In this document: positions 1 through 64,000 of the stretch, in pieces | Position numbering within the stretch: position 1 is the first letter of the stretch | Layout of the letters: every line of letters starts with the position of its first letter | Source of the DNA: a virus | IMG/VR virus record: IMGVR_UViG_3300034105_002232 | Length of the DNA stretch: 64,000 nt | Reading direction: 5' to 3' (one strand) | Notes under the pieces: model-generated | Seen by the model: only the letters and a program-made list of their open reading frames with translations | What the model was told of the DNA's origin: nothing | The model's database searches: none | Position numbers and translations under genes: made by a program

Positions 1-2
1 AT

Positions 3-1232
3 TTAGACACGTTCAAACGTGTAATGACGACGGCTACAACTGAATACGTTTGGATTACCAGCAGCATTTGCAATTACACCAAATTTGATTTTTCCTGGCA
101 ACCCGAACCGTGGCAAAAGGAAATGATTCACGTGTTTGGCAGCAGCAGCCAACGTCGCGGAGATACTTTTTATATACATGTGGAATCGTTTAAGACACAG
201 ATGTATGAATTAGAAATGCTGGATTGGTTTAATGTGATCAACTATTGCCAAGAACAATTGGTAGATCGACTGCCTGCTCCTGTGGTACAATTTGCCCAAG
301 ACAGCATTGTGCCTGCAGTACAAGCATATCAGTTTGATTTTCCATACGCAGTGTTTACCAATCAAAGCACAGCACCGTCAAACGCCCAGGATCTTTGTTT
401 GTGGCATGCAAAAGACCGTGTAGCTGAGGCAATTACACGCAACGGGGCTACTACGATAGTGCCTAGAGAAATCAAGGCACATTTGCGTACACAATTATAT
501 GATTACCCTTATGTAAACCGCAAAAATCCTCATTATGTGACTGAAAATCCCCTGGATACTATCTTCATTAGTAATGGTGAGCCCAATGAAGAACTAATGT
601 TCCATCACACCAAATACATGGCCAATAGTAATGTAAAATGGATACGTGGAGTCAATGGTCGTACGGCAGCGTATCAAGCGGCAGCTCGTGCAAGTACCAC
701 GCCCTGGTTTTTTGCTGTATTTGCCAAACTAGAAGTAATGGGAGGAAGTTTCCCTTGGTATACATGGCAACCAGATTATTGGCAAGAGCCCAAACATTAT
801 ATCTTTAATGCACAGAATCCTGTTAACGGATTAGAGTACGGACACCAAGGCATGATTGCGTATAACAAGAATCTAGTATTAGCAAATAACAATCCTGGTA
901 TTGATTTTACTCTAAGTCAGCCACACGAAAGTGTGCCTGTACTAAGTGGTATAGCACGATTCAATCAAGACCCTTGGATGACCTGGCGTACAGCATTCCG
1001 TGAAGTTGTTAAACTAAAACACTTTATGGCCACGCAACCTACGTTAGAAACTGAACATAGATTAACCACTTGGTTAACTGTGGCACATGGTGATCATGCG
1101 GAATGGTGTTTGCGTGGTGCAGCTGACGCTGTTGCTTACTATGAGGAGGTGGGTGGTGATTACAATCTGCTGATGCTGAGTTTTGATTGGGCTTGGTTAC
1201 AAATCAAATTTATTCAGTATAGTAATTCTTGA
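3..1232 (+). CDS. glycosyltransferase-like protein of large phages (5' end outside window)
   Basis: Frame is open from the window edge; 'DTIFISNGEPN...GVNGRTAAYQAAA...WFFAV' resembles the GT-A-like domain seen in jumbo phages. Confidence 0.5.
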   Translation, partial: LDTFKRVMTTATTEYVWITSSICNYTKFDFSWQPEPWQKEMIHVFGSSSQRRGDTFYIHVESFKTQMYELEMLDWFNVINYCQEQLVDRLPAPVVQFAQDSIVPAVQAYQFDFPYAVFTNQSTAPSNAQDLCLWHAKDRVAEAITRNGATTIVPREIKAHLRTQLYDYPYVNRKNPHYVTENPLDTIFISNGEPNEELMFHHTKYMANSNVKWIRGVNGRTAAYQAAARASTTPWFFAVFAKLEVMGGSFPWYTWQPDYWQEPKHYIFNAQNPVNGLEYGHQGMIAYNKNLVLANNNPGIDFTLSQPHESVPVLSGIARFNQDPWMTWRTAFREVVKLKHFMATQPTLETEHRLTTWLTVAHGDHAEWCLRGAADAVAYYEEVGGDYNLLMLSFDWAWLQIKFIQYSNS

Positions 1233-2328
1233 TGACTGCAACTACAGTTTCTACTTCAGCATCAGACAGTTCAGGATAGATAGGCAAACTCAGGCACTCT
1301 TTGGTAAACGAGTTGGTTTCTGTGTACACATCCTTGGTGTAGTCAATATAACTGGCTCCAACTCCTAGATCGTACAACGCATAATCATAGTGTATTTTGC
1401 TTTCAATGCCATGCCAACTTAATTTTGCTTGTAAGGCTGTTCGATCATGTGTGCGAATTACAAATTTATGCCAGGCATGAACCACATCCTTGTTTGGGGT
1501 TAATGTATCCACGTACTGATACAACTCTTGCATGTAGTATTCGGCGATCTTGGTTCTGCGCCGCTGCCACGAATCAAAGTGATTGAGTTTGACCAACATC
1601 TGAGCTGAATCAGACTCACTCATTTTGCTGTTGGTTCCTGGGGTGTCGTTGTGATAAAGATAGGTTACAGGTCTACCGTTGTCGCGCAGACCTTTTACTG
1701 TGTTGACAATGTGCAGATCATCTGTCAAAATCATTCCTCCTGACCCATAGTTGCCCAAGTTCTTGGTTGGATCAAAACTCAACACGCTGATGTCACCCAT
1801 CTTGCCACTGGGTATGCCTCGGTAACTGGCACCAAAACTTTGTGCTGCGTCTTCGATGATCACAAGATCATCATTAAAGAATCTAGTTTGTATTTGGAAC
1901 CGATCCCAATCTACACAGTTTCCAAACAAGTTCACGTACATAACAGCACCAACAGTGCGATCAAGCTTGTGTTGGCATGAATCTAAATCCATCAGACCAT
2001 TGTGATCTACGTCACAGAACACAGGAGTAAATTTGTTCATGAGTACACTGTTGATAGTGGCTACAAAACTCACTGTGGGTATTAGTACAGAATATGGAGG
2101 TCTGGCCAGACTGGCCAATTGTGCAAAGATTAATGCTTGGGTACCCGAGTTGACTGCAACAGCAAAAGCTCTATTACATCTGGCAGCAATTGCCTGTTCA
2201 AAATGTTTGGTATACTCTCCATCTAGTACTCGACCTGTGCTGTACACTCGATCTGACGCATCAAGTATTTCGTCTCTTAGGTTTGCATATTGCCGGTCAA
2301 GTCCAAAAAAAGAGATTACAGAGTTCAT
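1210..2328 (-). CDS. DegT/DnrJ/EryC1/StrS family PLP-dependent sugar aminotransferase
   Basis: NSGTQAL, IEDAAQSFG, SFDPTKNLG (PLP lysine), LSLPIYP; start taken at MNSV next to the upstream stop. Confidence 0.93.
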   Translation of the reverse strand: MNSVISFFGLDRQYANLRDEILDASDRVYSTGRVLDGEYTKHFEQAIAARCNRAFAVAVNSGTQALIFAQLASLARPPYSVLIPTVSFVATINSVLMNKFTPVFCDVDHNGLMDLDSCQHKLDRTVGAVMYVNLFGNCVDWDRFQIQTRFFNDDLVIIEDAAQSFGASYRGIPSGKMGDISVLSFDPTKNLGNYGSGGMILTDDLHIVNTVKGLRDNGRPVTYLYHNDTPGTNSKMSESDSAQMLVKLNHFDSWQRRRTKIAEYYMQELYQYVDTLTPNKDVVHAWHKFVIRTHDRTALQAKLSWHGIESKIHYDYALYDLGVGASYIDYTKDVYTETNSFTKECLSLPIYPELSDAEVETVVAVIKNYYTE

Positions 2329-2329
2329 T

Positions 2330-2992
2330 TTATTCAATTTCGTTCTTGGCAGATGACTCACTCCAATAATTCTGATACTGTATAAATTTATCAGGTTGGC
2401 TACTATTTAAATAGTCATCAAGAGAAAAACTTCTCTTCCAATTAAATAATCTATTCCTATATTCAAAATCTACTAATTTAGAAAGTTTTAATAAATCCGT
2501 CTCGCTTGTCCATAACTTTTGCGATATAATATTATCATTAATTAGGAATAGGAATTCTTGGTCAATTGGTATGTTATGTATCCTTAGATAAAATTCCTCA
2601 ATAAATTTAAGATCCGACAATAAAGAGAAATCTATGCAATAATTGTAGCTAGTAGTGTCTATTTCTGCAGATTGGTCAGACATGATAAAATTTTTTATAA
2701 ACAAAAAGAACTGATCTAAAAAAGAAGTTTCTAAGACTATAGTATTTTTTAAATAATGATTATATGCAATTTGCATTATATTATTAATATTATAATTACA
2801 ATTAATTCTAATTCGTATATAATTACTGTAATTGTTGTTAATTACAGATTGATCATTGATATGGTGTATTTTAACATAATTTGGAGGATTAAGTGCTCCA
2901 AATTCTCTTGGTCGCCAATTATCTTTTAATACCGAAGACAAAAAATCGCCGCGAGCACCTGGTGCAAAATGTATTAGAAGCTTAACATCCAT
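2330..2992 (-). CDS. hypothetical protein (AT-rich; P-loop-like N-terminus HFAPGARGDFL)
   Basis: 220-aa ORF coupled to both neighbours. Confidence 0.55.
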   Translation of the reverse strand: MDVKLLIHFAPGARGDFLSSVLKDNWRPREFGALNPPNYVKIHHINDQSVINNNYSNYIRIRINCNYNINNIMQIAYNHYLKNTIVLETSFLDQFFLFIKNFIMSDQSAEIDTTSYNYCIDFSLLSDLKFIEEFYLRIHNIPIDQEFLFLINDNIISQKLWTSETDLLKLSKLVDFEYRNRLFNWKRSFSLDDYLNSSQPDKFIQYQNYWSESSAKNEIE

Positions 2993-3960
2993 TATAATTT
3001 ATTTTGCCAATAAGACGATGATTTAAACCATTCGTAATAACGCCGAAAGCCTTCCTCAACATCAACTGTAGGAGCATAACCGAAGTCTTCTACAGCACTA
3101 GAAATATTTAATCGACCACGTTTGGGAAATGCAAGGTCTCTATCCTGCACTTCAATACTGCCTCGACCGGCAATCTTGATAGCAAGTTCAGCAGCATCTT
3201 TTAATGTATATTGTTGTTTGGCACTGCGTGTGATGTTGTAGATTTTATTATTTGCTTTTTTACTCAAGGTAGCTTGAGCGATTCCCATTGCAGCATCTTC
3301 TACATAAGTGAAGTCTAGTACTTCACTGGCACCTTTAACTCTGAGTGTTTCTCCACGCATGGCACCAAGCATGAACTTGCTTACCACACGATCCTCAACG
3401 TCGTATTCACCATACACAGCACTGGGACGAATAATTATATATTCGAATCCATGTTGCCGAGCATAATCTTCCACCAGCTTCTCGCCCATGTATTTCATTA
3501 TGCCGTACTGTCCAACTGGATTACATACAGCATCTTCGGTTACGTCAGAATCAAAGTTGCCGTACACCATGCTGCTGCTGATATACACAAACTTTTTTAC
3601 TTTGTGTATTACCGCTGCTTCGAGCAAGTTGATCAGACCAGTTACCATGGTCTGACTGGCAGTAACAGGGTCCTGTTGCACAACCTTTTGTCTCGGAAAA
3701 CTGGCAAGATGCACAATGGTTTTAATATTGAAAGTACCAACGAAAGAATTAATTTGTTGGGTGTTTCGGATATCAGTCACATGTGGAATAATATTCATAC
3801 GCTTGCTGCGCTCATTGAACAAATATTCTTGTTCGGCTTGCGGTACAAACCCGTAATTGGTTCTACTGTCAATACCAAAGCATTCATGACCTGCTTGTTC
3901 AAGAAAACGGACAACATTGTGCCCAATAAAACCAGCAGCCCCGGTTACAAGTATTTTCAT
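2992..3960 (-). CDS. NAD-dependent nucleotide-sugar epimerase/dehydratase
   Basis: TGAAGFIG Rossmann motif, SSSMVYG, YGIMK (YxxxK), DFTYVED. Confidence 0.93.
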   Translation of the reverse strand: MKILVTGAAGFIGHNVVRFLEQAGHECFGIDSRTNYGFVPQAEQEYLFNERSKRMNIIPHVTDIRNTQQINSFVGTFNIKTIVHLASFPRQKVVQQDPVTASQTMVTGLINLLEAAVIHKVKKFVYISSSMVYGNFDSDVTEDAVCNPVGQYGIMKYMGEKLVEDYARQHGFEYIIIRPSAVYGEYDVEDRVVSKFMLGAMRGETLRVKGASEVLDFTYVEDAAMGIAQATLSKKANNKIYNITRSAKQQYTLKDAAELAIKIAGRGSIEVQDRDLAFPKRGRLNISSAVEDFGYAPTVDVEEGFRRYYEWFKSSSYWQNKL

Positions 3961-3991
3961 TTATAGTCTTCTTAGTCTGAAGTAATTGGTA

Positions 3992-4906
3992 TTACACAGC
4001 CATCTTGGCCAGGATTGGTGGATGACTTTCGTACCCGTCTAATCTAATATCTGCCATGGTAAATTTGGTAATATCTTTTACATCGGGGTTAAGCCATAGT
4101 CGTGCAAGCGGGTAAGGGTCACGCTTCAATTGTTCTTTTACCTGCTCGACATGGTCCAAATATATATGTGCATCGCCGAGTACGTGAACAAACTCGCCTA
4201 CCTGAAGGTCACACACATGAGCAATCATGTGTGTTAACAAACTATAGCTTGCTATGTTAAAGGGTACACCCAAGAACATATCGCAAGAACGTTGATACAT
4301 TTGGCACGACAACTTTCCATCTGCTACATAAAACTGTGCAAAGCAATGACACGGCGGTAAAGCCATTTGATCTAGCTCGCCAGGATTCCACGCAGTTAAA
4401 ATATGGCGGCGACCGTTGGGGTCTGTGCGGATACCTTCAATCAACTTGGTCAGCTGATCAACTTCCTGTACTTGAATGTGATTATCAACTCTTCTATAGG
4501 TACTACCAAAGCTGTCTTTGAATGTACCATCAGGCTCGCGTTCCTTGATACTTCGCCAGTGACGCCATTGCACTCCATACACACGGCCCAAGTCACCGTT
4601 GTACTTGGCTTTGGGCTTCCAGTAACTGGATAAAGCATTTGGAGTCCAGATAGTCACAGTACCATCTTTGGTCCCATGCGTGATTTCTGCCAGTCTACGT
4701 TCATCACCTGACCCTTCAATCATCCAAAGTAGTTCGCCTACTACAGCACGCCAGGCCAGTTTCTTGGTAGTAACTGCGGGGAAGCCTCGGGATAAGTCGT
4801 ACCTTTGTTGCATGCCAAATACACCAATGGTACCCACACCCGTGCGATCATCCCTACGAGTTCCTGTTTCAAGCACTTCGTTGAGAGCATTAAGATATGT
4901 TTTCAT
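3992..4906 (-). CDS. thyA: thymidylate synthase
   Basis: DRTGVGT, GRVYGVQWR, MALPPCH, YQRSCDMFLGVPFNIASY, DAHIY. Confidence 0.98.
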   Translation of the reverse strand: MKTYLNALNEVLETGTRRDDRTGVGTIGVFGMQQRYDLSRGFPAVTTKKLAWRAVVGELLWMIEGSGDERRLAEITHGTKDGTVTIWTPNALSSYWKPKAKYNGDLGRVYGVQWRHWRSIKEREPDGTFKDSFGSTYRRVDNHIQVQEVDQLTKLIEGIRTDPNGRRHILTAWNPGELDQMALPPCHCFAQFYVADGKLSCQMYQRSCDMFLGVPFNIASYSLLTHMIAHVCDLQVGEFVHVLGDAHIYLDHVEQVKEQLKRDPYPLARLWLNPDVKDITKFTMADIRLDGYESHPPILAKMAV

Positions 4907-5415
4907 TACAGAGGTCTGAATATGTCTATATTTTTGTATATACTAAAGTTTAACATTTTATCTGTACTAGGTCTACTACTTGTTATCCGCATGCCGGTCA
5001 TAAAGGCACGCAGGTCTATACGGACTTCTGAGTATGCAGCACCTTTACGATGTGTGACATACGCATAGTCAATCAAATCTTTGCAGTCCATGATAAGATC
5101 TGGACCGCCCAGTATAAAGATATTCCGGTCCGGAAACAGAACTTGTAGTTCTTTTATTTTTGCTTTGTAATCACCTGATAGCCTACGTACACTGGGGTAT
5201 CCTGTAACAGGCTTGCTGCTAACTACACAGTTGATCCGATTAGGCAATGGTTTTTTCATTTTGGGATCATCCCAAGTCTTGCGGCCCATGACTACAATTT
5301 GGTTTGCGGTATGTTCCTTGAACCATGCCATGTCTTCAGCATCCATGGGCCAGGGCAGTGTTCCACGATTACCAAATGTTCCCATTTGGTCTGTGGCAAA
5401 TATAGTACAAATCAT
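4906..5415 (-). CDS. folA: dihydrofolate reductase
   Basis: GTLPWP..EDMAWFK..T...VVMGRKTW, PLPNRIN, GG motif; adjacent to thyA. Confidence 0.95.
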   Translation of the reverse strand: MICTIFATDQMGTFGNRGTLPWPMDAEDMAWFKEHTANQIVVMGRKTWDDPKMKKPLPNRINCVVSSKPVTGYPSVRRLSGDYKAKIKELQVLFPDRNIFILGGPDLIMDCKDLIDYAYVTHRKGAAYSEVRIDLRAFMTGMRITSSRPSTDKMLNFSIYKNIDIFRPL

Positions 5416-5420
5416 TTTTG

Positions 5421-5765
5421 TTATAGGTTTTTTAGTAGTTCGTCTGTGGCAGGTTGCACCACCCGGGCAACAGCTTTGACACTTATAAAAAAATCAATGT
5501 CATTGATGATGTTGTCTAGAGCTTGTAGTTTTGCTTTGATATCGTATTCTAGATCATCGGGATCCATGCCTTCATCTAGTAGATCTCGTATATTAATTTT
5601 TACAATAGTTCCGTCGGTGAGATTCACGTTGATACTTTCTAGCATTGTGATGGGAATTTCTTTCTTTTCTACACTCTTTAAGATAGTTTCCCATTTGGCT
5701 TTGCTAGTTAAATTAAGCCGCTTGCTTTTTGGTTGTTGCGGTTTTTTTGGTTTTTGTTCCGACAT
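5421..5765 (-). CDS. hypothetical phage protein
   Basis: 114-aa ORF in operon. Confidence 0.65.
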   Translation of the reverse strand: MSEQKPKKPQQPKSKRLNLTSKAKWETILKSVEKKEIPITMLESINVNLTDGTIVKINIRDLLDEGMDPDDLEYDIKAKLQALDNIINDIDFFISVKAVARVVQPATDELLKNL

Positions 5766-6414
5766 TTTTTGCCTTTGGATCTAGATTTAATGCTTCTGAT
5801 TTTAAACGAGCAGCTTCAGCCAGCATCTGCTGCGCACTGGCTTCCATCTTCTCAGCCTGTTCCATCCGTTGTGTAGCTAGATCAGTATCACTTAACATAC
5901 CAGTTAGCATGTCGGCTGCACTGGTATTTCCTTGAGCTTCGCGCATTTTTCTTTCGCCAAGTTCTTTAATTTCTGCACGTCGTGGTTGATTCTTGTCGGT
6001 GTTGTTTTTCTTACCGACCATGCCTCTGTTACTGTCTAGATTTTGCAGTCGATCCATGGCCTCTTGTCCCTTGGCCATTTCGTCAAGAATGTCATTGAGT
6101 TCATCCAGGCGAACTGAACTGTTTGAAGTAGGAGTAACCAACACTTGATTGGTAGGAACCTTTTTCATTAATCCGTTACGGTGCAGACTTTCCAAACAAT
6201 TGTTACCGTCGGCCATGATGGTTCTAAACAGTACTTCACTTACATCAATTGCAGCTTGTCCTTGCGGGCTCTCTACTGCTCGCATGACTTCGTCGTGTAC
6301 CATTCTGGGCAATAGGTCACTGTAAATTACTAGTGCCATATGGGTAAGCTCAGGTATTTTTCTAAATACAATAACGCATCTCTTGTCGTTGTGTTTGCCA
6401 ACATGTTTGATCAT
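5713..6414 (-). CDS. hypothetical phage protein with C-terminal coiled coil
   Basis: 233-aa ORF with AGGAG RBS. Confidence 0.7.
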   Translation of the reverse strand: MIKHVGKHNDKRCVIVFRKIPELTHMALVIYSDLLPRMVHDEVMRAVESPQGQAAIDVSEVLFRTIMADGNNCLESLHRNGLMKKVPTNQVLVTPTSNSSVRLDELNDILDEMAKGQEAMDRLQNLDSNRGMVGKKNNTDKNQPRRAEIKELGERKMREAQGNTSAADMLTGMLSDTDLATQRMEQAEKMEASAQQMLAEAARLKSEALNLDPKAKNVGTKTKKTATTKKQAA

Positions 6415-6428
6415 ATTAATCTCCTTGA

Positions 6429-6662
6429 TTATTCGGTTGTGTGTGGGGTGTCTGATTCGGGCTGCGGCGGTGGATTAAGGGCTCCGCTTGCTTGAAGAAA
6501 CTTGGTTAGTTTCTCGTACACGTTGCCTACCGCAGACATTTCTTCTGCCTTGATAGCTCCACGCTCTGCAGTAACTCGAATAAGGTTAAGCAAAAGCACC
6601 AGGTCTGTTAGTGCCAGGCTTGGAGGAGGGGCTTCTTCGGTAATTTGGGTTGATTGTTCCAT
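6429..6662 (-). CDS. hypothetical phage protein
   Basis: 77-aa ORF with GGAG RBS. Confidence 0.7.
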   Translation of the reverse strand: MEQSTQITEEAPPPSLALTDLVLLLNLIRVTAERGAIKAEEMSAVGNVYEKLTKFLQASGALNPPPQPESDTPHTTE

Positions 6663-6672
6663 GTGTTCTCCA

Positions 6673-6694
6673 TTAAATAACTATAGTTATTTAA
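6673..6694. promoter_or_regulatory. perfect 22-bp palindrome TTAAATAACTATAGTTATTTAA (TAAATA box on both strands)
   Basis: Read directly; intergenic. Confidence 0.55.
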
Positions 6695-6718
6695 CTAAGA
6701 ACAAAACTGTGGAAATTT

Positions 6719-7003
6719 TTATCTGTGAGGTTGAATCTGGTCCAGGCACAAACTAAACATGCTGGCTTCGCCTGGAATTTCAAAGGCAGCACATGAATCC
6801 ATAACCAACGTGCCAGATTCTGATATATAGAACCAGTCACCAAACCAAAATCGTCCTTCTAAATTTTCCCAAATCCAGTCAGTAACCATCTTGTTCTGAC
6901 CACGCAAGTCAAACTGCACCTTGACAAAATGGGGCGGACATCGCGCTAATTCACGTAGTCCGTGTACAGTTAACGGATTGGCCTCTCCGTTACGTAGCGT
7001 CAA
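6719..7003 (-). CDS. hypothetical phage protein
   Basis: ORF; TTG start proposed, overlapping the end of the upstream gene. Confidence 0.6.
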   Translation of the reverse strand: MTLRNGEANPLTVHGLRELARCPPHFVKVQFDLRGQNKMVTDWIWENLEGRFWFGDWFYISESGTLVMDSCAAFEIPGEASMFSLCLDQIQPHR

Positions 7004-7277
7004 TTTTTTCCTCTTTGTTGTCTTCAACAATGACCATCTTATAAAGATCTGCTGTAATACTGGTATCGGGACGTTGCACACGATCAACCAACACCAATGT
7101 GGCCTGCTCTACAAAGGTACTCATCATTTCTAATTGCCCGGTGATGCTGGCAATCTCTGCTGCTCGGGCAAGGTCCTCAAGCGCATCTTCGGTCCGCAGC
7201 AGACGAGTCTGCAGATCGTTGATCAATTGTTTTATTTTTTTACTGGTCTTAATATTGTTAAAGTCAACAGGTTCCAT
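6990..7277 (-). CDS. hypothetical protein
   Basis: ORF coupled to upstream stop. Confidence 0.6.
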   Translation of the reverse strand: MEPVDFNNIKTSKKIKQLINDLQTRLLRTEDALEDLARAAEIASITGQLEMMSTFVEQATLVLVDRVQRPDTSITADLYKMVIVEDNKEEKIDAT

Positions 7278-7495
7278 TATACGTGTTCCTTCCATTCAAA
7301 TCCAACATAGTATTCCATTAATACCTCCATTGCATTTTTATAACGGTAATTATGTTCAAGATCCTCTTGTTTATACTTAGGCAATTCCTCGGCTGATTCT
7401 AAGTTTTCAATGTCTAAACAAAGTGCTTTATAATCTTGAATCAAGATACTTTTCATGAGGCCATCTACCGCTTCGCTATTTAAATCAACTATCAT
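7277..7495 (-). CDS. hypothetical protein
   Basis: ORF directly after the VWA gene. Confidence 0.55.
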   Translation of the reverse strand: MIVDLNSEAVDGLMKSILIQDYKALCLDIENLESAEELPKYKQEDLEHNYRYKNAMEVLMEYYVGFEWKEHV

Positions 7496-7497
7496 GA

Positions 7498-8766
7498 TTA
7501 TTTGCCTTTCGCTGCATCTTCGTAATGCGCCCAAATACCCCATGGTGGTTCACAACCAGGATTGCCTTTGATGATCCATACTGTTTCACAGTAACTTTCC
7601 TCGCCCCACTCACCAAATGGCATGCCGTCTGTGAACATGATAAACTTCTTGGGTTCAATTGCGTTGTCTTTCATAAACTCCCAATTGGCCATGAAGTCTG
7701 TGCCACCACCTCCGGCAGGTTCGTACTCCATAATGTCGTCAATGTTGTCTGACGTATATGTCTGCACGTTATAGATTTCAGTATCAAAGCACCACAGCGT
7801 GATCTTGTACTCGTCAAAGGCTTCCATAATACCTTTGATCTCACCCAAGAACGCTTTGCTATCTTCCTCACTGATACTACCTGATTGGTCCATAGCAATA
7901 CATACATCAATCATCTCACCTGGCTTGAGCCCTGGCATGATGGCATCCATGTGCCATCCTTTGCGACTTGGTCTAGCCCATGTATAATCGTTCTTGATTG
8001 TGCTTTGAATCTGTTGTTGCAGTAGCTCTTTCCAACCAATGACTGGTTCTGTTAAGTCTCTTAACAAACGTTTGACACCGCTGGGTAAATTGCCTGCGCC
8101 TGCACTTTGTGCAGCAGCAATCACAGCACCTTTAATTTCGTCCTTGATAGCATCACGTTCTTCTTTGCTCAACCGAGGCCGCTTTCCACCCTGCTCATCC
8201 CCGTCGTCACCTGATCCGCCGTTACCATCTTCATCTTCTTCTAAATGATCATCAAGAATCATTTGTTCAAGTTGATCAATATTGATCTTTTTTGCATTCT
8301 GATAAAGATAGTCATATACTTCTTCGTAACTCATATCCTTGAACTTGTTGTCAAACAAGATTGGGCATACACTGATCTTCTCACCAATGCGCTGTTCTAT
8401 CAAGTCTTGATTGACGCAGTAGTCTGCAGCAATATTGCTTAGTCTTGGTTGACGATCACCGCGCCGACCCATGTGATCATAAACCGCATGCAGAATCTCA
8501 TGCCCAACCAAAAACTCAAGTTGTTTCAGCGGCATCTTGTCAACAAACTCGCTGTTGTAATAAAATTTACGTCCGTCTGTAGCAGCAGTGCCGCACCAGG
8601 CATCAGCATTGGTCAAGGTCATTCTGGTTGCCAGCTGCCCAAAGAACGGAGCCTTTAACAACAAGCCAATACGGGCAGTAGTAAGTTTCTCTCTAGCAAC
8701 GGCATCTGTTTTTGGATTCGTTACTGTGACTACGTTGGACTTGTCAATTGCTGTACTTTCAGCCAT
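7498..8766 (-). CDS. HEXXH metallopeptidase-like plus VWA domain protein (DUF2201-like)
   Basis: TAATDG, HEILH, MIDAS DQSGS, GGGGTDF, FTDG; paired with AAA ATPase. Confidence 0.88.
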   Translation of the reverse strand: MAESTAIDKSNVVTVTNPKTDAVAREKLTTARIGLLLKAPFFGQLATRMTLTNADAWCGTAATDGRKFYYNSEFVDKMPLKQLEFLVGHEILHAVYDHMGRRGDRQPRLSNIAADYCVNQDLIEQRIGEKISVCPILFDNKFKDMSYEEVYDYLYQNAKKINIDQLEQMILDDHLEEDEDGNGGSGDDGDEQGGKRPRLSKEERDAIKDEIKGAVIAAAQSAGAGNLPSGVKRLLRDLTEPVIGWKELLQQQIQSTIKNDYTWARPSRKGWHMDAIMPGLKPGEMIDVCIAMDQSGSISEEDSKAFLGEIKGIMEAFDEYKITLWCFDTEIYNVQTYTSDNIDDIMEYEPAGGGGTDFMANWEFMKDNAIEPKKFIMFTDGMPFGEWGEESYCETVWIIKGNPGCEPPWGIWAHYEDAAKGK

Positions 8767-8790
8767 GTTGTCTCCTTAATGTATAACTGT

Positions 8791-8819
8791 ATTATATGAC
8801 ATTTACAATTTACTGTCAA
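8791..8819 (-). promoter_or_regulatory. sigma70-type promoter TTGACA-N17-TATAAT (perfect consensus)
   Basis: Exact consensus upstream of the VWA gene RBS (AAGGAG). Confidence 0.85.
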
Positions 8820-8827
8820 TTGTGCAT

Positions 8828-8857
8828 ACAAAATGGGGGCTTAGGCCCCCATTTTGT
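8828..8857 (-). terminator. intrinsic terminator hairpin ACAAAATGGGGGC-CTAA-GCCCCCATTTTGT
   Basis: 13-bp perfect inverted repeat immediately after the AAA ATPase stop. Confidence 0.75.
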
Positions 8858-9964
8858 TTACTTGCTGGAACCTGCTGCTGCTAACACATACTTGCCGTAT
8901 TTGGCATGGAACTCATCAAAGCTAGGCATCTTGCCAGGCACTAACGGTAAGTCGTATGTGGTGAGCGCAACCCTGGCACCCATGACAGTGACTTCGGTAC
9001 TAAAGTTATCCATCATGAATCGCAAGAAGTTGTCGGCCATGCTATGAAAATCAGTGATTTTGTCTTTGCCGTTTTTCTTATAGTAGTCCTGGAGCTCGTA
9101 GCACATGGATGTGGTCAAAGAATACATAGCCGAAACTTCTTTGGTCTTGAGTTCTTTGACTTTGCCTGACAAGATGTCTTCAGGCTTGGGTAAGTTAGCC
9201 GCATGTTTGCGATGCGCCATGAATTTAACAGCGGCACCTTCGCCAACACAACCTGCAATCAAGTCAGTGAGTTCGCCATTGGGTGTACCAGTGTCGTAGC
9301 AGAATTCGCTTGCAAAGGTCCAGGTACGCGGTGTAGCAAAACTACGACTATTACTGCGCGGATCAAAATCAAACAGGTCTGCTTTGGCAAAACTCAAATA
9401 GCCAACAACATCTGGATGGATTTTATTTTTAACCGCCCAGTTCTGCCAGCTTGCAAAGTCTGGACGAATCTCCAAATGCAAGAAACGATTTGCAAGTGGA
9501 CTTGGCATACGATATGTGACGCCTTTGTCGCTGTCACGATTGCCCGCGGCTACCATTACAACATTGTTTGGCAAACGATATTTGCCAATTCGGCGATTCA
9601 AAATCAATTGATAGGCTGCGGCTTGCACTGCCGGCGCAGCTGAGTTCATCTCGTCCAGCAGCAGAACCACAATTGGATACTGTGCTGCTAGCTCTTCGTC
9701 AGGCAAGTCAATTGGCGGCGCCCAATCCATCTTTTCATTGTTCTTATTAAAGAACGGGATACCGCGCAAGTCAGTGGGCTCCATTTGACTTAGACGCAAG
9801 TCAATCATGTGTCCGCCAAGTTCTTCAGTGATATCAGCTACAACTTCACTCTTGCCCACACCCGGTGGTCCCCAAAGAAAGATAGGACGTTGCAATTTAA
9901 AACAACGAAGAATGCGACTACGTGCTTCTTCGGGTGTAACTGTACGGCTTTCTGTGACTGCCAT
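8858..9964 (-). CDS. MoxR-like AAA+ ATPase
   Basis: Walker A GPPGVGKS, Walker B LLLDE, AAGN sensor, PLANRF arginine finger, TPRTW. Confidence 0.92.
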   Translation of the reverse strand: MAVTESRTVTPEEARSRILRCFKLQRPIFLWGPPGVGKSEVVADITEELGGHMIDLRLSQMEPTDLRGIPFFNKNNEKMDWAPPIDLPDEELAAQYPIVVLLLDEMNSAAPAVQAAAYQLILNRRIGKYRLPNNVVMVAAGNRDSDKGVTYRMPSPLANRFLHLEIRPDFASWQNWAVKNKIHPDVVGYLSFAKADLFDFDPRSNSRSFATPRTWTFASEFCYDTGTPNGELTDLIAGCVGEGAAVKFMAHRKHAANLPKPEDILSGKVKELKTKEVSAMYSLTTSMCYELQDYYKKNGKDKITDFHSMADNFLRFMMDNFSTEVTVMGARVALTTYDLPLVPGKMPSFDEFHAKYGKYVLAAAGSSK

Positions 9965-9992
9965 TTTAAATTCCTCTCACTGTTAAAACATT

Positions 9993-10021
9993 ATTATATG
10001 ACATAGTTAAATTAATGTCTG
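9993..10021 (-). promoter_or_regulatory. sigma70-type promoter CAGACA-N17-TATAAT
   Basis: Shares ATGTCATATAAT with the promoter at 8791. Confidence 0.6.
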
Positions 10022-10047
10022 TGGCTGTTACCCCACAGACTATCAAA

Positions 10048-10434
10048 TTACAACGATCCTGCGGCACGTTTCTCTGCAACTTTGACTTCCTTTGACGCGA
10101 ACCATTCAATTGCAAACGCTTCTGGGGTTTGACCTTTGCGTGGCTTGTCACCAACACGCTTTGCTACTTTAGCAACAGTTGCAGTTTTAGCAACCTTTGC
10201 TACTTTAGCAACTGTTGCAGATTTAGCAACACGAGGCGCCTTTGCAGCAGTCATGCCCACTTGTGCAAGATATGCAACAGCAGCTTCTTTATCCATTGCA
10301 GCAGGCAACTCAATCATGTTTACATTTGTGCAACCAAAACGCTCAAGTGCTTTGGCTCGTTTAGCGTCGTTAGCAAATTTGTAAACTGTTGCGCCATTTT
10401 CTGTACAAGTTCCTGCAAAAGTAAATGTTTTCAT
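10048..10434 (-). CDS. small Ala/Lys-rich basic protein
   Basis: Own promoter and AAGGAG RBS; AKVAKVAK repeats. Confidence 0.75.
   Translation of the reverse strand: MKTFTFAGTCTENGATVYKFANDAKRAKALERFGCTNVNMIELPAAMDKEAAVAYLAQVGMTAAKAPRVAKSATVAKVAKVAKTATVAKVAKRVGDKPRKGQTPEAFAIEWFASKEVKVAEKRAAGSL
10159..10230. repeat. tandem 36-bp duplication (2 mismatches) encoding VAK-x-ATVAKVAK
   Basis: Units at 10159-10194 and 10195-10230. Confidence 0.85.
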
Positions 10435-10465
10435 TTTTACGCTCCTTACTAGTTAGTGTACATAC

Positions 10466-10494
10466 ATTATAGCAAATGGGTGATTTTTGGTCTA
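10466..10494 (-). promoter_or_regulatory. sigma70-type promoter TAGACC-N17-TATAAT with extended -10 TG
   Basis: Read directly. Confidence 0.7.
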
Positions 10495-10827
10495 CCATTT
10501 ATTGCGTTGTTTTTTTACAACAAGTTTGGGTGTTGCTTTTTCTGCAACTTTTGGCACTGACTTTAGTATGTGAAACAAATCTGTTGCTTTTTTAAAACTA
10601 AAATTTGGATGCTTGTACATGTAATCAATTTTGCGTTCTAAAACTTGCAATATTTCTAACAAATCCATTTTTGTTGCAAAATTGCTATCCATTAGTATTT
10701 TGTTAATTTCATGCTTGTCCAGCATGTACTCTACCCATTTTGTAGTAGCGGGTATTTTGTAATACTGTACTATTGCTTTTTTGTTATTGCGTGAACTGTA
10801 TTTGCTAATAAAAGAATTTGCAGACAT
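10492..10827 (-). CDS. basic hypothetical protein
   Basis: Own promoter and AAGGAG RBS. Confidence 0.75.
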   Translation of the reverse strand: MSANSFISKYSSRNNKKAIVQYYKIPATTKWVEYMLDKHEINKILMDSNFATKMDLLEILQVLERKIDYMYKHPNFSFKKATDLFHILKSVPKVAEKATPKLVVKKQRNKW

Positions 10828-10855
10828 AACAGGCTCCTTTCGCTAGTAACAGTAC

Positions 10856-10884
10856 ATTATAGCAAAAGGAGCCTTTATGCGCAA
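10856..10884 (-). promoter_or_regulatory. sigma70-type promoter TTGCGC-N17-TATAAT with extended -10 TG
   Basis: Read directly. Confidence 0.65.
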
Positions 10885-10896
10885 TGGTTGTTAATT

Positions 10897-11268
10897 TTAC
10901 ACTATTACATATTTGCTAATGCTAGGATGTCCGCCAACTTCCCAATCTACCCAAGATTTAATTTGATCGTAATCAATTTCTTCGTTAATCCATTCGTATC
11001 TAAATCCTAAATGCCCTATAACAGCATAATCGTAAAATTCTGCTTTTATATGATCCTCAAGATCTTTAATGGGACGTTTAGGACCAATCCACATATCTGC
11101 AAACTGAATTGATTTCCCGTTATGTCCTTCGTATCCATTGAGCCGACCGTTTGGTCCAAACGGATTGCCAGTAATTCCAAAACAGGTACGAGTGACTATA
11201 AGATCATCATCTAGCACAATACGATTACGCCAAAGATAAAAGTAATAATCTAAATTAGATTCCACCAT
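10897..11268 (-). CDS. hypothetical protein, possibly GIY-YIG/T5orf172-like
   Basis: YFYL...FGIT...RL..Y...LE pattern. Confidence 0.45.
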   Translation of the reverse strand: MVESNLDYYFYLWRNRIVLDDDLIVTRTCFGITGNPFGPNGRLNGYEGHNGKSIQFADMWIGPKRPIKDLEDHIKAEFYDYAVIGHLGFRYEWINEEIDYDQIKSWVDWEVGGHPSISKYVIV

Positions 11269-12427
11269 ATGTTGCCATCCCTTTCACTTGAGGAACAGCA
11301 CATTGTCCGCCCGCATTTAGATAATCAATAATTAATATTGGCGTAAGGCATGAGTCTGACCACGAATCCTTAAGATTATTGGCAATCTGGAATTTTTTAA
11401 GTCGAATCTTACAGTCATCATGAAATCCTTTTGGACTTCCGTAAGTGGCACGAATATGATTATACAAATCAAGTTCGAGCTCAGGAGTAAGCTCGACATT
11501 ATTTTCACCGGCCTCTGCACTCAATCTACCAAACGCAAGTATATAACCGCCGTTGACACCTTTTTCGTTAGGAAAATAAGTATTGTGCCAGTTCAGGGCC
11601 CACTGCAAATCTTGCTTGCCTAGCTCGAATATTTGGTCGGTTTCTGCACCATGTCGGCCGATATTATTTACACCAATAATATAAGTAACCATGCCAGGTT
11701 GTGCTTGTTGACCTTTTGCTTCTACTGCTGGTGCCGGATACATATTATTTTGTTCTAGAATCAATTGCAATTCATGACTTTGCACATCTTCAGTAAGTGT
11801 CGACTCGTATAATCGCTTGCCGCTGACACGACTACGATGTACAAAATATGGATCAATCAATTTGCGACCACTACCACCCAAGCGTCTAAAGCCATAATTG
11901 CCAGTAGCTTCTCCTACATCTTTGCTGCCTGGGACGACCAAATTGTCACCTACTACCTTGCATTGAATTTTGGTACCAGCTGCAATTAATCCAAAATGTT
12001 TCATTAGATAAAATGCTGTGCCACTTTGTTGCCCCTCCCAAGAGGAATAACGACCGGTTTCTTTAATAAAAATCACATTAAGCGGTTGCATAATACGTGG
12101 ATCAAACAAAGTGATAATATTGTCCGCGATATGTGTTTCTTCTAAGAAGCGTTGGATATCAACATTGATGTCGATCAAACTTTCGTCAACCTCCATAAGG
12201 TATCCAAAATGTTCTTGCGTGTAAACTTCGCCATTCAATCGTTGTTTCAGTGTATCAATTGCTGCTTGAATTTTGGCACTGGTAATTAGCGGTTGTGCGC
12301 GATCCGGCAATGCTTCGTATTTGCCACTTTTACTAGTCAATTGCTGATTTTTAATTTTTGCAATAGGAGCGAAAGGATTTGCTCCGCGCACTACTGTACG
12401 CAGCTGATTTACATTATTCACGGACAT
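11255..12427 (-). CDS. ParB/Srx-like N-terminal domain protein
   Basis: DIQR...FDP...V...Y..WEGQQ resembles the QR...DGQH ParB-like motif; start at MSVNN. Confidence 0.5.
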   Translation of the reverse strand: MSVNNVNQLRTVVRGANPFAPIAKIKNQQLTSKSGKYEALPDRAQPLITSAKIQAAIDTLKQRLNGEVYTQEHFGYLMEVDESLIDINVDIQRFLEETHIADNIITLFDPRIMQPLNVIFIKETGRYSSWEGQQSGTAFYLMKHFGLIAAGTKIQCKVVGDNLVVPGSKDVGEATGNYGFRRLGGSGRKLIDPYFVHRSRVSGKRLYESTLTEDVQSHELQLILEQNNMYPAPAVEAKGQQAQPGMVTYIIGVNNIGRHGAETDQIFELGKQDLQWALNWHNTYFPNEKGVNGGYILAFGRLSAEAGENNVELTPELELDLYNHIRATYGSPKGFHDDCKIRLKKFQIANNLKDSWSDSCLTPILIIDYLNAGGQCAVPQVKGMATYGGI

Positions 12428-12461
12428 TGTTGATCCTTCAATAAAGTTATAAAAGAACTGT

Positions 12462-12490
12462 AGTATATAAAAAAAGAAAATTGTTGTCAA
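12462..12490 (-). promoter_or_regulatory. sigma70-type promoter TTGACA-N17-TATACT
   Basis: Read directly. Confidence 0.75.
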
Positions 12491-12496
12491 CCGTTG

Positions 12497-12865
12497 CTAA
12501 AGTTGCAAGTTGTCCAAATACTTCTGTAGATTATCGCCATGCAATTTTAGCAACACTGTTTCTTGTTCGCCCAATAGTAGCAATTGATCAATTTTCGCAA
12601 TGTAGTACGGACAGGCCAATAATCTGCTCATTTGGATCATGGTACGATTTCGCATTGGCTCAGGCAACACACAGTCGTAAACAGGAATCTTGGTGAATTT
12701 TTTTATAAACTCAATGCCAGACTTGGTTAATCTTAGATTGTTTGGTTTGGTATGGATCCACCACCAAGACTTGATGAATTGAGGATATGTAGTCGTATCA
12801 GCGCCTGCGGCCTGCAAAATGCTTTCGGTATACCAACGCTGATTACGGGTAGATTTGGTCACCAT
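12497..12865 (-). CDS. hypothetical phage protein
   Basis: ORF in operon. Confidence 0.7.
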   Translation of the reverse strand: MVTKSTRNQRWYTESILQAAGADTTTYPQFIKSWWWIHTKPNNLRLTKSGIEFIKKFTKIPVYDCVLPEPMRNRTMIQMSRLLACPYYIAKIDQLLLLGEQETVLLKLHGDNLQKYLDNLQL

Positions 12866-13130
12866 GTTTCATCAACACAACAGTAAATTTGTCAGTTTTG
12901 AACAGGGTATTGAGTTTTTTTGCCAAGTTGATAGCATGTCCGCTGTTTGAAAAACTAACCTTCTTGTACTTGGGACCAGGGTACGCAACCAGCATGTTTT
13001 GGCTTTTTAGATTGATGGGTTGTTGGTCGTAGAAAACCGCCCATATACCTTCACTTGACAGCACTTGGTCGCTTTTGTAATTTAGTTTGTTTACATGCTC
13101 TAACAACACATTTGGTTTAGGTCTTGACAT
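12843..13130 (-). CDS. conserved hypothetical jumbo-phage protein (MSRPKP...)
   Basis: ORF in operon; GPKYKKVSFSN.GHA.NLAKKLN motif. Confidence 0.75.
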   Translation of the reverse strand: MSRPKPNVLLEHVNKLNYKSDQVLSSEGIWAVFYDQQPINLKSQNMLVAYPGPKYKKVSFSNSGHAINLAKKLNTLFKTDKFTVVLMKHGDQIYP

Positions 13131-13175
13131 TGGAATCTTCCTTGAACTAGGTATTTATGACAATAACGGCGTAGT

Positions 13176-13385
13176 TTATTTAAACCCGCCGCCGTCCATG
13201 AATACACTGTTAACAGGTTCGGGATCTGATCTATTTTGCAATTCTGCTATCATTGACAACAAAGAAAAAATATCTGCATGTATGCTCCGTGCTTCCTCAG
13301 AACTCAGCATCAGCTGTTTGCTGTTTGTTTGATTCATCTGCCGGACTCTGTTGTTAAAATTTTGTATTGATAAACTATGCTGCAT
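13176..13385 (-). CDS. hypothetical phage protein
   Basis: ORF ending MDGGGFK. Confidence 0.6.
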   Translation of the reverse strand: MQHSLSIQNFNNRVRQMNQTNSKQLMLSSEEARSIHADIFSLLSMIAELQNRSDPEPVNSVFMDGGGFK

Positions 13386-13833
13386 TGTTTGCTTCCTGTT
13401 CTGTATAAAATGGTCCTTGGAACTCATATCGATTCAAGGTAATGTTTTTGGGGCAAAACTGCAAACACCATGTGTGGTTGATTTTGATCAAGTAGTAACC
13501 AGCACAGTATAAACTTTTACTTTTTAAAGACCTGGAATAAATTGGCAGCTTGCGTTTGATATCGTACACCTGATTGTAGGCTTTGCCAACAATGGGATAA
13601 CTGTATACATTATTTTCTTTTTCAGGTCGCTTGTTTGATATTGCTCGCTGAAATTTGATATGATAAGTTTGCTTTAAAATTTGCACAGAAGGAAAATATT
13701 CGCGGGTCTCTTGATATACATAAACAAAGCCTCCATCTTCTCGAGCTTGGATAGTGGCAATCCTTGTACCCCTATCTTCAACCACCCAGAACTTGTTTTT
13801 TACTACAGGTTTTGCAATTCGTTCTGTGATCAT
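13375..13833 (-). CDS. hypothetical phage protein
   Basis: ORF with ATGA coupling. Confidence 0.7.
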   Translation of the reverse strand: MITERIAKPVVKNKFWVVEDRGTRIATIQAREDGGFVYVYQETREYFPSVQILKQTYHIKFQRAISNKRPEKENNVYSYPIVGKAYNQVYDIKRKLPIYSRSLKSKSLYCAGYYLIKINHTWCLQFCPKNITLNRYEFQGPFYTEQEANNAA

Positions 13834-14177
13834 GATTTTAATGTGTGGTGAGTGATAATTTTGCCCAGCTCGCGATCAAAATCTGTGGTGTCACTGATGA
13901 CGTAAATGTCACGGTCTGCACCATAGGTATCTTTGTCAATCTCAACCACGTAACCACCGTGTGCTTCGTAAATGTTCAATGACATTTTTTTATTTGGGAA
14001 TCTATGTCTTGATCCACCAACACTGCCTGTAATATCGTCAATTCTGATTGCTCCAGGCAGCGCAGCACCTAACGTGTATGTAGTTCCTGTATTCATAGAG
14101 TCTCCTAAGTCAATGGTAATATCGTGTGAATCTAAATCTAAAAAATTGGTATCTATAGTAACAGTGTTTGAGGTCAT
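13830..14177 (-). CDS. hypothetical protein
   Basis: ORF; C-terminal half resembles that of the upstream neighbour. Confidence 0.65.
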   Translation of the reverse strand: MTSNTVTIDTNFLDLDSHDITIDLGDSMNTGTTYTLGAALPGAIRIDDITGSVGGSRHRFPNKKMSLNIYEAHGGYVVEIDKDTYGADRDIYVISDTTDFDRELGKIITHHTLKS

Positions 14178-14536
14178 TGTTTTATCATTTCCATCATGAT
14201 AGACTGTGATACCTGCTTGGCAAAGTCTTCTTCCTCTTTGATCATGTAAAGAGTGTGTTTGGTTTCGTCGTCATGTTTGTCGTACACATGGGTTTCAAGA
14301 ATATGTCCACCTACACATGTGTACAATTTAAAAGTCATACTATCGGCCTGAATACAGGGATTACCGGTACCCTCATCATCTGTCCAAAAGTTATTCTTAG
14401 GTGGAACATTTATGCGGGCTCGTCGTGTCCGTTGAACTTGGCCAATTTCGTCTGCACGTTGTTGTGCTGTGAATTCAGCATCGTCCTCCCAGGCACGTTT
14501 GCATACCCTCCAGACAATTTTTCTAAACCATTTCAT
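14174..14536 (-). CDS. hypothetical protein
   Basis: ORF with GGAG RBS. Confidence 0.65.
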   Translation of the reverse strand: MKWFRKIVWRVCKRAWEDDAEFTAQQRADEIGQVQRTRRARINVPPKNNFWTDDEGTGNPCIQADSMTFKLYTCVGGHILETHVYDKHDDETKHTLYMIKEEEDFAKQVSQSIMMEMIKQ

Positions 14537-14552
14537 TTGCGATCTCCATAAT

Positions 14553-14927
14553 TTATACCCATTCTCCTAACAGTATTGAAATTGTAAATGCAATACTCAA
14601 ATATGTAAAAGAGTGTAGCAATTGATCCATGCCCATCCAAACCCAATACGCTCGGTCCTCGGTGGTCAATCTTACAACAACCCTGACTCCAACCCAGTCT
14701 ATAACATAGTGTAACGCAGCATCAAGTGCAGCCAACATGACACAAGCTTGTATGCCCACAAAATGCATGAGTACCACATAGGTCAATGCACCGTGCAGTC
14801 CAGCATGTTGTAGCCCTCCGGTGCGCCCAAGATGGCCTTTGTCTTTGAACATTCTATCAGTTTGCCAACAAAAGTCGGCTAGAAAATGCTTGACAAACAG
14901 TAATGTCAATATTAACCAGATAGTCAT
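14553..14927 (-). CDS. DUF3307-like membrane protein
   Basis: KHFLADF..Q, H...H, HYVID, DQLLH motifs in hydrophobic helices. Confidence 0.8.
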   Translation of the reverse strand: MTIWLILTLLFVKHFLADFCWQTDRMFKDKGHLGRTGGLQHAGLHGALTYVVLMHFVGIQACVMLAALDAALHYVIDWVGVRVVVRLTTEDRAYWVWMGMDQLLHSFTYLSIAFTISILLGEWV

Positions 14928-14928
14928 A

Positions 14929-15150
14929 TTAATAACGAACTACCGGACCAGGAGGCAGCGGTGGGGTTGGCAATCCAGCAGGTTGACATACAAATCTTCC
15001 GTAGATGCTGTAGTCGCGTTGGCCTAGTTCCCTGAACGCTTCATAACATGCAGCTTTATCATGATAGGTTCCCAGGTATCGCCAGTTACCGTGTTCTGTT
15101 CCGGTAACAGTGGAAATGGCCATGGTCCAAAGTAATAGTATATGTGGCAT
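14929..15150 (-). CDS. small hypothetical protein with signal-like N-terminus
   Basis: 73-aa ORF. Confidence 0.5.
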   Translation of the reverse strand: MPHILLLWTMAISTVTGTEHGNWRYLGTYHDKAACYEAFRELGQRDYSIYGRFVCQPAGLPTPPLPPGPVVRY

Positions 15151-15171
15151 TGTTTGCTCTTTCTGTTTGAT

Positions 15172-16164
15172 TTAACGCTGGGGATATTCTGCACTTAACA
15201 CTTCGCTATATTGTGCAGCAAATTCGCTAAGTTTGGCCAAATCGTACTTGCCGCAAAATTTCAAGAATTGTGCTCCTACCATGGGCCTAGTTTGTTTTAC
15301 AGCACCTTGTGCAATGGTGGTAGCAATTTTACCTTTGATATCGTCAGGTTGTGCAGTAAGATCAACTAGAGTAACATTTCTATTGTAGTCATCCAGCACA
15401 CGATGTTCAATACCGTTGTGATCGGTCCACCGCTGTAGCATGAGATTGTTCCAGTTAAAACCTTTTTTATCTCTGTCCTCATATGCTTCTTGCAGGCCAA
15501 CCTTGTTCTTGGAACCTTTGGTCCTAACACCTGGGTATGCACTGAACACATTGTCCGATGCATCGCCGCGCATGCATTTTTCAAACAAGATCCATGCGGG
15601 ATCTGGAATCTTTTTTGGTTCTTTAGTTTTCTTGTCAACCACCAGTTTACCTCTCTTGTCCAGAATACCTTCTAGTGTATGCAGCTCGTCTGCAATACCG
15701 TTGTATTGATTCACGTTTGATGCTAGCAATTGATAAAAGTCTGTGTCGCTGCTGACAATGGTATGATGATCATTCGGATGACTTTGTATAAAGCCGGCGA
15801 TAAGATCATCCGCTTCCAGTTCAGAATGTTGTAACACAGTGCAATTGGTCTTTTCAGTCAAGAATGTTTTAAGATCATCAAACGCTTCCCAAAACAGTCG
15901 GTCTTCTTCGGCTTCTGTTTCGGTTAAGGCAGCTCGAGCCACAGCACGATTCTTTTTATATGGTTCATAAAAATCTTTGCGCCATGAACGGCCTTCTAAG
16001 CAGAAGACCACATGATCGGCTTTTTGCTCGCGCCAGGCTTTGTTGACTGAACCCAATGTTACATGAATAGCAAAACCCAGTTTGTCCCATGTATCGCTTT
16101 GGCGATGGGCACTGTGTCGGGCACGAAAGAACGTGTTAGCTGTGTCTACAATTAGATATCTCAT
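15172..16164 (-). CDS. rnh: T4-type RNase H / 5'-3' exonuclease
   Basis: LIVD..N, WRKDFY..YK.NR, EADDLIA, SSDTDFYQL, GDASDNV. Confidence 0.92.
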   Translation of the reverse strand: MRYLIVDTANTFFRARHSAHRQSDTWDKLGFAIHVTLGSVNKAWREQKADHVVFCLEGRSWRKDFYEPYKKNRAVARAALTETEAEEDRLFWEAFDDLKTFLTEKTNCTVLQHSELEADDLIAGFIQSHPNDHHTIVSSDTDFYQLLASNVNQYNGIADELHTLEGILDKRGKLVVDKKTKEPKKIPDPAWILFEKCMRGDASDNVFSAYPGVRTKGSKNKVGLQEAYEDRDKKGFNWNNLMLQRWTDHNGIEHRVLDDYNRNVTLVDLTAQPDDIKGKIATTIAQGAVKQTRPMVGAQFLKFCGKYDLAKLSEFAAQYSEVLSAEYPQR

Positions 16165-16170
16165 GTAGTA

Positions 16171-16199
16171 ATATTAGCATATTATAACAATTGTGTCAA
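16171..16199 (-). promoter_or_regulatory. promoter TTGACA-N17-TAATAT, 6 nt before the rnh ATG (leaderless)
   Basis: Read directly; no SD present. Confidence 0.55.
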
Positions 16200-16865
16200 G
16201 TGCGGTAAAAGAAATTCTGCCCATTTTCTATGAGCATCCGCATCAAAATGGTAACTTGGTTTGGATTGAAATCCCGAATTGGTTAACCATTTGTAATAGG
16301 TCAAGTCAGGATCGTATGGGCCAAGATAGTTATTAAACCAGTCAGCTGGCGACTGCCGAAAGTAATTGTAAGTATTAAAAAACAAATGTGGGATTTTAAG
16401 ATCCAATAATTCGGTATGTAGCTCGTATATATCTTTATGAGCCTGTTGTTCGGCCAACTCCCAATCTAAATTAACTATATATTCTTTGTATCGCTCTTTT
16501 ACAGGATCTGGCCAATCATGTCCAACTCCACCGGCATTGACTTGCCAATACACATTCTCGTGCAACCATTCTTCACGTTCCCAAGTACTCCACCCAATAA
16601 TAACAGCATCTGGTGTGCCTTCGTTACGAATATATTCGCGTGTGGTTCTTATTATCCTATTGTTTGAACTGGCTGATTCTGCATCGCAATGCAAAACAGC
16701 AGATAACTCATTGGCAATATTGCAGCCATAACTGACTTTTAGATTGTCTGGGTGCGACTGCCTGCCAAGCCCGTGATATAACCTGTCGTCTTTGGCAAAG
16801 CAGTAATCATTGACAGCTTCTGCGCCTGCGCTATGGCTATCACCGTTTACATATAGTATTGTCAC
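16182..16865 (-). CDS. SGNH/GDSL-hydrolase-like protein
   Basis: NGDSHSAG block I, SN.RI.R, C-terminal HF...AH. Confidence 0.6.
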   Translation of the reverse strand: MTILYVNGDSHSAGAEAVNDYCFAKDDRLYHGLGRQSHPDNLKVSYGCNIANELSAVLHCDAESASSNNRIIRTTREYIRNEGTPDAVIIGWSTWEREEWLHENVYWQVNAGGVGHDWPDPVKERYKEYIVNLDWELAEQQAHKDIYELHTELLDLKIPHLFFNTYNYFRQSPADWFNNYLGPYDPDLTYYKWLTNSGFQSKPSYHFDADAHRKWAEFLLPHLTQLL

Positions 16866-17257
16866 GATACTTCGGTCCTTCCGCCGCCTAGATCCCGGCG
16901 ATCCACCATTCTGGGTCTTGACTCAACTGGTTGATTGGCTTCCCATTGTTCATAATTTTCTGCAATGATGTTTTTACACACAGTTTGAAACCAACGATCC
17001 ACAATATCTGCATCGGTATCATCTTTTTTCATTTGGAATCCGGCCTTGACCAATCTGGCAACAAACACATCGTTCCAGTCCAACTCAAACGCACCGTTGC
17101 CCACATCATCGGGGTCTAACTCCACACTAATCACATTCACATATGGTTCCTTGGCTTCAGTGGCCAGTTCCTTGGCTGTCTTTGCCTTGGGCTTGACTAT
17201 TTTTGGTTTTTCTTCCAAAGGTTGTTTTGTAAACTTGCGCTTTAAATAATCAAACAT
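16862..17257 (-). CDS. conserved hypothetical phage protein
   Basis: ORF; FELDWN...IVDRWF motif. Confidence 0.7.
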   Translation of the reverse strand: MFDYLKRKFTKQPLEEKPKIVKPKAKTAKELATEAKEPYVNVISVELDPDDVGNGAFELDWNDVFVARLVKAGFQMKKDDTDADIVDRWFQTVCKNIIAENYEQWEANQPVESRPRMVDRRDLGGGRTEVS

Positions 17258-17268
17258 TGTGTTGCCCT

Positions 17269-18363
17269 TTAAAATAGGTCTACCGCTTCCCACGGAAGGT
17301 CTGCCTTGCCAAAATGTCCGTAGTTGGTGGTACTGCTGTAAATTGGTCTAAATAGATCAAACCGATTGATAATGCCACGTGGTGTTAGATCCACGTTGTC
17401 TTGGATCCAGGTGGTCAATGCCGCACTATCACCATCACTTTCTACATAAAAGCTCATGGGCTTCTCAATGCCAATGGCATAACTGATTTGCACAGTGGCC
17501 CATGTTGCTTGTCCACTGGCCACAATGTTCTTGGCAAGATACCGCATCATGTAAGCTGCACTACGATCTACTTTGGTAGGATCCTTGCCAGAGAAGGCGC
17601 CACCGCCGTGTGGTGCATATCCGCCATACGTGTCAACAATGATCTTGCGCCCAGTTAGTCCGGTATCACCATCCGGACCTCCAATCACAAAACGTCCAGT
17701 TGGATTGATATAAAATTCCGTATTGGCATCAATGTATTTTTCTGGTAGCAGACTGCGGATTATAAGTTCAATGGTACTGCGTACAGTATCAATGCCAACT
17801 GATTCGCTGTGTTGAGTACTGCATACTACCTTGGTAATACGTACCGGTTTGTTGTTAGCATCGTACTCAAATGTAACTTGGCTCTTGGCATCTGGGCCAA
17901 GCCAGGCCACTAAAAGATTCTTACGTATACTAGTCAATGCTTCCACAATTCTGTGACTCCAATAAATTGCACTGGGCATGTAATTATCAGTTTCGTTGCA
18001 AGCATATCCAAACATAAGACCTTGATCTCCTGCACCAAACGTGTCTGTACCTAGTGCAATATCTGCACTTTGTGCATGCAACAGATTGGTAATCTCAACG
18101 GTCCGCCAATCAAAACCTGATTGTTCGTACCCAATGTCTTTGATAACTCGACGAACAGCACTTTCGACTTCTTCCTTGTGTAAAACACCCTTGAATTCAC
18201 CTGCCACAACAACTCTGTTGGTAGTAACCAGCGTTTCGCATGCACATCTCAGTGCAGGGTTTTGTTCGCGCATTACAAGATCCAGTACTGCATCTGAGAT
18301 AGCATCTGCTACCTTGTCTGGATGTCCTTCTGATACTGATTCACTGGTAAAAAGATATGTCAT
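17269..18363 (-). CDS. metK: S-adenosylmethionine synthetase
   Basis: [42 protein letters not shown]. Confidence 0.98.
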
Positions 18364-18379
18364 TTGCTTCCTTGAAAAA

Positions 18380-18583
18380 TTATTCTTTGCCCCATTTGAT
18401 CTTGAGCCAAATTCGTTCGTGTATGTAATAGTCTACGCTTAACAACAGATGTAACACCGTGGCAAATCCTGCTGCAGATCCGAAGTCTCCAGTGAACAGG
18501 TATGTCCAGAAGATAGTAAACAGCCAGGCAGTTAGCCTGTAAGTAAGCATTCGTACTACGGTTCTTTTTCGTGTTTCTGTCAT
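18380..18583 (-). CDS. DUF2061-like small membrane protein
   Basis: ET..R......YR and YY.HERIW..I.WG. Confidence 0.8.
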
Positions 18584-19434
18584 TAGGTCCCCCATTCATT
18601 TTTAAATAGTGGTACTTGCAATCTATCACTATATCTTAGGCCATGTTGCATGGCCAATTCTGCCACTCTGCGATTGTTTAGACTGTACACACTCTCAACA
18701 CCACCAACAGGCATTAGATACACAGGACCTGTGAATCCCGCTTGTCTATAGGCCTGCACAGTCCATACAGCTTCTTCAACATCGGCCTCTGTGGCTACTA
18801 CCAATTTGAGATAGGTATGTCCGTATTTTTCATAATTGCACACAATATCAGGCCGAATAGCTTCGTCTCTACTTTCTCCCGAGCAACTTAGCTTGGTACT
18901 GACACTAAAAGTCACTTCACGTTTGACGCCACTGGCAAATTCCCACTTGGTCAAATACTGTGCAAACTCAGTTGACAGTTCTTGAGTACCATTTGTTTCA
19001 AATGTAATCTCTTTGAGCGTGGCCATTTCTGGTTGTTCTAGCAAGTCGGGATATGCACGTTGCCACCCCAGCAGCGGTTCACCACCTGTGATCACAAGAT
19101 GTTCGTCTCTCCACTCTTTGAATGGCAAGGTCTCTACAATAGACTTGGCAATCACATCAGTATCGTATGTGGCGGAAAGATCTTTGAATCTTGGATCCCA
19201 AGACGCATAACTGTCACATCCTGTACTCACTAACGGTAGTTCGTGATAGAATTTAAAGTCTGCAACACGATCAGCAATGGCCTCTACTTCAGTGCTGGCC
19301 TGACCAGCAGGCATACCAAAGCCGGCGCATTTGAAGTTGCATCCAAATGTTCTCAAGAACACACTAGGCACACCCATATAACGGCCTTCACCTTGGATAC
19401 TGTAAAACAATTCTGCTATCTTGAGTTTACTCAT
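18583..19434 (-). CDS. queE: 7-carboxy-7-deazaguanine synthase (radical SAM)
   Basis: ELFYSIQGEG, VFLRTFGCNFKC...CDS, ITGGEP, FETNGT; coupled to queD. Confidence 0.92.
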   Translation of the reverse strand: MSKLKIAELFYSIQGEGRYMGVPSVFLRTFGCNFKCAGFGMPAGQASTEVEAIADRVADFKFYHELPLVSTGCDSYASWDPRFKDLSATYDTDVIAKSIVETLPFKEWRDEHLVITGGEPLLGWQRAYPDLLEQPEMATLKEITFETNGTQELSTEFAQYLTKWEFASGVKREVTFSVSTKLSCSGESRDEAIRPDIVCNYEKYGHTYLKLVVATEADVEEAVWTVQAYRQAGFTGPVYLMPVGGVESVYSLNNRRVAELAMQHGLRYSDRLQVPLFKNEWGT

Positions 19435-19934
19435 ACAAACAAGTCCTCGTTCCATTCACGATGGCCTTCTCTAAAAGCCATGTTGCTTTGTGTTTCGCGC
19501 ACTTCTACTCGGTAGCACCACAATCGTTCTGCTTCTGATTGCCCCCACATGTCAGGGATGTACACTCCATTAACATATTTGTAAAGTTGGTCAGCCAGGC
19601 CTTCGCAACCTAATCTAGGTAGTATGGTCAGCTTGGCTAGCTTGCGCCGTTCCATTTCTTTGTAGAACTCCAGCTCAGGATCATCCTCAGCTACCAGCAG
19701 GGTATGATCAAACTGGCTTTCGAGTACGCTTTTGAGTTCTTTAAGCCCACCATAATCAGCAGCCCAGTTGCGGGCATCAAGATTATTAGTACCAAAATAA
19801 AACTTCATGCTAAAACTATAACCGTGAATCAGGTTGCAATGGCTATCGGCTCGCCATTGACGGTATGCTACCGGAAAGGCATTGTGATACTCTTTGGTAC
19901 TGGTAAATTTGTATTGTACTGGTTGTAGTGTCAT
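19431..19934 (-). CDS. queD: 6-carboxy-5,6,7,8-tetrahydropterin synthase
   Basis: CNLIHGY (CxxxHG), DYG.LK, FDH, VRET. Confidence 0.92.
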   Translation of the reverse strand: MTLQPVQYKFTSTKEYHNAFPVAYRQWRADSHCNLIHGYSFSMKFYFGTNNLDARNWAADYGGLKELKSVLESQFDHTLLVAEDDPELEFYKEMERRKLAKLTILPRLGCEGLADQLYKYVNGVYIPDMWGQSEAERLWCYRVEVRETQSNMAFREGHREWNEDLFV

Positions 19935-19940
19935 TGTATT

Positions 19941-20017
19941 GCTCCTATGTGTAATAATAACATAGGCTGTAGAATTTGTAAAGCGGGATAAAGCCAGAAA
20001 GGCCGCTGTGTAGAATT
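19941..20017 (-). promoter_or_regulatory. candidate cis-regulatory RNA (riboswitch-like) in the queD leader
   Basis: Hairpin AGCGG/CCGCT followed by hairpin CCTATGT/ACATAGG that overlaps the AGGAG SD; TAAATA box directly upstream. Confidence 0.5.
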
Positions 20018-20021
20018 ATAT

Positions 20022-21509
20022 TTATGTTTGTTTTAGTAACATATATCTATTTTGTGGATTTTTAAAACTTACAAAACTCTGTTCAATTGAGGACAGTGAA
20101 AAACCAGCATTCCATAATGGCCAGCTGTATTTAATACCTTCTTCCATAATTCTCAGATGGCGGCGGACTCGTTCTTTAAAGTCAAACTCTGGTCTTGCAG
20201 GATCTAACCAAAATTTTGTATTCATATGCCCGGTAGCTGCGTCTTGTTGAAAAACAAAATTTTTATTAATTGCAATTGACTCTAAATGTGTATCGGGCAA
20301 CACACTTAATAGATTTAAAGTTTCGACCCCAATAATAGTACCACTTGCAACATATTTTTGCCATCTAGAAAACATTTGTAATGTCTCATTATAATCTTCA
20401 ATGGTTTCAGATATGTATCCTGTAAAGAATAAAAAAAGAATCTCGATGCCATGTTTTTGAAAATTTTCTAAATAAAATTCAATGTCATCATTGGTAAATT
20501 TTTTACCAATTTCAAATCTAATCCGATCACACCCAGATTCAATACCAGCATATAATCGTTTTCCTCCTCCTTCTTTGATCAAATCAAAATGATCTTTTGG
20601 AGTAGTTTCCTTGGATCGTATTATATATTGTCCGGACCACGATATTGGTGTGTGAAATCTATAATTAGCTAAAGTATTGCACATGTCGTTAAATGCCTTA
20701 AAACTGCCGTTTATTAGACTGTCTGCAAAGTAAAAATCAGTAACTCCGTATGTTTCGTAATGTTGTATAATTTCGCTAGCAATGTTCTGACCTGATCTAA
20801 ATTGATATTTGGGAGTTGTTACTCTAACGTCACAGAACGTACAATCTCTAACACATCCTCTGCTGCCAATAATATTAAATTCTAATTTGTTTTCATCGTT
20901 ACGATACGCTGTTAAGTCATAGTATGAATAATCCGGAAACGGATACTGATCCAAATTAGTTATCTGTACAAAGTCCAAATTTCCTATACCTGGACCTGAG
21001 CTATGCTTGAAATATTGTATTAGCGATTCTTCGGCCTCGCCTACAATATACTCATCAATTAGATTATTGTCTTTAAGAATAGTACCATAAGTTTTACTAT
21101 TTCCAATTACTCTTTTAATTCCTGCACCACCAATTATAATTTTAGCCTTGGATTTTTTCCTAATGCTTGGTAATAGAATATTAGTAAATGATTGTGCCAG
21201 ATATGAAAATAAACTAACTATAATGTAATCAAAACTACTAACTTGAATCTGATCTAGATAATTTAGTAACCATTGATTAATTATTTCTTTTTGGTCTGCG
21301 GAATAATCAGACACCATCTCGTAAAAAACATCGTCAAAAAAAGAATCAGGTTTATTGATATTTCTTAAATATTCACGTAAGTGTATATTCATATCTTTGG
21401 CCGAGACATCGTGCCCAATACTAGCACAGAGACTCGCTAATATTGCGCCACTTAACGGAGGCCGTAGATGATCAAGAGGCGGCACATGTAATATTAACGT
21501 CTTAATCAT
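20022..21509 (-). CDS. B12-binding domain radical SAM protein
   Basis: N-terminal B12-like domain (IIIGG, GEAE); SRGCVRDCTFC; GIESG. Confidence 0.88.
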   Translation of the reverse strand: MIKTLILHVPPLDHLRPPLSGAILASLCASIGHDVSAKDMNIHLREYLRNINKPDSFFDDVFYEMVSDYSADQKEIINQWLLNYLDQIQVSSFDYIIVSLFSYLAQSFTNILLPSIRKKSKAKIIIGGAGIKRVIGNSKTYGTILKDNNLIDEYIVGEAEESLIQYFKHSSGPGIGNLDFVQITNLDQYPFPDYSYYDLTAYRNDENKLEFNIIGSRGCVRDCTFCDVRVTTPKYQFRSGQNIASEIIQHYETYGVTDFYFADSLINGSFKAFNDMCNTLANYRFHTPISWSGQYIIRSKETTPKDHFDLIKEGGGKRLYAGIESGCDRIRFEIGKKFTNDDIEFYLENFQKHGIEILFLFFTGYISETIEDYNETLQMFSRWQKYVASGTIIGVETLNLLSVLPDTHLESIAINKNFVFQQDAATGHMNTKFWLDPARPEFDFKERVRRHLRIMEEGIKYSWPLWNAGFSLSSIEQSFVSFKNPQNRYMLLKQT

Positions 21510-22038
21510 CTAATGTTTTTTTTATTTGGGCAATCTTATTTGATATTGTTTGGTGATCAAATTTATCACGACCGCTATATGTCTGAGATGTCAACACATG
21601 ATTTTTTATAAACTTCTCCTGTATGATCCAATTTAAAACTGGGTTAGTAACAGCAATTTTGATGGTACCATTTGTATAAAATCCCTTGGTGTTAAAAAGA
21701 CCAACCTTGTGGTCAATCATAATTGGAAGATTTCTAATCCAGACTTCCTCCATTGATATGTCGTTTATTTTAAAATTGTTAAACACAACGGATTTATCAG
21801 CAAGAATGTTTCTATCCAAATCTAGCACAGTGTCCCAAACACCATCCTGACCAAATTTTTTGCCTATGCCAGAAATTTCAATTAAGTAGCTGTTTGATTC
21901 TGGTGCAACAACGCTTAAAATTTGATTACCTTGAATTTCTCCGTTAAAATGTAGCATATTGTTTATTTTTATATTTAACGTAGGCCAAGATGCTCCCTGA
22001 TTGCCGGTAACATCAAGCAGTAGGGTTAATGCCACCAT
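21502..22038 (-). CDS. hypothetical protein (radical SAM-associated, beta-rich)
   Basis: ORF coupled to the radical SAM gene; resembles 46941-47405. Confidence 0.6.
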   Translation of the reverse strand: MVALTLLLDVTGNQGASWPTLNIKINNMLHFNGEIQGNQILSVVAPESNSYLIEISGIGKKFGQDGVWDTVLDLDRNILADKSVVFNNFKINDISMEEVWIRNLPIMIDHKVGLFNTKGFYTNGTIKIAVTNPVLNWIIQEKFIKNHVLTSQTYSGRDKFDHQTISNKIAQIKKTLDD

Positions 22039-22577
22039 GACTCGTACGGGAACTCAATCCATACGTCCTGTTCGGATTTGTTGATCTCTTCGCCAACATA
22101 GCTGGTACTGATGTTGGATTCGCTAGCAAGATTATCATACAGCACAGCAAATCGCACATTGTTGCCCCAAACATGTTCCCAGTCTGGATCAGCTGGCAAA
22201 CAACTGCCTTGCCAATCTTGCATGATCCAGTTGATAGTAGCGCCGCTGTCATTGATATCATCAACAATTAATATTTTTTTAGCAAATGTAGGGTCGCTAC
22301 GCTTGCTAATACCTTCACGGAACGGACCTTCGGGTATGTATCCAAATGCATCCTCGGCCATCCAGCAGTTGCTTTCGCACTGCCCGCCATCACGTAAACT
22401 GACCTTGAGCATTTCGCAAGGGACGTCAAAGTAATGACTAATCATCACAGCAGGAACAGCGCCGCCACGAGTGATGCCCACAACATAATCGGGGCGCCAA
22501 TCATCAACAGCAATGTCTCTACAAATTTTACCCACAAGCCCAGTTAACGCTTTATTAGTGACAATTAATTTATTCAT
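22026..22577 (-). CDS. type I phosphoribosyltransferase (purine/Gpt-like)
   Basis: VVGITRGG, PRPP loop ILIVDDINDSGAT, W.EFPYE. Confidence 0.9.
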   Translation of the reverse strand: MNKLIVTNKALTGLVGKICRDIAVDDWRPDYVVGITRGGAVPAVMISHYFDVPCEMLKVSLRDGGQCESNCWMAEDAFGYIPEGPFREGISKRSDPTFAKKILIVDDINDSGATINWIMQDWQGSCLPADPDWEHVWGNNVRFAVLYDNLASESNISTSYVGEEINKSEQDVWIEFPYESWWH

Positions 22578-22765
22578 TAGTCACGTTCCATTTCAGCTGC
22601 TTCCTTGATGAGGGCTGTCAGTTCCGCAAAGTCCTTGCAAAGAACTTTGGCAGTAACCCATTCTTCGTTGCTGTTGCGTCCACCAACTTCAACCATGTAG
22701 CCATTGTCATACATGTAGACAGTGAAGTGGTCGTTACATTTTGTTAGTTTATTGTTGAGTTTCAT
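22577..22765 (-). CDS. hypothetical protein
   Basis: 62-aa ORF with GGAG RBS. Confidence 0.65.
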   Translation of the reverse strand: MKLNNKLTKCNDHFTVYMYDNGYMVEVGGRNSNEEWVTAKVLCKDFAELTALIKEAAEMERD

Positions 22766-22783
22766 TGCATCTCCGTGATTGAT

Positions 22784-23086
22784 TTATTTCTTCCAAAATT
22801 TGGCCTTGTCTAAAGCGGTTTTCTTTGGTTCTGATTTTTGCGGTGGCTCGGGTTCAGGTGGTGTTGTTCGAACAGGCAAATCTGATTTAAGCATGTTTTT
22901 GATCAACAGCACTGTTCTTTCTAATTCCTTGTCGGCTATTACTTTGATAGCCAATAATTTACTATCGTAATTGTTTGCACCATCAAGCAAGCCGGCTGGT
23001 ACTTTCATTGTTTTTTTTGGTTTAAGTGAGTCTAGTTGTTTCTTTAATGCTGCTGCGTCATTGTTATTATTATTTTCGTCGGACAC
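22784..23086 (-). CDS. hypothetical protein
   Basis: 100-aa ORF. Confidence 0.55.
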   Translation of the reverse strand: MSDENNNNNDAAALKKQLDSLKPKKTMKVPAGLLDGANNYDSKLLAIKVIADKELERTVLLIKNMLKSDLPVRTTPPEPEPPQKSEPKKTALDKAKFWKK

Positions 23087-23121
23087 TTTATTTTCCTATC
23101 AAACTAGATAGGACAAATATC

Positions 23122-23931
23122 CTATCTAGGTGCAAACTCCTGTTGCAATTTAATGTTGTCGAAGAATTCCTTCTTAACACTGGAGTCGGTTTTAAACGCA
23201 CCCTGAAGAACTGTAGTTTGTGTCAAACTACTATGTGCCATAATGCCACGGTTTTCACAACACCCGTGCGTTGCTTGAATATAAACTGCAACATTCTCAC
23301 TGCCTGTTGCTGACATAATTTCTCGAGCAATATCATTACATAGCTCTTCTTGCAACGTACCTCGCCTAGCACACCATTGTGCTATACGTGTATATTTACT
23401 CAAGCCAATTAATTTTTGGGCTGCAATGATACCAATATAGGCAACTCCAGCCACTGGCTGGTGATGGTGGCTGCACATGCTGCGTAACTCACTGCGTACA
23501 ACCAGCATACCGTCGTAACGATCTGCACTATCATTGGGAAAAGCCGTTGCTTCGGGTGCAGTTTCGTACCTGCCTGCCATTATTTCGTTAAAATACATCT
23601 TGGCAAGTCTACGTGCGGTGCCTTGGCTGTTGGGATCTGTTTCGCGATCAATTAGTAATGCATCTAATACCCCCTCAAATGCTTCTGTGGCTTCATTGAT
23701 CAAATGTTCGCGATCTGAATTGGCCACATAGTCGCTGATGTTGTCGCCTGCCCAGAAGCGTTTGTTGTCAGCTCGCATTCGTTCACGTAGGGCAGCACTC
23801 AGCAGTTTTTCTTTTTTAACACCAGGTTGGTCTACTGCACGAACGTACAATGGTGATGGTACTACTAAAGGTACAAACTCTGTTGGTGGTGGTTGATTTA
23901 ATACTGGATCTGGGGTAAATTCTGTTGTCAA
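23122..23931 (-). CDS. folE: GTP cyclohydrolase I
   Basis: TARRLAKMY, SMCSHH, GLSK..R, LQE, HGC...RG; TTG start after GGAG. Confidence 0.96.
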   Translation of the reverse strand: MTTEFTPDPVLNQPPPTEFVPLVVPSPLYVRAVDQPGVKKEKLLSAALRERMRADNKRFWAGDNISDYVANSDREHLINEATEAFEGVLDALLIDRETDPNSQGTARRLAKMYFNEIMAGRYETAPEATAFPNDSADRYDGMLVVRSELRSMCSHHHQPVAGVAYIGIIAAQKLIGLSKYTRIAQWCARRGTLQEELCNDIAREIMSATGSENVAVYIQATHGCCENRGIMAHSSLTQTTVLQGAFKTDSSVKKEFFDNIKLQQEFAPR

Positions 23932-24061
23932 TTGTGTTCTCCGAGTTAAGGACGTGGATGTCAAAGTATTAATATCTCTTGAGATATTAATTTAGATTTT
24001 ATCTTATTAGTAAATTCTGTATTGTTTATATTTTAGCAGTATTCACTAATAAGAGCAAAAA

Positions 24062-25189
24062 TTATTCTTCCCAAACATATGGGCCAGATTTTTGTACAGC
24101 AAAAGTTAAATACGATTCAATTTTTTCTAAATCTGCTGAAGTTTTTAAACTAGTAACTTCGTTAGCAAAGTGTAATTCAACTCCTAAGTCTAACGCCAAA
24201 TTTAAAATTTCTTTGCGTCTTTCTGCATCGTCGGTTAACGAATATATACTACACATTACTATACCGTCTGGCTTTTGTTTGATGTAATGTTCTAGTGCTG
24301 GTTGCCAATCCATATGCTCGTTGTCTGTTAGATAATCATTATAACTAATTTTATTTTTTACACAATATTGTTCTATAATAGAACGTTGCATAGGTAATGT
24401 TTGCCATTTACTAAAAGCACTACTCCATCCTGCATAAGTAACAAATTTTCTTCCGGTATTATCCGAAATCCTTGCACCTTCGTAGTCGCCTGGTAACCGC
24501 ATAAATCCTCCTGGGTTTCTACGCAAATATTCTTCTCCTTCAACCAGGATACGCATATCCATACTGACTCTAGTATAATTTTCTTTATTGTCTACATTAC
24601 CGTGCAAGTGTTCTTGTAAAAATAAGTGACTTTGGCCTGTATTCAAGGTTACTGGTTGTGCATAACGTAAACATTCTTTTTCAAATTTTTCTAAGCTCCA
24701 TTTTTCACTTAACACTTGCTTAGTAAGTTGCCTACTAATAGCTAAATCTAATATCCACATAGTATTAGTTTTCTCTGCGCGAGTAAAAGGTGTCCAAATG
24801 GTTCTGCAACCTCTACCATTGCCTACAAATATGCCCTGATGAAACCATAATCTGCGTCCTGCCTGTGCCTGATTAGGTATAACGACTCGTAGCGTACCTT
24901 GTCGTTGTATTAAATACTTTTTATAATTAATTCGTTGTGGAATATATTCTTCTACAAATTTATCAAATTTCTCCATGAAATCTTTTCTGCTGCATGCATT
25001 TTGCACATGGGCCGCAACCTTGACTATTTCAGCAGGATTTAGAACTTCGTGTAAAGTTTCTAGTTCTTTTACGTGTGGCATTATTTCTTGTATAATAGAC
25101 AATGCCCAAGCAGGCCAATTATACTTTCCTAAATTATAATTTAGAGTTTTGTTATTCCACTCTTTTTCGGTTATTTTTAGTTCTGTCAT
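24062..25189 (-). CDS. 2OG-Fe(II) oxygenase-like domain fused to a carbohydrate-cluster/resolvase-fold C-terminal domain
   Basis: H...(I)WTP...HGN..N...TRVSMDMR; C-terminus Q..II..YC...DGIV..SIYSL...LHFANE. Confidence 0.55.
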   Translation of the reverse strand: MTELKITEKEWNNKTLNYNLGKYNWPAWALSIIQEIMPHVKELETLHEVLNPAEIVKVAAHVQNACSRKDFMEKFDKFVEEYIPQRINYKKYLIQRQGTLRVVIPNQAQAGRRLWFHQGIFVGNGRGCRTIWTPFTRAEKTNTMWILDLAISRQLTKQVLSEKWSLEKFEKECLRYAQPVTLNTGQSHLFLQEHLHGNVDNKENYTRVSMDMRILVEGEEYLRRNPGGFMRLPGDYEGARISDNTGRKFVTYAGWSSAFSKWQTLPMQRSIIEQYCVKNKISYNDYLTDNEHMDWQPALEHYIKQKPDGIVMCSIYSLTDDAERRKEILNLALDLGVELHFANEVTSLKTSADLEKIESYLTFAVQKSGPYVWEE

Positions 25190-26106
25190 TGATTTTTCCT
25201 TAAAAATTTTAATAAATCAATAGTGTCATTGATACCGTTACTAAGGCTAACTTTAGGTTTCCACCCTAAAGTTTGTGTGATTAAATTATGATCGCTGTTT
25301 AGGTAATAGAGTTCACCAGGCCTAATAGGTTTTGAATCCCAAATAATTTTTCCTTGCCAGTTCAATTTATTAGCAATTAATTGTGCATAATCCTTGATCT
25401 TAATAGGATTGTCTGGTCCTAATGTGAAAGTTTTGCCTTCGCACAAGGTAGGATTATTAATTACTTGCTCCCATGCGTCAACTAAATCATCAATGTAGAT
25501 AAAGTTTCTATAAGGTTCTGCGTATCCTAAAGAAATTTCGTTAGGATTACTTAACATTTGTGAAATAATTTGTTCAGTTACAAAAAAGTTATTATCTTTT
25601 CTGCCGTAGCTATTTGTTTGCCTAATTATTGTAAACGGTAAATTTAAACAACGTCTAGCATATTCTAAATATTTTTCAACGCCAAATTTAGCAATAGAAT
25701 ATGGAGCATTGGGACTGGGTATAGTGTGTTCGTTAAACGCTATAAATTTATCAGGAATCAAATTTAGTTTTACTTCGTCGCTAATTGGTTGCCACCCATA
25801 TACCTCCATTGTGCTAGCAAAAACAAAGTTTTTTAAATTTTTAAGTTTACTAGCGGTTTCAATTAAGTTAACGCTACCTACATAATTAATTTGACTGAAA
25901 GTAATTTGTTCGTAAAAGCTTTGTTCAACTTCTGTTCTAGCAGCTAGATGAACTATTATTTCTGGATTGGACTCTATTACTTCTTTAGTTACTTCGGCAA
26001 AATTAAGTAAATCATTTTTTAAAAAATGTAACTCATTATTATGCCCAAGTCTAGCAGATAGGTAGGATCCTATAAAACCGGAATGTCCGGTAATTAAAAT
26101 TTTCAT
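25186..26106 (-). CDS. NAD-dependent epimerase/dehydratase (NDP-sugar 4,6-dehydratase-like)
   Basis: TGHSGFIG, HLAA, STMEVYG, PYSIAK. Confidence 0.9.
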   Translation of the reverse strand: MKILITGHSGFIGSYLSARLGHNNELHFLKNDLLNFAEVTKEVIESNPEIIVHLAARTEVEQSFYEQITFSQINYVGSVNLIETASKLKNLKNFVFASTMEVYGWQPISDEVKLNLIPDKFIAFNEHTIPSPNAPYSIAKFGVEKYLEYARRCLNLPFTIIRQTNSYGRKDNNFFVTEQIISQMLSNPNEISLGYAEPYRNFIYIDDLVDAWEQVINNPTLCEGKTFTLGPDNPIKIKDYAQLIANKLNWQGKIIWDSKPIRPGELYYLNSDHNLITQTLGWKPKVSLSNGINDTIDLLKFLRKNQ

Positions 26107-26678
26107 ATAATTGTAATTTGTCGCAAATCAGGATATTGATGATATTCAGGTAATTTGTTGATGGTAGTTAATTTTTCTAAACCAATTTTTGCGTCTTCGA
26201 TAGTGGGTCTATAGTGATACCCAATCTTGAACGTGCATTGTGATTCCCAAGGCGCAACAGATAATCTGCGTCCGTCGTATCGTTGTTCAATTATGGTACT
26301 GTATGCCTGTGCATCATCTAACAGTATAGCACCACCATGCCCTATATGTAAAGGTTTATTGTGCCCAAAACTCAGACACTGCATTTGTCCCGCACGATAC
26401 ATGTTTCTTTCCAATCTACGTGCGCTATCCCAGATGTTAGTGCCGTGAAACGGATATTCACCAACCCAGGTTTCTTCGGTGTACAAATATGCAATGCCCA
26501 ACTTGTGCATGGTCATTGGTATACTAAGATAGGTGAATGGAGTAAATGCTGTTTGAGTGACAGCATGGTATCGTAGACACATTTCAATCGCATGAGTACA
26601 ACAGTCGGTCATTATGGCATAAGGTGCACCAGTGTACTCGGCTAATGCCTGTTCAAATTTTAATATTTGATCAAACAT
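26103..26678 (-). CDS. short DegT-like PLP aminotransferase
   Basis: FE..LAEY.G, WDSA, SFGHNKPL..G.GG. Confidence 0.75.
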   Translation of the reverse strand: MFDQILKFEQALAEYTGAPYAIMTDCCTHAIEMCLRYHAVTQTAFTPFTYLSIPMTMHKLGIAYLYTEETWVGEYPFHGTNIWDSARRLERNMYRAGQMQCLSFGHNKPLHIGHGGAILLDDAQAYSTIIEQRYDGRRLSVAPWESQCTFKIGYHYRPTIEDAKIGLEKLTTINKLPEYHQYPDLRQITII

Positions 26679-27678
26679 TTTTTATATTTTGAACAAGTTG
26701 TTGTATATCGTTGGTATACCGTTTACCTAAATCAATGTTGTAAAACAATTCCATATTTTTTTTCCTCCTGTTATGTGTTTTGATAAAAATTTCATGTAGA
26801 TTTTCTTTGACTAAATCATCTAATATCTCATGAAGTTTAAACATTCTTTTAAATGGATCTGGTTCTATATCATAGTAATCATGATTTATGATATCGTCGA
26901 ATGTATCAATCCCGTAGCCTCTCAGATGTTCAACAGAACCTGCACAACTAAACAATAAAAATAACTGTCCAGCTGCAATAGGTTTCCAAGTTTTTTCTGA
27001 TATAAAAAAATTGTGTGCAACGGTAGTTTCGGTTACTAAATTTATGTAGCTGTTACGATATGCAGGATGTGACAGGTCTATATGGTGAGAACAAATATTT
27101 GTATCTCCAAACATAGGTAAATTAGCGCTAACATTATCCCATTCGGTAATTATATTGTTAGGAAGCAGAGGTTCGTCACCTCTGTTGTTTTTTATATTAA
27201 CTGGATCTGTGTGTATACTAAAAAAACAATCATCATAGTATGATTTATTTTTTAATACCAAATAATTGTAAATTCTGTGAGGTCGCGGAGTGCCATTTAA
27301 ACAGCAAACTTTGTATCTTCGTTTTACACGATTGATTCTGTTATTACCAATTGCTTGATCTTTAAGAACATTTTTTAAAAAATAATAATAAAATGGATGA
27401 TATACTAAATTTGATTTTTGTAAATGATGGGAGGAATCCGACGACAGTATCAGAAAGTTTAGCAGATAAGTTTTTATTTTGTCGTGTAGATCAAACGGAA
27501 TATTACCAAAATTACTATCACTAAAGAAAATAACTAAAATTTTATTTTTATCTGTAGTGATCAATGTGCGGTCATTCAAATCAATGCATTTGCATCCGTC
27601 AATGAATACAAAATTAGGATCTGTTAGACTATACAATCCATTTTGTAGATAATCAGGAAGGTCAGGAAGGGTCAGCAT
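26671..27678 (-). CDS. GT10-like/hypothetical glycan-modifying protein
   Basis: CLNG..RPHR and SYINLVTET...FISEKTWKPI...G.DTFDDII. Confidence 0.55.
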   Translation of the reverse strand: MLTLPDLPDYLQNGLYSLTDPNFVFIDGCKCIDLNDRTLITTDKNKILVIFFSDSNFGNIPFDLHDKIKTYLLNFLILSSDSSHHLQKSNLVYHPFYYYFLKNVLKDQAIGNNRINRVKRRYKVCCLNGTPRPHRIYNYLVLKNKSYYDDCFFSIHTDPVNIKNNRGDEPLLPNNIITEWDNVSANLPMFGDTNICSHHIDLSHPAYRNSYINLVTETTVAHNFFISEKTWKPIAAGQLFLLFSCAGSVEHLRGYGIDTFDDIINHDYYDIEPDPFKRMFKLHEILDDLVKENLHEIFIKTHNRRKKNMELFYNIDLGKRYTNDIQQLVQNIKNV

Positions 27679-28645
27679 CTCTAGTATACCATTTGTATGC
27701 ACTATCAATTAACTGATTGATAGTTGAGTAGTTGGGTTTCCATTTTAGTAAAGTATAAGCCACTGTGTAATTGGCAACCAGACGATCCGGGTCACCAGGG
27801 CGTCTTGGACCTACTGCGACCGCAATGCCATTGTAGTTCAGCATCACATAGTCAATGATTTCTTGGTTGCTGATACCATGCTCAGTACCAAGATTCATTA
27901 CCGCAGCATGTTTCTCAACTTGATTGTTCATCCAATCAATGGCACGTATATGTGCATCTGCCAAATCCCATACATGTATATAATCACGTATACAAGTACG
28001 ATCTGGGGTGTCGTAATCAATACCGTTCAAAGTAAATGTTTGACCAGCCAACTTGGCTTCTAGTATCCTGGCAATGATATGACTGGCACCAGGTGCTTGT
28101 CCAAGATCATGTGCGAAAGGCTCTGCTCCGGCTGCATTGAAATATCTAAAACACACACTGGGAACGCCGTATGCTGCATGATAATCGCTCAACATGCGTT
28201 CAGTCACATGCTTGCTAACACCGTAGGGACTGATAGGCAATTTGGGATCTGATTCATACACAGGTACAATCGCAGGATTGCCGTACACACTGGCACTGCT
28301 ACTAAACAGTATCAGGGGTTTTTTGTCTAAATCCTTTACATGTGTCAGCAGTGTAATAGTTTTTGCAATGTTGTTTTCGTAGTATTCTGCAGGATTGACC
28401 ATGCTTTCGCCAACCAAACTACTGCCTGCACAATGCACAATCACGTCAGGCTGTATCTCACTAATCCACAGCAAACTACTTTTACTAGCATAATCTTCGT
28501 GTAAATATCCATCTATGCCTTTAAGGGTGTGATCTCTGCGCACACGGTCAATGGTGTAGACCCGATTATCTTTGTCGTGTTGCTTTAATGCTCGTGCGAT
28601 GTGGCTACCAATGTAACCACATCCGCCTGTGATAACTATTTTCAT
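27662..28645 (-). CDS. galE: UDP-glucose 4-epimerase
   Basis: TGGCGYIGSH, VGES..NP..YY.NN, SSSASVYG, PYG.SK, RYFNAAGA, RDYIHV.DLA. Confidence 0.93.
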   Translation of the reverse strand: MKIVITGGCGYIGSHIARALKQHDKDNRVYTIDRVRRDHTLKGIDGYLHEDYASKSSLLWISEIQPDVIVHCAGSSLVGESMVNPAEYYENNIAKTITLLTHVKDLDKKPLILFSSSASVYGNPAIVPVYESDPKLPISPYGVSKHVTERMLSDYHAAYGVPSVCFRYFNAAGAEPFAHDLGQAPGASHIIARILEAKLAGQTFTLNGIDYDTPDRTCIRDYIHVWDLADAHIRAIDWMNNQVEKHAAVMNLGTEHGISNQEIIDYVMLNYNGIAVAVGPRRPGDPDRLVANYTVAYTLLKWKPNYSTINQLIDSAYKWYTRDADPS

Positions 28646-29838
28646 TAGTATTTGCTTTTGTGTGTGTGCTTACGATAGTCAGTACTCATACGCGACCAAG
28701 ACTCGCCCGTGCCTTCTAGTATGTCACAAATGCGATCAATGGTACCATCAGTCCAATCACTAATGGCGCCCATACCAGGGTGCGGATACTCCAGTAGTTT
28801 ATTAAGTTTAGTAATTGCATCATCTATGCTCCAAGGAATGTAAAGACGTTCTGAATCATTGGCAAACGTTTCAGGAAAACTGCGATACGCAGGATACAAC
28901 ACATTGGCACCCAATGTATCTGCTTCGCTTACGGTGTTGCTTACCCAGTCTTGCAATGCACAGTTAAACAACACTCTGGTATCATTCAGTAGATCATAGT
29001 AGTCATTCTTTTCTAGATCCTCGTGAATTACCAGTTTGCCTTCTGCTTGCAATTGGCGTGTACGGGCCATGTAACTATCATTGTTTGATTTTAATTTTGC
29101 ACCACTGAAGATACAGAATTCCACATCAGGCCAATCGTTGTACACAAAGTTGGCGCGACGATAGTATTCTTCGATCAAGTCCATGTAAAAATCTGGCTGC
29201 TTCTCTTGATCCCACCTTGCAGCAAAGCCCACTCTACGTTTGCGTTGAGCAAAAGGCTTTAGCTCACCTGCAACACGACCACGCACTTCTGCTTTGCCAA
29301 ATGCCAGTCCTGAAATATTATAAACAGGAGCACGCCATCCAGCCACTTTCATGTGCATGACCATTTCTTCATTGCTGGCAAGCACAATGTCTGCAAAGCT
29401 ATCCACCATTTTTTCATAGTGTCCCATCCAGGTCTGCATGTTCCATACATGTACAAAATCATCAGGATCAATACTTTGTGCAAGACAACGAACAGCAATA
29501 CGTGGACGGTGAGCAGGATCAATTTGATCAAGTATGTAGGGCAAGCTTTCAATGCCTGGCTGAAACATGTCTTCGAAGTAGACAACATCTTGATTGTTTA
29601 CTTCACCTTGTTGCATCATTCTGACCAGATTCATCAGCTGACTCATGCCAAAGTATGTGCGTCCGTGTGCATCTAACACTTGCCCTACACTGATCTTTTG
29701 ACTGTTGTCTAAAGTAAGTCCTGGTACAATATGATAGTCAATGCCACGTCGTTCGAACACGGCACGATTCCACTCCTGTAACTGTAATGTGTACCTTGCT
29801 TTGTAAGGCTCTAGGCCCATGTACCATAACTTACGCAT
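28645..29838 (-). CDS. GT-B (group 1) glycosyltransferase
   Basis: FAARWDQEKQP, LQDWVSNTVSEA..LG (E-x7-E-like region), YRSFPE. Confidence 0.8.
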   Translation of the reverse strand: MRKLWYMGLEPYKARYTLQLQEWNRAVFERRGIDYHIVPGLTLDNSQKISVGQVLDAHGRTYFGMSQLMNLVRMMQQGEVNNQDVVYFEDMFQPGIESLPYILDQIDPAHRPRIAVRCLAQSIDPDDFVHVWNMQTWMGHYEKMVDSFADIVLASNEEMVMHMKVAGWRAPVYNISGLAFGKAEVRGRVAGELKPFAQRKRRVGFAARWDQEKQPDFYMDLIEEYYRRANFVYNDWPDVEFCIFSGAKLKSNNDSYMARTRQLQAEGKLVIHEDLEKNDYYDLLNDTRVLFNCALQDWVSNTVSEADTLGANVLYPAYRSFPETFANDSERLYIPWSIDDAITKLNKLLEYPHPGMGAISDWTDGTIDRICDILEGTGESWSRMSTDYRKHTHKSKY

Positions 29839-30059
29839 TATGTGCGTTCCTTTTTAGCATACCAGTTCATACGCGGCCATTTGCCACGCTGCACACGATC
29901 AAACTCGCCCCAGGGCGTTTTATCGTTGTACAGGTGTCGTTCGTCGTAGATATAACCATATGTTACACAGAACTCTTTGTATTTTTCAAGATCTTCAAAA
30001 ATTTGAGCAACCTCGGGTTTCATTCTTAGATACTTCTTGAGCCAAGCAGGACCAGCCAT
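29838..30059 (-). CDS. hypothetical phage protein
   Basis: 73-aa ORF with GGAG RBS. Confidence 0.7.
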   Translation of the reverse strand: MAGPAWLKKYLRMKPEVAQIFEDLEKYKEFCVTYGYIYDERHLYNDKTPWGEFDRVQRGKWPRMNWYAKKERT

Positions 30060-30071
30060 GTTTACATCTCC

Positions 30072-30521
30072 TTAGATTTTTATTGAAAGGGAGGGTTGAG
30101 TTAGATTATAATTTATTGTGCAGCCATTTTCGCCATCTTCGCTTACATCAATTGTAACACAGCGATCAGGATATCGGCTAGCAATTTGGACATACAAGTC
30201 ATCTGCAATCATTTCGCAACTCTTATAGTCAAGCTGCAACACACTTTGATCGCCTGAATACAGTTGTTCAAGCCATCTTTTAAATTGGATGAATTCAATG
30301 TCGCGATCATTATGGAACACGTCAATATAAACCTTAAAATGAAATATGTGGCGATGAGGATGGGCCAGGAAGGAAACGTCAAATTGATCTCCGGTGGCCA
30401 GTTGCGGATCTGTGGCCGCTGCCGGATAGCAATGGATACCTTCACGCCTGAATGTTACCCAAATTTGTCGTTGGGCTTTATCCATAATTCTGTCTGCCGT
30501 TTGTCTTTGTTCTTGATTCAT
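30072..30521 (-). CDS. QueD-like T-fold protein (putative DpdL-type CDG decarboxylase)
   Basis: H..., LAHPHRHIF in place of CxxxHGH, DIEFI, SCEMIA, VSEDGENG. Confidence 0.6.
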   Translation of the reverse strand: MNQEQRQTADRIMDKAQRQIWVTFRREGIHCYPAAATDPQLATGDQFDVSFLAHPHRHIFHFKVYIDVFHNDRDIEFIQFKRWLEQLYSGDQSVLQLDYKSCEMIADDLYVQIASRYPDRCVTIDVSEDGENGCTINYNLTQPSLSIKI

Positions 30522-30526
30522 ATTAT

Positions 30527-31084
30527 TCAGGTAAACAGATTTCTATAAGTTGATGTTGACATAGCTTCGAGCGCAATCATGTCTGTATTAGATAATCTAA
30601 AAGAGTACGACTTCCTGTCGGGGCTGACTCTCTCAAAGAAACCGTAATACCCGCCTGTGTAACTGGTTCTAGTCAAATACGGGTTTGATATCAATTGTGC
30701 CTTGGCATGATTGTATGCTATCTCAATGAGATTCTGTATGTGACTATCGGAAAAGTCGTATACTTTGGCCGAGATAATAACATTATCCTTTGTGTATATT
30801 CTCAGTTGTTGTTGGAATTTTTCATACACATGTGACTGTTTGTACGGATTTCTAAATATATCCTCAAGAGACATATCTGCTATAGTCTGGGCGCTGGTAG
30901 CATCAAGATCTCTTGACTTAACCTCTAACCCCAGCGAAAGAATGTCTGGACCATGTCCTTTGTTAATTGGAACTCCTAGGTCTTCTAGTAATTTTTCTGT
31001 GTACCTACCAGCATGTCCATCATGATTAGTAGGTACTTTTTGGCCAATTAGTTTTGCTGCAAGTTTAAATATTTTAACTTTCAT
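30527..31084 (-). CDS. MutH/Sau3AI-like PD-(D/E)XK endonuclease
   Basis: AGR..E..L..LG.....GPD.....LEVKS. Confidence 0.6.
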   Translation of the reverse strand: MKVKIFKLAAKLIGQKVPTNHDGHAGRYTEKLLEDLGVPINKGHGPDILSLGLEVKSRDLDATSAQTIADMSLEDIFRNPYKQSHVYEKFQQQLRIYTKDNVIISAKVYDFSDSHIQNLIEIAYNHAKAQLISNPYLTRTSYTGGYYGFFERVSPDRKSYSFRLSNTDMIALEAMSTSTYRNLFT

Positions 31085-31590
31085 CTGATAACCTCATCTT
31101 TGGTGTATTTAGACCAGTCTGTAAATACTGTACGATTTTGTAAGTCGTGTACACTATGGCACCAGACTCCTGGATTACTTGCTTTAAAATCTTTGTCATC
31201 AAGTTTAATTATAGCATTATATCCCAGTTGTTGTATATAGGGTAATTTAACCGAAATCATTGGAATAAAATTATTGTGTTCGCAAAATCCATATTCAAGT
31301 ACATCCTCTGCAGCAGACACATCAAAATCTAAGGTACACAAGCGACCATCTTTTAGTAAAGGTCGAATCATGTTTTCCCATTGATCATAATATGATACAC
31401 TACTATCTGGCACAAAACTTTGATTGGCACCAAAATAGATATGCTCGCATTTATATGCTATATAAGCAGCTTCAATCAATTCTGTAGGTTGTATTCCAAC
31501 CACAAACAAGGTTTTTAATCCGAATGCTGGAGTATGTTCTACTTCAGTACCAACAAACAAACTCACATTGTTATGTCCTACTCTATTCAT
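31081..31590 (-). CDS. conserved hypothetical protein beside dpdA
   Basis: F.G.EVEHT...KTLFV, HIYFG, DF.ASNPGVW, T.W..Y..D. Confidence 0.7.
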   Translation of the reverse strand: MNRVGHNNVSLFVGTEVEHTPAFGLKTLFVVGIQPTELIEAAYIAYKCEHIYFGANQSFVPDSSVSYYDQWENMIRPLLKDGRLCTLDFDVSAAEDVLEYGFCEHNNFIPMISVKLPYIQQLGYNAIIKLDDKDFKASNPGVWCHSVHDLQNRTVFTDWSKYTKDEVIR

Positions 31591-31591
31591 A

Positions 31592-31798
31592 TCAATCTCC
31601 TAGATCCACACGTTCGTGGTCATGTTCCCATTGTAGTTTATTCAATCGAGCCACTTCGTCTTTGACAGCAAGACGTTTCTTTTTCATTTCCGCAAGTCGA
31701 TCAACTTCCACATGCGGATGGTTCCGTTCCATGTCGTCAATTTGTGTATTCAACGATCGGTGCATTTCTTCCAAGTGTTTAATTTTGGCTTTGTACAT
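31592..31798 (-). CDS. DUF465/YdcH-like coiled-coil protein
   Basis: H..L...I...E...KKKRLAVKDE. Confidence 0.7.
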   Translation of the reverse strand: MYKAKIKHLEEMHRSLNTQIDDMERNHPHVEVDRLAEMKKKRLAVKDEVARLNKLQWEHDHERVDLGD

Positions 31799-33346
31799 TT
31801 ATACCTCAAAAATATCAGAATTGAAAATTACGACTGGTTTTTCTTTCTTTTCTTTATCTAGTTTAACACCACTGCCTTCAATAATCAAATGCTTGTTGGC
31901 CTGAGTGTGTGCATTTTTTGCCTTCTTGCCTTTGAACCCTCTAGTACCAACAATCTCCATCCAATACGAATCATAATGCTCAATGATATCCAATGCTGTT
32001 TGCTTGTCAGGCGCAGCAAAGATACTATCAACAATATCTTTGAAAAATTCATGAGTTGGTCCGCTGTATCGCATCATGGCAGGATAGCTACCAGCATCGT
32101 ATTCACGATTGGCACGCTGCACAGATTCAATGTGTGTCCATACATTGTGTCCCATTAGCAAGGCATAGCTGAAACTATCCCATGATGTTTTTCCTTCTTT
32201 ACCATTTTTATTTAGGTCTCCGGGTTTGTATATACAAATATCTTTCATTTGCAACTGTTGACTAATTGGACTTTCATCAAAATGATCCCAGAAACCATCC
32301 GCTACAGTAGCGGCACCGTAACTGCGTGTGTCTGCGGAATATTTTTTATCATCCGCACTGGGGTTCATCCGGTAACTCCATTTTTCTCCTGGAGTAACGT
32401 CAATTTCGTGATACACCTGACCATTTGCAGTAGCCAGGAACGGACTTGCACAATCAAAACTGATAGTAAATGCAGGATTGATATATTTTCTGACAGACCT
32501 TTGAATATCAGTCAACAACAATGCCCATTCTAGTTTACTAGTACCCAGGAAGTGCATCCAATCATGCACGCCTTCTTGCAATAAATTATCATAGCGTAGT
32601 TCAACCAACCGCCTAAGAATTAAATGTACATCACACATGTTCTGACCGCCCATGGCCCAACCATTAAAATGAGTATCTGGGTACACAGCAGGATCACAGT
32701 AATGCTTCATCTCATGATACCAATCATCTGCCTCGGTATGATTTGCACCTTGTAACACATTAAGGATCTTGGTACCACCGTTTTTATAACCTCGACGGTG
32801 TTTCATAAAATAATCGTTGTTGTACTTGGTAGCGTTGACGGCTTCTTGGTGCGTGGTAATTTGACATGCTGCACTGGCTTTGGGACTATGAACTACCCAG
32901 GTAGGAATATCCAAGGTCATGGCATAATCACTGATGCCATCTAACCACTTCAAGACTGCTTCGCGCTTGGCCTGTGCCCGAGGGCAACCTGAGTTGGCCT
33001 TCCAGTCACCTTCCCACAAGCCCTTGGCAATCTGGAATCCGCCTGAGTCTCCCAGCATGAACGTGCCTGGCTCACGCTTACGAACCATGTCCTCGCCGGG
33101 ATCGTCTTTGGTTAAGTCTAGATTTGCGTGTCCTGCTGAGTAGAGACTCCAATGGTACGGAAACAGTGCTTGTTGACTGTTGAGCCAGTTGAGTTGCTCC
33201 ATGTGGGGTATTCCCTGTGGCATACGAGCAGGATCAACATAATCATTGTTAACACGTTGTTTTCCTATAAATGTGGCATAGAAGCCAGATATTGCTGGCA
33301 AGAATACCGCATAGTCGTTTTGTTTACTTGTTAAATCATCCTGCAT
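31799..33346 (-). CDS. dpdA: TGT-superfamily guanine transglycosylase (DpdA-like; inserts 7-deazaguanine into DNA)
   Basis: DSGGFQ, LDIP, VLQG, GWAMGG, HFLG, SFDCAS; no C-terminal CxCxxC zinc site of tRNA TGT; folE/queD/queE context. Confidence 0.75.
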   Translation of the reverse strand: MQDDLTSKQNDYAVFLPAISGFYATFIGKQRVNNDYVDPARMPQGIPHMEQLNWLNSQQALFPYHWSLYSAGHANLDLTKDDPGEDMVRKREPGTFMLGDSGGFQIAKGLWEGDWKANSGCPRAQAKREAVLKWLDGISDYAMTLDIPTWVVHSPKASAACQITTHQEAVNATKYNNDYFMKHRRGYKNGGTKILNVLQGANHTEADDWYHEMKHYCDPAVYPDTHFNGWAMGGQNMCDVHLILRRLVELRYDNLLQEGVHDWMHFLGTSKLEWALLLTDIQRSVRKYINPAFTISFDCASPFLATANGQVYHEIDVTPGEKWSYRMNPSADDKKYSADTRSYGAATVADGFWDHFDESPISQQLQMKDICIYKPGDLNKNGKEGKTSWDSFSYALLMGHNVWTHIESVQRANREYDAGSYPAMMRYSGPTHEFFKDIVDSIFAAPDKQTALDIIEHYDSYWMEIVGTRGFKGKKAKNAHTQANKHLIIEGSGVKLDKEKKEKPVVIFNSDIFEV

Positions 33347-34001
33347 AAAATTTTACCGAGTTAATTAGATTGTAGTCTGGTTGAAGGTATTCTAATAATT
33401 TTTGTTTATGTTCAATATTGCCTGGGTCAGCTAAAAATGCTACTAAATTTACGTAAAGTGGTCTATTAAGGAACATAGGGTTAATTTTTTTATCATCCAA
33501 CGGAAGATCAATATTAACAGAAGCAAGCCATTGCCTTATTTGACTTCCAGTATTGTCGTTCAGATAAAAAAAAGTTATTTTTTCTAAATCAATAAGTTGT
33601 ATATACTCAATTTGAAGTTGTGTGTGCCAATCAAGATTAAATTTGTTACGTGAGAAAAAGTATATAAAAGAAGATTTAACATCCTTGGTTAACAATTGAC
33701 AAAAACGATCTAGTAGTTTAACTGAGTCAGCAGGTAGATTTGCACGACCTTCTGGTGTTTCAATTGACAAACAGCATGTAATAAAAGCAGTGATCCATCG
33801 CTCTAGTGGATCACGCAGAACACAAAATATATTTTTATTAGCCAGCAGATCCTTTAAATCTGCAGGTGCAAGATTACTAATATAAAACCACGATGCATTA
33901 CAAAAAGCCTCGGTCAGTTTAGTATGAGCATTTTTCGCAATTGGCATATATAAAAATTTGTTGGAATTATCAATATAAAATTGTAAATCAAGGCGTTCCA
34001 T
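33336..34001 (-). CDS. sulfotransferase family 2-like protein
   Basis: 5'-PSB-like IAKNAHT; 3'-PB-like LRDPLERWITA; H...Q; D..L. Confidence 0.7.
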   Translation of the reverse strand: MERLDLQFYIDNSNKFLYMPIAKNAHTKLTEAFCNASWFYISNLAPADLKDLLANKNIFCVLRDPLERWITAFITCCLSIETPEGRANLPADSVKLLDRFCQLLTKDVKSSFIYFFSRNKFNLDWHTQLQIEYIQLIDLEKITFFYLNDNTGSQIRQWLASVNIDLPLDDKKINPMFLNRPLYVNLVAFLADPGNIEHKQKLLEYLQPDYNLINSVKFYAG

Positions 34002-34617
34002 AAAATTTTATCAAATTAATTAAGTTATGGTCTTTGCTAAAGTACTGAGTTACCTGTTCAAAATATTTAGGTTTTTCTTCTAATGCTTTTTTAAAAATTT
34101 GTTTAAATCTAAAACGTTCACTACTGTTTTCTGTCACATGTTGATAATTGTATTTAAAGTACCGATTAGTCATGCCATGACTACTCAGAAATTGACTAAA
34201 CAGCTGCCGGTAGCTTGAGTCGCACAAAAAAAATGTGCAGTTATCTAAATTGATACCATCTAGAAATAACACTTGTTGTTCAGTGTGATCATCAAAGGCA
34301 ACACGATCAAATACTAAATCAAAAAAGGCATCCAAAAACTGCAAAGGATCCAATTGGTTATGATACAAGAACATGTATTCTGCGATCCCGCTTAACCAAC
34401 GATCAACCGGATCTCGCAATACAACCAAGGCATGTTTGTGATACAGATTGTCGGTATGGTAATTGTAAATCTCCCATCCCCAATCTTTCAAATTGGGTTT
34501 GGTCCACGACGTGGCATTTTTAGGAATATTGATATACATTAGGTCAGAGTCTGGCTTTGACATACATTCGCCAAACACATGACCCTTTAATTTATAATAT
34601 TCTAAAAAATCAATCAC
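33988..34617 (-). CDS. sulfotransferase family 2-like protein
   Basis: IPKNATS; LRDPVDRWLSG; DHT..Q. Confidence 0.75.
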   Translation of the reverse strand: MIDFLEYYKLKGHVFGECMSKPDSDLMYINIPKNATSWTKPNLKDWGWEIYNYHTDNLYHKHALVVLRDPVDRWLSGIAEYMFLYHNQLDPLQFLDAFFDLVFDRVAFDDHTEQQVLFLDGINLDNCTFFLCDSSYRQLFSQFLSSHGMTNRYFKYNYQHVTENSSERFRFKQIFKKALEEKPKYFEQVTQYFSKDHNLINLIKFYGTP

Positions 34618-35345
34618 TTTTGCTGTGCAGGAATTATGTAATTGTAAACTGCTAGGCCGCTGTCAACTGTGATCTGTGCAGCACCTTCGTCGCTAAATCG
34701 AATCATTTTATCACCTGGCAGCCCAAGGATACTGATAACAGCACTGATGGGCCAGTGCCATGCTTTGGTCAACGACCCTGCCACGTCGTGGGCAAATACA
34801 AAGTTGCCGGCATGACTACTATGATCACCAAAGTAAAATACTAGATTGCCGTTTTCTGTTTTGGCAATAAATGTAGTTTCTTCGCTGTTGGCCTGTGATT
34901 GGAAACGTAGACGCTGAATAGCTGCTACACTGGGCTCAATTTCCACGCCCCACTTGACACCTTTGAACTTGACTGTTTTGAGTTTGTCGTTTACAATTTC
35001 TGCGCTCATGAAGCGATAGTCATTTTTAAAGTCGCCAGCCTTGTTTTCAAAATGTATGCCTCCAGGTTCGGCAACGCCATCTTTATCTCTTGTGATAATA
35101 CTCAATTTAGCATCTTCTCGGTATTCGGGAATACCAAGAATAGTATTAAGTTTACCCAAACTTGGCATACCAAACGTGCCTACAAAATCTGGAACAGGAG
35201 TATGAAATTGTGCTTGCACAATGGCAATACGTTCTTCGCTGACTGCATCAATTGATGTAATGGAATCTGTGCCAGTGATTTTAACTAAATCAATAATGCC
35301 TAAGCTGTGGGTGTGTGAAACTATGTCAAGTAAGTAATCTCGCAT
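34614..35345 (-). CDS. DNA polymerase sliding clamp (gp45-like)
   Basis: Size, FG...L..L pattern, C-terminal Y.YIIPA, position near the DNA polymerase. Confidence 0.7.
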   Translation of the reverse strand: MRDYLLDIVSHTHSLGIIDLVKITGTDSITSIDAVSEERIAIVQAQFHTPVPDFVGTFGMPSLGKLNTILGIPEYREDAKLSIITRDKDGVAEPGGIHFENKAGDFKNDYRFMSAEIVNDKLKTVKFKGVKWGVEIEPSVAAIQRLRFQSQANSEETTFIAKTENGNLVFYFGDHSSHAGNFVFAHDVAGSLTKAWHWPISAVISILGLPGDKMIRFSDEGAAQITVDSGLAVYNYIIPAQQK

Positions 35346-35368
35346 GTAATTCTCCTAATAAGTGTGTA

Positions 35369-35397
35369 AGTATAACAATTGTATTTAGAAAAGTCAA
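35369..35397 (-). promoter_or_regulatory. sigma70 promoter TTGACT-N17-TATACT with a nested TAAATA box
   Basis: Read directly upstream of the clamp gene. Confidence 0.7.
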
Positions 35398-35400
35398 CAC

Positions 35401-36363
35401 CTAACGATATTTTATTTCGCCAAGGACCTGATGAGCTTTAACTGTGGATAAGGTGCCGGGTTTTTTTAATTCTACCCAGCTGGTAGATGGCAAGAAATCT
35501 GGAGCGTCAACAACTTCAAAGCCTAAACTTTCAGCCAGTGGCAACAACATACTTTTTGGTACATAGGTCATGAAATAGCTTTCGCTTAATCCTGCGCTTG
35601 CACTCAGATCTCCGTTGTTGTAGGTAAACAATATGATTCCACCGGGCTTTAACCAAGTCAACGACTGAATCAAAAATTGTTTTATACTGTCCAGACTCAA
35701 GTAATTAAAAAAGTTATAGCTAAAGATAAACCCAAATTGATTCGCAGGTAGTTGGTTTATCTTGTAATCAACAATTAGATATTTTCTTAGGCGAGCCTGG
35801 TATTCTGGTGTAAATTGATTATTTGTGTTGTCAAGGAATTCTTGATGCATGTCACTGACATAAAGCGGGTCCGAAGATACCAGATGTTTGGTCCACTCGC
35901 CATCCCTGCATCCAATTTCCAATGCAGGATATTTCCACCCGCTGTACAGTCTGATTCGATTGATCAGAGTGGTATCAGATCCTTCAACCATGGCCATTCG
36001 TTTGATATCTCGTATGATACCTGGGCTGGTATGGGTGTATTCAGTCTGGTAGTTCTTTTCAAAAAACTTTTTGGTCTTTACATCAATTTCATGATCTACC
36101 TGGTCAATTATGTGTTGTATGCTGGCTAAATCTTGGTCCAAATTGGTAAAAATTTTGTTGTGTAATTCAGCTGCAGCATTTGTGATTTGTTGCTGGTATT
36201 TCTCGTTGCCAAGTGTGGCCATGGATTGCAAGGATGCTTTATTTTTTTCAAGCTCGAGCTTGATCGTAGAGAGCTCTATGGCCTTCTGTAATTCATTACG
36301 CAATAATACCAATTCGTGCAGTTTCATTGATCTTTGCCACACACCGTTAATGATTGTGTACAT
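35401..36363 (-). CDS. class I SAM-dependent methyltransferase-like protein with N-terminal coiled coil
   Basis: LEIGCRDG, FGFIFS.N.F, LKPGG. Confidence 0.75.
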   Translation of the reverse strand: MYTIINGVWQRSMKLHELVLLRNELQKAIELSTIKLELEKNKASLQSMATLGNEKYQQQITNAAAELHNKIFTNLDQDLASIQHIIDQVDHEIDVKTKKFFEKNYQTEYTHTSPGIIRDIKRMAMVEGSDTTLINRIRLYSGWKYPALEIGCRDGEWTKHLVSSDPLYVSDMHQEFLDNTNNQFTPEYQARLRKYLIVDYKINQLPANQFGFIFSYNFFNYLSLDSIKQFLIQSLTWLKPGGIILFTYNNGDLSASAGLSESYFMTYVPKSMLLPLAESLGFEVVDAPDFLPSTSWVELKKPGTLSTVKAHQVLGEIKYR

Positions 36364-36369
36364 AGATAT

Positions 36370-39033
36370 TTAATCAAACGAGAATAGGCTATCAAAAGTT
36401 GTCTTGATATCTGTGTGACTGGGAATATCCCATGCCAATACTCCCAACAAGTTCTCCACCTTTTGGTCAACAATGGTGGCTTCCATTAGATTGTCGTCAA
36501 ACGGTAGATCTTTAAACCATTGTGGGATATGTGTTTCATCTGTTGGGTAACCCACACTGGTATAGCCCAGCGGATTGTCTCGTAGTTTGCACACAATGGT
36601 TTTCATCCCGTCTACGATAGCGATGCTGTAATTGTCTCCGTGCATGCGACGTAGATTGTTCCAGTTAAGTGCAGCACGAACATGCCCGGGCATGTTGGCA
36701 CGACCCAGTCGTTCTTCTTCTTTGCCATACTTGGTCAAGTTGTTCACACGTTTGGGTGTACCTTTTTCCCATGCAGGTCGGTCTTGAAATGCAATCTTGA
36801 ACTCACGCACACGATCGTATATCTCTTCTCGTTTGGCGTCAGTGAGCACAGCAGTCAACAACTCACTCAAGAAATCTTGCACCACTTTGGGAGTATCGCT
36901 ACGTTTGAGATCCAGCCCCATGGCCTTGACCTTGCCTGGCTTGCCGTGGGTATCTAGTCTGACGCCTTCGTAATCATACATTAGTAGAGCATAGCGTTTC
37001 TTCTTGATAAACAAACCTTTACTGGCTACAAGTTCACGTCCACCTTTGATTAGCTCACCGTTAGATCTGGGTACATGACAGGCTCGTTCCATAAATGCCG
37101 GAAAGCTGGCATTGACTTGGTCTGCAATGGTGTCGTACAACTGAGTGCAAATGTCTTGGTTCCATTCCATTCTGCCGGATTCAACTTCTTCTCTAACTGC
37201 TGGCCAAGCTGTGAAATAACATGAATCAGTGTCTCCGTAGATGATACTTTTACCCACATGGTCATATTCACCGAATATGCACTCATTGATATATGCATCC
37301 ATGTGCCTAGCAATGATGCGTCCAGTAAGAGTAGTACTTTGACCAATCCTTTTATCGAAAAATCTACAACCTGGATTAAGGATCGCACCGTAGAGACTGT
37401 TAAGGTTAATCTTTTTGACAAGTTGTCGTTTGTCCCAGAAGGCTCGATCTTCGTCAGTTGTGGATTCCTTTTTCTTTGCCTGGAGTTCTTTTCGTTCCGC
37501 GTACCATCGTTCCAGTAATCCGGGTACAACGGCTTTTTGTTCATAGCTAAAGATCGTGCCATTTGCACTAAGCATCCAAGGTTTATTTGAGTCAAAGACC
37601 AGTCTCCATACATCTGCAGCACTCAACACATCACTACGACCGTCACCTTCCCAGTCAATGGTGATCTCGGTACCTGCTTCACCTGCCATTACTGCTGTAT
37701 ACTCAAGACTGCCGAACATGTTTTCCCAGGCATCGGCAAAACTTGAACCTGCTGCAATCTTGTCAGCAATGTACCGCTCAGTCATTATTGGCCGGAGTTG
37801 CCCGACAATACTTTCTTGCGCCATGTTAAGGGCTCTAATAGCCGAGGGATAGAGCGAGTTGATGTCAATTGCTCCAATCCAGTCGTGCATGCCTTTTTTT
37901 GGGAAAGCAACATAGGCACCTGCCGCTTGTGTGTCACCTTGATCATCTCTGTTCTTTCTGTTAGGAACTACTAGACCACGTTGATGTGCTTCGTTGATGA
38001 TTGCTTGCTCTGTAACTGCCACTGCGCCCATTGTGGTGGGCAACAGCACTGTGTTGTCGTGCGCCAGTTCGTTGGCCAGGTCAAGAAAGCGCAGTTTCTG
38101 ATCCAGCTTGGCCAAAATCATGGTATCTTGTCTGTTGTAATCAATGAACTTTTCAAAGTCTTTGTTGTACAATTGATCAAGAGTTCCTTCGTACTGCAAC
38201 TTACGTTCACCTAACTCATATTCAGCAATGGCATCCAGACTATAACTATGCCGTTCTTCGTAAGTGTACTTGCGATACAACTGCATGTAGTCTAGATGTA
38301 CTCGACCAATCAAGTCAAAGGTAAGTTGTTCTGCGCCAAATCGTTCAAAGGTACGCTGTTTGGGCATTTGTCCCCACAAGCATAACCGTCGAGTGTCGTC
38401 TTTGCTCAACACTTTAATTATACGCATGGTAGTGTATGGAATATCAAATCCCTCACTGTTCCAGCCACTTAGAATATCTGCATCATCTATCAGATCAAGG
38501 AATGTGTTCAGCATATCCTCTTCACGTTCAAACAAGAAACAGTTGTCAAAGCGATCACAGATCTCCTGTGCAGTTTCCCAACTGTAGCTCTTGGGCGGAA
38601 CCACCATGGTTACCATTTTGTCCAGCCAGTCCAGATAGACCGAGATACTGGTAATTGCATTAAACGGATCTTCGGGACGACTGTAGCCGCGTACCAGATC
38701 AAAATCAACTTCAATGTCAAAGAAAGCTGTGTGTAACTTGGGTGACTGCACACCTGAATAATGTTCTTCCAGGCAGCGAAACACCGGATTGATGTCACTT
38801 TCCCATAGTCGTTTGTTTGAATTAACTCTTACTTCTTTTTGATATTCCTTGCCGTTGCGAGTACTAAATCTTGAAACTGGCGTACCGTAAACTGTGCGAA
38901 ACTTGCCTTTGGGGTCATCGTAGTAGAATAGATAGTTGGCAGGGTATTCTTTGTATACTCGTTCACCGTTGATTCTTTCTACAACATGAATGCGATCTTT
39001 GTCTCTTGCAAATAGTGCGTCAATGTAGCTCAT
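36370..39033 (-). CDS. family B DNA polymerase (T4 gp43-like)
   Basis: ExoI FDIEV, GWNS.GFD, YN..D, DINSLYPS, K..LNS.YG, YGDTDS, KKRY. Confidence 0.97.
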   Translation of the reverse strand: MSYIDALFARDKDRIHVVERINGERVYKEYPANYLFYYDDPKGKFRTVYGTPVSRFSTRNGKEYQKEVRVNSNKRLWESDINPVFRCLEEHYSGVQSPKLHTAFFDIEVDFDLVRGYSRPEDPFNAITSISVYLDWLDKMVTMVVPPKSYSWETAQEICDRFDNCFLFEREEDMLNTFLDLIDDADILSGWNSEGFDIPYTTMRIIKVLSKDDTRRLCLWGQMPKQRTFERFGAEQLTFDLIGRVHLDYMQLYRKYTYEERHSYSLDAIAEYELGERKLQYEGTLDQLYNKDFEKFIDYNRQDTMILAKLDQKLRFLDLANELAHDNTVLLPTTMGAVAVTEQAIINEAHQRGLVVPNRKNRDDQGDTQAAGAYVAFPKKGMHDWIGAIDINSLYPSAIRALNMAQESIVGQLRPIMTERYIADKIAAGSSFADAWENMFGSLEYTAVMAGEAGTEITIDWEGDGRSDVLSAADVWRLVFDSNKPWMLSANGTIFSYEQKAVVPGLLERWYAERKELQAKKKESTTDEDRAFWDKRQLVKKINLNSLYGAILNPGCRFFDKRIGQSTTLTGRIIARHMDAYINECIFGEYDHVGKSIIYGDTDSCYFTAWPAVREEVESGRMEWNQDICTQLYDTIADQVNASFPAFMERACHVPRSNGELIKGGRELVASKGLFIKKKRYALLMYDYEGVRLDTHGKPGKVKAMGLDLKRSDTPKVVQDFLSELLTAVLTDAKREEIYDRVREFKIAFQDRPAWEKGTPKRVNNLTKYGKEEERLGRANMPGHVRAALNWNNLRRMHGDNYSIAIVDGMKTIVCKLRDNPLGYTSVGYPTDETHIPQWFKDLPFDDNLMEATIVDQKVENLLGVLAWDIPSHTDIKTTFDSLFSFD

Positions 39034-39320
39034 TAGTCGTCGCCAAAATCAAACAAGTGTTTGGCATCAGGATGCGTTTCGTAATTTTCTGTTTCTAACA
39101 ACTTCATACCTTGTAAACTTAACACTGCAAAAGATACAATTTTCTCGCTGACATTTTTTGCTGTTAGATTAAAAACTATATCATGATCCTCGCCATCATA
39201 CCAATCAATTGTGTAATTATTTGGTATATTTATATCAGCCCACTGTTTTATTTTTGGTGGTGTGTCAGTACCATCAACCCATGTTTTGTTAAAACCTAGT
39301 GTAATTTTTTTATAAGTCAT
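39033..39320 (-). CDS. hypothetical protein
   Basis: ORF coupled to the polymerase start. Confidence 0.55.
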   Translation of the reverse strand: MTYKKITLGFNKTWVDGTDTPPKIKQWADINIPNNYTIDWYDGEDHDIVFNLTAKNVSEKIVSFAVLSLQGMKLLETENYETHPDAKHLFDFGDD

Positions 39321-39333
39321 AGGATGTATTATA

Positions 39334-39624
39334 TTAGTTAAGTAGTAATCTTGCAAGACCAATGGAATCTATGGTAGTTAGTAACAGGTAGTTGGCCAAC
39401 ATACCAAAAGATCTTCGGGTGATAGCAGCCCAGGAGTACAAAGCACACCCAAGAATCCATAATGGATAAAGTACAATTAACGGAACATTTGGCACCGTGA
39501 GTGACATGGTAAGAGCACACCCAATGGATATGAGCCAGGCCATGCACTCAATGATAAAACGAACAGGGTGAGAGTGATAATCATCTTGAATCCATTGGAT
39601 AGTGCCCTTGACAATGTCAATCAA
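39334..39624 (-). CDS. small membrane protein
   Basis: Three hydrophobic segments. Confidence 0.7.
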   Translation of the reverse strand: MIDIVKGTIQWIQDDYHSHPVRFIIECMAWLISIGCALTMSLTVPNVPLIVLYPLWILGCALYSWAAITRRSFGMLANYLLLTTIDSIGLARLLLN

Positions 39625-39884
39625 AGAGTTTTGCCCACAGTTTCTAAAATGCTGTTTAGTTCTTCATGATCAGCATTTTCGTCGCCTAGTTTGGCTTTGT
39701 GTGCAACTTTGATTGCTTTTTTGAGTACAGCAGGTTTAATTTCCATCTCCTCTGCAATTGCTTTGATGGTATCACTGAGTCCTGCATTAAGGTCTTCAAC
39801 TTCTTGCATGACTGCCATGCCTTCATTGAAGATTTGAGTGAGTTTGGCTTTTTGTTCTGATGAGAACATTCTTGATCCGGACAT
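39621..39884 (-). CDS. T4 DsbA/GapR-like dsDNA-binding protein
   Basis: Helical; ..L.D.IK.IAEE.EIKP..LKKAI pattern. Confidence 0.65.
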   Translation of the reverse strand: MSGSRMFSSEQKAKLTQIFNEGMAVMQEVEDLNAGLSDTIKAIAEEMEIKPAVLKKAIKVAHKAKLGDENADHEELNSILETVGKTL

Positions 39885-39906
39885 ACAGTCTCCTAGTTAA
39901 AGCACT

Positions 39907-39935
39907 AGTATATAGTATTGCCAAGGAAATAGCAA
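39907..39935 (-). promoter_or_regulatory. sigma70-type promoter TTGCTA-N17-TATACT
   Basis: Read directly. Confidence 0.6.
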
Positions 39936-39946
39936 TATAAATTTGC

Positions 39947-40022
39947 TCACTTTTAAAATGCATCAGGGCACGACTCCCTATCATGTTAGCGCAGCAGCCG
40001 CGCCCTCACGGTCCTAAAGTGA
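39947..40022 (-). ncRNA. candidate structured RNA of unknown class
   Basis: Closing stem TCACTTT/AAAGTGA encloses hairpins GCGC/GCGC and AGGG/CCCT; GC-rich in an AT-rich intergenic context. Confidence 0.4.
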
Positions 40023-40211
40023 AGACTTTGCTCGAGACTCGCAAATGCGAGTCCTATATACTGTTCCGTCGGCGTGTTTTTCTTCGTTCCAAGCAGAACA
40101 TGTTTGCTCTTGTTTGACTGGTTGGTCAGGGAGTATTTTATCCACTGTCCAGTTTGCACCCATCCAGCCCATGGCACTAAAAAATCCCCATACCAGCATT
40201 TCACCTATCAT
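40014..40211 (-). CDS. small membrane-anchored protein
   Basis: N-terminal hydrophobic helix; two Cys. Confidence 0.55.
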   Translation of the reverse strand: MIGEMLVWGFFSAMGWMGANWTVDKILPDQPVKQEQTCSAWNEEKHADGTVYRTRICESRAKSSL

Positions 40212-40780
40212 TGTGGTAACCTTTGTTGAATAAGTTTAACAACCTCGGTGTTCAATACCACTTCATAATGATTACAGTCCAGTTCAATCAGTTCCATGAT
40301 ATCATTGCGTTTCTTTTGGCTGGACACTGTTACTACTCCGTCGTTGGGTTTAGATAACCAAGGTGAATCACCTTGTGTAGTAACTATGTTGCACCATGGC
40401 TGTTTTACTTGGATATCTCTGGCATACCGCATGGCCCACGAATTTGGTCCAATGTCTTTTAACAGTCTGCTGTACGGCAAAAAATACTTGGCCACATCAG
40501 CAACTTCGGCGCCGCCATAAGGAGTGCTTAGTGTAATTGCTCCCAGCACCTGATCCGGGAATTCAGCTGCCAGGTGCAAGGCATACACACCACCTAGACT
40601 ATGACAAACGAAGAACATGTCTTTTTTGTTTGCCAACTGATAACGCATATCAGCTAGATTTTTTTCAAACCCGTTACGACTATCATAATTGATCAGCCAA
40701 TCGTTGCCGCCCACGTGTTCTCTAATATAGTTGAAACTCTCACTAGTAGCACTGGCACCATGGATATAAACTATTACCAT
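40208..40780 (-). CDS. alpha/beta hydrolase (lipase/esterase-like)
   Basis: YIHG, HSLGG nucleophile elbow, STPYGG, NDGVV, His. Confidence 0.88.
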   Translation of the reverse strand: MVIVYIHGASATSESFNYIREHVGGNDWLINYDSRNGFEKNLADMRYQLANKKDMFFVCHSLGGVYALHLAAEFPDQVLGAITLSTPYGGAEVADVAKYFLPYSRLLKDIGPNSWAMRYARDIQVKQPWCNIVTTQGDSPWLSKPNDGVVTVSSQKKRNDIMELIELDCNHYEVVLNTEVVKLIQQRLPQ

Positions 40781-41934
40781 TATGTTCGATACTCCGGCCA
40801 TAAGTCAGCAAACCGGTATTTGAAGTCGGGCCAATAAGTCTGCTCTTGCTTGGAGTGCCACTCATATAAATCATTGCAGTTGTCTTTGCTGGTAGTTGTG
40901 TTTCTAATGCTGTTGGCCATTTCTTGTAAGAAAGTTTTTTGTCTATGCCATTTATGGTACGGTATAGATTTTTCTAACTCTTGTGCTGCCAGATCCCTAA
41001 ATTGTTTAGGTAAATTAATTACTGATAATACAACAGGGTTATTAAGTTCATTCCATCTCATATTTGGCAAATTATTATCGGCAAAGTATTCGTGTACCTG
41101 TGATAAATTTAATGCGTTGTAAACCGAATACACACTGGCTACCCCAATTAAATGCCCAGGCCGATCCTTTACAGCATCCTGCAGATACCTGATATTTTTT
41201 AACAGTAAATCCCAACTGGCTCCATGCCTGACATACTCAAATTTCTGCTCTACTGTGTCAAAGCTGATATCCCACACCACACGATTTTTGTCCAGTAACT
41301 TTTTAAATATTTGATTATTTTCTAATGGAACACTTAGGTTTGTTATTAGATTGATATGTACATCAGGGCCAATGGCATCCAGCAATTGATCATTTTCTTT
41401 TTGCAATAATGGTTCACCACCAAGTAGTCCTAGATTTTTCAATGTACTTTGATTTGACTCAATGAATGCGATTATTCCAGGCATGGTGTTCCTGTAGTCT
41501 AATCTTTCTAACGGAATTTTCTGATGAGACGCCCATATACTACTTGCTTCGGGACCGCAATAGGTACAACTAAGATTGCAGGTATTAGACCAACGTATAT
41601 CTAAGTTTTGTAGATGCTGATCTTGGATAGTATCAAGATTAATAGTTTTTCTTTCTGATATATCATTATACCAATTTCTTTCGCTGGTACTAGTCATTTG
41701 TTCCTGTCTTTCACAGATAGAACAATTCTCATGAGTTTTATTTTCTGCAATTGCCTGTTTGATATGTAAGATCTGGCTAGATTTAATTACATCTTGTATT
41801 GGGGTTATTCGTAAATCTGCCAGGGCAACTTCGCCAGCACAGCAGGTTTTGTAAGACCCTTGTGGATTGATGTGTATGTTGGTCCAAGGTGCGTAGCAAA
41901 AGTTTTTGCCAATTGAATTATCAAGTTTTATCAT
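40780..41934 (-). CDS. radical SAM protein with twitch/SPASM-like N-terminal domain
   Basis: CYAPW...CC...C..C; CNLSCTYC; GGEPL. Confidence 0.88.
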   Translation of the reverse strand: MIKLDNSIGKNFCYAPWTNIHINPQGSYKTCCAGEVALADLRITPIQDVIKSSQILHIKQAIAENKTHENCSICERQEQMTSTSERNWYNDISERKTINLDTIQDQHLQNLDIRWSNTCNLSCTYCGPEASSIWASHQKIPLERLDYRNTMPGIIAFIESNQSTLKNLGLLGGEPLLQKENDQLLDAIGPDVHINLITNLSVPLENNQIFKKLLDKNRVVWDISFDTVEQKFEYVRHGASWDLLLKNIRYLQDAVKDRPGHLIGVASVYSVYNALNLSQVHEYFADNNLPNMRWNELNNPVVLSVINLPKQFRDLAAQELEKSIPYHKWHRQKTFLQEMANSIRNTTTSKDNCNDLYEWHSKQEQTYWPDFKYRFADLWPEYRT

Positions 41935-41969
41935 TGAATTACCGTTAAAATGCGGCCTAGGCCGCATTG

Positions 41970-42404
41970 TTATTTAAGTGTTGAACGTAACTGCCAACTA
42001 TGTTTTGCATGTGCGTCTTGTCGATCAGCCAAGAAATTACTTAGACCGTGTTCGCCTAATTCTTCGGCTGCCATGAACACAATCTTGAACATCTCCTGCA
42101 TTTTTACAGAGTCTGCCAACAATTGTGCTACCATCTCATCAGGTTGCAGTATGTCTGTCTCGTCATCAATGCCCGACAGCATGCTGAACCGAGAAAACGA
42201 TCCGGGCGTATAAGATCCAATCTTGCGAATATTTTCAGCAAATGGATCAATGCTACCGTACACTTCTTCGTATATGTTGCCAAACAAGTCATGCAACTGT
42301 GAGAATAGCGGTCCCTCCACGTTCCAATGAAAATAGTGCGCTTTTAAATAAAAAGCAAATTCACTTGCAAATGCTATCTTCAACGCCTTTTGTAATTCAT
42401 TCAT
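41970..42404 (-). CDS. dps: Dps / ferritin-like DNA protection protein
   Basis: HWNVEG..F..LH..F...Y, D..AE.IR, K..WQL. Confidence 0.93.
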   Translation of the reverse strand: MNELQKALKIAFASEFAFYLKAHYFHWNVEGPLFSQLHDLFGNIYEEVYGSIDPFAENIRKIGSYTPGSFSRFSMLSGIDDETDILQPDEMVAQLLADSVKMQEMFKIVFMAAEELGEHGLSNFLADRQDAHAKHSWQLRSTLK

Positions 42405-42538
42405 TATCTACCTTGTCCTCTGTATGCTTTATGACTTTGTTTCTGTACCTTGTTCATGGAACTGGTTTTTACACGGCCGCCTTGGCTGGTGCGCTTGCTG
42501 ACTGCATTGATTTTACTGTTTGAATTTTTTACTGCCAT
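42404..42538 (-). CDS. 44-aa basic peptide ending KAYRGQGR (not in ORF track)
   Basis: AAGGAG RBS, ATG, TAATG coupling to dps; hand-translated. Confidence 0.7.
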   Translation of the reverse strand: MAVKNSNSKINAVSKRTSQGGRVKTSSMNKVQKQSHKAYRGQGR

Positions 42539-42549
42539 GATTGATCTCC

Positions 42550-44397
42550 TTATTTGGGTACACAGTTATTTACTCTTACTCCGCCCTTGACTTTGGTTTT
42601 AGGGCTGCCAATTTTTTTGCCCTTCCAACATTTAGGATCTAGGCGAACTTTTTCTTCCTGTAGTCCGTATCCGGCACGTTCAAGTTCTTCCATGTAACTC
42701 TCAATGGATTCAGTCATGCTGCGATCATGTGCGCGATGTGCTGCACGATCACGGTCAGCATCAGGTTCGTGTCCTGTGGTTTTTTTCTTTGGTGCATCAT
42801 ATTGGTCGCCACGGATGCCTTTGTACACACGTTTGCCAGTTTTAGGATCATCCTCGTAGTGATGACGTTCACCTGGGCGTAGACTTTCCTTCATGCTTTT
42901 GGCTTGGTCAGCTGCAATTTCTGCACGTAGTGCATCAATTTCTGCTTGTTTTTGTGCAGCCAGTTTCTTGTAATAGCTGGGGTCTGGCAATCCACGCTTC
43001 TTGCGTAGTTCTTGATGCTGTTGATGCAACTTGTCCTGCACTGAAGTTTCTGTCATGCTGTAGCCAGGGCATTCCATCATGCCGTGTTCGCTGCAGTAAC
43101 GACCTTCGTTGGTCATGTTACAACCAGCTTCACCTAAGCCAAGTGCTTTTTCCTGTTGCTGTTTTATTTTGTCAAGCTGTTTGAATCTGTTTCGCTTATA
43201 CTCGGTGTGTAATTTGGCACCGTAAGTTTCCTCTACACCTTGTTCGTTCTTGATCCATTCGTCCGGAGTCATTCCATATTTTTCAACAAACTGGTCGTGC
43301 AATTCTTTAGGAGTAACATTTGACTTGTTGGCAATGGTCTGCATCATATGATCTATTGCGTTATAACTATGCGGATTTTTTAAATCTTTTGCTAAGTCTT
43401 CAACAGCACCTTCCGCTACACCTACATTTGCTGTATGTACAACTTTGAAATCTTGATGATTAGCAAACATCTTGGTCATGAGATATTTTTGTGCTTGATC
43501 TTTGGTTTCAAAACTAGGAGTGTTCAATACTGGATTGCCAGAATTTTTATACACAATATGATAACCGGTCAAAGGCTCATCAAATCTGTTGCCTTCCGCC
43601 ACACCTTGCCGCTCGGCAAAGTTTTCTTTAGCAATATGTTTAGTTGGATCAAATTGTTTACCTGACATAGAGGCAATAATTTGTTGATATTTGTGATCTC
43701 CAAGGAATCCTGGATCGTTAAGTTTTTGTTTTACTAAGTCCTTAAACTCAGGACGCTCACGCCAGTTCCAAGAATCACCATTGAGTGGTGTAACAAGACT
43801 AAATCCTGGTTTGCGAGGATCACCATTGTTGTCAGTTACTTTTAGATGCTTGCCGTAGATTTCATCAAAATTCAAGCCTTCCGCCACACCTTGTTGACCA
43901 ATCTGTACTAGCCACTCAAGTTCATCCTCAACTTCTTTAACAGCGAAGAATTTGACATTAGGAATTTGTTTTGTATCAAACCATTTGTTAGCTACTTTGA
44001 CCATCCAAGCACGATGTTGAGGGTCGCTTGAGTTTGGTTCATACTCACCGGTCATGTTAATCCAAAGTGGATGTACATTGCCGTCCATATCGTACCCTAC
44101 TAGTTCGCGCCATTCTTGTTCCAATTGATCAGGAACAAACTGATCTAATTCAGTATCGCTCATCCACTCTTGGCCAATGTCCAAGCCTTCAGCCACACCT
44201 TGTTGTTCACGCTTTCTCAATTCCCGGCGAATCAATGTTTTAAATTTTAATTCATTACGACCCATTACACCTGGTCTTAGCATTGCTTTCAGTTCATCGG
44301 TACTATGTTTGCTGTAGTCTGCACCACCTGGCGCTATCTGGTCAACTCGGCCTTCCGCCACACCTTGCTTTTTATTAAAAAAATCATTAATAAACAT
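42550..44397 (-). CDS. modular (polyprotein-like) probable internal head protein with QGVAEG linkers
   Basis: 615 aa; six QGVAEG-like repeats separate unrelated segments. Confidence 0.6.
   Translation of the reverse strand: MFINDFFNKKQGVAEGRVDQIAPGGADYSKHSTDELKAMLRPGVMGRNELKFKTLIRRELRKREQQGVAEGLDIGQEWMSDTELDQFVPDQLEQEWRELVGYDMDGNVHPLWINMTGEYEPNSSDPQHRAWMVKVANKWFDTKQIPNVKFFAVKEVEDELEWLVQIGQQGVAEGLNFDEIYGKHLKVTDNNGDPRKPGFSLVTPLNGDSWNWRERPEFKDLVKQKLNDPGFLGDHKYQQIIASMSGKQFDPTKHIAKENFAERQGVAEGNRFDEPLTGYHIVYKNSGNPVLNTPSFETKDQAQKYLMTKMFANHQDFKVVHTANVGVAEGAVEDLAKDLKNPHSYNAIDHMMQTIANKSNVTPKELHDQFVEKYGMTPDEWIKNEQGVEETYGAKLHTEYKRNRFKQLDKIKQQQEKALGLGEAGCNMTNEGRYCSEHGMMECPGYSMTETSVQDKLHQQHQELRKKRGLPDPSYYKKLAAQKQAEIDALRAEIAADQAKSMKESLRPGERHHYEDDPKTGKRVYKGIRGDQYDAPKKKTTGHEPDADRDRAAHRAHDRSMTESIESYMEELERAGYGLQEEKVRLDPKCWKGKKIGSPKTKVKGGVRVNNCVPK
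43225..44367 (-). repeat. dispersed in-frame 18-bp repeat CAAGGTGTGGCGGAAGGC
   Basis: Identical copies at 44350-44367, 43876-43893 and 43591-43608; one mismatch at 44185-44202; degenerate at 43408-43425 and 43225-43242. Confidence 0.9.
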
Positions 44398-44406
44398 AAT
44401 ATCCTC

Positions 44407-44916
44407 TTAAATTGCCTGGGTTCTTAGTGCTGCTATTTGCGACGTTAGGTCTTCAATTTGTCCTTGAATGGCAATTTTTTGTGACTGAGTATCTCTAAGA
44501 CTCATGGCTTTTTCAACTGGATTGGCACCTTGTGGGAAAGCTCTGTTCAGCTGTGCAATTTGTCCTCGTGCTCCAGCCAGCTGTGCAGTTAATCCACCAA
44601 CTTGGCCTTTTATTTCGTCTTTCTGAGCTTTACGTTGCTGACCCATGGCAAACTCCTCTGCAGGGTTTCTGGCTGTGTCGTTACCAATACCGGATCCAGG
44701 TGCACCGTATTCTGCAAGATACTGTTCAAATTCCGCACGCAGGCTTTGTTCAACACTTTCGTCTGTGCCACCATCACCTACCAGGCGTCCTTTAAAAGGA
44801 TGACCTTTCTTGCTTGTGCGAGCTTTTTCTGTGCCACGCACTTGATCACCGGGCTTTTGACCCACTGCTTGTCCAGCAAATGACATCTTCTCTAATAGGT
44901 CGCGCATGTTGCTCAT
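44407..44916 (-). CDS. hypothetical, probable virion/internal protein
   Basis: QKPGDQVRG...HPF.GRLVG motif and coiled coil. Confidence 0.6.
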   Translation of the reverse strand: MSNMRDLLEKMSFAGQAVGQKPGDQVRGTEKARTSKKGHPFKGRLVGDGGTDESVEQSLRAEFEQYLAEYGAPGSGIGNDTARNPAEEFAMGQQRKAQKDEIKGQVGGLTAQLAGARGQIAQLNRAFPQGANPVEKAMSLRDTQSQKIAIQGQIEDLTSQIAALRTQAI

Positions 44917-45740
44917 TAGTAAACGCCTTTGCCCACAGCAACTTTTTTCATCTTGGCAGCATTGCCCAGTTTCTTAGGTACGCCTGATGTTGGCTTGTGT
45001 GCTGGTCCGCCCATGCTTGTGGCAACACCTGCTGAACTTGATCCACCACCTGTGGCCATTTCGCTGACCTGACGACTTTCGTCGTATTTGTTGTACTTGT
45101 CTCTAATCTTGTCTAAATCTTTGCCTTCACGACCTGCTTTAGCCAATGCCGCCATGCCCTCTTTGCCGTACTTCTCATGGCCTTTGGCAGCACGACTCAT
45201 GCCTTTTTGGCCATCCTCGCCTAGGCTAGCTTGTCCTGCAACAGCTTTACCTGTTGGCTTAGAACTTATTCCTGTGCGACTTGATTTCATTTTTTCTTTG
45301 CCGCCACCAATGTGTCTACTACCGCCTAAACGTTCAGATTGTCTTGGTTTATGTGTTTTACCTACTGTGGGTTTGTTCTTAGATAAGAAATCAGCCACAG
45401 CATCATCATAATCATCTTCTACTAGCAGCTGATCAAATGCATACTCTGCAGCTTCAGCTGTGAAGCTCATCATGACCTGCTCTTGATCATGCGCCATTTC
45501 GTGTGACAAATACTCATGTACTGTACGCAAATAGTCATTTGCTAGAGTGATCTTTTCGCTTACCCAGCCATCCAGGCCTTGCTGTTCGCTAACTTCTTTA
45601 AGCATACGGTGCAGTTCAATTGCATATTTGGCTGCACTATAGCAATCACTGCGGGCCATTTGTACTTCATGGTCAGAATGCATGTCATCTGCTTCTTGTG
45701 CAATTTGACTAGTTTCTACAATAAATTCTGTTGGTTTCAT
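44916..45740 (-). CDS. hypothetical, probable internal head protein
   Basis: N-terminus MKPTEFIVE resembles the T4 capsid-targeting sequence; DHEVQMAR..., WV..KIT.A.DYL. Confidence 0.6.
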   Translation of the reverse strand: MKPTEFIVETSQIAQEADDMHSDHEVQMARSDCYSAAKYAIELHRMLKEVSEQQGLDGWVSEKITLANDYLRTVHEYLSHEMAHDQEQVMMSFTAEAAEYAFDQLLVEDDYDDAVADFLSKNKPTVGKTHKPRQSERLGGSRHIGGGKEKMKSSRTGISSKPTGKAVAGQASLGEDGQKGMSRAAKGHEKYGKEGMAALAKAGREGKDLDKIRDKYNKYDESRQVSEMATGGGSSSAGVATSMGGPAHKPTSGVPKKLGNAAKMKKVAVGKGVY

Positions 45741-45763
45741 GTTGGTTACCTATTAGTAATATG

Positions 45764-45769
45764 TATTTA
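45764..45769 (-). promoter_or_regulatory. T4-late-like TAAATA box (same motif also at 20019, 46933, 48590, 51569, 55084, 57504, 62113, 63932)
   Basis: Recurs immediately upstream of genes. Confidence 0.55.
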
Positions 45770-46069
45770 TTAGCTTACGACAAAGGTCAGTTGTTTGCTG
45801 CCTGGGTCAATGTGATTGGGGTGTAATGCGCCGGGATTGCCTTCAACAACCAGATTTTCTAATTTAAAATCGCCATGGCACGAACAATTCTCAACTCTCA
45901 CAGTGTGAATGCCAGGATCTAAATTGCAAACCATATGCTCACGAATATAAATTTGATAACCTGCCCAACTAAACGTGCGTTCTGTCAGCAGGTCGTTATC
46001 AACATAAATTCTATAACTTGGAGGTGCTTCGCTCCAATGACAATGCACATCGGCTGACATGTGTATCAC
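45770..46069 (-). CDS. hypothetical protein
   Basis: P.YRIYVDNDLLTERTF motif. Confidence 0.65.
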   Translation of the reverse strand: MIHMSADVHCHWSEAPPSYRIYVDNDLLTERTFSWAGYQIYIREHMVCNLDPGIHTVRVENCSCHGDFKLENLVVEGNPGALHPNHIDPGSKQLTFVVS

Positions 46070-46911
46070 GGCTGCCTGTTCTTTCTAGCGGCCAGTTGAG
46101 TATGAATCATGTCCATTTGTTCTTTGAGCTTTTTATAGCGCTTGGTTAGATGGAGCCCAGCCATCATCTTGGGCAATGTGGCAGCAGTTACATCATTGTC
46201 GTTGCCCATGGTGGCCATGCTGTAACGTGGGTCATTGCCATTTTTGACCACCCCTACTCCAGCTGCATCTTCGGCCATGGTTTGCGGAATCTTGTCTAGC
46301 ACACGGCCCAGTTCTGCATCATCTCTGCCGTACATTTGCAGCAAAAATGCACTACGCTGCTTGGGGTCGTTGCGTACTAGATTCCAGGCCTGTCTGGTTT
46401 GAGTACCATGACTGACATCTACTGATTGTCCGTTGATATCAATTACTTTGTGTCTTTCGTCTGCTATTATAACATAGCCGTGTTGATCTGCTGTGGCACA
46501 TTCTTTTAAATTTTTGAAGGTTTTAAAGTACCCAGGATTGCCATCTTTTTTGACACTGTCTGGCGCTAGACGCTGTGCATCCGGTGCACCCACTGCTGCT
46601 ACAAAGATGGTATTTGCAGCATTAAACTGTGCAGGCAGTTTATACGGACTTGCGACTTCTAATATACGGTCACTGGGAATGCCCGCAGCATGCATCAGTA
46701 TACTTTTGTCTGTAAAATTGAATGGGCTTTTTGGAGGTTCGGTCTTGTTACTGGTTGCAATAAACACACTGTCACGACCAAATTTACCTTGCAGGCTTTG
46801 AAATACTTCCCGATGCCCCAAATGAAAAGGCTGGAACCGACCTGGATATAATACCACCAGTTGCGGTGCAGCCTCGTCTAAATACCTCTCAAATAAATTA
46901 GCAATAAACAT
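46066..46911 (-). CDS. cytidylyltransferase-like (HIGH) nucleotidyltransferase
   Basis: YPGRFQPFHLGH, SPF.F..K, S.T..R. Confidence 0.8.
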   Translation of the reverse strand: MFIANLFERYLDEAAPQLVVLYPGRFQPFHLGHREVFQSLQGKFGRDSVFIATSNKTEPPKSPFNFTDKSILMHAAGIPSDRILEVASPYKLPAQFNAANTIFVAAVGAPDAQRLAPDSVKKDGNPGYFKTFKNLKECATADQHGYVIIADERHKVIDINGQSVDVSHGTQTRQAWNLVRNDPKQRSAFLLQMYGRDDAELGRVLDKIPQTMAEDAAGVGVVKNGNDPRYSMATMGNDNDVTAATLPKMMAGLHLTKRYKKLKEQMDMIHTQLAARKNRQP

Positions 46912-46940
46912 AAAAAATCCGTTCTATTGCTATATTTAGT

Positions 46941-47405
46941 TTATAAGTTTTCTAATAGCCAAATGTAGAATGGACTAGCAAAAGGCAACTTCCAGGTGCC
47001 GTTCCACCCTAGATCCACAAACCCTTTGAGTTCCTTGATCTGCTTCTGTGTTTCATCCAGATACGAATCAGGATAGTCCGGAAAATAGCTGCTGGCAGTC
47101 CATTTTAGTGTTCCAATGTCAATTTCATCAATTTCAATGCTTTCAACATGCAGTAGCATATCCTCGACGATATTTCCGGAATCATCTGTTTTGGTATCAG
47201 TAGAAGTCTTATTTAAAAAACAAATGTTCAAGCAATGATCGCCTTCAGACAGTTCCGCATCAAATTCAAAGTATTCAGTCAACGTGCTCGATAACGTTTC
47301 ATGCACATGTTCTATGTCATTGATTTTAATTTGAAACTCAGGGTATCGGGTTAACGACGCACTACTTAGTCCAATTTTAAAGTGCAACTTCTCTTTATCT
47401 TCCAT
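46941..47405 (-). CDS. hypothetical protein
   Basis: 154-aa beta-rich ORF ending PFYIWLLENL. Confidence 0.7.
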   Translation of the reverse strand: MEDKEKLHFKIGLSSASLTRYPEFQIKINDIEHVHETLSSTLTEYFEFDAELSEGDHCLNICFLNKTSTDTKTDDSGNIVEDMLLHVESIEIDEIDIGTLKWTASSYFPDYPDSYLDETQKQIKELKGFVDLGWNGTWKLPFASPFYIWLLENL

Positions 47406-47417
47406 TGGCAGACTCCT

Positions 47418-48368
47418 TTATGCTGGTGCTTTTTGTGCCATCTTGATTGCATCTTGAAGCGCAGCTGGAGTACCTGGATCCATTTGAGGAGTATCACCTG
47501 TGGGACCAAATTGCGGCATCTTGGCCAAGTCACCAACAAACTCATAGTGTCCAATGTGATTGAGCAGTACCTTGCCGTGAGCCCAGATCTCGCCACCAAT
47601 TGCACTCCAGCGTCTGCAGAACAACCAGTCCTCGCTTAGATAATGACCTTTTTCGTCAATTTCACAATCAAAAATGCTGTACATGGTAGGCTCGTATTGT
47701 TTGCCCAAGCCCACATCGTCCACATACTTGCATTCAGGATGTACTTCGCATAATTTAGAGTACACATCACGCTTGAACAACAAGAAACCTGTTCCCATGG
47801 TATCTACTGTAAAGATATCACCTTGTACTTTGGTTTCGCGCCTTAGGTTAATGACATAGTTAACTGGCAATGCTTTCTTGGGATACAGCCCGCCAATAAC
47901 ATCTTTGTCACAGGCCATCATCTGCAGAATACTTTCTGGTTGGAAACGAATGTCTGCGTCGATGAACATGAAGTGTGTGGCAGCTTTATTGGTCATCATT
48001 TTAGCCATCAAGTTGTTACGTGCTCTAGTGACCAAGCTCTCATTGACCATGGTATCCAGGCTCCAGTTTAGTCCTACCTGTTGCGCCATGAGAATGAACC
48101 GCAACAATGAAGTCATTGTTGGTTCACTGACCATGCCGCCGTAACATGGAATACCAATATGCAAATGGCATTTGGCAAAATCAAATGGTTGACCTTGCAC
48201 TTGTTGCTGTGGTTGTTGTGTTTGCTGCGCTGCTGCTGCCTTGATCAGTGCAACTGCATCTGCAGGACTTGGCGCCGGGCTGGCAGGTCGGGCTGCTGCT
48301 GCCGCTTTGATTGCTGCCACCGCGTCTGCCTGAGTGGAGGCCGTTTCTCCAATTACTTTTTTGGTCAT
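47418..48368 (-). CDS. GT-A family glycosyltransferase-like protein
   Basis: IPCYGG, ESLVTRARN, FIDADI (DxD), GTGF, SEDWLFCRRW; Ala/Gln-rich N-terminus. Confidence 0.8.
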   Translation of the reverse strand: MTKKVIGETASTQADAVAAIKAAAAARPASPAPSPADAVALIKAAAAQQTQQPQQQVQGQPFDFAKCHLHIGIPCYGGMVSEPTMTSLLRFILMAQQVGLNWSLDTMVNESLVTRARNNLMAKMMTNKAATHFMFIDADIRFQPESILQMMACDKDVIGGLYPKKALPVNYVINLRRETKVQGDIFTVDTMGTGFLLFKRDVYSKLCEVHPECKYVDDVGLGKQYEPTMYSIFDCEIDEKGHYLSEDWLFCRRWSAIGGEIWAHGKVLLNHIGHYEFVGDLAKMPQFGPTGDTPQMDPGTPAALQDAIKMAQKAPA

Positions 48369-48394
48369 TGATTTCTCTCTTGGTTAAATTTTGA

Positions 48395-48565
48395 TTAGGC
48401 TTTGTTTACTTCGACAACAACACCGTTGCCAAATAATTCTTCTGCTACTGATCCTAAAGCTGCAATAATCTCCACATTGGCAAGATCGGGTGCATCTGCT
48501 GCATCGGAGTCTTTTACTAATTTGCTAACTGTAATTACAATTACTTCTTCATGTACTTTCGCCAT
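48395..48565 (-). CDS. 56-aa hypothetical protein (not in ORF track)
   Basis: AAGGAG RBS, TAAATA box; MAKVHEEVIVITVSKLVKD...; hand-translated. Confidence 0.7.
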   Translation of the reverse strand: MAKVHEEVIVITVSKLVKDSDAADAPDLANVEIIAALGSVAEELFGNGVVVEVNKA

Positions 48566-48592
48566 CCGGGGCTCCTTGAATTATAACAGTAT

Positions 48593-49315
48593 TTATTCCT
48601 GTATACACACCAGCTCACAAACTTCTCTTATGATGTCTGGACAGATAATACGTACCAAATTAGCTACACCAACATCGTTGGTGTAAAAATAACAATTCCA
48701 CATCCAATCTCCATCTTTGACCAACTGCTCTGTGGTATTTTTAGGCAGCTTGACCAAATCTCCCAGTTGCTGCAGATAGTTATGGACCTGCGTCCTTGAT
48801 TTTATGTCAAACCGTTTCTCTTTAAGGTATATTCGATATCTAAATTTTGGTTGTCTATTTACTATTATTGCGTTGCCTTGCAACCACTGACTACTGACAT
48901 CAGATTCTGGGCCTGTAGCAGACAGTATCTGATGTCGAAACTGGACACCAATGGCCAATGCTATGGATTGTAGTATTGATTCTGATTCGGCATAGAAGCT
49001 GATTTTTGGCTCTTCAATCCTGACCCTTATGTCAGCATGTTTGTGTATCAGTCTTTTGAGATCAATCAGCAGACCCAGATCAGCTTCTTTGAGTTGCTCT
49101 TTTAGCTTACGGTCCCACCACGATCCGCCTCCCAGTGAATACGATCGAGCACATGATTGCCGGTGCTGTAGATTGGCCTTGATATCATCGTACCGGATAC
49201 TCTTGCAACCAGGAGCGTAAATTTCTAATCGATAAAGATACTGTTTAAAATACTGTTTGGCAGTATATTGTATCTTTGTATCTTTAGACAGGTTCTGCCA
49301 GAACAATGTATCCAT
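48593..49315 (-). CDS. hypothetical phage protein
   Basis: 240-aa ORF. Confidence 0.65.
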   Translation of the reverse strand: MDTLFWQNLSKDTKIQYTAKQYFKQYLYRLEIYAPGCKSIRYDDIKANLQHRQSCARSYSLGGGSWWDRKLKEQLKEADLGLLIDLKRLIHKHADIRVRIEEPKISFYAESESILQSIALAIGVQFRHQILSATGPESDVSSQWLQGNAIIVNRQPKFRYRIYLKEKRFDIKSRTQVHNYLQQLGDLVKLPKNTTEQLVKDGDWMWNCYFYTNDVGVANLVRIICPDIIREVCELVCIQE

Positions 49316-51563
49316 TTTCGTCTATTCTATAGGTTGAATCGGTATTCGCGATTGGTTGAAATGTAAACTCTTTGTCATGAAAATCAATTATGATAGTGCT
49401 CACTGGCGCAATCTTGTCAAACAATATGCGTTTACTCAATGGCACTTTGATTAGATCGTTGATTTTTCTCTGCAAAGGTCTTGCACCCATTTTGGGATCA
49501 AATCCTGTGGTAATCAATTCATCAACAGCAGCTTCAGTTAGTCTTACACGTAACTGTTTGTCTATTAGAAGATCATTTAATTCTGCAATAAACTTGCTAA
49601 CAATTTTACGCATACTTAGATCATCTAATTTAGAAAATTTAACAATACCATCTAAACGATTTCGGAATTCAGGTTTAAAGAATTCTTTAACAGCACGATC
49701 ATCTTCTTGATTTTTTTGTAACTCTTTACCAAAGCCAATGTTGTTTTTTTCGTTGTCTGCTGCACCAAGATTGCTGGTTAAAATAATCATGGCATTACGA
49801 CAGTCAGCTTTCTTACCATTGCTGCTGGTAATTGTGCCTTCGTCCATCATTTGCAGCAAAATGTTACTAACGTCGGGATGAGCTTTTTCAATTTCATCCA
49901 TCAAGATAATGCAATTGGGATTTTTTTCAATGTCACTGATCAGCAACCCACCACCCAGATTGCCATCCTCGTAGCCAACATAACCAGGGGGTGCACCAAT
50001 AAGTTTAGCAACAGTATGTCGCTCTTGGTATTCACTCATGTCATACCGCAGCAGTTTCATACCAAGATTTTCTGCCAGCAACTTGGCCAGTTCTGTTTTG
50101 CCTGTGCCAGTTGGTCCCAAGAACAAGAAGTTACCAATTGGTTTGTTTAGGGCTTTTAATCCTGCACGGCTCACATAGATTTTTTCTAATACTGTATCTA
50201 CTGCAGCATCTTGACCGTACAGTCGATCCTTGATGCCAACTTCAAGATTTTCAATTCCTTTGGCACCTTCGGTGTTGCCAATTGATTCAATTGGCAATCT
50301 TGTCAACCGGCTGATGGTGTGTACAATATCGGCACCCGAAACAATCCAATTGGTATCTTTGATTTTGAGTCGAGCACACGACGCATCTATTAGGTCAATG
50401 GCTTTGTCGGGCAATTTTTTATCAGTTTGATAACGCACACTTAGATCAACTGCGGTGTTAATGGCATCATCAGTGATGGTGCCTCCGTGGAATTTTTCAA
50501 AGTGTAATCTTAACCCAAACAAGATATCTTTGGCAACTTCAGCACTGGGCTCATCAATGGTGATCCGTTGGAATCTGCGCATCAGAGCACGATCTTTTTC
50601 AAAACTCTGGCTATATTCTTCCCAGGTAGTACTAGCAATAACTTTAATTCGGCCTTTGCTCAATGCAGGTTTGATCATGTTACTAAAGTCCACACTGCTT
50701 TGACTTCCTGCTCCTGCTCCACGCATCTGGTGTGCTTCATCGATGAACAAGATCGCTTTGCCTTTTACATTTAGTGCAGCCAGTACCTCGTGAATTTTTT
50801 CTTCAAAGTCGCCGCGATACTTGCTACCTGCTAGCAAACTACTAATATCAAGATTGTACACTGTGTAGTCTAATAGATATTCTGGTACCGTTTTTAACAC
50901 AATTGCCAAAGCCAATCCTTCTGCAATAGCAGTCTTACCAACGCCAGGATCGCCTACCATTAGTATATTGCTTTTGTTGCGGCGTGCAAGAATTTCTACT
51001 ATTTCGTTGGTCTCGGCAGCACGTCCAATCACTGGGTCAATCTTGCCGTCCTCGGCCTGGGTGTTGAGATTGTCACAATACCGTTCAAGTATCTTGTCTG
51101 CCTGGCCGGCATTTGCAACTGTCTTGCCTGCGTCTGATTTATACTCTTTGTTGTATGTCTCTATTAGTTTTGCACGATCAAGACCATACTTGACCATGAA
51201 ATAATGTGCGTAGCTGTTGGATTCTGCATGTATGCTCAAGAATAAATCTAATATTTGAATATGCGTTCTTGCACTAAACAGGACCTGAGTAAATGCTCGA
51301 TTAAACACCCGTTCCAGAGCATGGGTTTTTTTAGGATCACTGGTATCGTTGACAAGATATGTTTGATTGGCAAGATAATCTTCGATGTCGGTTTCTAATC
51401 CTTTGATATCTGTTCCGTATCCGGATAGAAGCTCTTGGAAGGGAGTATATCGTATCATGCTTAAAAACACATGTTCAAGGGTCACATACTCATGACTTAA
51501 ACTTTTAGCCAGTTCAGTGGCTTCAACTACAATGTAATCAATTTCAGGGTTGGTTTGTAACAT
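49284..51563 (-). CDS. clpA: ATP-dependent Clp protease ATP-binding subunit
   Basis: Clp-N HEYVTLEH, GDPGVGKT, GPTGTGKT, DEIEKAH, IGF loop; no ClpB middle domain. Confidence 0.93.
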   Translation of the reverse strand: MLQTNPEIDYIVVEATELAKSLSHEYVTLEHVFLSMIRYTPFQELLSGYGTDIKGLETDIEDYLANQTYLVNDTSDPKKTHALERVFNRAFTQVLFSARTHIQILDLFLSIHAESNSYAHYFMVKYGLDRAKLIETYNKEYKSDAGKTVANAGQADKILERYCDNLNTQAEDGKIDPVIGRAAETNEIVEILARRNKSNILMVGDPGVGKTAIAEGLALAIVLKTVPEYLLDYTVYNLDISSLLAGSKYRGDFEEKIHEVLAALNVKGKAILFIDEAHQMRGAGAGSQSSVDFSNMIKPALSKGRIKVIASTTWEEYSQSFEKDRALMRRFQRITIDEPSAEVAKDILFGLRLHFEKFHGGTITDDAINTAVDLSVRYQTDKKLPDKAIDLIDASCARLKIKDTNWIVSGADIVHTISRLTRLPIESIGNTEGAKGIENLEVGIKDRLYGQDAAVDTVLEKIYVSRAGLKALNKPIGNFLFLGPTGTGKTELAKLLAENLGMKLLRYDMSEYQERHTVAKLIGAPPGYVGYEDGNLGGGLLISDIEKNPNCIILMDEIEKAHPDVSNILLQMMDEGTITSSNGKKADCRNAMIILTSNLGAADNEKNNIGFGKELQKNQEDDRAVKEFFKPEFRNRLDGIVKFSKLDDLSMRKIVSKFIAELNDLLIDKQLRVRLTEAAVDELITTGFDPKMGARPLQRKINDLIKVPLSKRILFDKIAPVSTIIIDFHDKEFTFQPIANTDSTYRIDENGYIVLAEPV

Positions 51564-51571
51564 AATAATAT

Positions 51572-52441
51572 TTATTGGTTAGAGAGTAAATTTTTAATGG
51601 AAAGTTTCTGTGACTCATTTAAATCAGTAGGTACTATGATGTTAATAACAATTATTAAATTTCCTCTATGTGATTGATTCATTGCATACAAACCCTGTTG
51701 CTGTATTCTAAATCTTGATCCTGGTTGAGTACCTGCAGGAACAGCCAGATCAAATTTACGACCGTCTAATCCTTGTAATTGAATAGTGGCACCCACAATG
51801 GCATCTAAGCAATTTAGATCCACAGCTTTAATTAGATCTAAATTGTCAACATTAAAACCTGACGCACCTTCAACATGCAGTCTAACATACAAGTCGCCGC
51901 GTGTTAAACTAGGAAAAAAGTTATCACCTAGTCCAGGATACTTGATTGTGCTGTTGGGTGTAACACCTCGGGGTATCTGGACCTCAACAGTGACACGCTC
52001 ACCGTTTGTGGTTTGAACACTAATAGTCTTTGTTTGAATGTCCAAGGTACTAACCAGGCTGACCACTACATCAACCTGGATGTCTTTGTTTTTTCTTGGT
52101 TGCCTAAATTGCGAAAATGGATCGCTGTGTGCTGCAAATCCTGGGCCAAAACTGAACCCAAAATTTCTCAGCATGTCTTCCATGTGTGATGGTATGTCAC
52201 CGTTGGTATCGTGCCCATTCACAGTAAATCTGAATCCACCGTGATGTCCTTGTCGTTCAGCATCATACTGTGCCCGAGTCTGATCTGTGCCTATTGTGTC
52301 GTAGGCATGTTGTATTTTCTGGAAGTGGGTAGTATCCCCACCTTTGTCAGGATGGTGTTGATTGGCCAACTTACGATATGCTTTTTTAATTTCATCCAGA
52401 CTGGCAGACTCAGGAACTCCCAAGGTATCATAATGTGTCAT
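51572..52441 (-). CDS. dnaJ: DnaJ-class co-chaperone (no zinc finger, CbpA-like)
   Basis: J domain with HPD, G/F region, C-terminal GDLYV domain. Confidence 0.9.
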   Translation of the reverse strand: MTHYDTLGVPESASLDEIKKAYRKLANQHHPDKGGDTTHFQKIQHAYDTIGTDQTRAQYDAERQGHHGGFRFTVNGHDTNGDIPSHMEDMLRNFGFSFGPGFAAHSDPFSQFRQPRKNKDIQVDVVVSLVSTLDIQTKTISVQTTNGERVTVEVQIPRGVTPNSTIKYPGLGDNFFPSLTRGDLYVRLHVEGASGFNVDNLDLIKAVDLNCLDAIVGATIQLQGLDGRKFDLAVPAGTQPGSRFRIQQQGLYAMNQSHRGNLIIVINIIVPTDLNESQKLSIKNLLSNQ

Positions 52442-52447
52442 AGTAAT

Positions 52448-52476
52448 ATTATATAGTATAAATGAAATACGGTCAA
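52448..52476 (-). promoter_or_regulatory. sigma70 promoter TTGACC-N17-TATAAT, 6 nt before the dnaJ ATG
   Basis: Read directly. Confidence 0.7.
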
Positions 52477-52496
52477 TACTTTTGGCATTGACCGTA
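52468..52496 (-). terminator. hairpin TACGGTCAAT...ATTGACCGTA after the lysis cassette
   Basis: 10-bp inverted repeat followed by TTTCATTT. Confidence 0.55.
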
Positions 52497-52514
52497 CAAT
52501 TGAGTTACAGAGGA

Positions 52515-52706
52515 TTACTTCTTTTTACCATCTGGAATGGCAGTACCTTCAAGTTTCTTGTGAACCTTGATAGTCTTGCAAACTTCTTTTTCCTTCTTGG
52601 TTTTTGGATCCATTTGTTTTACACATGCCTTTTTAGTTTCTGCTTCGGCATGTACTGCTGTAGTTGCAAATAAACCAATTGTTAAAGCTAATAGATATTT
52701 TGTCAT
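52515..52706 (-). CDS. small secreted protein
   Basis: Signal peptide ending AVHA; two Cys; Lys-rich. Confidence 0.65.
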   Translation of the reverse strand: MTKYLLALTIGLFATTAVHAEAETKKACVKQMDPKTKKEKEVCKTIKVHKKLEGTAIPDGKKK

Positions 52707-52927
52707 TTTGTACCCTTTTTAGTAAATTTTTCAGACGCTGTAAGTCCCAACCCGCCTAACACAATATACATCATTGCATCAAATGTGGTAGCACTTACTT
52801 TTTTTTCAAAAAACAACTCTGTAACGAAACCAATTGCTACCAGTACAAAAGCTAGTAATGTAATTACTCTCTTACTACTTGGATTGATTTCGCCTTCTGC
52901 TTTTAACATATCAGTTAAAAAACTCAT
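52703..52927 (-). CDS. holin-like two-TM membrane protein
   Basis: SSKR followed by two TM helices and a basic tail; in the lysis cassette. Confidence 0.55.
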   Translation of the reverse strand: MSFLTDMLKAEGEINPSSKRVITLLAFVLVAIGFVTELFFEKKVSATTFDAMMYIVLGGLGLTASEKFTKKGTK

Positions 52928-52939
52928 TTTACCTTTTCC

Positions 52940-53395
52940 TTAAATTTCTGGAAATGCTGGCTGTATTGGAGCTGGCTTACCATTTACCATTTGTATTGCG
53001 TCGCCAAATGGAGCTGCTGCCATTGGTGCTGCGCCAAAACTAGGTGCTGCGCCAAAACTAGGTGCAGCTACGGAAGGTGGTGGGGGTGGTGTGTACGGTT
53101 TAGTTGCAGCATCAATCGCTTTACCACGCAAATCTTTGTCGTCACCGGCCAACATAATGCCTGACAGGGTGCCTGTCAAGAATGTGGCAACAGGAATAAT
53201 AAGCTCAAAGAACTTGTTATCCACTGGACTCATCCCATTCATTGGTTGTGTAACAAAAATCAAACTAAACAAAACAACAAACACAATGCCAAACAAGGTT
53301 AAACCAAGAATGATGCCGATAAAAAACTTTAATCGTGCATTTAGCTCATCTGTTGTGTATTTTTCTCCGGACCATAATTGTTGAATCATTTGCAA
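52940..53395 (-). CDS. two-TM membrane protein with Pro/Ala-rich tail
   Basis: Two hydrophobic helices; AAPSFG repeats. Confidence 0.65.
   Translation of the reverse strand: MQMIQQLWSGEKYTTDELNARLKFFIGIILGLTLFGIVFVVLFSLIFVTQPMNGMSPVDNKFFELIIPVATFLTGTLSGIMLAGDDKDLRGKAIDAATKPYTPPPPPSVAAPSFGAAPSFGAAPMAAAPFGDAIQMVNGKPAPIQPAFPEI
53025..53065. repeat. tandem 18-bp repeat (AAPSFG x2)
   Basis: GGTGCTGCGCCAAAACTA twice. Confidence 0.8.
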
Positions 53396-53631
53396 TCTCC
53401 TTTAGATGTATATTGTGGTGCAAGTGGTACCATAGATTGAATAGGTTTACCTGCTTTGTCTTTATTGTAGTGCTGTAGGTCTTCGGGACAAGTTCCGTTT
53501 GCACTACAGTACGGCTTCTTGCATTGCTGACTATCCCAGTTTTCGGGATCCTGACAGGGATACCGATAACGCTCGCCACAAGCAACGAGCAATGGTAGCA
53601 ATAATACTGCCAGAGTATATCTCATTGTCAT
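53386..53631 (-). CDS. Cys-rich lipoprotein
   Basis: Lipobox LVAC; YRYPCQDP.NW...C..P.C...GTCP. Confidence 0.7.
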   Translation of the reverse strand: MTMRYTLAVLLLPLLVACGERYRYPCQDPENWDSQQCKKPYCSANGTCPEDLQHYNKDKAGKPIQSMVPLAPQYTSKGDCK

Positions 53632-54242
53632 GCTCCTAGTACGTGCAACATGTGATTATAATGCTTGATGCGATCGTCTAAGCCAATATAACCACCATTG
53701 ATCTTTTTGGTCATTTGTTTGATATCACCAGCATCAGCTTCTTTGTTTAAGTTATTACTTTCCCAAAACCAACAGGCACTTTGTGCAGCACCCTCGAATG
53801 TTTCTAGGTATGCACTGGCTTCTTCGGGATTGACTTCAATACTGGCTGCAAACCATTCATAGTTTGTTTTACCAGTCAATTGAATTAGTCCACGTCCACG
53901 ATACTTAAAGCCATCGCCTGAGGCTTCGTCTCCGTTGCCCATACGATTTCCGTAAATTTTATTTGCAATCTTTGCAGGCTGCTTTTCATAAGCTTTTGCA
54001 GTGCCCATGTCTTGGAAGTATTTTGGAAATACTTTCATTAAACTTTCTGCTTTATAATTCAAGTTCTCAGACAGAAACCTAAATCCTCCCGACTCATGAG
54101 CACACTGAGCAACAAATGCTGCTACTCGCTTGGGTGTGTTGATTTCATAATCAGGTAATAATTGATTCAGAGCTTTAACCCAATGGTCAGCATACAGAAT
54201 ACCGGGAACCATCTCTTTTAATTGACTTACCGTTAATTGCAT
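53628..54242 (-). CDS. glycoside hydrolase family 19 endolysin
   Basis: AQCAHESGG, ENLNY, YRGRGLIQLTG, INGG..GL.DR. Confidence 0.92.
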   Translation of the reverse strand: MQLTVSQLKEMVPGILYADHWVKALNQLLPDYEINTPKRVAAFVAQCAHESGGFRFLSENLNYKAESLMKVFPKYFQDMGTAKAYEKQPAKIANKIYGNRMGNGDEASGDGFKYRGRGLIQLTGKTNYEWFAASIEVNPEEASAYLETFEGAAQSACWFWESNNLNKEADAGDIKQMTKKINGGYIGLDDRIKHYNHMLHVLGA

Positions 54243-54254
54243 TTCATCTCCTTG

Positions 54255-54308
54255 TTATTTGTTGTGTTTGCCGCCACATACAGGACAGCTTTCTTGTTCT
54301 TGATTCAT
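54255..54308 (-). CDS. possible 17-aa micro-ORF MNQEQESCPVCGGKHNK
   Basis: ATGA overlap with the o-spanin stop; fills the gap to the endolysin RBS. Confidence 0.35.
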   Translation of the reverse strand: MNQEQESCPVCGGKHNK

Positions 54309-54577
54309 TTGACTTCCTCGAATATCTGTTTCTGCTTGGTGTACCAGTCATTCCAAAGTTCCACTTTGAGTTGACATTCTTTATACTGACCGTAGTTTTC
54401 TACCACCACTGACAAAGTTTTACTCAGCTCAGTGGTACCTTCGGGCACCATTTTTAAGTCAGGACAGGCTTGTTTTAATTCTTCGGGCACATCAGGAAAC
54501 GTGCGTTTGACTGGAACATGATTTACAGCACACGAGGTCAATAACAATACAGGAATTAAGGCCAATAATTGTTTCAC
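54305..54577 (-). CDS. o-spanin (Rz1-like lipoprotein)
   Basis: Lipobox LTSC, Pro-rich, NY..Y.EC. Confidence 0.75.
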   Translation of the reverse strand: MKQLLALIPVLLLTSCAVNHVPVKRTFPDVPEELKQACPDLKMVPEGTTELSKTLSVVVENYGQYKECQLKVELWNDWYTKQKQIFEEVK

Positions 54578-55056
54578 TGTGGATCCTCACGTTTTAGTGG
54601 CTGCACTTCCACTGTGGACTTGCGTGACTTTGCTGCTTCATTTAGCAAATTGATTGCTTCCGGGGCAACGCGACAGTCTTGGTCAATGATCTTTTGTACT
54701 TCTCGTATCTTTTCTTGCACAACAACCACGTCTTGTTTGACCACTTTGATTCGGTCAATGTAGACTTTCTTAATTACGGTGTTTGTTTCAACACTTTTCT
54801 TTTCAGAATCAGCAACTTGTTGTTGTAACGCAGCCACTTGCTCACGCCAGATCATTTCTGTAGTATAGCCGCCGTACCAGTATACTCCGCTGCAGAACAG
54901 CACAATTGAAACAATTTGTATTGGGGTGCGATAGATATTGATCCAAGGGATGAATCTGATGAAAAAACCCAACAGAATGCCCAGAGCGCCTAGTCCCATG
55001 AGCGCATATACTATTAGTAAAATAAAACTATCTGGTAATAAATGTAGTAGCCACAT
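54574..55056 (-). CDS. i-spanin (Rz-like)
   Basis: N-terminal TM helices, periplasmic coiled coil, C-terminal Cys; overlaps o-spanin. Confidence 0.7.
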   Translation of the reverse strand: MWLLHLLPDSFILLIVYALMGLGALGILLGFFIRFIPWINIYRTPIQIVSIVLFCSGVYWYGGYTTEMIWREQVAALQQQVADSEKKSVETNTVIKKVYIDRIKVVKQDVVVVQEKIREVQKIIDQDCRVAPEAINLLNEAAKSRKSTVEVQPLKREDPQ

Positions 55057-55103
55057 AACCTATACTGTATAATTGATATACAGTATTTATGGTTTTGAGC
55101 GTT

Positions 55104-55655
55104 TTACAGGATGCCGGCCAGGCTGCGCAGGCTTTGTGTGTAGTCATTTTTGGGTGCTTTGGTGGTTACAGCAACACCAGCTGCATTACGCATCTCGTCT
55201 AATTCTTTAGTGCCAAACTTGCGTAGGTAGTCCTGCGTGGTCAACGGGACGTTTGTGCCAATAGAATCTGCAGTAAGCTCAAGTTCAGCTGGATTTGATC
55301 TAACAATCATGCGCCAATCATCCAAGTCTTGATCCGTTAAATTCATTAGATCTTTCATCATGCTCATGACAAGATCGGGAATATCGCGAGTTCTGTCACA
55401 TTCAACAAATACTATGTAGTCACCGTCATTCATTTCACCGGCGCTGATATCAGCGTCAATTACCCATTCATACCCTTTTTCAATGAAATTTACCAGATCT
55501 TCAGCTGGCTCACGGCCTGTTACTTTGAAACTCAGTACAATAATATCTTCATCGCGACCCATCTTGCTTTTGTATTCGTCAATGTGCAACTCAGGATGTA
55601 CCAAGCGCATCAAATTGTTGGCTTCTAGCCCTTCGTTAATATTAGAATCCTGCAT
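55104..55655 (-). CDS. conserved hypothetical jumbo-phage protein
   Basis: IDEYKSKMG...VLSF...PA.DL..FIEKGY..V.DAD.S. Confidence 0.7.
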   Translation of the reverse strand: MQDSNINEGLEANNLMRLVHPELHIDEYKSKMGRDEDIIVLSFKVTGREPAEDLVNFIEKGYEWVIDADISAGEMNDGDYIVFVECDRTRDIPDLVMSMMKDLMNLTDQDLDDWRMIVRSNPAELELTADSIGTNVPLTTQDYLRKFGTKELDEMRNAAGVAVTTKAPKNDYTQSLRSLAGIL

Positions 55656-56214
55656 TTTGTTGTCCTTGGGTAGTAGATTCAATTCCTTGCGCAGCATTTA
55701 CCGGAGCAGCACTATCAGTCTTGTACATGTTATCTTCGGTACCAGTTTCGTAGCTTTGTTCGATGTCCTCAACGTCAATGGTGCCAGATTCCAGCTCTAG
55801 ACTACCTTGATTGATTTCTTGCATCAGCTGTTTGGGCATAACAATTTCCACAAGCCAAATTGGTACTCGGGCTTGTTTGGGTACGTGGGTACCTGGCTTA
55901 AAATCCTTGGGATCCTTGACTTTGACGGGATACTGTAAATGATCTTTTTTGTAGCGCACTTCGCACCCGTAATCTAGTAGTCTTTGCCCACCCCGCGGGT
56001 CCGGCATAAACTTATAGGGCCACATAAAAGTACAGGTTATAAAATACTTTTCATATTCAGGCCCTTGTACCAATTCGCCACGTTTCCAATTTTCAAACAC
56101 ATAAACATCTAGCTCGTCAATTACTCGCTCAAAGTCCAACAGGCTGTTTACAGCACTGTCTGTCAATGAAATAGTCTTGATGTTTTCGATTATATCTTTA
56201 ATATCTGTGGCCAT
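55642..56214 (-). CDS. conserved hypothetical jumbo-phage protein
   Basis: LLDFERV.DELD.Y...NW..GELV.GP...MPDP.G..RL. Confidence 0.7.
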   Translation of the reverse strand: MATDIKDIIENIKTISLTDSAVNSLLDFERVIDELDVYVFENWKRGELVQGPEYEKYFITCTFMWPYKFMPDPRGGQRLLDYGCEVRYKKDHLQYPVKVKDPKDFKPGTHVPKQARVPIWLVEIVMPKQLMQEINQGSLELESGTIDVEDIEQSYETGTEDNMYKTDSAAPVNAAQGIESTTQGQQNAGF

Positions 56215-56230
56215 ATTAATTCCTGTTCAA

Positions 56231-56779
56231 TTATTTATCGAATAATTCAGCTATCTCATTGGGAATCCAGGGAACTAGCATACGCTCAGGATGCCATACT
56301 ATGCCGGCCAAGTTACCATCTATCCATGCTTCGCAGTTGCCTTGGTCGTCATTGACTAGCACTGTTGCTTTTGTATGTGGCCGTTTAATATACAACGTAT
56401 GATAACTATTTACATGTTTGATTCCACTAAAATAACTAACGTTGTGAGTCACGTCAGCATGTCCACTAATATTGCCTATTTGCCCACCAAGTATATCAGT
56501 TAGTAAAAAACACCCATGACAGATTCCGATTACTGGCTTTTGTAACACCATCATGGCATGAGCCAGTCTAATTTCAGTTAAACGCCTGATTGTGCTATCG
56601 TTGCCGCCAGTTATAACAAAACAATCCAATTGATGCGCAATTGATTCAAAATTTTGATTGGGCCTGTTTGCAATAGGAAAAAGCGTATGTGTGTTAAAGA
56701 AGGAATACCACCCTTGCTCTAATGCATCATACGCTCTTTTTTTATGTAACAGGACTCGTTGGCTGAGCCCAATATTCAT
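56231..56779 (-). CDS. class I glutamine amidotransferase / peptidase C26-like
   Basis: TGGND, GICHG (catalytic Cys), VNSYH, WHPE. Confidence 0.88.
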   Translation of the reverse strand: MNIGLSQRVLLHKKRAYDALEQGWYSFFNTHTLFPIANRPNQNFESIAHQLDCFVITGGNDSTIRRLTEIRLAHAMMVLQKPVIGICHGCFLLTDILGGQIGNISGHADVTHNVSYFSGIKHVNSYHTLYIKRPHTKATVLVNDDQGNCEAWIDGNLAGIVWHPERMLVPWIPNEIAELFDK

Positions 56780-57475
56780 TTACCAACCGTAAGCATCTGC
56801 AACAAGTTGTCGTCCGTCAACATTGGCAGTAGTGTTACGGCAGCTAATGTCATATAGATCCTTGCGCATCAAATTGACTAAAGATTCAATTCGTGTTTGC
56901 TCCTCGGCACTACTAACTAACTTCTCTAATGCCATTGCACCAATCTTACTATGGAAGCCTTCATCTTTGGCAATCTTGGCATAGGCATTACTAACAAATT
57001 CATCTTCAATGCAATCAGCCATTTGATTCCATACTGCTTCGGCACGGCCTTCGGCAACCAATTGATAAGCGGCTAGTGCTGCCGGGTCAGTTTCTGCACA
57101 GTATTTTTGTAATAGACTAGCACCTTTTGCTGTTGGGTTGGCAGCTTCAGCAGCAATAGCAGCAGCAACATTAACTGGGGAACCTTGGATATGTTCAATT
57201 ACTTCCTTGACCAGGCGAAAATGCACTGCTTCGTCGTGTGCTTGTTGGGTCAACAGTTGTAGTTCAACAGGATCTGCATCTGCAGGCATATTAGCCACTT
57301 GTTGAGCAATTTCTACCATGTTCATACGCTCGTTGATCATGCGACCGATAAAATGTGTAATCAATTCCTCTTGCGGGGGTTTACTATCAAAGTATGCTTT
57401 TACATTGATTTGACTTGCTTTAAACAATGCTTGATTTTCATCACGCAATTTGTTTACAAATTGTTTTGCGTTCAC
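56780..57475 (-). CDS. ferritin-like diiron protein
   Basis: E...DEAVH and E...DEGFH paired ExxH motifs. Confidence 0.75.
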   Translation of the reverse strand: MNAKQFVNKLRDENQALFKASQINVKAYFDSKPPQEELITHFIGRMINERMNMVEIAQQVANMPADADPVELQLLTQQAHDEAVHFRLVKEVIEHIQGSPVNVAAAIAAEAANPTAKGASLLQKYCAETDPAALAAYQLVAEGRAEAVWNQMADCIEDEFVSNAYAKIAKDEGFHSKIGAMALEKLVSSAEEQTRIESLVNLMRKDLYDISCRNTTANVDGRQLVADAYGW

Positions 57476-57514
57476 GGGGATTCTCCTTGTGTATATACCC
57501 TAATATTTATCAAT

Positions 57515-58189
57515 TTAACCGGTTGTTGGTCCATTTATGTTTCTTTCTTTATAAGTTCGACGACCTGCACGAATATGTTCATCCAACCAATGAGTTTCAA
57601 TTGGAGTTACGTACTTGTGATTGGCGTCTTTGTCAATGAACGCATTAATTGAATCGTTGTCCCATGCAATAGGAAAATCTAATATACCTGACAACCATTT
57701 GAGATAATACTTACCATGTAGGAAAAAAGCTTCATGATCTACAAAATGTACAGCATGCTCGCCGGGTAATATGTTTTCGTAATAATATTGTTGTGCAAGT
57801 GATAATGAACTGAACCCATTCATTAACCGTTGTTGTTGTACAGTATTGATATTCTTATCACGTACAATAATAGCAATGGTTACACGAATTCCCAATTCTG
57901 CTGCACGGTCGGCAACTTCGCGTATCTTAGGGACAATACGTACTCCGTCCATGTACACCGGACAACTTACATTGGCTAAAAAGTACTGACTGTTAGCAAA
58001 CTTGTCTGCAGTTAATCGTTCAGGATATTGCCAGTACTCTGCAAAGGGCTCAATATCGCTAGGAACCCAATATTGAGATTTTAAATCTTCCCAACCTTTA
58101 ACATCCGGATGTTGACTCAAAATCCTACTAAAAAAATGATTGCCGGACCCTTGTGGTCCAGTGACAATCAATAGATGTTTTTCCTGCAT
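57515..58189 (-). CDS. P-loop/sulfotransferase-like protein
   Basis: TGPQGSGN..., HP.V, IVRD. Confidence 0.55.
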   Translation of the reverse strand: MQEKHLLIVTGPQGSGNHFFSRILSQHPDVKGWEDLKSQYWVPSDIEPFAEYWQYPERLTADKFANSQYFLANVSCPVYMDGVRIVPKIREVADRAAELGIRVTIAIIVRDKNINTVQQQRLMNGFSSLSLAQQYYYENILPGEHAVHFVDHEAFFLHGKYYLKWLSGILDFPIAWDNDSINAFIDKDANHKYVTPIETHWLDEHIRAGRRTYKERNINGPTTG

Positions 58190-58197
58190 AATTTTTC

Positions 58198-58431
58198 CTA
58201 TTTAAAAAAGTATATGTAAATTAGGCCCGGGATGATAATAAAGTATTGCGGAATAAAATTAAGCATCAATGCTTTCTCATTCCATCGCCATCCCACATAA
58301 ATCCAGCCTGCTGCTCCTACCATTTGCAGTAAACTATTCCACGGAGTTAACCCTAGTACATGAAATACCATTGCAACTAAAATTGTGCATGCACTTGCAT
58401 ACTTAATATACCAAACGTGATCGTGTTTCAT
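58198..58431 (-). CDS. small membrane protein (DUF6552-like)
   Basis: Three hydrophobic helices; PWN...G..GW..VG..W.E.AL..N. Confidence 0.65.
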   Translation of the reverse strand: MKHDHVWYIKYASACTILVAMVFHVLGLTPWNSLLQMVGAAGWIYVGWRWNEKALMLNFIPQYFIIIPGLIYIYFFK

Positions 58432-59012
58432 TTAATCAATGCTACTAGCACATCGGGATAAGTTCTGTCTACTGTAACAGTTTGGCCCATATTTGTTAAC
58501 ACCCAATTGGCTGTAAAGTATTCCCACGTGACATTGTTCTTACACCCATATTCTAATATCTGTTGGTTTGATCTTGATATCTCGTACAACATGTTAGTAC
58601 TATCTTTGTACCATTTATAATCTGGGTACTGAATTTGAAAGCCACCAGCTTCGTGCCACCAGGAGTAACTGGTCAGGTCAGGACGATACACCAGCATTAT
58701 CCAGTCATCTGAATAACATTTTTCTATTTCGTCAAACTTGTCAGGCCAGTTATGACTCTTAACTAAACGACAACCACCTGGGTTTGCCCATGCTTGATCA
58801 ATATAATTATGATCTGACCACAAGATCAATGGTTCAAACTCCATACCCCACCCAAAATAAGCACCAAGATGGCCAGTATAGGCATGATGTGTATAGGTTC
58901 TGCTAGGTAAGCGATCACTGGTATTAAATCCTGCACCAGATTCTAATGCCTGAGCAATACCGCTCCATCGGCTTCCCGGAACACCAGTAAAAAAGATCCT
59001 ATTGGGTAACAT
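58428..59012 (-). CDS. P-loop/sulfotransferase-like hypothetical protein
   Basis: TGVPGSRWS, KSH, VYR. Confidence 0.55.
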   Translation of the reverse strand: MLPNRIFFTGVPGSRWSGIAQALESGAGFNTSDRLPSRTYTHHAYTGHLGAYFGWGMEFEPLILWSDHNYIDQAWANPGGCRLVKSHNWPDKFDEIEKCYSDDWIMLVYRPDLTSYSWWHEAGGFQIQYPDYKWYKDSTNMLYEISRSNQQILEYGCKNNVTWEYFTANWVLTNMGQTVTVDRTYPDVLVALIK

Positions 59013-59026
59013 GTATAACTATAGTT

Positions 59027-59554
59027 ATGCATACTCAACAATCGCTTAATAATTATTTCAGCAATCACTGGCGAGGCTACTTGAATCTATATCAGTATTC
59101 TGGAGTTAATCTTGCCAAAAAGATTCAACACAATGAATATGTTTTAGACGTAGGATGTGGATTAAACGCTTTTAAATCACTAGTGCCCAATTTGATAGGT
59201 ATTGATCCTGCGTTCCCGCAAGCAGATCATCAGATTGCTATAGAAGATTTTAGAACAACTCAATTATTTGATGTTGCTTTTTGTTTAGGAAGTATTAACT
59301 TTGGTAATGAAACCAAGATTAAAAATCAGATTCAGCGTGTAATAAGTTTGCTCAAACCTGCTGCTAGGATATACTGGCGTTGTAACCCCGGACGACAGGA
59401 TCACGGTAATACAGAATGTAAGTCAATTGAATTTTTTCCGTGGAGCCCGGAGTTATTAATAGAATATGCAACTCAATTTGGTTTTGAGGTACTGGATATT
59501 AAGAATGACCTAAACAACAGGATCTATTGTGAGTGGGCACGGTCTATTACTTAG
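59027..59554 (+). CDS. class I SAM-dependent methyltransferase
   Basis: VLDVGCG, GIDP, FDV...LGSINF, LKP. Confidence 0.85.
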   Translation: MHTQQSLNNYFSNHWRGYLNLYQYSGVNLAKKIQHNEYVLDVGCGLNAFKSLVPNLIGIDPAFPQADHQIAIEDFRTTQLFDVAFCLGSINFGNETKIKNQIQRVISLLKPAARIYWRCNPGRQDHGNTECKSIEFFPWSPELLIEYATQFGFEVLDIKNDLNNRIYCEWARSIT

Positions 59555-59651
59555 TTTATAAAAATATTTTATCTATAGTGTTTAAATGAACAATTCAAAC
59601 TCTTAAATATTTGAGTAGACGTTGAGTCTACACCATAACCAGGAGGCAGTC

Positions 59652-60389
59652 TTGAGCAAACGCCGTCGCAGCGAAGTAGCACAATTAACCGTAGTAAGCA
59701 ACAATAACACAACTAGTTTTGATACCTACCAAAAGCAACGTAAACCAATAGCATTAACCCCTAAAAGTCGTAACCAAGAAACCTACATAGATTTACTAGA
59801 AAATCCACAACGCTTAATAGTATTTGCATCAGGCCCGGCAGGCACAGGCAAAACTATGCTGGCTGTGTTGGCTGCATTAAAAGCATTTAGAGCTGGAGAA
59901 TGCTCTCGAATTGTTATTACCAGGCCCGCAGTAGGCGTTGATGACGAGCAACATGGATTTTTGCCGGGTACACTAAATCAAAAGATGGAGCCGTGGACAC
60001 GCCCCATATTTGATATTATAGAAGAGTATTATAAACCACAGGAAGTGGCTCGTTTGCTAGACGAAAAATATATAGAGATTGCTCCACTAGCTTACATGCG
60101 TGGGCGGACATTTAAAAACTCGTGGATCATTGCTGATGAAATGCAGAATGCCACACCTTCTCAGATGAAAATGCTGCTCACTAGACTAGGAGAAAATTCC
60201 AAGATGGTTGTAACCGGGGACACCCAGCAGGCCGACCGTAAGGCCAAGGACAACGGATTGCTAGATTTTCAGCGGCTATTAGCCAACTTTGGAAACAGCC
60301 AATACATTGCTGGTGTTGAATTTGCTATCAAAGATGTTCGTAGACATCCAGCTGTAGCAGAAGTTCTTAAATTGTACGGGGAGGAATAG
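59652..60389 (+). CDS. phoH: PhoH-like ATPase
   Basis: GPAGTGKT, TRP, GFLPG, YMRGRT, DE.QN, TRLG, GD..Q; TTG start after AGGAGG. Confidence 0.95.
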   Translation: MSKRRRSEVAQLTVVSNNNTTSFDTYQKQRKPIALTPKSRNQETYIDLLENPQRLIVFASGPAGTGKTMLAVLAALKAFRAGECSRIVITRPAVGVDDEQHGFLPGTLNQKMEPWTRPIFDIIEEYYKPQEVARLLDEKYIEIAPLAYMRGRTFKNSWIIADEMQNATPSQMKMLLTRLGENSKMVVTGDTQQADRKAKDNGLLDFQRLLANFGNSQYIAGVEFAIKDVRRHPAVAEVLKLYGEE

Positions 60390-60406
60390 GTTATCGTAAA
60401 TACTGG

Positions 60407-61408
60407 ATGCTGAACTACAAAGATATACGCCGCGTACACCTTGAGATAAGCACCAGGTGTAATGCGGCGTGCCCTGAATGTCCACGAAATTTTCGTGGTG
60501 TTGACATAGTAGACACCTATCCCATATGTGATATGAGTTTAGATCAGGCAAAAAAGATCTTTACAACTTCTTTTTTATTACAATTAGATCAAATTCTCAT
60601 CAATGGCAATTACGGTGATTTTATCACTGCACATGATGGTCTGGAGATTGTGGAATATTTTTTAACAGTCAATCCCAACATAAAAATCATAATCAGCACA
60701 AATGCCAGCGGCCGTCCACATATATGGCGTCAATTAGGTGAGCTTGGGGTAGAAGTTCAGTTTAGAATTGATGGACTAGCAGATACTCATCATCTGTATA
60801 GACAATATACAAACTTTGAATTAATATTGGAGAATGCATTAAAGTTTATACAAGCAGGAGGCTATGCCATATGGGCAATGATTAAATTTGATCATAACAA
60901 ACATCAGATATCTCAGGCTGAAATATTATCTAAAGCAATGGGATTTAAAAGATTTGAATTGGTTGATGCTGGTAGGGACACCACTGTGGTCTTTACTAGA
61001 GATAAACAACTTAGTCACGTAATAGGCAATTATCAAGGACCAACAGACTATGATTTATTATATGATCAATATCAACAGTATATTAGCAATCCTGACATTA
61101 CTTTAAAAAAAGTACAAATACAAGAACGAACCATTAAATGTTATTCAAAAGAAAATAAAGAAGTATATGTGTCTGCCAATGGAGAAATATATCCTTGTTG
61201 TTGGTTAGGATTTTATCCTCTTAGTAAACAAGGAAATCCTAGTACGTTTCAGTTACGGCCGTTAATTAAAGAAAATAATGCACTTGAATATAGCATAGAA
61301 CATGCAATCGCATGGTTTAATCAAATTGAGTCTACGTGGAGTAAAACAGTACTAGATGGAAAAATCTATACTTGCAATGAGACCTGCGGGAGTAGAGCTG
61401 TAAGTTGA
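60407..61408 (+). CDS. radical SAM protein with C-terminal twitch domain
   Basis: CNAACPEC, GNYGD, STN, C...YPCC...C..TC. Confidence 0.88.
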   Translation: MLNYKDIRRVHLEISTRCNAACPECPRNFRGVDIVDTYPICDMSLDQAKKIFTTSFLLQLDQILINGNYGDFITAHDGLEIVEYFLTVNPNIKIIISTNASGRPHIWRQLGELGVEVQFRIDGLADTHHLYRQYTNFELILENALKFIQAGGYAIWAMIKFDHNKHQISQAEILSKAMGFKRFELVDAGRDTTVVFTRDKQLSHVIGNYQGPTDYDLLYDQYQQYISNPDITLKKVQIQERTIKCYSKENKEVYVSANGEIYPCCWLGFYPLSKQGNPSTFQLRPLIKENNALEYSIEHAIAWFNQIESTWSKTVLDGKIYTCNETCGSRAVS

Positions 61409-61869
61409 TTAACAGTATCCTCATAATCTTTATGCAATATACCTATACCACCAGAGACACGCCATTCTTCAATGTTGCTTCTCCGATCATCAATTAGTAT
61501 ATCCCCAGGCTGACAATGTTGATGTTTGTCCTTGCTAAAAGGACCAAACATAACAGGTATGGTTGCAAAGTAATTACGTGCCCAATACACTTTATCATTG
61601 AAAGCCCAGGGCACATCATTACCTTTTGGTACTGCAGTTAGAAATTTAAGATCGTAGTGTGTTTGTTTGCAAAACTGTTCACACTGATAAACCAATTGGG
61701 TTGCATAAGGAGTTGTTATTAGATCACGATAAAGTCTAGCATTGGTTGCTAGTTTGTACCAAATTTCGTCAGGATAGATTCCTTGGCTTGGTGGAACACT
61801 CAGGGTGCGAGCAGCGTATTCGTCGAAGTCGGCGACTACGCCGTCCATGTCTAAGTAAAGTGTTGGCAT
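61366..61869 (-). CDS. HAD-family 5'(3')-deoxyribonucleotidase
   Basis: DMDGVVADF, LTA, K, LIDD...NI..W...GG. Confidence 0.88.
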   Translation of the reverse strand: MPTLYLDMDGVVADFDEYAARTLSVPPSQGIYPDEIWYKLATNARLYRDLITTPYATQLVYQCEQFCKQTHYDLKFLTAVPKGNDVPWAFNDKVYWARNYFATIPVMFGPFSKDKHQHCQPGDILIDDRRSNIEEWRVSGGIGILHKDYEDTVNQLTALLPQVSLQV

Positions 61870-62106
61870 TTATTTTTTAAGTTTTGAATGTAATGCTTGT
61901 AGATAATTGGTTTGATTGTTTAACTTATTCTCAAGACGCTGTACTGTGTCTTTTAGTCTATGTACATCACTGGACAACATATTAATAACTGTTTCTTGGT
62001 CACGCAATTTCACTTGATGAGTCATTAGATTAGGGCGCGGTGGTGCGTTAGGATCAACAGCACGTTTTTTCTTAGACCGCATGGCCTTAAACAATTTTGG
62101 GTTCAT
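61870..62106 (-). CDS. hypothetical coiled-coil protein
   Basis: 78-aa ORF after a TAAATA box. Confidence 0.65.
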   Translation of the reverse strand: MNPKLFKAMRSKKKRAVDPNAPPRPNLMTHQVKLRDQETVINMLSSDVHRLKDTVQRLENKLNNQTNYLQALHSKLKK

Positions 62107-62115
62107 ATATAGTAT

Positions 62116-63255
62116 TTACTCCTTTAACAAAGCCGTTAGTTTTGGTAAGTAATCATTTATGTTCAAATTTCTAAACTCCTTTGTAAGATTGATTTCTTCA
62201 AAAAATTTATTCCGCATAGACGATGAGTAATTTACTGTTTTAATATAATCAACTAAAAATGATAAATTAAAGTTTATTTCCTGCAAATATGTAATTATAC
62301 TATGCTTTTCTTTATCATTGAATATTTGTAGAGAGTAATGCAACGGATATTCGCAAAATATCCATGCAGGTTCAATTTTTAGTTCTTGCACTAATTCGAT
62401 AACAGGATCCAAATACAATATGTTTAACGCACTTATTACAGTATGAGTATTAAAACTGATGTTAGATTCACGCAAAAATTTAATATTATTTAAAACAGCA
62501 TCCCAACTACCTGTAGTTCTAATGTAATAAAATTGCTCTTTGGTGGCATCTAAGCTTAATGTGATATGTACTTTTTTAAATTTCTTAAGTGTATCGTGCA
62601 TTTTACCATGAATTTCTACAGTTCCGTTAGAAGTGTAATATAAGGTACAATTTGATGAGTTGCCGTCACTAATAATCTTTTCTAATATCTTCAGATGACT
62701 TAAATTTAAGAAAGGTTCACCGCCCATAATAGATACTTTTTCGACTGAACTAAAATCTTCGTTACAAACATTCTCTAATAGAGATTGTGTGTATCCGGCA
62801 CCTGTATATTTTTTATTTGGGAATAATTTCTTATGCTTCCATTCATCCTCAATCCAATGACTAGAACTTGACCATGATCCGCAGGTCCTGCAGGCCAAGT
62901 TACAATTGATCCCGCTATTAATTACTAAATTTTTTATTTTCTTATCAACGATCTGTTTGTTGTATGTGTCATGTAATTGTTCCAAGGTTGGATTATCATC
63001 TTGAAATAGCGCATATTGCCGTAAACTTGTTATTCCGTTGTTCTCATCGTCCCAGCACCCGCTACATTCAACACTTTTTATTCCTTTTAAAATATTTTTT
63101 TGGATATTCACAACTGTAGGAGAATTAATTAGGTTATGGAACGTTATGTTTTTTTGTCCTGGTATCGAAACCTCGCAACAAATGTTTGATAATCGATGAT
63201 CAAATCCACCAAAGGCATTGGTGCAATAGGTGTTAAGATTTAATTTGTCTGTCAT
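62116..63255 (-). CDS. radical SAM protein with twitch/SPASM-like N-terminal domain
   Basis: CC...C.GCW..E; CNLACRTC; GGEPF; TSNG. Confidence 0.87.
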   Translation of the reverse strand: MTDKLNLNTYCTNAFGGFDHRLSNICCEVSIPGQKNITFHNLINSPTVVNIQKNILKGIKSVECSGCWDDENNGITSLRQYALFQDDNPTLEQLHDTYNKQIVDKKIKNLVINSGINCNLACRTCGSWSSSSHWIEDEWKHKKLFPNKKYTGAGYTQSLLENVCNEDFSSVEKVSIMGGEPFLNLSHLKILEKIISDGNSSNCTLYYTSNGTVEIHGKMHDTLKKFKKVHITLSLDATKEQFYYIRTTGSWDAVLNNIKFLRESNISFNTHTVISALNILYLDPVIELVQELKIEPAWIFCEYPLHYSLQIFNDKEKHSIITYLQEINFNLSFLVDYIKTVNYSSSMRNKFFEEINLTKEFRNLNINDYLPKLTALLKE

Positions 63256-63575
63256 ATGTAATACTTATCACTGGGTATGCTAGGAAACTTGATTGCAACT
63301 ACGCTGGTATCTTCTAGATATTCAGCATAATAATGTTCTCCAGGCTCGGACATATAAATATCGCCAGCAGCAAACTCTACATTGTTGATAATCATACGAC
63401 CACTGGTAATCAGCTGCAACTCTGTTATCACACGGTGGTAGTGAGGAGTGTCCTTTGTACCGGCAGCATTGCTCTGCCAACACACTTCAAAGTCTTTGGT
63501 TCTAACAGCAGCACCATCAAAATCTCCAACGAACCAACCTCTAGCACCCAACTCACTGAGTTTCAATTTCTTCAT
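63252..63575 (-). CDS. cupin-domain protein
   Basis: RGWFVGDF, HYH...TE, GDI...PGE, K.PS...DKY. Confidence 0.8.
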   Translation of the reverse strand: MKKLKLSELGARGWFVGDFDGAAVRTKDFEVCWQSNAAGTKDTPHYHRVITELQLITSGRMIINNVEFAAGDIYMSEPGEHYYAEYLEDTSVVAIKFPSIPSDKYYI

Positions 63576-63927
63576 GCCGGCCTGCGTCAACTTCTGATTG
63601 CATTTCATCCAACATCCGATTAAAGTATTTGGCATCCAAATTGGTCATCACTTCGGTCACGTACTTGTGATAACCCTTGAAGAAATATTTAAACATCTCA
63701 TTGAAGTCCTTGTTGTTGTTAAACCCGTTACGCTCAACTGTTTTTGTTGATAGGTTTAACACAACTTTGGCACTGACATCTTTGTTGCGCAGTTTGGTTT
63801 GTATTGCCACTTGCTCGTCATATTGATGATTGGCCGGATCTTTCATATACCCTGGAATATAAGTTTTCTTGGGATCTCGCGGCTTTGTTACATAGTTGGC
63901 TACAAGGTAAATTGATTTTGTCTTCAT
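63553..63927 (-). CDS. hypothetical phage protein
   Basis: 124-aa ORF after a TAAATA box. Confidence 0.7.
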   Translation of the reverse strand: MKTKSIYLVANYVTKPRDPKKTYIPGYMKDPANHQYDEQVAIQTKLRNKDVSAKVVLNLSTKTVERNGFNNNKDFNEMFKYFFKGYHKYVTEVMTNLDAKYFNRMLDEMQSEVDAGRHEEIETQ

Positions 63928-64000
63928 AGATTATTTAAGATAAGTTTTAAGATTTTCGTTCCACTCAATAAGTTTTGTTTCTAGTCTATCTAGTGGCCAT

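Follow-up and report, generated by a model that had tools for sequence, protein, structure and literature searches.

A conserved H-type pseudoknot in the leader of queD-like genes of uncultured giant phages, a candidate riboswitch class

Background

Among small pseudoknots of mRNA leaders, the preQ1-I riboswitches possess a P2 helix of three to four pairs that includes Shine-Dalgarno (SD) bases, and their ligand-bound state is OFF. The edge of the ligand other than that read by the specificity cytosine is read by U6, the first base of L1, together with A29/A30 at the 3' end of L3. We know of no preQ1 riboswitch that is wired ON, and ON switches are uncommon on biosynthetic genes. Phages of the T4 type use leader pseudoknots that are bound by protein. 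The preQ1-I class (RF00522) comprises types I-III, for example those of B. subtilis queC, T. tengcongensis, C. antarcticum and E. coli; the specificity cytosine is located immediately 5' of the P1 3' strand and is preceded by U in type I and by A in types II and III (PMC11625349). Riboswitches are rare in phages, and those known are borrowed bacterial classes (PMC9004378). They include the glutamine riboswitches (glnA and Downstream-peptide motifs) of cyanophages and pelagiphages (PMC9004378).

The window analysed here is a stretch of 64,000 nucleotides from an uncultured giant phage (IMG/VR record IMGVR_UViG_3300034105_002232). On its minus strand, a leader of 87 bases precedes a queD-like gene. 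A preliminary description, made from the letters of the window alone, had called this leader structured and riboswitch-like and had proposed conservation and covariation among homologous leaders as the check; both have been found, and the leader is conserved, covarying and cis-acting. Judged from sequence comparison, it is fairly probable that the leader contains a cis-acting RNA switch belonging to an uncatalogued riboswitch class, so far present only in phages.

Architecture of the leader pseudoknot

All the minus-strand pieces listed in the preliminary description are present in the window, including stem 1 (AGCGG/CCGCT, 20007-20003 with 19986-19982) and stem 2 over the AGG of the AGGAG SD (19966-19960 with 19950-19944). 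The two stems had been regarded as independent hairpins, but stem 2 is separated from the linker by bases that pair with the loop of stem 1, and the fold is an H-type pseudoknot at 20007-19965 of the minus strand. The aptamer measures about 45-50 nt across the family.

In the window, the P1 5' strand (AGCGG, 20003-20007) and the P1 3' strand (CCGCU, 19982-19986) enclose a loop of 16 nt with three successive parts: (i) the pyrimidine-rich L1, CCUUUCU (19996-20002), the second and third bases of which (C, U) are near-invariant in the family while the first is variable (UCU 63, CCU 47, ACU 16; n=130); (ii) the P2 5' strand (19989-19995), composed of a GGCU core, U19991, the U side of a conserved U.C mismatch, and the extension step U19990-A19989, which is CA in most relatives; (iii) L2 (19987-19988), with the variable U19988 and, at the P1/P2 junction immediately 5' of the P1 3' strand, the unpaired C19987. 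According to the family comparison, L2 consists of one or two variable bases before the junction C. This C is present in 100% of the elements that the covariance model recovered among the loci fetched via the QueD protein, and the base preceding it is mostly U, also C or A.

Behind P1 lies L3, an A-rich linker of 10 nt (19972-19981; family pattern WUAYAAAYUC), with invariant A residues at its third, fifth and seventh positions and an invariant UC at its end. P2 is formed by pairing of the P1 loop with the bases just 3' of this linker and contains six pairs and a conserved U.C mismatch. Its 3' strand (19965-19971) consists of the extension step U19971-A19970, UG in most relatives, the mismatch partner C19969 and the core AGCC (19968-19965). 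Throughout the family, P2 follows the same plan of four to five core pairs, the U.C mismatch and a 2-bp CA/UG step; U19990-A19970 of the window is a compensated variant of the usual C-G pair. The sequestor hairpin P3 (19944-19966) pairs 19966-19960 with 19950-19944, so that the AGG of the SD (19942-19946) lies within its 3' arm. Two bases, C19966 and C19965, are shared: P3 begins with them, and the P2 3' strand ends with them.

The preliminary description had also pointed to a direct repeat, AATTCTACA. Its two copies of 9 nt do occur at about 20016-20008 and 19976-19968, and the 3' copy corresponds to L3 and the P2 3' strand. The repeat is specific to the window: the 5' copy is not conserved, being seen in part and only in the closest relative (L297), and the repeat was rejected as a functional feature.

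Conservation and covariation

Statistics of the single leader are unremarkable (minimum free energy, MFE, of -13.9 kcal/mol, z = -1.1 against shuffles); folding of a single sequence, to which the knot is invisible, is uninformative here. The homologues of the leader show far more than chance. The element was found in 73 of 80 loci fetched via the QueD protein, and in full in 78 of 80 loci fetched with a 19-nt DNA pattern that is blind to the downstream gene. In total, 130 distinct aptamers were gathered from IMG/VR phage contigs, well over a hundred in number. A covariance model built without the window assigns the window 46 bits (E 2e-10).

P1 is 100% paired in 49 distinct sequences, with compensatory changes at three of five pairs, while the two top G-C pairs are invariant. 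When the P2 core and extension are added, 98.4% of positions are paired and six of eleven pairs are compensated in 77 distinct sequences, compared with at most 44% paired in a slid-partner control on the same sequences; as the sequences are related, such counts overstate the number of independent events. MAFFT alone left P2 out of register because of the variable length of L2. A P2-based covariance model (R2) was used for aligning, and alignments A3 and A4 lean towards P2. Free of this bias is a permutation test of own versus foreign loop/tail pairing, in which none of 5000 permutations reaches the observed score. A search on the rare CUAC form of L3 alone yielded four more loci, all four with the matching UUAU in the loop, and a CG/CG form occurs in three loci (L042, L293 and L421).

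The U.C mismatch is kept in 124 of 130 aptamers. The highly conserved unpaired bases are the junction C, the CU of L1 and the A.A.A..UC of L3. The G.U pairs are valid only on the sense strand of queD, which places the structure in RNA and not in DNA.

Association with QueD-family genes and distribution

The regulated gene (19431-19934, minus strand, ATG at 19934-19932) encodes a QueD-like protein of the PTPS fold with 167 aa (Pfam PF01242 at 9e-14; TIGR03367 QueD below cut-off). In the gene-blind scan, 76 of the 78 full elements are located directly 5' of a QueD-family ORF, over four subfamilies with phmmer E values of 1e-27 to 1e-111 against the QueD of the window; the remaining two (L349, L361) have a single adjoining ORF of another kind. 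Five phage contigs of 229-519 kb carry one copy per genome, and in phage contigs no copy stands in front of folE or queE, situated 3-175 kb from the element. The preliminary description had placed the element before a queD-queE-DUF2061-metK operon and had counted SAM among its possible ligands. Of the downstream genes, the QueD-family gene alone is constant; those behind it vary between loci, and no other co-conserved neighbour was seen. metK follows queD in this window only, which weakens the case for SAM, and SAM was rejected as a ligand deduced from metK.

No match was found in Rfam 15, either for the whole window at gathering scores or for slices of 801 nt and 106 nt and two other members at E<=10; what was returned at E<=10 is noise (snoRNA and miRNA models). 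In 50,697 deposited phage genomes, no counterpart was detected at BLAST sensitivity by megablast of the region or blastn of a typical leader. In the cultured phages closest by QueD (ACP17, R5C and X1), queD overlaps or abuts the gene before it, so that a leader would have no space. For bacteria, a GTDB scan used a pattern of 16 fixed bases, for which hundreds of chance matches are expected in 596 Gb; among the matches listed, nearly all are due to chance and L137 alone is genuine. The element was not found in the bacterial genomes examined, save two contigs, probably of phage origin, in one MAG, and 120 other genomes of the family of this MAG gave only weak false matches without P1. In uncultured lake phages the element is abundant.

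Transcription signals and expression platform

A promoter-like box precedes the pseudoknot (20015-20024): TAAATA (20024-20019), overlapping the TAA stop of the upstream ORF (20024-20022), and TATAAT (20020-20015), a perfect hexamer overlapping TAAATA and ending 7 nt before P1. Among 162 distinct upstream regions, 132 have a hexamer of the TAARTA (89) or TATAAT-like (43) kind with its end 5-12 nt ahead of P1. From this spacing, transcription is predicted to start at or adjacent to the first base of P1, which would make the aptamer the 5' end of the mRNA. Neither CATAARTA nor TATAAATA is enriched as a promoter word in the window. A terminator reading was rejected, as the U-tract is absent and no terminator is predicted; so was a read-through or frameshift knot serving the upstream ORF, given that upstream genes differ and that in classes B and C of the leaders a putative promoter separates them from the knot.

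A second, strong promoter-like sequence of the sigma-70 type is situated inside the element (19954-19982): TTTACA, a 17-nt spacer and TG-n-TATTAT, with 10 of 12 matches and the TG present. Its TTTACA is formed by the P1 3' end and L3, and its TATTAT lies in the P3 loop. Most class A relatives have TTTACA-N17-TGnTATAAT, which is missing in classes B and C. This embedded promoter is possibly a dual use of the sequence, separate from the RNA fold.

The SD is located at least 19 nt downstream of the knot. When the knot is left out of the MFE fold, the P2 3' strand is paired to bases of the SD or of the start codon in 163 of 167 distinct leaders; in a shuffle control this is the case for 45%. The sequestor helix hides the SD in the window and the start codon in other classes, and at least four unrelated platform designs build this anti-SD/anti-start overlap. 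Because the P2 3' strand is also the anti-SD/anti-start strand, formation of the knot should switch translation on. Modelled accessibility of SD and start rises from a median of 0.31 to 0.51 once the P2 3' strand is engaged. In class A, to which the window belongs, the overlap of P2 and sequestor is only 2 nt and modelled accessibility changes from 0.50 to 0.59, which lends weak support to the ON direction for these leaders.

Comparison with described RNA elements

The preliminary description had noted a resemblance to preQ1-I without a match to the consensus, and both points stand. The two elements have in common (i) a small H-type knot with a 5-bp P1; (ii) a conserved closing G-C floor; (iii) at the specificity position, next to the P1 3' strand on its 5' side, an unpaired C; (iv) an A-rich L3; (v) a location before a gene of the 7-deazaguanine pathway. 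The queD-leader element is nevertheless without a covariance-model match: with the gathering score as threshold RF00522 is silent over the entire window, and so it is at E<=10 on 801 nt, 106 nt and two other members. The L1 base equivalent to U6 is variable (U 63, C 47, A 16 of 130), L3 is longer (10 nt) and terminates in an invariant UC instead of a ligand-contacting A, and P2 extends over seven positions, one of them the conserved U.C mismatch. Whereas P2 of preQ1-I contains the SD, here the SD is external to the knot, and the predicted switch is ON. Finally, the element is so far known from uncultured phage contigs alone, and there from the leaders of QueD-family genes alone. The two knots thus constitute a natural experiment, in that they share floor and junction C but not the remaining pocket bases or the wiring, and their comparison informs how small pseudoknot pockets are re-tuned.

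SAM-II and SAM-V are H-type knots too, and their pyrimidine-rich L1 occupies the major groove of P2, but the queD leader has neither an Rfam match to them nor a steady association with metK or SAM genes. Guanidine-III and fluoride riboswitches are compact H-type knots whose ligand-stabilised form is thought to release expression signals; they differ in sharing no sequence or model similarity and in their entirely other gene context. THF-II (the folE motif) also acts on a gene of the pterin pathway and recognises a guanine-like face, yet it is a hairpin, not a knot, and its model finds no match in the queD leader. The phage glutamine riboswitches are borne by aquatic myophages as well but are copies of a bacterial class. 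The leader of T4 gene 32 mRNA has an H-type knot at the 5' end of a phage mRNA that controls translation of the downstream gene, acting as a nucleation site for gp32 that is followed by an unstructured AU-rich tract. In contrast, the queD leader has a built-in, mutually exclusive sequestor helix and pocket-like conserved unpaired bases.

Proposed mechanism and alternative explanations

As in riboswitches generally, covarying helices and conserved unpaired bases that are candidates for a pocket occur in a 5' leader, and the platform is mutually exclusive with part of the aptamer. We infer that the pseudoknot binds a ligand which switches QueD synthesis on. In the proposed mechanism, L3 (10 nt, A-rich) would lie in the minor groove of P1, and the ligand, stacked at the helix junction and read by the junction C, would stabilise the knot. 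With its 3' end, the P2 3' strand doubles as the 5' arm of the downstream helix hiding the SD or start, so that formation of the knot would withdraw the sequestor arm and allow translation of QueD. The leading guess for the ligand is a base with a guanine-like face, e.g. a pterin or 7-deazapurine intermediate or guanine.

In the pathway leading to 7-deazaguanine modifications of DNA, which serve against restriction by the host, the element is linked to one enzyme step only, that of QueD. If a metabolite is bound, the roughly 50-nt aptamer would be a new variant of fold, compact enough to be studied structurally and to be employed as a tool, and the leader a rare ON switch on a biosynthetic gene; phages would then time the hypermodification of their DNA by metabolite sensing. 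A bolder proposal, to which we give slightly less than an even chance, is a class so far seen in phages only that senses a guanine-faced metabolite in a way unlike any known riboswitch and turns on the committed step of 7-deazaguanine hypermodification of phage DNA. Candidate ligands would be, for example, 7,8-dihydroneopterin triphosphate (the FolE product), 6-carboxytetrahydropterin, 7-carboxy-7-deazaguanine or guanine from DNA base exchange. If true, this would be the first riboswitch class evolved in and confined to viruses.

The fold and the strand overlap would fit a protein effector equally well, and by analogy with T4 gene 32 and gp32 the knot may be bound by a phage translational regulator or by QueD itself in autoregulation. 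The origin from giant phage contigs and the QueD protein family as the constant partner are consistent with such binding, which is nevertheless unlikely: the element is near-unchanged before four distant QueD subfamilies, which argues against co-evolving recognition by QueD, no other neighbouring gene is co-conserved, and strictly conserved unpaired junction bases in an RNA of 50 nt are typical of small-molecule pockets. Somewhat less likely still is a knot acting independently of any ligand, as a stabiliser against 5'-end-dependent decay or as a means of setting a fixed, temperature- or Mg-dependent translation level through competition with the sequestor. Predicted transcription starts at P1, as in known 5' stabiliser hairpins, agree with it, and triplexes of A-rich L3 and pyrimidine-rich L1 are known in ligand-free pseudoknots, so that the conserved L3 adenines could be explained in this manner. 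It leaves unexplained, however, the conserved junction C and U.C mismatch, the restriction to one gene per genome of 230-520 kb and the anti-SD/anti-start overlap rebuilt in at least four platforms.

The shared H-type knot, 5-bp P1, invariant G-C floor, A-rich L3 and que-pathway gene also suit a very divergent true preQ1-I riboswitch, a fourth type that would bind preQ1 or preQ0 via the C before the P1 3' strand; the base before this C is in most cases U, the type I base, or else A, the base of types II and III (PMC11625349). We consider this improbable, given the silence of RF00522 at E<=10 on 106 nt, the variable U6 equivalent, the UC end of L3, the mismatched seven-position P2 devoid of the SD and the ON wiring. 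QueC makes preQ0, and five related genomes contain no full-length QueC, only partial or weak matches. Finally, the conserved signals might reside in DNA, as a sigma-70 promoter with a flanking inverted-repeat operator, for in class A the CCTATG/CATAGG arms flank the -10 box of TTTACA-N17-TGnTATAAT. This explanation is hardly credible, since classes B and C keep the aptamer without the promoter, P1 and P2 lie partly outside it, and among the covarying pairs are G.U pairs that only one strand allows. Within the favoured riboswitch reading, the class A promoter may be real but an add-on; it would yield short unregulated transcripts and could explain part of the conservation.

Identification of the leader element

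Through analysis of the window and its relatives, a real, abundant and uncatalogued pseudoknot leader has been identified, which is specific to QueD genes and has to date been seen in phage contigs alone. In the window it lies in an 87-nt intergenic gap on the minus strand, between a B12-type radical-SAM ORF (495 aa, 21509-20022, minus) and the QueD-like gene (167 aa, 19934-19431, minus; Pfam PTPS 9e-14). The pieces listed in the preliminary description all lie inside this gap, so that the observation as a whole is confirmed: (i) a TAAATA box (20024-20019); (ii) an AGCGG/CCGCT stem (20007-20003 paired with 19986-19982); (iii) a second hairpin (19966-19960 paired with 19950-19944) masking the AGG of the AGGAG Shine-Dalgarno (SD) sequence (19946-19942); (iv) a 9-nt direct repeat, AATTCTACA, on both sides of the stem (20008-20016 and 19968-19976, minus strand). 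The repeat is probably a local accident, since its 5' copy is shared only partially, by the closest relative (locus L297). Folded alone, the window leader is unremarkable (MFE -13.9 kcal/mol, z = -1.1). Rfam 15 gave no match at gathering scores for the window as a whole, nor any relevant one at E<=10 for slices of 801 and 106 nt.

No near DNA match to the region is present among 50,697 deposited phage genomes. A QueD protein query of IMG/VR retrieved at least 599 stretches, the best 80 of which share 86-94% amino-acid identity and lie mostly on contigs, up to 519 kb long, from environmental metagenomes. In these 80 loci a strongly conserved leader is visible in the 130 nt preceding the start codon, and covariance model R1 detects the element in 73. 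A strict pattern demanding a perfect first helix (P1) overlooked no element in the QueD-anchored loci, and the perfect pairing of P1 is thus not a selection artefact. The loci lacking the element are truncated, or else their queD is translationally coupled to the preceding gene; in a second coupled set the preceding gene is queE. The switch appears restricted to loci in which queD is the first gene of a transcription unit of its own. In a sister phage group (L225, L238, L242, L281 and L289) queD comes immediately after queE, with TAAAATG shared by the stop and start codons, and the RNA element was not found in these contig fragments.

Pseudoknot fold and covariation

The element folds as an H-type pseudoknot, composed on the minus strand of P1 (20007-20003/19986-19982), L1 (20002-19996), the P2 5' strand (19995-19989), L2 (U19988 with the junction C19987, a C present in every copy), L3 (19981-19972) and the P2 3' strand (19971-19965). 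In the 49 distinct sequences P1 pairing is complete (100%), with compensatory changes at three of its five pairs and two invariant G-C pairs at its top; AGCGG is replaced by ACCGG, AGAGG, AGTGG, ATCGG or TGCGG, and the 3' strand matches each time. The second helix is formed by a short purine-rich segment of the P1 loop, complementary to the bases just 3' of the conserved linker. These partners covary (GGTG/CACC, GGCG/CGCC, GGCA/TGCC, GGACA/TGTCT, GACGC/GTGTC, GGCAT/ATGCC and others, as well as GGCT/AGCC, the window's own version), and pairing with the own tail outscores pairing with foreign tails, the observed score being reached in none of 5000 permutations.

P2 extends past this core. A U.C mismatch follows, seen in 124 of 130 sequences, and past it the linker-terminal "CUGC" supplies the UG that pairs with a CA step of the loop. 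The longer helix explains the two deviations of the window from the consensus, U19990 for the usual C and A19970 for the usual G, which together make a compensated pair. An IMG/VR search with the CUAC form alone and the loop unconstrained returned four further loci, all four with the matching UUAU; the neighbouring pair occurs in a CG/CG form in L042, L293 and L421. When 77 distinct sequences are aligned by a model, P1, the P2 core and its extension are 98.4% paired with six of eleven pairs compensated, against at most 44% paired when the partners are slid; the alignments behind the P2 counts were fitted to the P2 core and are biased towards P2. Several covarying pairs are G.U, valid only on the queD sense strand, which places the structure in the RNA. 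The conserved unpaired bases comprise the CU of L1, the junction C, the U.C mismatch and A.A.A..UC in L3.

Distribution and link to queD

A gene-blind scan of IMG/VR, using a 19-nt pattern and ignoring the downstream sequence, gave 80 loci, 78 with a complete element. Of these 78, 76 have an ORF of the QueD family as their next ORF, two of them with a GTG or TTG start; in the other two (L349 and L361) one non-QueD ORF directly follows the element. That of L349 is cupin-like (at least 113 aa), and that of L361 is an uncharacterised ORF with a TTG start, resembling an uncharacterised 293-aa, TTG-initiated protein lying between the element and queD in L043 (2118-2999). The QueD-family ORFs fall into four subfamilies (phmmer E against the window's QueD from 1e-27 to 1e-111), all matching TIGR03367 below its cut-off, so that their enzymatic product is not certain. 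The window's protein scores 32 bits against the NCBIfam QueD cut-off of 89; it reads C-x3-H-G-Y, the canonical QueD motif being C-x3-H-G-H.

The genes behind queD differ (QueE-like, B12 radical SAM, FAD oxidase, UvdE, glycosyl- and methyltransferases), and in a 519-kb genome queD stands alone. The element is single-copy in the window and in each of five phage contigs of 229-519 kb (G001-G005, carrying L078, L007, L030, L008 and L063). Each of the five has genes for FolE and for a QueE-like protein; apart from one folE that adjoins the element, these are located at distances of 3-175 kb from queD, and no copy of the element was found at their folE or QueE-like genes. Given the varying downstream genes and this absence, the RNA follows the QueD step, and neither the window's operon nor metK; of the earlier interpretation, the structured queD leader stands and the link to a queD-queE-DUF2061-metK operon falls. 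In three of the five genomes folE and queE are 50-175 kb distant from queD. No full-length QueC and no Pfam TGT match was found in the five.

Among the matches listed, a GTDB-wide pattern scan gave mostly chance hits and one genuine locus. The MAG of that locus, labelled Haliscomenobacter sp., carries two different copies (L137/L420 and L421) on two contigs, C1 and C58, of which one is 183 kb long; both contigs probably derive from phage and were binned with the bacterial DNA, and the MAG is possibly a host lead for the phages or a mere mis-binning. No element was found in 120 other genomes of its family, no leader in the closest cultured phages by QueD, and nothing in deposited phages by blastn with a typical leader.

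Predicted expression platform

At least four leader designs follow the knot on its 3' side. In class A, which includes the window's leader, the two terminal bases of the P2 3' strand open a CCUAUG arm pairing with CAUAGG of the SD region (sequestor hairpin P3). In class B UGUCGUC pairs with GAUGGCA, in class C GCC and AUUG pair with CAAUGGC across the start codon, and in L293 ACUCC pairs with GGAGU. When the segment after L3 is folded (MFE), 163 of 167 distinct leaders have two or more P2 3'-strand bases paired to bases of the SD or the start codon; with the region 5' of the SD shuffled, 45% show such pairing. When the P2 3' strand is blocked, as by the knot, the modelled median unpaired probability of the SD and start rises from 0.31 to 0.51, with an increase in 93% of leaders; the change modelled for the window is small (0.50 to 0.59). 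The strand overlap and the modelled accessibility point, with moderate confidence and less for class A, to a logic in which knot formation would turn translation on.

Comparison with known families and possible function

The defining features of preQ1-I riboswitches were taken from a 2024 review (PMC11625349). Common to both are the H-type knot, a 5-bp P1 with a G-C floor, an A-rich L3 and a C directly before the P1 3' strand; the base preceding this C is U, as in preQ1-I type I, or A or C. In contrast to preQ1-I, the element is not recognised by the preQ1-I covariance model, has no conserved uridine as first L1 base, ends L3 without the ligand-contacting adenine, and has neither a short SD-containing P2 nor, by its predicted wiring, OFF logic. 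It is therefore not assigned to that family. It may still work in the same way, with a flat ligand sandwiched between the P1 and P2 helices and recognised by the junction C. No account of a comparable element was found in the literature searches.

Most likely, the element represents a new class of riboswitch, wired ON. A knot bound by a protein, in the style of T4 gene 32, is possible, as is a ligand-free stabiliser or tuner, but both account less well for the conserved junction and mismatch bases, and for specificity to one gene across divergent QueD subfamilies, than does the riboswitch.

Predicted promoters

Among 162 distinct upstream regions, 132 have a promoter-like hexamer whose 3' end lies 5-12 nt before P1 (TAARTA in 89, TATAAT-like in 43, the latter often with a perfect TTGACA at 17 nt), which makes the TAAATA box of the preliminary description a conserved positional feature. 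The window also has a TATAAT (20020-20015, minus) ending 7 nt before P1. CATAARTA and TATAAATA are not enriched across the window. The hexamer position would make the aptamer the 5'-terminal part of the mRNA.

A strong sigma-70-like promoter, TTTACA-N17-TG-n-TATTAT (19982-19954, minus; score 10/12), is predicted inside the window's element. In the class A layout TTTACA lies in the P1 3' end and L3, and after 17 nt of spacer the P3 loop holds TGnTATAAT; most class A relatives have a near-consensus extended -10, keeping A2 and T6 of the box while position 3 varies. Judged from this layout, transcripts would lack the 5' arm of the sequestor and be unregulated, and the promoter may give early transcripts bypassing the switch. 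As a cause of the RNA conservation it is ruled out, because classes B and C lack it and retain the aptamer.

In L061, L068, L070 and others, an ATAAATA word lies within the spacer of a perfect TTGACA-N17-TATAAT, 18-25 nt upstream of P1, and early- and late-type promoters may thus overlap in front of the element.

Follow-up and report, generated by a model that had tools for sequence, protein, structure and literature searches.

Does a giant phage attach a sugar to a deazapurine in its own DNA? The question is raised by a 64,000-nt stretch of DNA (the window; IMG/VR record IMGVR_UViG_3300034105_002232) from an uncultured lake phage, in which a DpdA-like transglycosylase gene shares one gene run with genes for a glycosyltransferase (GT), GalE and two sulfotransferase-like proteins. 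A sequence-only reading had proposed that the deazaguanine inserted by DpdA is glycosylated, possibly galactosylated, and perhaps sulfated. All sugar-bearing DNA bases known to us are pyrimidines, namely glucosyl- and arabinosyl-hydroxymethylcytosine and base J; if the proposal is true, glycosylated deazapurines would add a chemically new class to the natural bases of DNA. In the literature, no paper was found describing a glycosylated deazaguanine, nor one describing a sulfated glycosyl-purine DNA modification.

From gene context, we give roughly one chance in two to the prediction that the virion DNA carries a sugar-bearing deazaguanine, produced by a DpdL-type system with an added GT step. 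The part of the proposal that held is the co-occurrence of the GT with DpdL; GalE and the sulfotransferases proved inconstant, and T4 AGT a weaker structural match. Bases of this kind influence how DNA is sequenced, restricted and targeted by CRISPR, and which phages are chosen for therapy. The genes concerned are widespread: public metagenomes contain about 8,000 or more relatives of the DpdA-like protein, and the GT matches more than 590 IMG/VR stretches.

Layout of the Gene Run

The eleven ORFs of the run, with coordinates unchanged from the sequence-only reading, all lie on the minus strand, as does every feature described below. They are as tightly coupled as first described, with neighboring genes either overlapping by 1-14 nt or separated by 0-12 nt. 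For example, the clamp gene and the first sulfotransferase-like gene overlap by 4 nt, the start of galE overlaps the GT stop by 1 nt, and the DpdA and DUF465 genes abut. The run lies downstream of a promoter-like consensus match, TTGACT-17-TG-TATACT with an extended -10 TG (35369..35397), within the 55-nt gap upstream of the clamp gene. Promoter-like sites show no overall enrichment across the region (59 found against 47.7 ± 7.8 expected), and this one counts only because intergenic gaps are few and it lies in one of them. Between genes of the run there were no terminator-like sites on the minus strand.

The run does not stop at 27662, where it had been thought to end, since four further genes extend it to 24062. 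This AT-rich sugar cassette (24062..27708) encodes an unassigned protein of 345 aa, a mini-DegT of 191 aa, an SDR epimerase/dehydratase of 306 aa and an unassigned protein of 375 aa. The first and last of these (345 aa and 375 aa) are almost confined to this phage.

At the head of the run is a probable sliding clamp of the gp45/PCNA-like type (243 aa; 34614..35345), assigned from its position and its language-model look-alikes. The protein belongs to phrog_12062, a family of unknown function, and has no Pfam match and no PDB sequence match; the look-alikes from the Atlas, scoring 0.95-0.98, carry the names PCNA or sliding clamp. The gene follows PolB in 66 loci, and both size and position fit a clamp. 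Linkage of the module to clamp and polymerase genes recurs across relatives.

The Deazaguanine Core

Genes for base supply are found at 18583..23964, where Pfam matches identify FolE, a phosphoribosyltransferase, a 178-aa protein of no assigned family, a radical SAM protein of 495 aa, QueD and QueE. FolE, QueD and QueE are present alongside the GT in all lineages. In three relatives with 98-100% completeness, QueC was not found.

The gene previously read as QueD-fold (P0003; 30072..30521) was placed in the right fold family, but its published identity had been missed: it encodes DpdL, a T-fold QueD paralog and putative 7-carboxy-7-deazaguanine (CDG) decarboxylase. In DpdL, the signature LxxxHRHxF replaces the CxxxHGH of QueD (PMC10516641), and P0003 reads L-AHP-HRH-I-F. 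The protein is 52% identical to the DpdL of phage ACP17 (E 4e-45) and matches that of Cellulophaga phage phiST by tblastn (E 1e-9). Decarboxylation of CDG by DpdL is itself a proposal, made for phiST (PMC10516641).

The third component is a DpdA-like DNA-guanine transglycosylase of 515 aa (P0001; 31799..33346), predicted from its TGT fold and catalytic motifs. In its AF2 model (pLDDT 83), the best 50 Foldseek matches are all Zymomonas mobilis TGT (E 3e-8, probability 1.00, TM 0.38-0.56). Two motifs, D100-SGGFQ and SF-D298-C, show no variation among 19 family members; D100 and D298 are presumably the counterparts of TGT D102 and D280. P0001 falls below the gathering score of Pfam PF01702 and has no Pfam, NCBIfam or PDB sequence match, and its homology to TGT is detectable only via fold and profile comparison. 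With ACP17 DpdA3, hhalign gives a probability of 63% (E 7e-5), while BLASTP is non-significant. Transglycosylases of the P0001 type also occur in Phosso, in a Vibrio jumbo phage and in PA5oct, where the homolog adjoins the GT and DpdL; this type may represent a separate, undescribed DpdA subfamily common to PA5oct. In the lake phage, its gene sits in the replication module, beside polymerase and clamp genes.

Judged by its genes, the locus is predicted to be a QueC-less, DpdL-type deazaguanine DNA system like that of phiST, whose DpdL/DpdA3 system produces 2′-deoxy-7-deazaguanosine (dDG) (Cui, Hutinet et al., NAR 2023, PMC10516641). The two share FolE, QueD, QueE, the absence of QueC, a QueD paralog with the LxxxHRHxF signature and a distant TGT homolog, and in both the genes adjoin DNA polymerase genes. 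In contrast to the lake phage, phiST lacks the GT, the 169-aa partner protein described below and GalE, in place of which it carries MazG and an AAA_18 kinase-like gene; its transglycosylase, at 259 aa, is of a different and much shorter type.

A Glycosyltransferase Linked to DpdL

The 397-aa product of the GT gene (P0002; 28645..29838) is confidently assigned, on its predicted structure, as a genuine GT-B/GT4 glycosyltransferase. Its AF2 model (pLDDT 95.1, pTM 0.93) has two Rossmann-like domains in GT-B topology, and the closest structures are BshA, sucrose-phosphate synthase, PimA and PglA (Z 24-26). In the C-terminal domain R208 and K213 do not vary and E305 hardly does, and a profile alignment sets the R208...K213 stretch against the ‘GRLDxxKNP’ stretch of PglH; in GT4 enzymes, these R...K and E residues presumably bind the donor diphosphate. 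P0002 itself scores 17 bits to PF13524 (cut-off 25), and its relatives P0163, P0262 and P0176 pass the cut-offs of GT1-family models (Glycos_transf_1/Glyco_trans_1_4). The N-terminal acceptor domain of the subfamily has an invariant set of its own, consisting of R15, Q67, D90, D127, W137 and E142. No protein of the module is as highly conserved as the GT, at 76-78% identity compared with 60% for PolB and 41-51% for DpdA.

The predicted structure fits a DNA acceptor and a small-molecule acceptor alike, and the nearest solved enzymes use small molecules (BshA, MshA, SenB, pterin glucosyltransferase). As an acceptor, 7-deazaguanine has no hydroxyl, which counts against a sugar step. For the same reason the attachment atom is not fixed (N2, O6 or C7 as a C-glycoside), and attachment at any of these three would lack a known precedent among retaining GT4 enzymes.

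Co-occurrence of the GT with dpdA and QueD-fold genes, the check proposed by the sequence-only reading, bore the association out. Among GT loci without truncation at a contig end, DpdL is beside the GT in 94 of 94. The set spans 17 divergent phage contigs and at least six cultured phage lineages, represented by PA5oct, ACP17, BUCT-ZZ01, Phosso, X1/BUDD and BCSR5. The link persists across phages of differing polymerases and genome sizes, and the GT accompanies three types of DpdA (P0001-type, ACP17-type and phrog_887-type). DpdL is found without the GT in phiST and RHph_I1_18, and the GT subfamily was not found without DpdL; this one-way dependence fits a GT step downstream of DpdL. The subfamily was found in phages only, always adjoining DpdL, and a survey of 185,579 species genomes gave just four close GT matches, all of them the same phage module on MAG contigs. 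Another observation counts against a sugar on deazaguanine, namely that the outgroup GT of phage PhiXhv-12 (24% identity) lies in a neighborhood of amino-sugar genes that lacks deazaguanine genes.

A conserved partner of 169 aa (P0276; 31081..31590) belongs to the same neighborhood. Its homologs are beside DpdL or the GT in ACP17 and in phages of 80-98 kb, and in one locus (L103) the homolog and DpdL lie within one stop-to-stop frame. The protein has no Pfam, PDB or Atlas match.

Proposed Pathway and Alternative Explanations

In the proposed pathway, FolE, QueD and QueE would convert GTP to CDG, as expected from the established pathway and from homology, and DpdL would remove the carboxyl group to yield 7-deazaguanine, as suggested for phiST. 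The 515-aa TGT-fold enzyme would then exchange guanine for 7-deazaguanine in phage DNA, with the phosphoribosyltransferase probably recycling the released guanine. The GT4 enzyme would transfer a sugar from a nucleotide-sugar onto the deazaguanine, either while the base is still free or once it has been inserted into DNA, and the resulting sugar-bearing deazapurine in virion DNA would block restriction enzymes. In this clade, GalE, mini-DegT and the second SDR might tailor or supply the sugar donor, for example UDP-galactose, and the sulfotransferase-like genes might add an optional, fast-changing extra decoration.

Several features of the locus can also be read without a sugar in DNA. The GT and the 169-aa partner might make or deliver deazaguanine, leaving plain dDG as the final base as in phiST; the GT would then add a transient handle to a pterin or deazapurine intermediate, or play a structural role beside DpdL. 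This would be consistent with a GT tied to DpdL and the 169-aa protein and not to one DpdA type, with the shared open frame in L103, and with nearest solved structures that are small-molecule enzymes, including a tetrahydrobiopterin glucosyltransferase (Z 23.4). It would also suit the report that reconstitution of dDG with DpdL and DpdA alone failed for both phiST and ACP17 (PMC10516641). However, phiST makes dDG without this GT, and extra, variable sugar-tailoring genes cluster at the GT (GalE, mini-DegT, sulfotransferases and, in BUCT-ZZ01, a second GT4), so that the product looks like a diversified, displayed end product and not a transient intermediate. We regard this explanation as unlikely but not negligible. 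A sugar-bearing deazaguanine would itself bear on the failed reconstitution: ACP17 carries the GT, and missing partners could account for the failure there, while phiST has no GT.

The remaining explanations detach the GT from deazaguanine. The GT, GalE, DegT, SDR and sulfotransferase-like genes could form a glycan cassette directed at the host envelope polysaccharide or at virion proteins, with nothing but an operon in common with the deazaguanine genes. GT4 enzymes, GalE, DegT and PF03567 sulfotransferases are characteristic of pathways that build polysaccharides, and the segment 24062-27708 and the sulfotransferase genes, both AT-rich, have the look of recent acquisitions. Yet the GT is still beside DpdL where GalE, DegT and sulfotransferases are missing (ACP17 and the 80-98 kb phages) and in PA5oct, which retains only a short SDR-like ORF; its conservation exceeds that of PolB, and no close relatives were found in bacterial glycan loci among the 185,579 genomes. 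For the set as a whole this explanation is doubtful; the accessory genes taken alone may be a glycan cassette with a non-DNA target. It is far harder to credit that the GT glucosylates a hydroxymethyl-pyrimidine in the manner of T4 AGT and BGT, with the deazaguanine neighborhood a coincidence. The structural comparison suggested at the outset did reveal T4 AGT (1y6f) as a clear relative (Z 21.0 over 324 residues), but GT4 small-molecule enzymes fit better (Z 25-26) and BGT is not among the 50 matches listed. A 354-kb relative does carry a ThyA-family gene, but its product scores 349 bits to the family profile and is probably an ordinary thymidylate synthase. Four phages that carry the module and are 90-100% complete have no ThyA-family gene, which makes a T4-style target unlikely.

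Relation to Known Glycosyltransferases

Like T4 AGT and BGT, which act on 5-hydroxymethylcytosine in DNA, P0002 is a phage GT-B enzyme, is expected to use a UDP-sugar and is predicted to decorate a non-canonical DNA base against restriction. In contrast to them, it has no sequence similarity to either enzyme, and its partner pathway leads to a deazapurine without a hydroxyl handle instead of a hydroxymethyl-pyrimidine; no hydroxymethylase was found in complete relatives. The best structural matches come from small-acceptor retaining GT4 enzymes (BshA, MshA, SenB, LmbT and cyanobacterial BGluT, PDB 5zer), at Z 22-26 across about 310-345 residues, and P0002 has the conserved R...K and E residues. 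P0002 differs from them in its low identity (8-14%), its own N-terminal invariant residues, the finding of its subfamily in phages only and its constant position by DpdL.

In vertebrate tRNA, QTMAN (GTDC1) mannosylates and QTGAL galactosylates queuosine (PMC11755703, PMC12518689, 10.64898/2026.06.28.735034). As in one version of the pathway proposed here, these enzymes place a sugar on a 7-deazaguanine derivative already inserted into nucleic acid by a TGT-family enzyme. However, their substrate is tRNA and the sugar is attached to hydroxyls of the queuosine cyclopentenediol, a side chain that cannot be made here because QueC, QueF, QueA and QueG are absent.

The reading also bears on the Pseudomonas jumbo phage PA5oct, which has the triad and whose DNA contains an as yet unnamed modification of G (PMC12191111). 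With the triad present in the cultured phages listed above, a sugar-bearing deazaguanine is easy to test for.

Accessory and Small Genes

The UDP-glucose 4-epimerase gene galE (27662..28645) is securely named, as its product passes TIGR01179 (278 bits, cut-off 262.3). Its role as a partner of the GT fared less well: the two are adjacent in only 23 of 71 loci, and GalE is missing from ACP17. A distant clade has no GalE, only an SDR of about 30% identity several kb from the GT. GalE and mini-DegT are frequent but limited to one clade, and mini-DegT is kept beside GalE in relatives.

Between the clamp and DpdA genes lie the tandem sulfotransferase-like genes, STa (209 aa; 33988..34617) and STb (221 aa, 22% identical to STa; 33336..34001). 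STa contains PKNATSW and RDPVDRW and has no PF03567 match; STb contains AKNAHT and RDPLERW and scores 17.2 bits to PF03567, below the cut-off of 22. We compared these with what we take to be the PAPS-binding motifs, a 5′-PSB of the PKxxxT type and a 3′-PB of the RDPxxR type. K33, P70 and R73 are conserved in the family and R68 nearly so, and PF03567 matches 8 of 17 relatives (best E 6.6e-8); a sulfotransferase identity is thus supported at the family level only. The genes are AT-rich, as had been pointed out (GC 0.33, about 0.42 in their neighbors). Their place in the modification module is less firm than first supposed: they form a tandem pair here, but behave as clade-restricted cargo, the slot holding 0 to 3 copies across relatives. 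Because neither GalE nor the sulfotransferase-like genes accompany the GT constantly, the sugar is not readable from the genes. It is a long shot that the DNA of this clade contains deazaguanine with a galactose-type sugar that is then sulfated by the tandem enzymes, with the 0-to-3-copy slot acting as an arms-race dial.

The remaining genes of the run are small. The nuclease named by the sequence-only reading is weakly MutH-like (185 aa; 30527..31084), its PF02976 match (E 0.002) being below cut-off; it is an insertion nearly private to this phage, with homologs in 2 of 80 related loci. A basic protein of 73 aa (29838..30059) lies between DpdL and the GT; it does so in 74 of the 74 IMG/VR loci that belong to this phage family and in no locus from outside the family. 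The 68-aa DUF465 protein (31592..31798; PF04325, E 1.4e-11) is present in 55 related loci.

Linkage of the glycosyltransferase to DpdL

The constant neighbour of the 397-aa GT-B/GT4 glycosyltransferase P0002, here the GT (28645-29838, minus strand), is DpdL, a T-fold QueD paralogue (30072-30521, minus strand). When 103 loci were searched with one profile per gene, DpdL adjoined the GT in 94 of the 94 GT loci not ending at a contig edge, a strongly positive outcome for the check named in the sequence-only reading, co-occurrence of this GT family with dpdA and QueD-fold genes. The set takes in 17 divergent IMG/VR contigs, retrieved through relatives of the GT just 33-39% identical to P0002, on which the gene order is QueD-QueE-FolE-DpdL-(169-aa protein)-GT. 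Cultured phages carrying the triad of GT, DpdL and DpdA-like gene are PA5oct (EST35_0316/0317/0318), ACP17 (ASD50403/50404/50405), Phosso, X1/BUDD, BCSR5 and BUCT-ZZ01. DpdL without the GT was read in the loci of phiST and RHph_I1_18, and tblastn detected no GT in five further cultured lineages that have DpdL (Bakedbeans, D479, Ahp1, Roos and MA9V-3). A GT without DpdL was not seen, with the single exception of the outgroup GT of PhiXhv-12-like phages. In Xanthomonas phage PhiXhv-12 itself this gene (L085:9866-10969, plus strand; 24% identity) adjoins GlmS and a BshB-like deacetylase, no deazaguanine gene lies within 10 kb, and the locus may serve a different sugar-based modification.

The GT is the best-conserved protein in distant members of the window's phage family, at 76-78% identity compared with 60% for PolB and 41-51% for DpdA. 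Across 185,579 species genomes it had just four close matches, all of them MAG contigs that carry this same phage module. Its family comprises 793 representatives at the 50% identity level, and several relatives pass Pfam GT1-family cut-offs. Searching the PDB by sequence with P0002 gave nothing useful, and a search of IMG/VR with P0248 as query gave no match. The AlphaFold model of P0002 (pLDDT 95) is a GT-B enzyme whose top structural matches are the retaining GT4 enzymes sucrose-phosphate synthase, BshA, PimA and PglA (Z 24-26); the cyanobacterial tetrahydrobiopterin glucosyltransferase scores Z 23.4, whereas T4 alpha-glucosyltransferase falls below the GT4 enzymes at Z 21.0. Within the family, R208 and K213 do not vary and E305 hardly does; in a family profile, the R208...K213 stretch lines up with the corresponding stretch of PglH.

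A third widely conserved partner is a 169-aa protein (31081-31590, minus strand), present also in ACP17 and several 80-98 kb phages. It has no known relative in the Atlas, searched with the protein, or in the PDB, searched with the family. In locus L103 (7913-8725, plus strand) a DpdL domain and a domain of this family share a single stop-to-stop open frame, which suggests a gene fusion and hence a direct functional link; the same may hold at L101:4836-5615 and L102:9129-10001. A 73-aa protein (29838-30059, minus strand) is constant only inside the window's phage family.

The deazaguanine core

The 149-aa DpdL bears the motif L-AHP-HRH-I-F, matching the LxxxHRHxF signature that defines DpdL, the proposed 7-carboxy-7-deazaguanine (CDG) decarboxylase of phage phiST (Cui, Hutinet et al., PMC10516641). 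It shares 52% identity with the DpdL of ACP17 and matches that of phiST at E 1e-9. The 515-aa DpdA-like protein P0001 (31799-33346, minus strand) found no match by sequence in Pfam, NCBIfam or the PDB, and its family profile likewise found nothing useful in the PDB. The top 50 structural matches to its AlphaFold model (pLDDT 83) are tRNA-guanine transglycosylases only, the motifs D100-SGGFQ and SF-D298-C show no variation across the family, and profile comparison gives a remote link to ACP17 DpdA (E 7e-5). Its cultured relatives occur in PA5oct-like Pseudomonas jumbo phages, Sinorhizobium phage Phosso and one Vibrio jumbo phage. QueC is absent from three relatives that are 98-100% complete. 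Taken together, DpdL, the DpdA-like enzyme and the lack of QueC identify the published QueC-less, DpdL-type deazaguanine DNA system.

Complete phages of 80-91 kb, two of them (L091 and L097) from the divergent group above, had appeared to carry the module without any DpdA, as searches with PF01702, the A2 profile, and ACP17-type and phiST-type sequences and a scan for the DSGG motif found none there. PHROG profiles overturned this view by detecting a phrog_887 gene ('queuine tRNA-ribosyltransferase'), a third DpdA type that escapes PF01702, the P0001-family profile and the DSGG scan. This gene lies immediately 3' of the GT in L097 (11104-12048, plus strand) and one radical-SAM gene later in L091 (12146-13201, plus strand). 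In both loci it is followed by a polymerase processivity factor, and in L091 by a DNA polymerase too. The association with the sliding clamp first noted in the window thus recurs, as a clamp-polymerase link, with an unrelated replication apparatus. The radical-SAM gene after the GT of L091 is a 274-aa QueE-like one.

Genomic context

The window is a piece of an uncultured T4-like giant phage without a close cultured relative: blastn against 50,697 phage records matched only a single gene, in Synechococcus phage BUCT-ZZ01. All genes of the finding lie on the minus strand. PolB (36370-39033, minus strand) is followed by a 320-aa class I SAM methyltransferase (35401-36363, minus strand), which sits between PolB and the clamp and is conserved in 42 related loci. 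The 55-nt gap after the methyltransferase gene contains a promoter-like TTGACT-17-TATACT with an extended-10 TG, downstream of which come eleven ORFs whose neighbours either overlap by 1-14 nt or stand no more than 12 nt apart, with no terminator-like site found between them. The tightly coupled run read from 35345 to 27662 stands, but its end does not, as four further coupled genes reach 24062 (minus strand). They encode an uncharacterised 345-aa protein, then a 191-aa mini-DegT and a 306-aa SDR, and lastly an uncharacterised 375-aa protein. FolE and a phosphoribosyltransferase come next, then a 495-aa radical SAM protein, QueD, QueE and MetK.

The cassette at 24062-27708 (minus strand) is AT-rich (GC 0.31-0.38). 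Its 345-aa gene, which like the 375-aa gene is almost private to the window's phage, interrupts a GalE/mini-DegT pair that is adjacent otherwise. Mini-DegT, at 191 aa, has about half the length of the 360-position DegT Pfam profile, yet is kept in 41 loci. A MutH-like nuclease gene (30527-31084, minus strand) sits between the 169-aa partner and DpdL; since just 2 of 80 related loci hold homologues, its pattern is that of a mobile or private insertion more than of a pathway member. The 495-aa radical SAM gene (20022-21509, minus strand), between QueD and the phosphoribosyltransferase, has homologues in only five related loci. The phosphoribosyltransferase gene (22026-22577, minus strand) stands among the deazaguanine genes, as one does in PA5oct and BUCT-ZZ01. 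We infer that its product salvages guanine released by base exchange; alternatively, it may make a deazaguanine nucleotide.

A candidate sugar-bearing deazaguanine

The observed gene identities, folds, motifs and linkage can be set against a route in which FolE, QueD and QueE would convert GTP to CDG by the established pathway, the TGT-type enzyme would carry out base exchange, also established, and DpdL would decarboxylate, as proposed in the literature. The GT would then move a sugar onto the deazaguanine, either as the free base or within DNA. 7-Deazaguanine has no hydroxyl group; N2, or C7 as a C-glycoside, is conceivable as the attachment atom. Huimycin and dapiramicin are reportedly N2-glycosylated deazaguanine natural products.

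Two other readings bear on this assignment. A hydroxymethyl-pyrimidine as acceptor is argued against by four phages, 90-100% complete and carrying the module, in which no thymidylate-synthase-family gene was found. A serious rival is that the GT's sugar is merely a transient handle and the end base is plain 2'-deoxy-7-deazaguanosine (dDG). Literature searches found no paper on glycosylated deazaguanine in DNA; the nearest precedent to a sugar-bearing deazaguanine is glycosylated queuosine, which belongs to tRNA. For PA5oct, which carries the triad, a modified G has been reported, its identity not given (PMC12191111).

BUCT-ZZ01 also encodes a second GT4-like protein of 447 aa (UTS52035; L081:10611-11954, minus strand) between DpdA3 and FolE. 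In the distant clade its homologues adjoin an SDR (L052, L060, L065 and L079), and the gene hints at two-sugar decoration in some lineages.

Accessory genes

GalE and the tandem sulfotransferases had been read as possible parts of the modification set. They belong to the window's coupled run, but neither is a constant partner. GalE is genuine, and its start and the GT stop overlap. Of 71 loci, just 23 have it directly behind the GT; the distant clade has only an SDR of about 30% identity several kb away, and ACP17 lacks GalE. The two sulfotransferase-like genes are AT-rich (GC 0.33). Eight of the 17 members of their family match Pfam Sulfotransfer_2 (best E 7e-8); the window's own two copies score under the cut-off, and both carry PKxxxT-like and RDPxxR-like motifs. 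The slot between clamp and DpdA holds zero, one, two or three such genes, restricted to the clade in which PolB shares at least 78% identity with the window's PolB. No homologue was found by tblastn in the 50,697 cultured-phage records, and the PDB gave nothing useful with either this family's profile or that of the clamp. GalE and the sulfotransferase-like genes are accessory layers, whose target may be the GT's sugar.

A phage-side PAPS supply was considered and set aside. Relatives of the window encode an APS-kinase-like P-loop protein (L114:1540-2175 and L115:1484-2284, both plus strand), a weak lead to such a supply; only half of the profile is matched (the first 90 of 152 positions), and the window has no such gene. 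The L114 protein is fused to DUF2061, and in the window a DUF2061 ORF stands alone at 18386-18577, between QueE and MetK.

What the first reader, a model, noticed from the sequence alone, without database searches (positions are those of the whole stretch)
42550..44397. ORF built from in-frame cassettes bounded by a conserved 18-bp DNA repeat (QGVAEG): candidate shufflable virion polyprotein
Seen: CAAGGTGTGGCGGAAGGC occurs three times identically (44350, 43876, 43591), once with one mismatch (44185) and twice degenerate (43408, 43225). Repeat-to-repeat spacings are 165, 309, 285, 183 and 183 bp, all in frame, and the segments between repeats show no similarity to one another. Identity extends to synonymous positions (GGT GTG GCG GAA GGC) in an AT-rich genome, which points to DNA-level conservation rather than only protein-level selection. 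Established: T4-type prohead proteases cleave after Glu in hydrophobic-x-E motifs, and V-A-E fits. Inference: each repeat is both a recombination handle for gaining, losing or swapping 55-103 aa modules and a protease site releasing them as separate small proteins inside the capsid for injection. That would be an integron-like array of effector cassettes within one gene.
Basis: partly seen in the sequence, partly recalled or inferred. Interest (0 to 1): 0.87.

Follow-up and report, generated by a model that had tools for sequence, protein, structure and literature searches.

The report
Shufflable phage cargo polyprotein with DNA-fixed linker
One gene of an uncultured T4-like giant lake phage strings seven unrelated small protein modules together with a six-residue linker whose 18-base spelling is fixed across many phages; related phages gain, lose and swap modules exactly at it, and it also looks like (but is not shown to be) a cutting site for the head-maturation protease.

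Summary
Observation confirmed. ORF 42550-44397 (minus strand, 615 aa) has a 15-aa leader and seven mutually unrelated modules joined by Q-G-V-A-E-G. Three junctions carry the identical 18-mer, one differs by one base, and two are degenerate.

The DNA-level conservation is real:
- The chance of this spelling given local codon usage is about 0.001.
- The exact 18-mer occurs in at least 120 IMG/VR contigs between more than 100 unrelated flanks. A better-codon synonym gives 12 hits.
- None of 85 invariant DNA-polymerase hexapeptides keeps its 18 nt across the same six genomes.

Metagenome variants 98-100% identical in DNA lack exactly one module, with the breakpoint inside the repeat. At least 12 architectures share the same C-terminal part. 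The "recombination handle" reading is therefore supported.

Cleavage and packaging are inferred, not shown. The same modules occur alone behind T4-CTS-like leaders ending in hydrophobic-x-Glu, at the position of the linker Glu. Relatives encode a gp21-type protease, and their capsid propeptide and scaffold are dense in the motif.

No integrase was found, so the integron likeness is analogy only. This scan reported the same system before on other genomes. No paper found describes it.

The parts
42550..44397 (-). Polyprotein ORF, 615 aa, own ATG with an AAGAGGA ribosome-binding site 9 nt after the stop of the upstream gene
44353..44397 (-). N-terminal leader, aa 1-15 (MFINDFFNKKQGVAE), proposed capsid-targeting sequence ending at the first linker Glu
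   Evidence: T4 CTS MKTYQEFIAE from PMC8442874
44350..44367 (-). Linker repeat 1, exact 18-mer (QGVAEG, aa 11-16)
   Evidence: breakpoint of variant L122
44188..44352 (-). Module A, aa 16-70, 6.2 kDa, pI 10.0; absent from variant L122
44185..44202 (-). Linker repeat 2, one synonymous mismatch (GCT)
43879..44187 (-). Module B, aa 71-173, 12.1 kDa, pI 4.2. A confident compact alpha/beta domain (pLDDT 91.5) with no clear known fold. It recurs at about 70-80% identity in many proteins of different architecture
43876..43893 (-). Linker repeat 3, exact 18-mer
43594..43878 (-). Module C, aa 174-268, 10.9 kDa; absent from variant L121. Also found next to ART, ParB, nucleotidyltransferase and GNAT domains, and alone behind MRAxEFVTE leaders
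43591..43608 (-). Linker repeat 4, exact 18-mer
43411..43593 (-). Module D, aa 269-329, 6.9 kDa; found alone behind MKTLREMMDLIE leaders
43408..43425 (-). Linker repeat 5, degenerate (VGVAEG); point where homology with L123 and L124 resumes
43228..43410 (-). Module E, aa 330-390, 7.0 kDa. The only part with hits in cultured phages (S-CRM01 gp34 and other cyanophages; phrog_10346). Found alone behind MRADEFVTE leaders
43225..43242 (-). Linker repeat 6, degenerate (QGVEET)
42553..43227 (-). Constant C-terminal part, aa 391-615 (modules F and G). It holds further hydrophobic-x-Glu sites (GLGE|A, SMTE|T, SMKE|S, SMTE|S), a Cys-rich stretch and a terminal CW...NCV motif. It is at least 95% identical in all close orthologues

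Best explanation
The gene belongs to an uncultured freshwater T4-like jumbo phage and encodes a cargo polyprotein: a short N-terminal leader followed by independent small modules of 3-19 kDa. SHOWN: each junction is a discrete 18-20 nt element (CAAGGTGTGGCGGAAGGC, always read as Q-G-V-A-E-G). Its nucleotide sequence is kept far beyond what the peptide requires. It is the physical breakpoint at which modules are deleted, inserted and exchanged between phages. INFERRED MECHANISM 1: the highly recombinogenic T4-type replication and recombination machinery uses the 18-nt identity as microhomology. Every exchange stays in frame and at a domain boundary. The exchanges in turn keep the linkers identical, through conversion or hitch-hiking and possibly through selection for exchangeability. 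INFERRED MECHANISM 2: the leader acts like the T4 capsid-targeting sequence and carries the chain into the prohead core. The gp21-type prohead protease then cuts after the Glu of each hydrophobic-x-Glu junction (V-A-E|G). The released modules stay in the head and are injected with the DNA as a changeable payload, probably of host-takeover or anti-defence proteins. The functions of the seven modules themselves are unknown.
For: Junction as breakpoint. L121 (98.7% and 100% nt identity in the two flanks) equals the window minus the 285 bp between repeats 3 and 4. L122 (98.6%) equals the window minus the 165 bp between repeats 1 and 2, with an overlap of exactly 18 nt. Syntenic L123 (91-96%) and L124 carry unrelated modules between repeat 1 or 2 and repeat 5; at least 12 architectures share modules E-F-G at 95% identity or more; of 140 exact sites, 132 are open in the QGVAEG frame on both sides. 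Their flanks fall into 112 upstream and 115 downstream clusters, and 17 of 21 recurrent upstream modules are joined to more than one downstream module.

DNA-level fixation; the codon-usage probability of the 18-mer is 0.001; at least 120 contigs (capped) hold the real 18-mer, against 12 for the best-codon synonym; the flanks carry about 0.1 bit per position beyond 2 nt. Third codon positions vary no more than first or second positions, and the Glu GA is nearly invariant; the gene beside the Dps-like gene in G001, G003 and G004, and a gene about 3 kb from it in G005 (Dps only 47-65% aa identical), is again a leader-plus-linker polyprotein with the exact 18-mer but no module homologous to the window's; 0 of 85 invariant DNA-polymerase hexapeptides keep identical 18 nt across the six genomes; pairwise 2.5% are identical, with a mean of 3.6 differences.

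Protease and cargo reading; modules B, C, D and E also exist as stand-alone small proteins behind leaders such as MRAxEF[VI]TE|G. The module begins at the same residue after the leader Glu as after the linker Glu. 151 of 223 M-start homologues have hydrophobic-x-Glu within their first 22 residues. The T4 CTS is MKTYQEFIAE, removed by gp21 (PMC8442874; PMC9026906); relatives with 71-82% identical DNA polymerase encode Peptidase_S77 (gp21) and Gp23; in the closest complete relative, the capsid protein has 4 motif sites in its first 42 residues and 1 in the other 350, and the scaffold has 17 in 373 residues; proteins sharing modules B or C carry ART, ParB, nucleotidyltransferase and other enzyme domains, which are typical of packaged effectors (PMC5512222); module B folds as a self-contained domain whose limits match the linkers.
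Against: There are no proteomic or biochemical data, so cleavage and packaging are untested. The window holds no head genes and its own genome is not held, so the protease is known only from relatives; 2 of the 5 large relatives gave no PF03420 or PF07068 hit. The gene lies in the replication and metabolism region about 3.5 kb from the DNA polymerase, not in a head module, and no T4-type late promoter lies nearby. In the window's protein the P3 residue is Val at all six GVxE linkers; further candidate sites have Leu or Met at P3, whereas the T4 sites I know of have Leu or Ile. Eighteen nt is short for homologous recombination, and the deletions could equally arise by replication slippage. Whether the nucleotide identity is a cause of the exchanges or a result of them is unresolved. 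Several modules are acidic (B pI 4.2, E pI 4.8), unlike the basic T4 internal proteins.
Confidence: 0.6

Rival explanations
1. This is an uncleaved multidomain protein. The linker is only a flexible spacer that doubles as a recombination joint. The protein works as one chain in the infected cell and is not packaged.
For: The gene sits among replication and metabolic genes. No late promoter was seen. There is no direct evidence of cleavage. The shuffling evidence is fully compatible with this reading.
Against: A spacer would tolerate Asp or other residues at the Glu position, yet the Glu GA is almost invariant. The same modules occur alone behind CTS-like leaders that end in hydrophobic-x-Glu at the same register. 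The motif is used as in T4 in the capsid propeptide and scaffold of relatives. In T4 the internal-protein and alt genes also lie outside the head module (my own knowledge).
Confidence: 0.2
2. The 18-mer is the recognition site of a dedicated enzyme, such as a site-specific nuclease, a recombinase or a template-switching factor. That would make this a true integron-like cassette system acting inside a gene. Its nucleotide sequence would then be fixed by that recognition rather than by general homologous recombination.
For: The element is sharply bounded (18-20 nt, with the flanks at about 0.1 bit). It is identical across genomes whose core genes are saturated at silent sites. That is stronger conservation than microhomology alone would seem to need. 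The window encodes an HNH endonuclease at 7498-8766.
Against: No integrase or recombinase lies near the gene. The 18-mer is not palindromic and has no attC-like hairpin. T4-type recombination is reported to need only small patches of homology (under 50 bp; PMC2839356). No co-occurring candidate enzyme was identified.
Confidence: 0.12
3. The repeat is trivial: a recent internal duplication, identity by recent common descent, an assembly artefact or chance.
For: Repeats within one ORF can arise by duplication, and metagenome assemblies can be chimeric.
Against: The modules between the repeats are unrelated. The exact 18-mer sits between more than 100 unrelated flank families in contigs from many JGI and ENA samples. 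One variant contig's record name (k141_83412) suggests an assembly k-mer far longer than 18 nt. Shuffles expect 0.04 copies. The synonymous control gives a tenth as many hits or fewer.
Confidence: 0.02

Closest known systems
Phage T4 internal proteins IPI, IPII, IPIII and Alt, with the capsid-targeting sequence (CTS) removed by prohead protease gp21
   Same: Both have a short N-terminal leader ending in hydrophobic-x-Glu (T4: MKTYQEFIAE; here MFINDFFNKKQGVAE, and MRAxEFVTE in stand-alone relatives). Both carry otherwise unrelated small cargo proteins that share only the leader. The loci are hypervariable between related phages. A T4-type protease, capsid protein and scaffold are present in the lineage (PMC9026906, PMC8442874, PMC12373910).
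   Different: Here several cargo modules are concatenated in one reading frame, with the cleavage-type motif repeated internally. There is no sequence homology to the T4 IPs. Packaging and cleavage are untested. The junction is conserved as DNA.
PeSL mobile regulatory cassettes and IP-locus flanking elements that mediate modular shuffling in T4-type phages (Arbiol et al. 2010, PMC2839356; Repoila et al. 1994 as cited there)
   Same: Short conserved sequences flanking non-essential ORFs serve as recombination points. Close relatives therefore differ by whole cassettes, and excision between two flanking copies deletes one cassette, as in L121 and L122.
   Different: PeSLs are intergenic elements of about 100 bp with a promoter and a stem-loop. 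They shuffle whole genes, each with its own expression signals. Here the element is an 18-nt in-frame coding sequence inside one gene, and it shuffles protein domains rather like exon shuffling. No promoter or hairpin is involved.
Polyvalent proteins of phages and conjugative elements (Iyer, Burroughs, Anand, de Souza, Aravind 2017, PMC5512222)
   Same: Both are long proteins that combine many unrelated domains in mosaic architectures and are predicted to be packaged and delivered with the DNA. Proteins sharing modules B and C carry ART, ParB and nucleotidyltransferase domains.
   Different: That paper proposes built-in metallopeptidase domains for autoprocessing and never uses the word 'linker' in its main text (0 occurrences). 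This ORF has no recognisable enzyme or peptidase domain, and its joints are a uniform, DNA-fixed motif.
Integron gene-cassette arrays
   Same: Both are ordered arrays of unrelated cassettes bounded by a recurring sequence, with gain, loss and reordering of single cassettes.
   Different: There is no integrase, attI or attC hairpin. The cassettes here are in-frame protein modules of one ORF, not promoterless genes.

Membership tests
T4-type capsid-targeted internal proteins (CTS plus gp21 processing) | N-terminal leader of about 10-20 residues ending in hydrophobic-x-Glu | tested here: met
   aa 1-15 end in V-A-E. 151 of 223 M-start homologues have such a leader, many of the form M-[RK]-A-x-E-F-[VI]-T-E. 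T4 CTS: MKTYQEFIAE (PMC8442874).
T4-type capsid-targeted internal proteins (CTS plus gp21 processing) | The phage encodes a gp21-type (Peptidase_S77) prohead protease with a T4-type capsid protein and scaffold | tested here: inconclusive
   The window has no head genes and its genome is not held. PF03420 and PF07068 are present in 3 of 5 large relatives, including the closest (DNA polymerase 82% identical). The motif is dense in their capsid propeptide and scaffold.
T4-type capsid-targeted internal proteins (CTS plus gp21 processing) | The protein is present in virions and is cut after the leader Glu | not testable with these tools
   This needs virion mass spectrometry or a protease assay.
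T4-type capsid-targeted internal proteins (CTS plus gp21 processing) | Sequence homology to T4 IPI, IPII, IPIII or Alt | tested here: not met
   Pfam gave no family for the ORF, and PHROGs gave only an unknown-function family for module E. T4 IPs themselves share only the leader (PMC12373910), so this feature is weak.
Polyvalent proteins (Iyer et al. 2017) | Multiple unrelated domains in one polypeptide of a phage, with mosaic architectures among relatives | tested here: met
   Seven mutually unrelated modules; at least 12 architectures.
Polyvalent proteins (Iyer et al. 2017) | Hallmark effector or processing domains (ART, ParB, MuF, zincin peptidase and others) | tested here: not met
   None in this ORF. 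ART, ParB_N, Polbeta nucleotidyltransferase, Pterin_4a and GP88 occur in other proteins that share modules B or C.
Integron | Tyrosine-recombinase integrase next to the array, and attC-type imperfect inverted repeats bounding the cassettes | tested here: not met
   No integrase among the 39 ORFs of the window that were scanned, which include the neighbours of the gene. The repeat is an 18-nt non-palindromic coding string without conserved flanks.
PeSL mobile regulatory cassettes | [quoted passage not shown] | tested here: not met
   The repeat lies in frame inside an ORF. 132 of 140 copies are open on both sides, and conservation ends within 2 nt of the 18-mer.

The most novel reading that the evidence does not exclude
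The 18-nt linker is a dedicated, directly selected recombination signal, possibly read by a specific phage enzyme. It would make these genes an 'intragenic integron': a system evolved to shuffle protein-domain cassettes in frame, with one sequence doubling as DNA exchange site and protease release site. T4-like jumbo phages could then re-assort an injected anti-defence payload at population scale.
Probability: 0.2. Interest if true: 0.92.

Novelty: new variant of a known kind. Interest (0 to 1): 0.78.

Why it matters
Domain shuffling is usually inferred from ancient comparisons. Here it is caught in progress, between phage genomes 98-100% identical in DNA, at a defined 18-nt in-frame junction shared by hundreds of uncultured phages.

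If the junction is also the head-protease site, one short sequence is read at two levels: as a DNA exchange point and as a protein release point. That would explain how T4-like phages diversify an injected payload as quickly as hosts diversify their defences.

It also yields a practical rule. A leader plus Q-G-V-A-E-G delimits hundreds of orphan modules that are candidate host-takeover or anti-defence proteins. The arrangement is also a natural design for packaging several foreign proteins into T4-type capsids.

Tried and rejected
1. Whole genome of the window: not held.
2. Megablast of 8 kb around the gene against cultured phages: no match. tblastn found only module E in cyanophages.
3. The search for related loci with module B alone: nothing.
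4. Module function. Pfam, PHROGs and PDB profile searches gave nothing significant. Module B folds confidently, but Foldseek against PDB and BFVD, VIA-align wide (best Z 4.6, a POTRA-like arrangement, below the noise level stated by the tool) and the Atlas (TM below 0.5) gave no usable match. The Atlas feature search gave no hit. The module C model is of low confidence (pLDDT 63.6) and was not searched.
5. T4 late promoter TATAAATA: two copies in the window, fewer than chance, none near the gene.
6. Internal translation start at the linker: rejected by inspection. The SD-like AAGG lies 1 nt from the GTG, and all copies are read through in frame.
7. Rare-codon pausing as the reason for DNA conservation: this could explain GCG, but not the fixation of all six codons, since GGT and GAA are common codons.
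8. Cluster look-up for NCBI-sourced homologues: no accessions or organism names.
9. Dreher et al. 2011 (S-CRM01 virion proteome): not held, so I could not check whether gp34 is in virions.
10. Complex prediction was not used. An enzyme with a short substrate peptide is outside what that test resolves.
11. The profile search of 1.84 billion representatives with A1 mixed module B with its flanking modules. Only the figure of about 55 clusters at E of 1e-30 or less is usable.
Full report
OBSERVATION

The minus-strand ORF 42550-44397 encodes 615 residues. The 18-mer CAAGGTGTGGCGGAAGGC is exact at 43591, 43876 and 44350, and has one synonymous mismatch at 44185. Shuffles of the window expect 0.04 matches. 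Two degenerate copies (V-G-V-A-E-G at 43408-43425, Q-G-V-E-E-T at 43225-43242) complete a series with spacings of 165, 309, 285, 183 and 183 bp, all in frame. The motif occurs in no other ORF of the window.

The protein therefore reads leader(15) | A(55) | B(103) | C(95) | D(61) | E(61) | F(33) | G(192). The segments are unrelated to each other except for the linker residues, and would give products of 3-19 kDa.

The window has 40.5% GC. GCG makes up 7.7% of its Ala codons, and 1 of 33 Ala codons in this ORF outside the linkers, yet it is used in four of the five linker Ala codons. Given local codon usage, the probability of this spelling of QGVAEG is about 0.001.

WHAT PHAGE

The window carries a T4-type family-B DNA polymerase, a ClpB-like ATPase, DnaJ, a Dps-like ferritin, several radical-SAM proteins and sugar-nucleotide enzymes, but no head genes. 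No whole genome is held, and cultured phages give no nucleotide match.

Five IMG/VR contigs of 262-374 kb have DNA polymerases 71-82% identical to the window's. Three of them, including the closest and complete one (G004), encode a gp21-type prohead protease (Peptidase_S77) and a Gp23 capsid protein. The head module of G004 runs portal, acidic protein, protease, scaffold, capsid protein, as in T4. The window is therefore part of an uncultured freshwater T4-like jumbo phage.

THE LINKER IS A DNA-LEVEL ELEMENT

The synonymous spelling with the window's most frequent codons, about ten times more probable from codon usage, has 12 hits.
- Of 140 exact sites with full flanks, 132 are open for 50 codons on both sides in the QGVAEG frame. 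The flanks fall into 112 upstream and 115 downstream families.
- Most of those loci carry no module homologous to the window's.
- Information content drops to about 0.1 bit per position two bases outside the 18-mer.
- Among 1-3 mismatch variants, changes pile up at position 1 (Q to K or E) and positions 17-18 (G to A, D or E). Third codon positions inside the core vary no more than first and second positions. The GA of the Glu codon is nearly invariant.
- In G001, G003 and G004 the gene beside the Dps-like gene, and in G005 a gene about 3 kb from it, is again a leader-plus-linker polyprotein with the exact 18-mer. Not one of its modules is detectably related to modules A-G of the window, and the Dps proteins are only 47-65% identical.
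- As an internal control I took every hexapeptide that is invariant in the DNA polymerases of the six genomes. None of the 85 keeps identical 18 nt in all six. Only 2.5% of pairs are identical, with a mean of 3.6 differences.

Protein-level selation alone cannot account for this pattern: protein-level selection alone cannot explain the linker's nucleotide identity.

THE LINKER IS THE BREAKPOINT

Among 442 homologues, local alignments start and stop at residues 64-66, 168-174, 260-264 and 326-329, which are the linkers.

Four variants were fetched as DNA and compared with the window:
- L121 is 98.7% and 100% identical in its two flanks and lacks exactly the 285 bp between repeats 3 and 4.
- L122 is 98.6% identical over 3.6 kb and lacks exactly the 165 bp between repeats 1 and 2. 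The two alignments overlap by precisely the 18 nt.
- L123 is a 16-kb syntenic contig (91% identical upstream). It loses homology at repeat 1 and regains it at repeat 5, with unrelated modules in between.
- L124 shares only module B and the C-terminal part.

Among proteins that share E-F-G at 95% identity or more there are at least 12 architectures. Across the 18-mer loci, 17 of 21 recurrent upstream modules are joined to more than one downstream module. Module B recurs at about 70-80% identity in many proteins of varied architecture, mostly bounded by the same linker 103 residues apart; about 55 clusters at 50% identity hold it.

The record name of one variant contig (k141_83412) suggests an assembly k-mer far longer than 18 nt, and the variants come from different JGI and ENA samples. 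Assembly chimeras are therefore not a credible cause.

The data show the opposite.

One suggestive detail: in the window, the exact copies bound the modules that vary among close orthologues (A-D), and the degenerate copies bound the constant part (E, F, G). That fits a model in which exchange and nucleotide identity sustain each other.

IS IT A PROTEASE SITE?

This part is inference. Four lines of evidence point the same way.

First, the same modules exist as stand-alone small proteins behind N-terminal leaders such as MRAxEF[VI]TE, MKIxDILTE or MKTLREMMDLIE. The module starts at the same residue after the leader's Glu as after the linker's Glu in the polyprotein; this holds for modules B, C, D and E. 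Of 223 homologues that start with Met, 151 have hydrophobic-x-Glu within their first 22 residues. The T4 capsid-targeting sequence is MKTYQEFIAE. It directs IPs, and foreign proteins fused to it, into the prohead core, and it is removed by gp21 (PMC8442874; PMC9026906; PMC7411985). The leader of the window's ORF is a longer version ending in the first linker.

Second, the lineage has the T4-type protease.

Third, in the closest complete relative the motif [LIVM]-x-E followed by a small residue behaves as in T4. There are four sites in the first 42 residues of the capsid protein and one in the remaining 350. There are 17 in the 373-residue scaffold (4.6 per 100 residues), against 0.7 per 100 in the portal. 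The window's ORF has 1.6 per 100, against about 0.5 in most other ORFs of the window.

Fourth, proteins that share modules B or C carry ADP-ribosyltransferase, ParB_N, nucleotidyltransferase, GP88 and pterin-dehydratase domains. ART and ParB are hallmark domains of packaged polyvalent proteins, and T4 Alt is a packaged ART (PMC5512222).

Module B is predicted with high confidence (pLDDT 91.5, pTM 0.83) as a compact alpha/beta domain whose limits coincide with the linkers. This fits release as a folded unit.

Against this reading:
- No virion or cleavage data exist.
- The gene lies near the DNA polymerase, not in a head module.
- No T4 late promoter is nearby.
- Two of the five large relatives gave no protease or capsid hit.
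- Some modules are acidic, unlike T4 IPs.

MECHANISM OF EXCHANGE

T4-type recombination is reported to need only small patches of homology (under 50 bp; Singer et al. 1982, cited in PMC2839356). Recombination between short conserved flanking elements (PeSLs) is known to delete, insert and circularise cassettes in T4-type phages.

The deletions seen in L121 and L122 are exactly what recombination, or slippage, between two 18-nt direct repeats gives. Replacement by foreign modules needs exchange with another phage or locus at two linkers.

No integrase or recombinase is encoded near the gene, and the 18-mer has no hairpin. "Integron-like" therefore describes the outcome, not the machinery. I cannot decide whether the nucleotide identity is selected for exchangeability, is a passive result of repeated exchange (conversion), or reflects recognition by a dedicated enzyme.

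COMPARISON AND NOVELTY

The closest known systems are:
- the T4 internal proteins with CTS and gp21 processing, which work alike, although membership is unproven;
- PeSL-type modular shuffling, which gives the same outcome but uses an intergenic element of about 100 bp carrying expression signals;
- polyvalent proteins, which have the same mosaic, probably packaged architecture, but whose source paper never uses the word "linker" in its main text (0 occurrences).

The string GVAEG appears in no phage paper of the searchable library. I rate this a new variant of known kinds: in-frame, exon-shuffling-like exchange of cargo modules at a junction that is probably read both as DNA and as a protease site.

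This scan has reported the same system on other genomes, and those notes agree with what I tested here. This window adds three things: nucleotide-resolution presence/absence polymorphism of single modules between 98-100% identical genomes, the leader/linker register equivalence, and the polymerase-hexapeptide control.

VERDICT

The recombination-handle reading is supported by direct comparison. The protease and cargo reading is plausible and internally consistent but untested. The functions of the modules are unknown.

Noticed in passing
window 44916-45740 (-): The 274-aa neighbour starts MKPTEFIVE|T, very close to the T4 CTS MKTYQEFIAE. Its homologue in relative G003 (L147 9526-10296) continues with GVAEG-type linkers and other modules. 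It is probably another capsid-targeted protein of the same system.
   Followed up: partly
window 46066-46911 (-): A cytidylyltransferase-like protein (PF01467) starts with a leader-like MFIANLFERYLDE|A. A cytidylyltransferase was detected in the virion proteome of cyanophage S-CREM2 (PMC10665884), so this enzyme may also be packaged.
   Followed up: partly
P0224 (metagenome protein); window 45138-45164 (-): A 126-aa metagenome protein joins module A, through ...QQGVA, to the C-terminal part of the 274-aa neighbour. The join lies at a linker-like GGCATGGCGGCA in that gene (E-G-M-A-A). It looks like an exchange at a degenerate copy of the junction.
   Followed up: partly
stand-alone homologues P0166-P0178, P0213-P0221: There is a second recurrent joint, E-N-F-A-D-G, followed by a strongly basic tail of about 50 aa. 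It follows modules C and E in stand-alone proteins. In the window, module C ends ...ENFAE-RQGVAEG. In T4, Asp at the cleavage position blocks processing, so this joint may be uncut.
   Followed up: no
window 42553-42645 (-), aa 585-615: The C-terminal CW-x(16-18)-NCV motif is a mobile mini-module. It occurs at the N-terminus of other polyproteins; in one protein of this family (P0064) Pfam DUF7230 matches residues 11-48, a similar N-terminal position. The motif also occurs in S-CRM01 gp34, which lies between the small and large terminase genes.
   Followed up: partly
window 40780-41967, 60407-61408, 62116-63255, 41970-42404, 49284-52441: The window has three radical-SAM/SPASM proteins, a Dps-like ferritin and a ClpB-like ATPase with a DnaJ. 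This is an unusual auxiliary set for a phage.
   Followed up: no
G002 (342,865 bp, 99% complete) and G005: These relatives share the DNA polymerase (71-72% identical) and the exact 18-mer, but gave no Peptidase_S77 or Gp23 hit. Either their head genes are too divergent for the models, or these phages use another head module.
   Followed up: no
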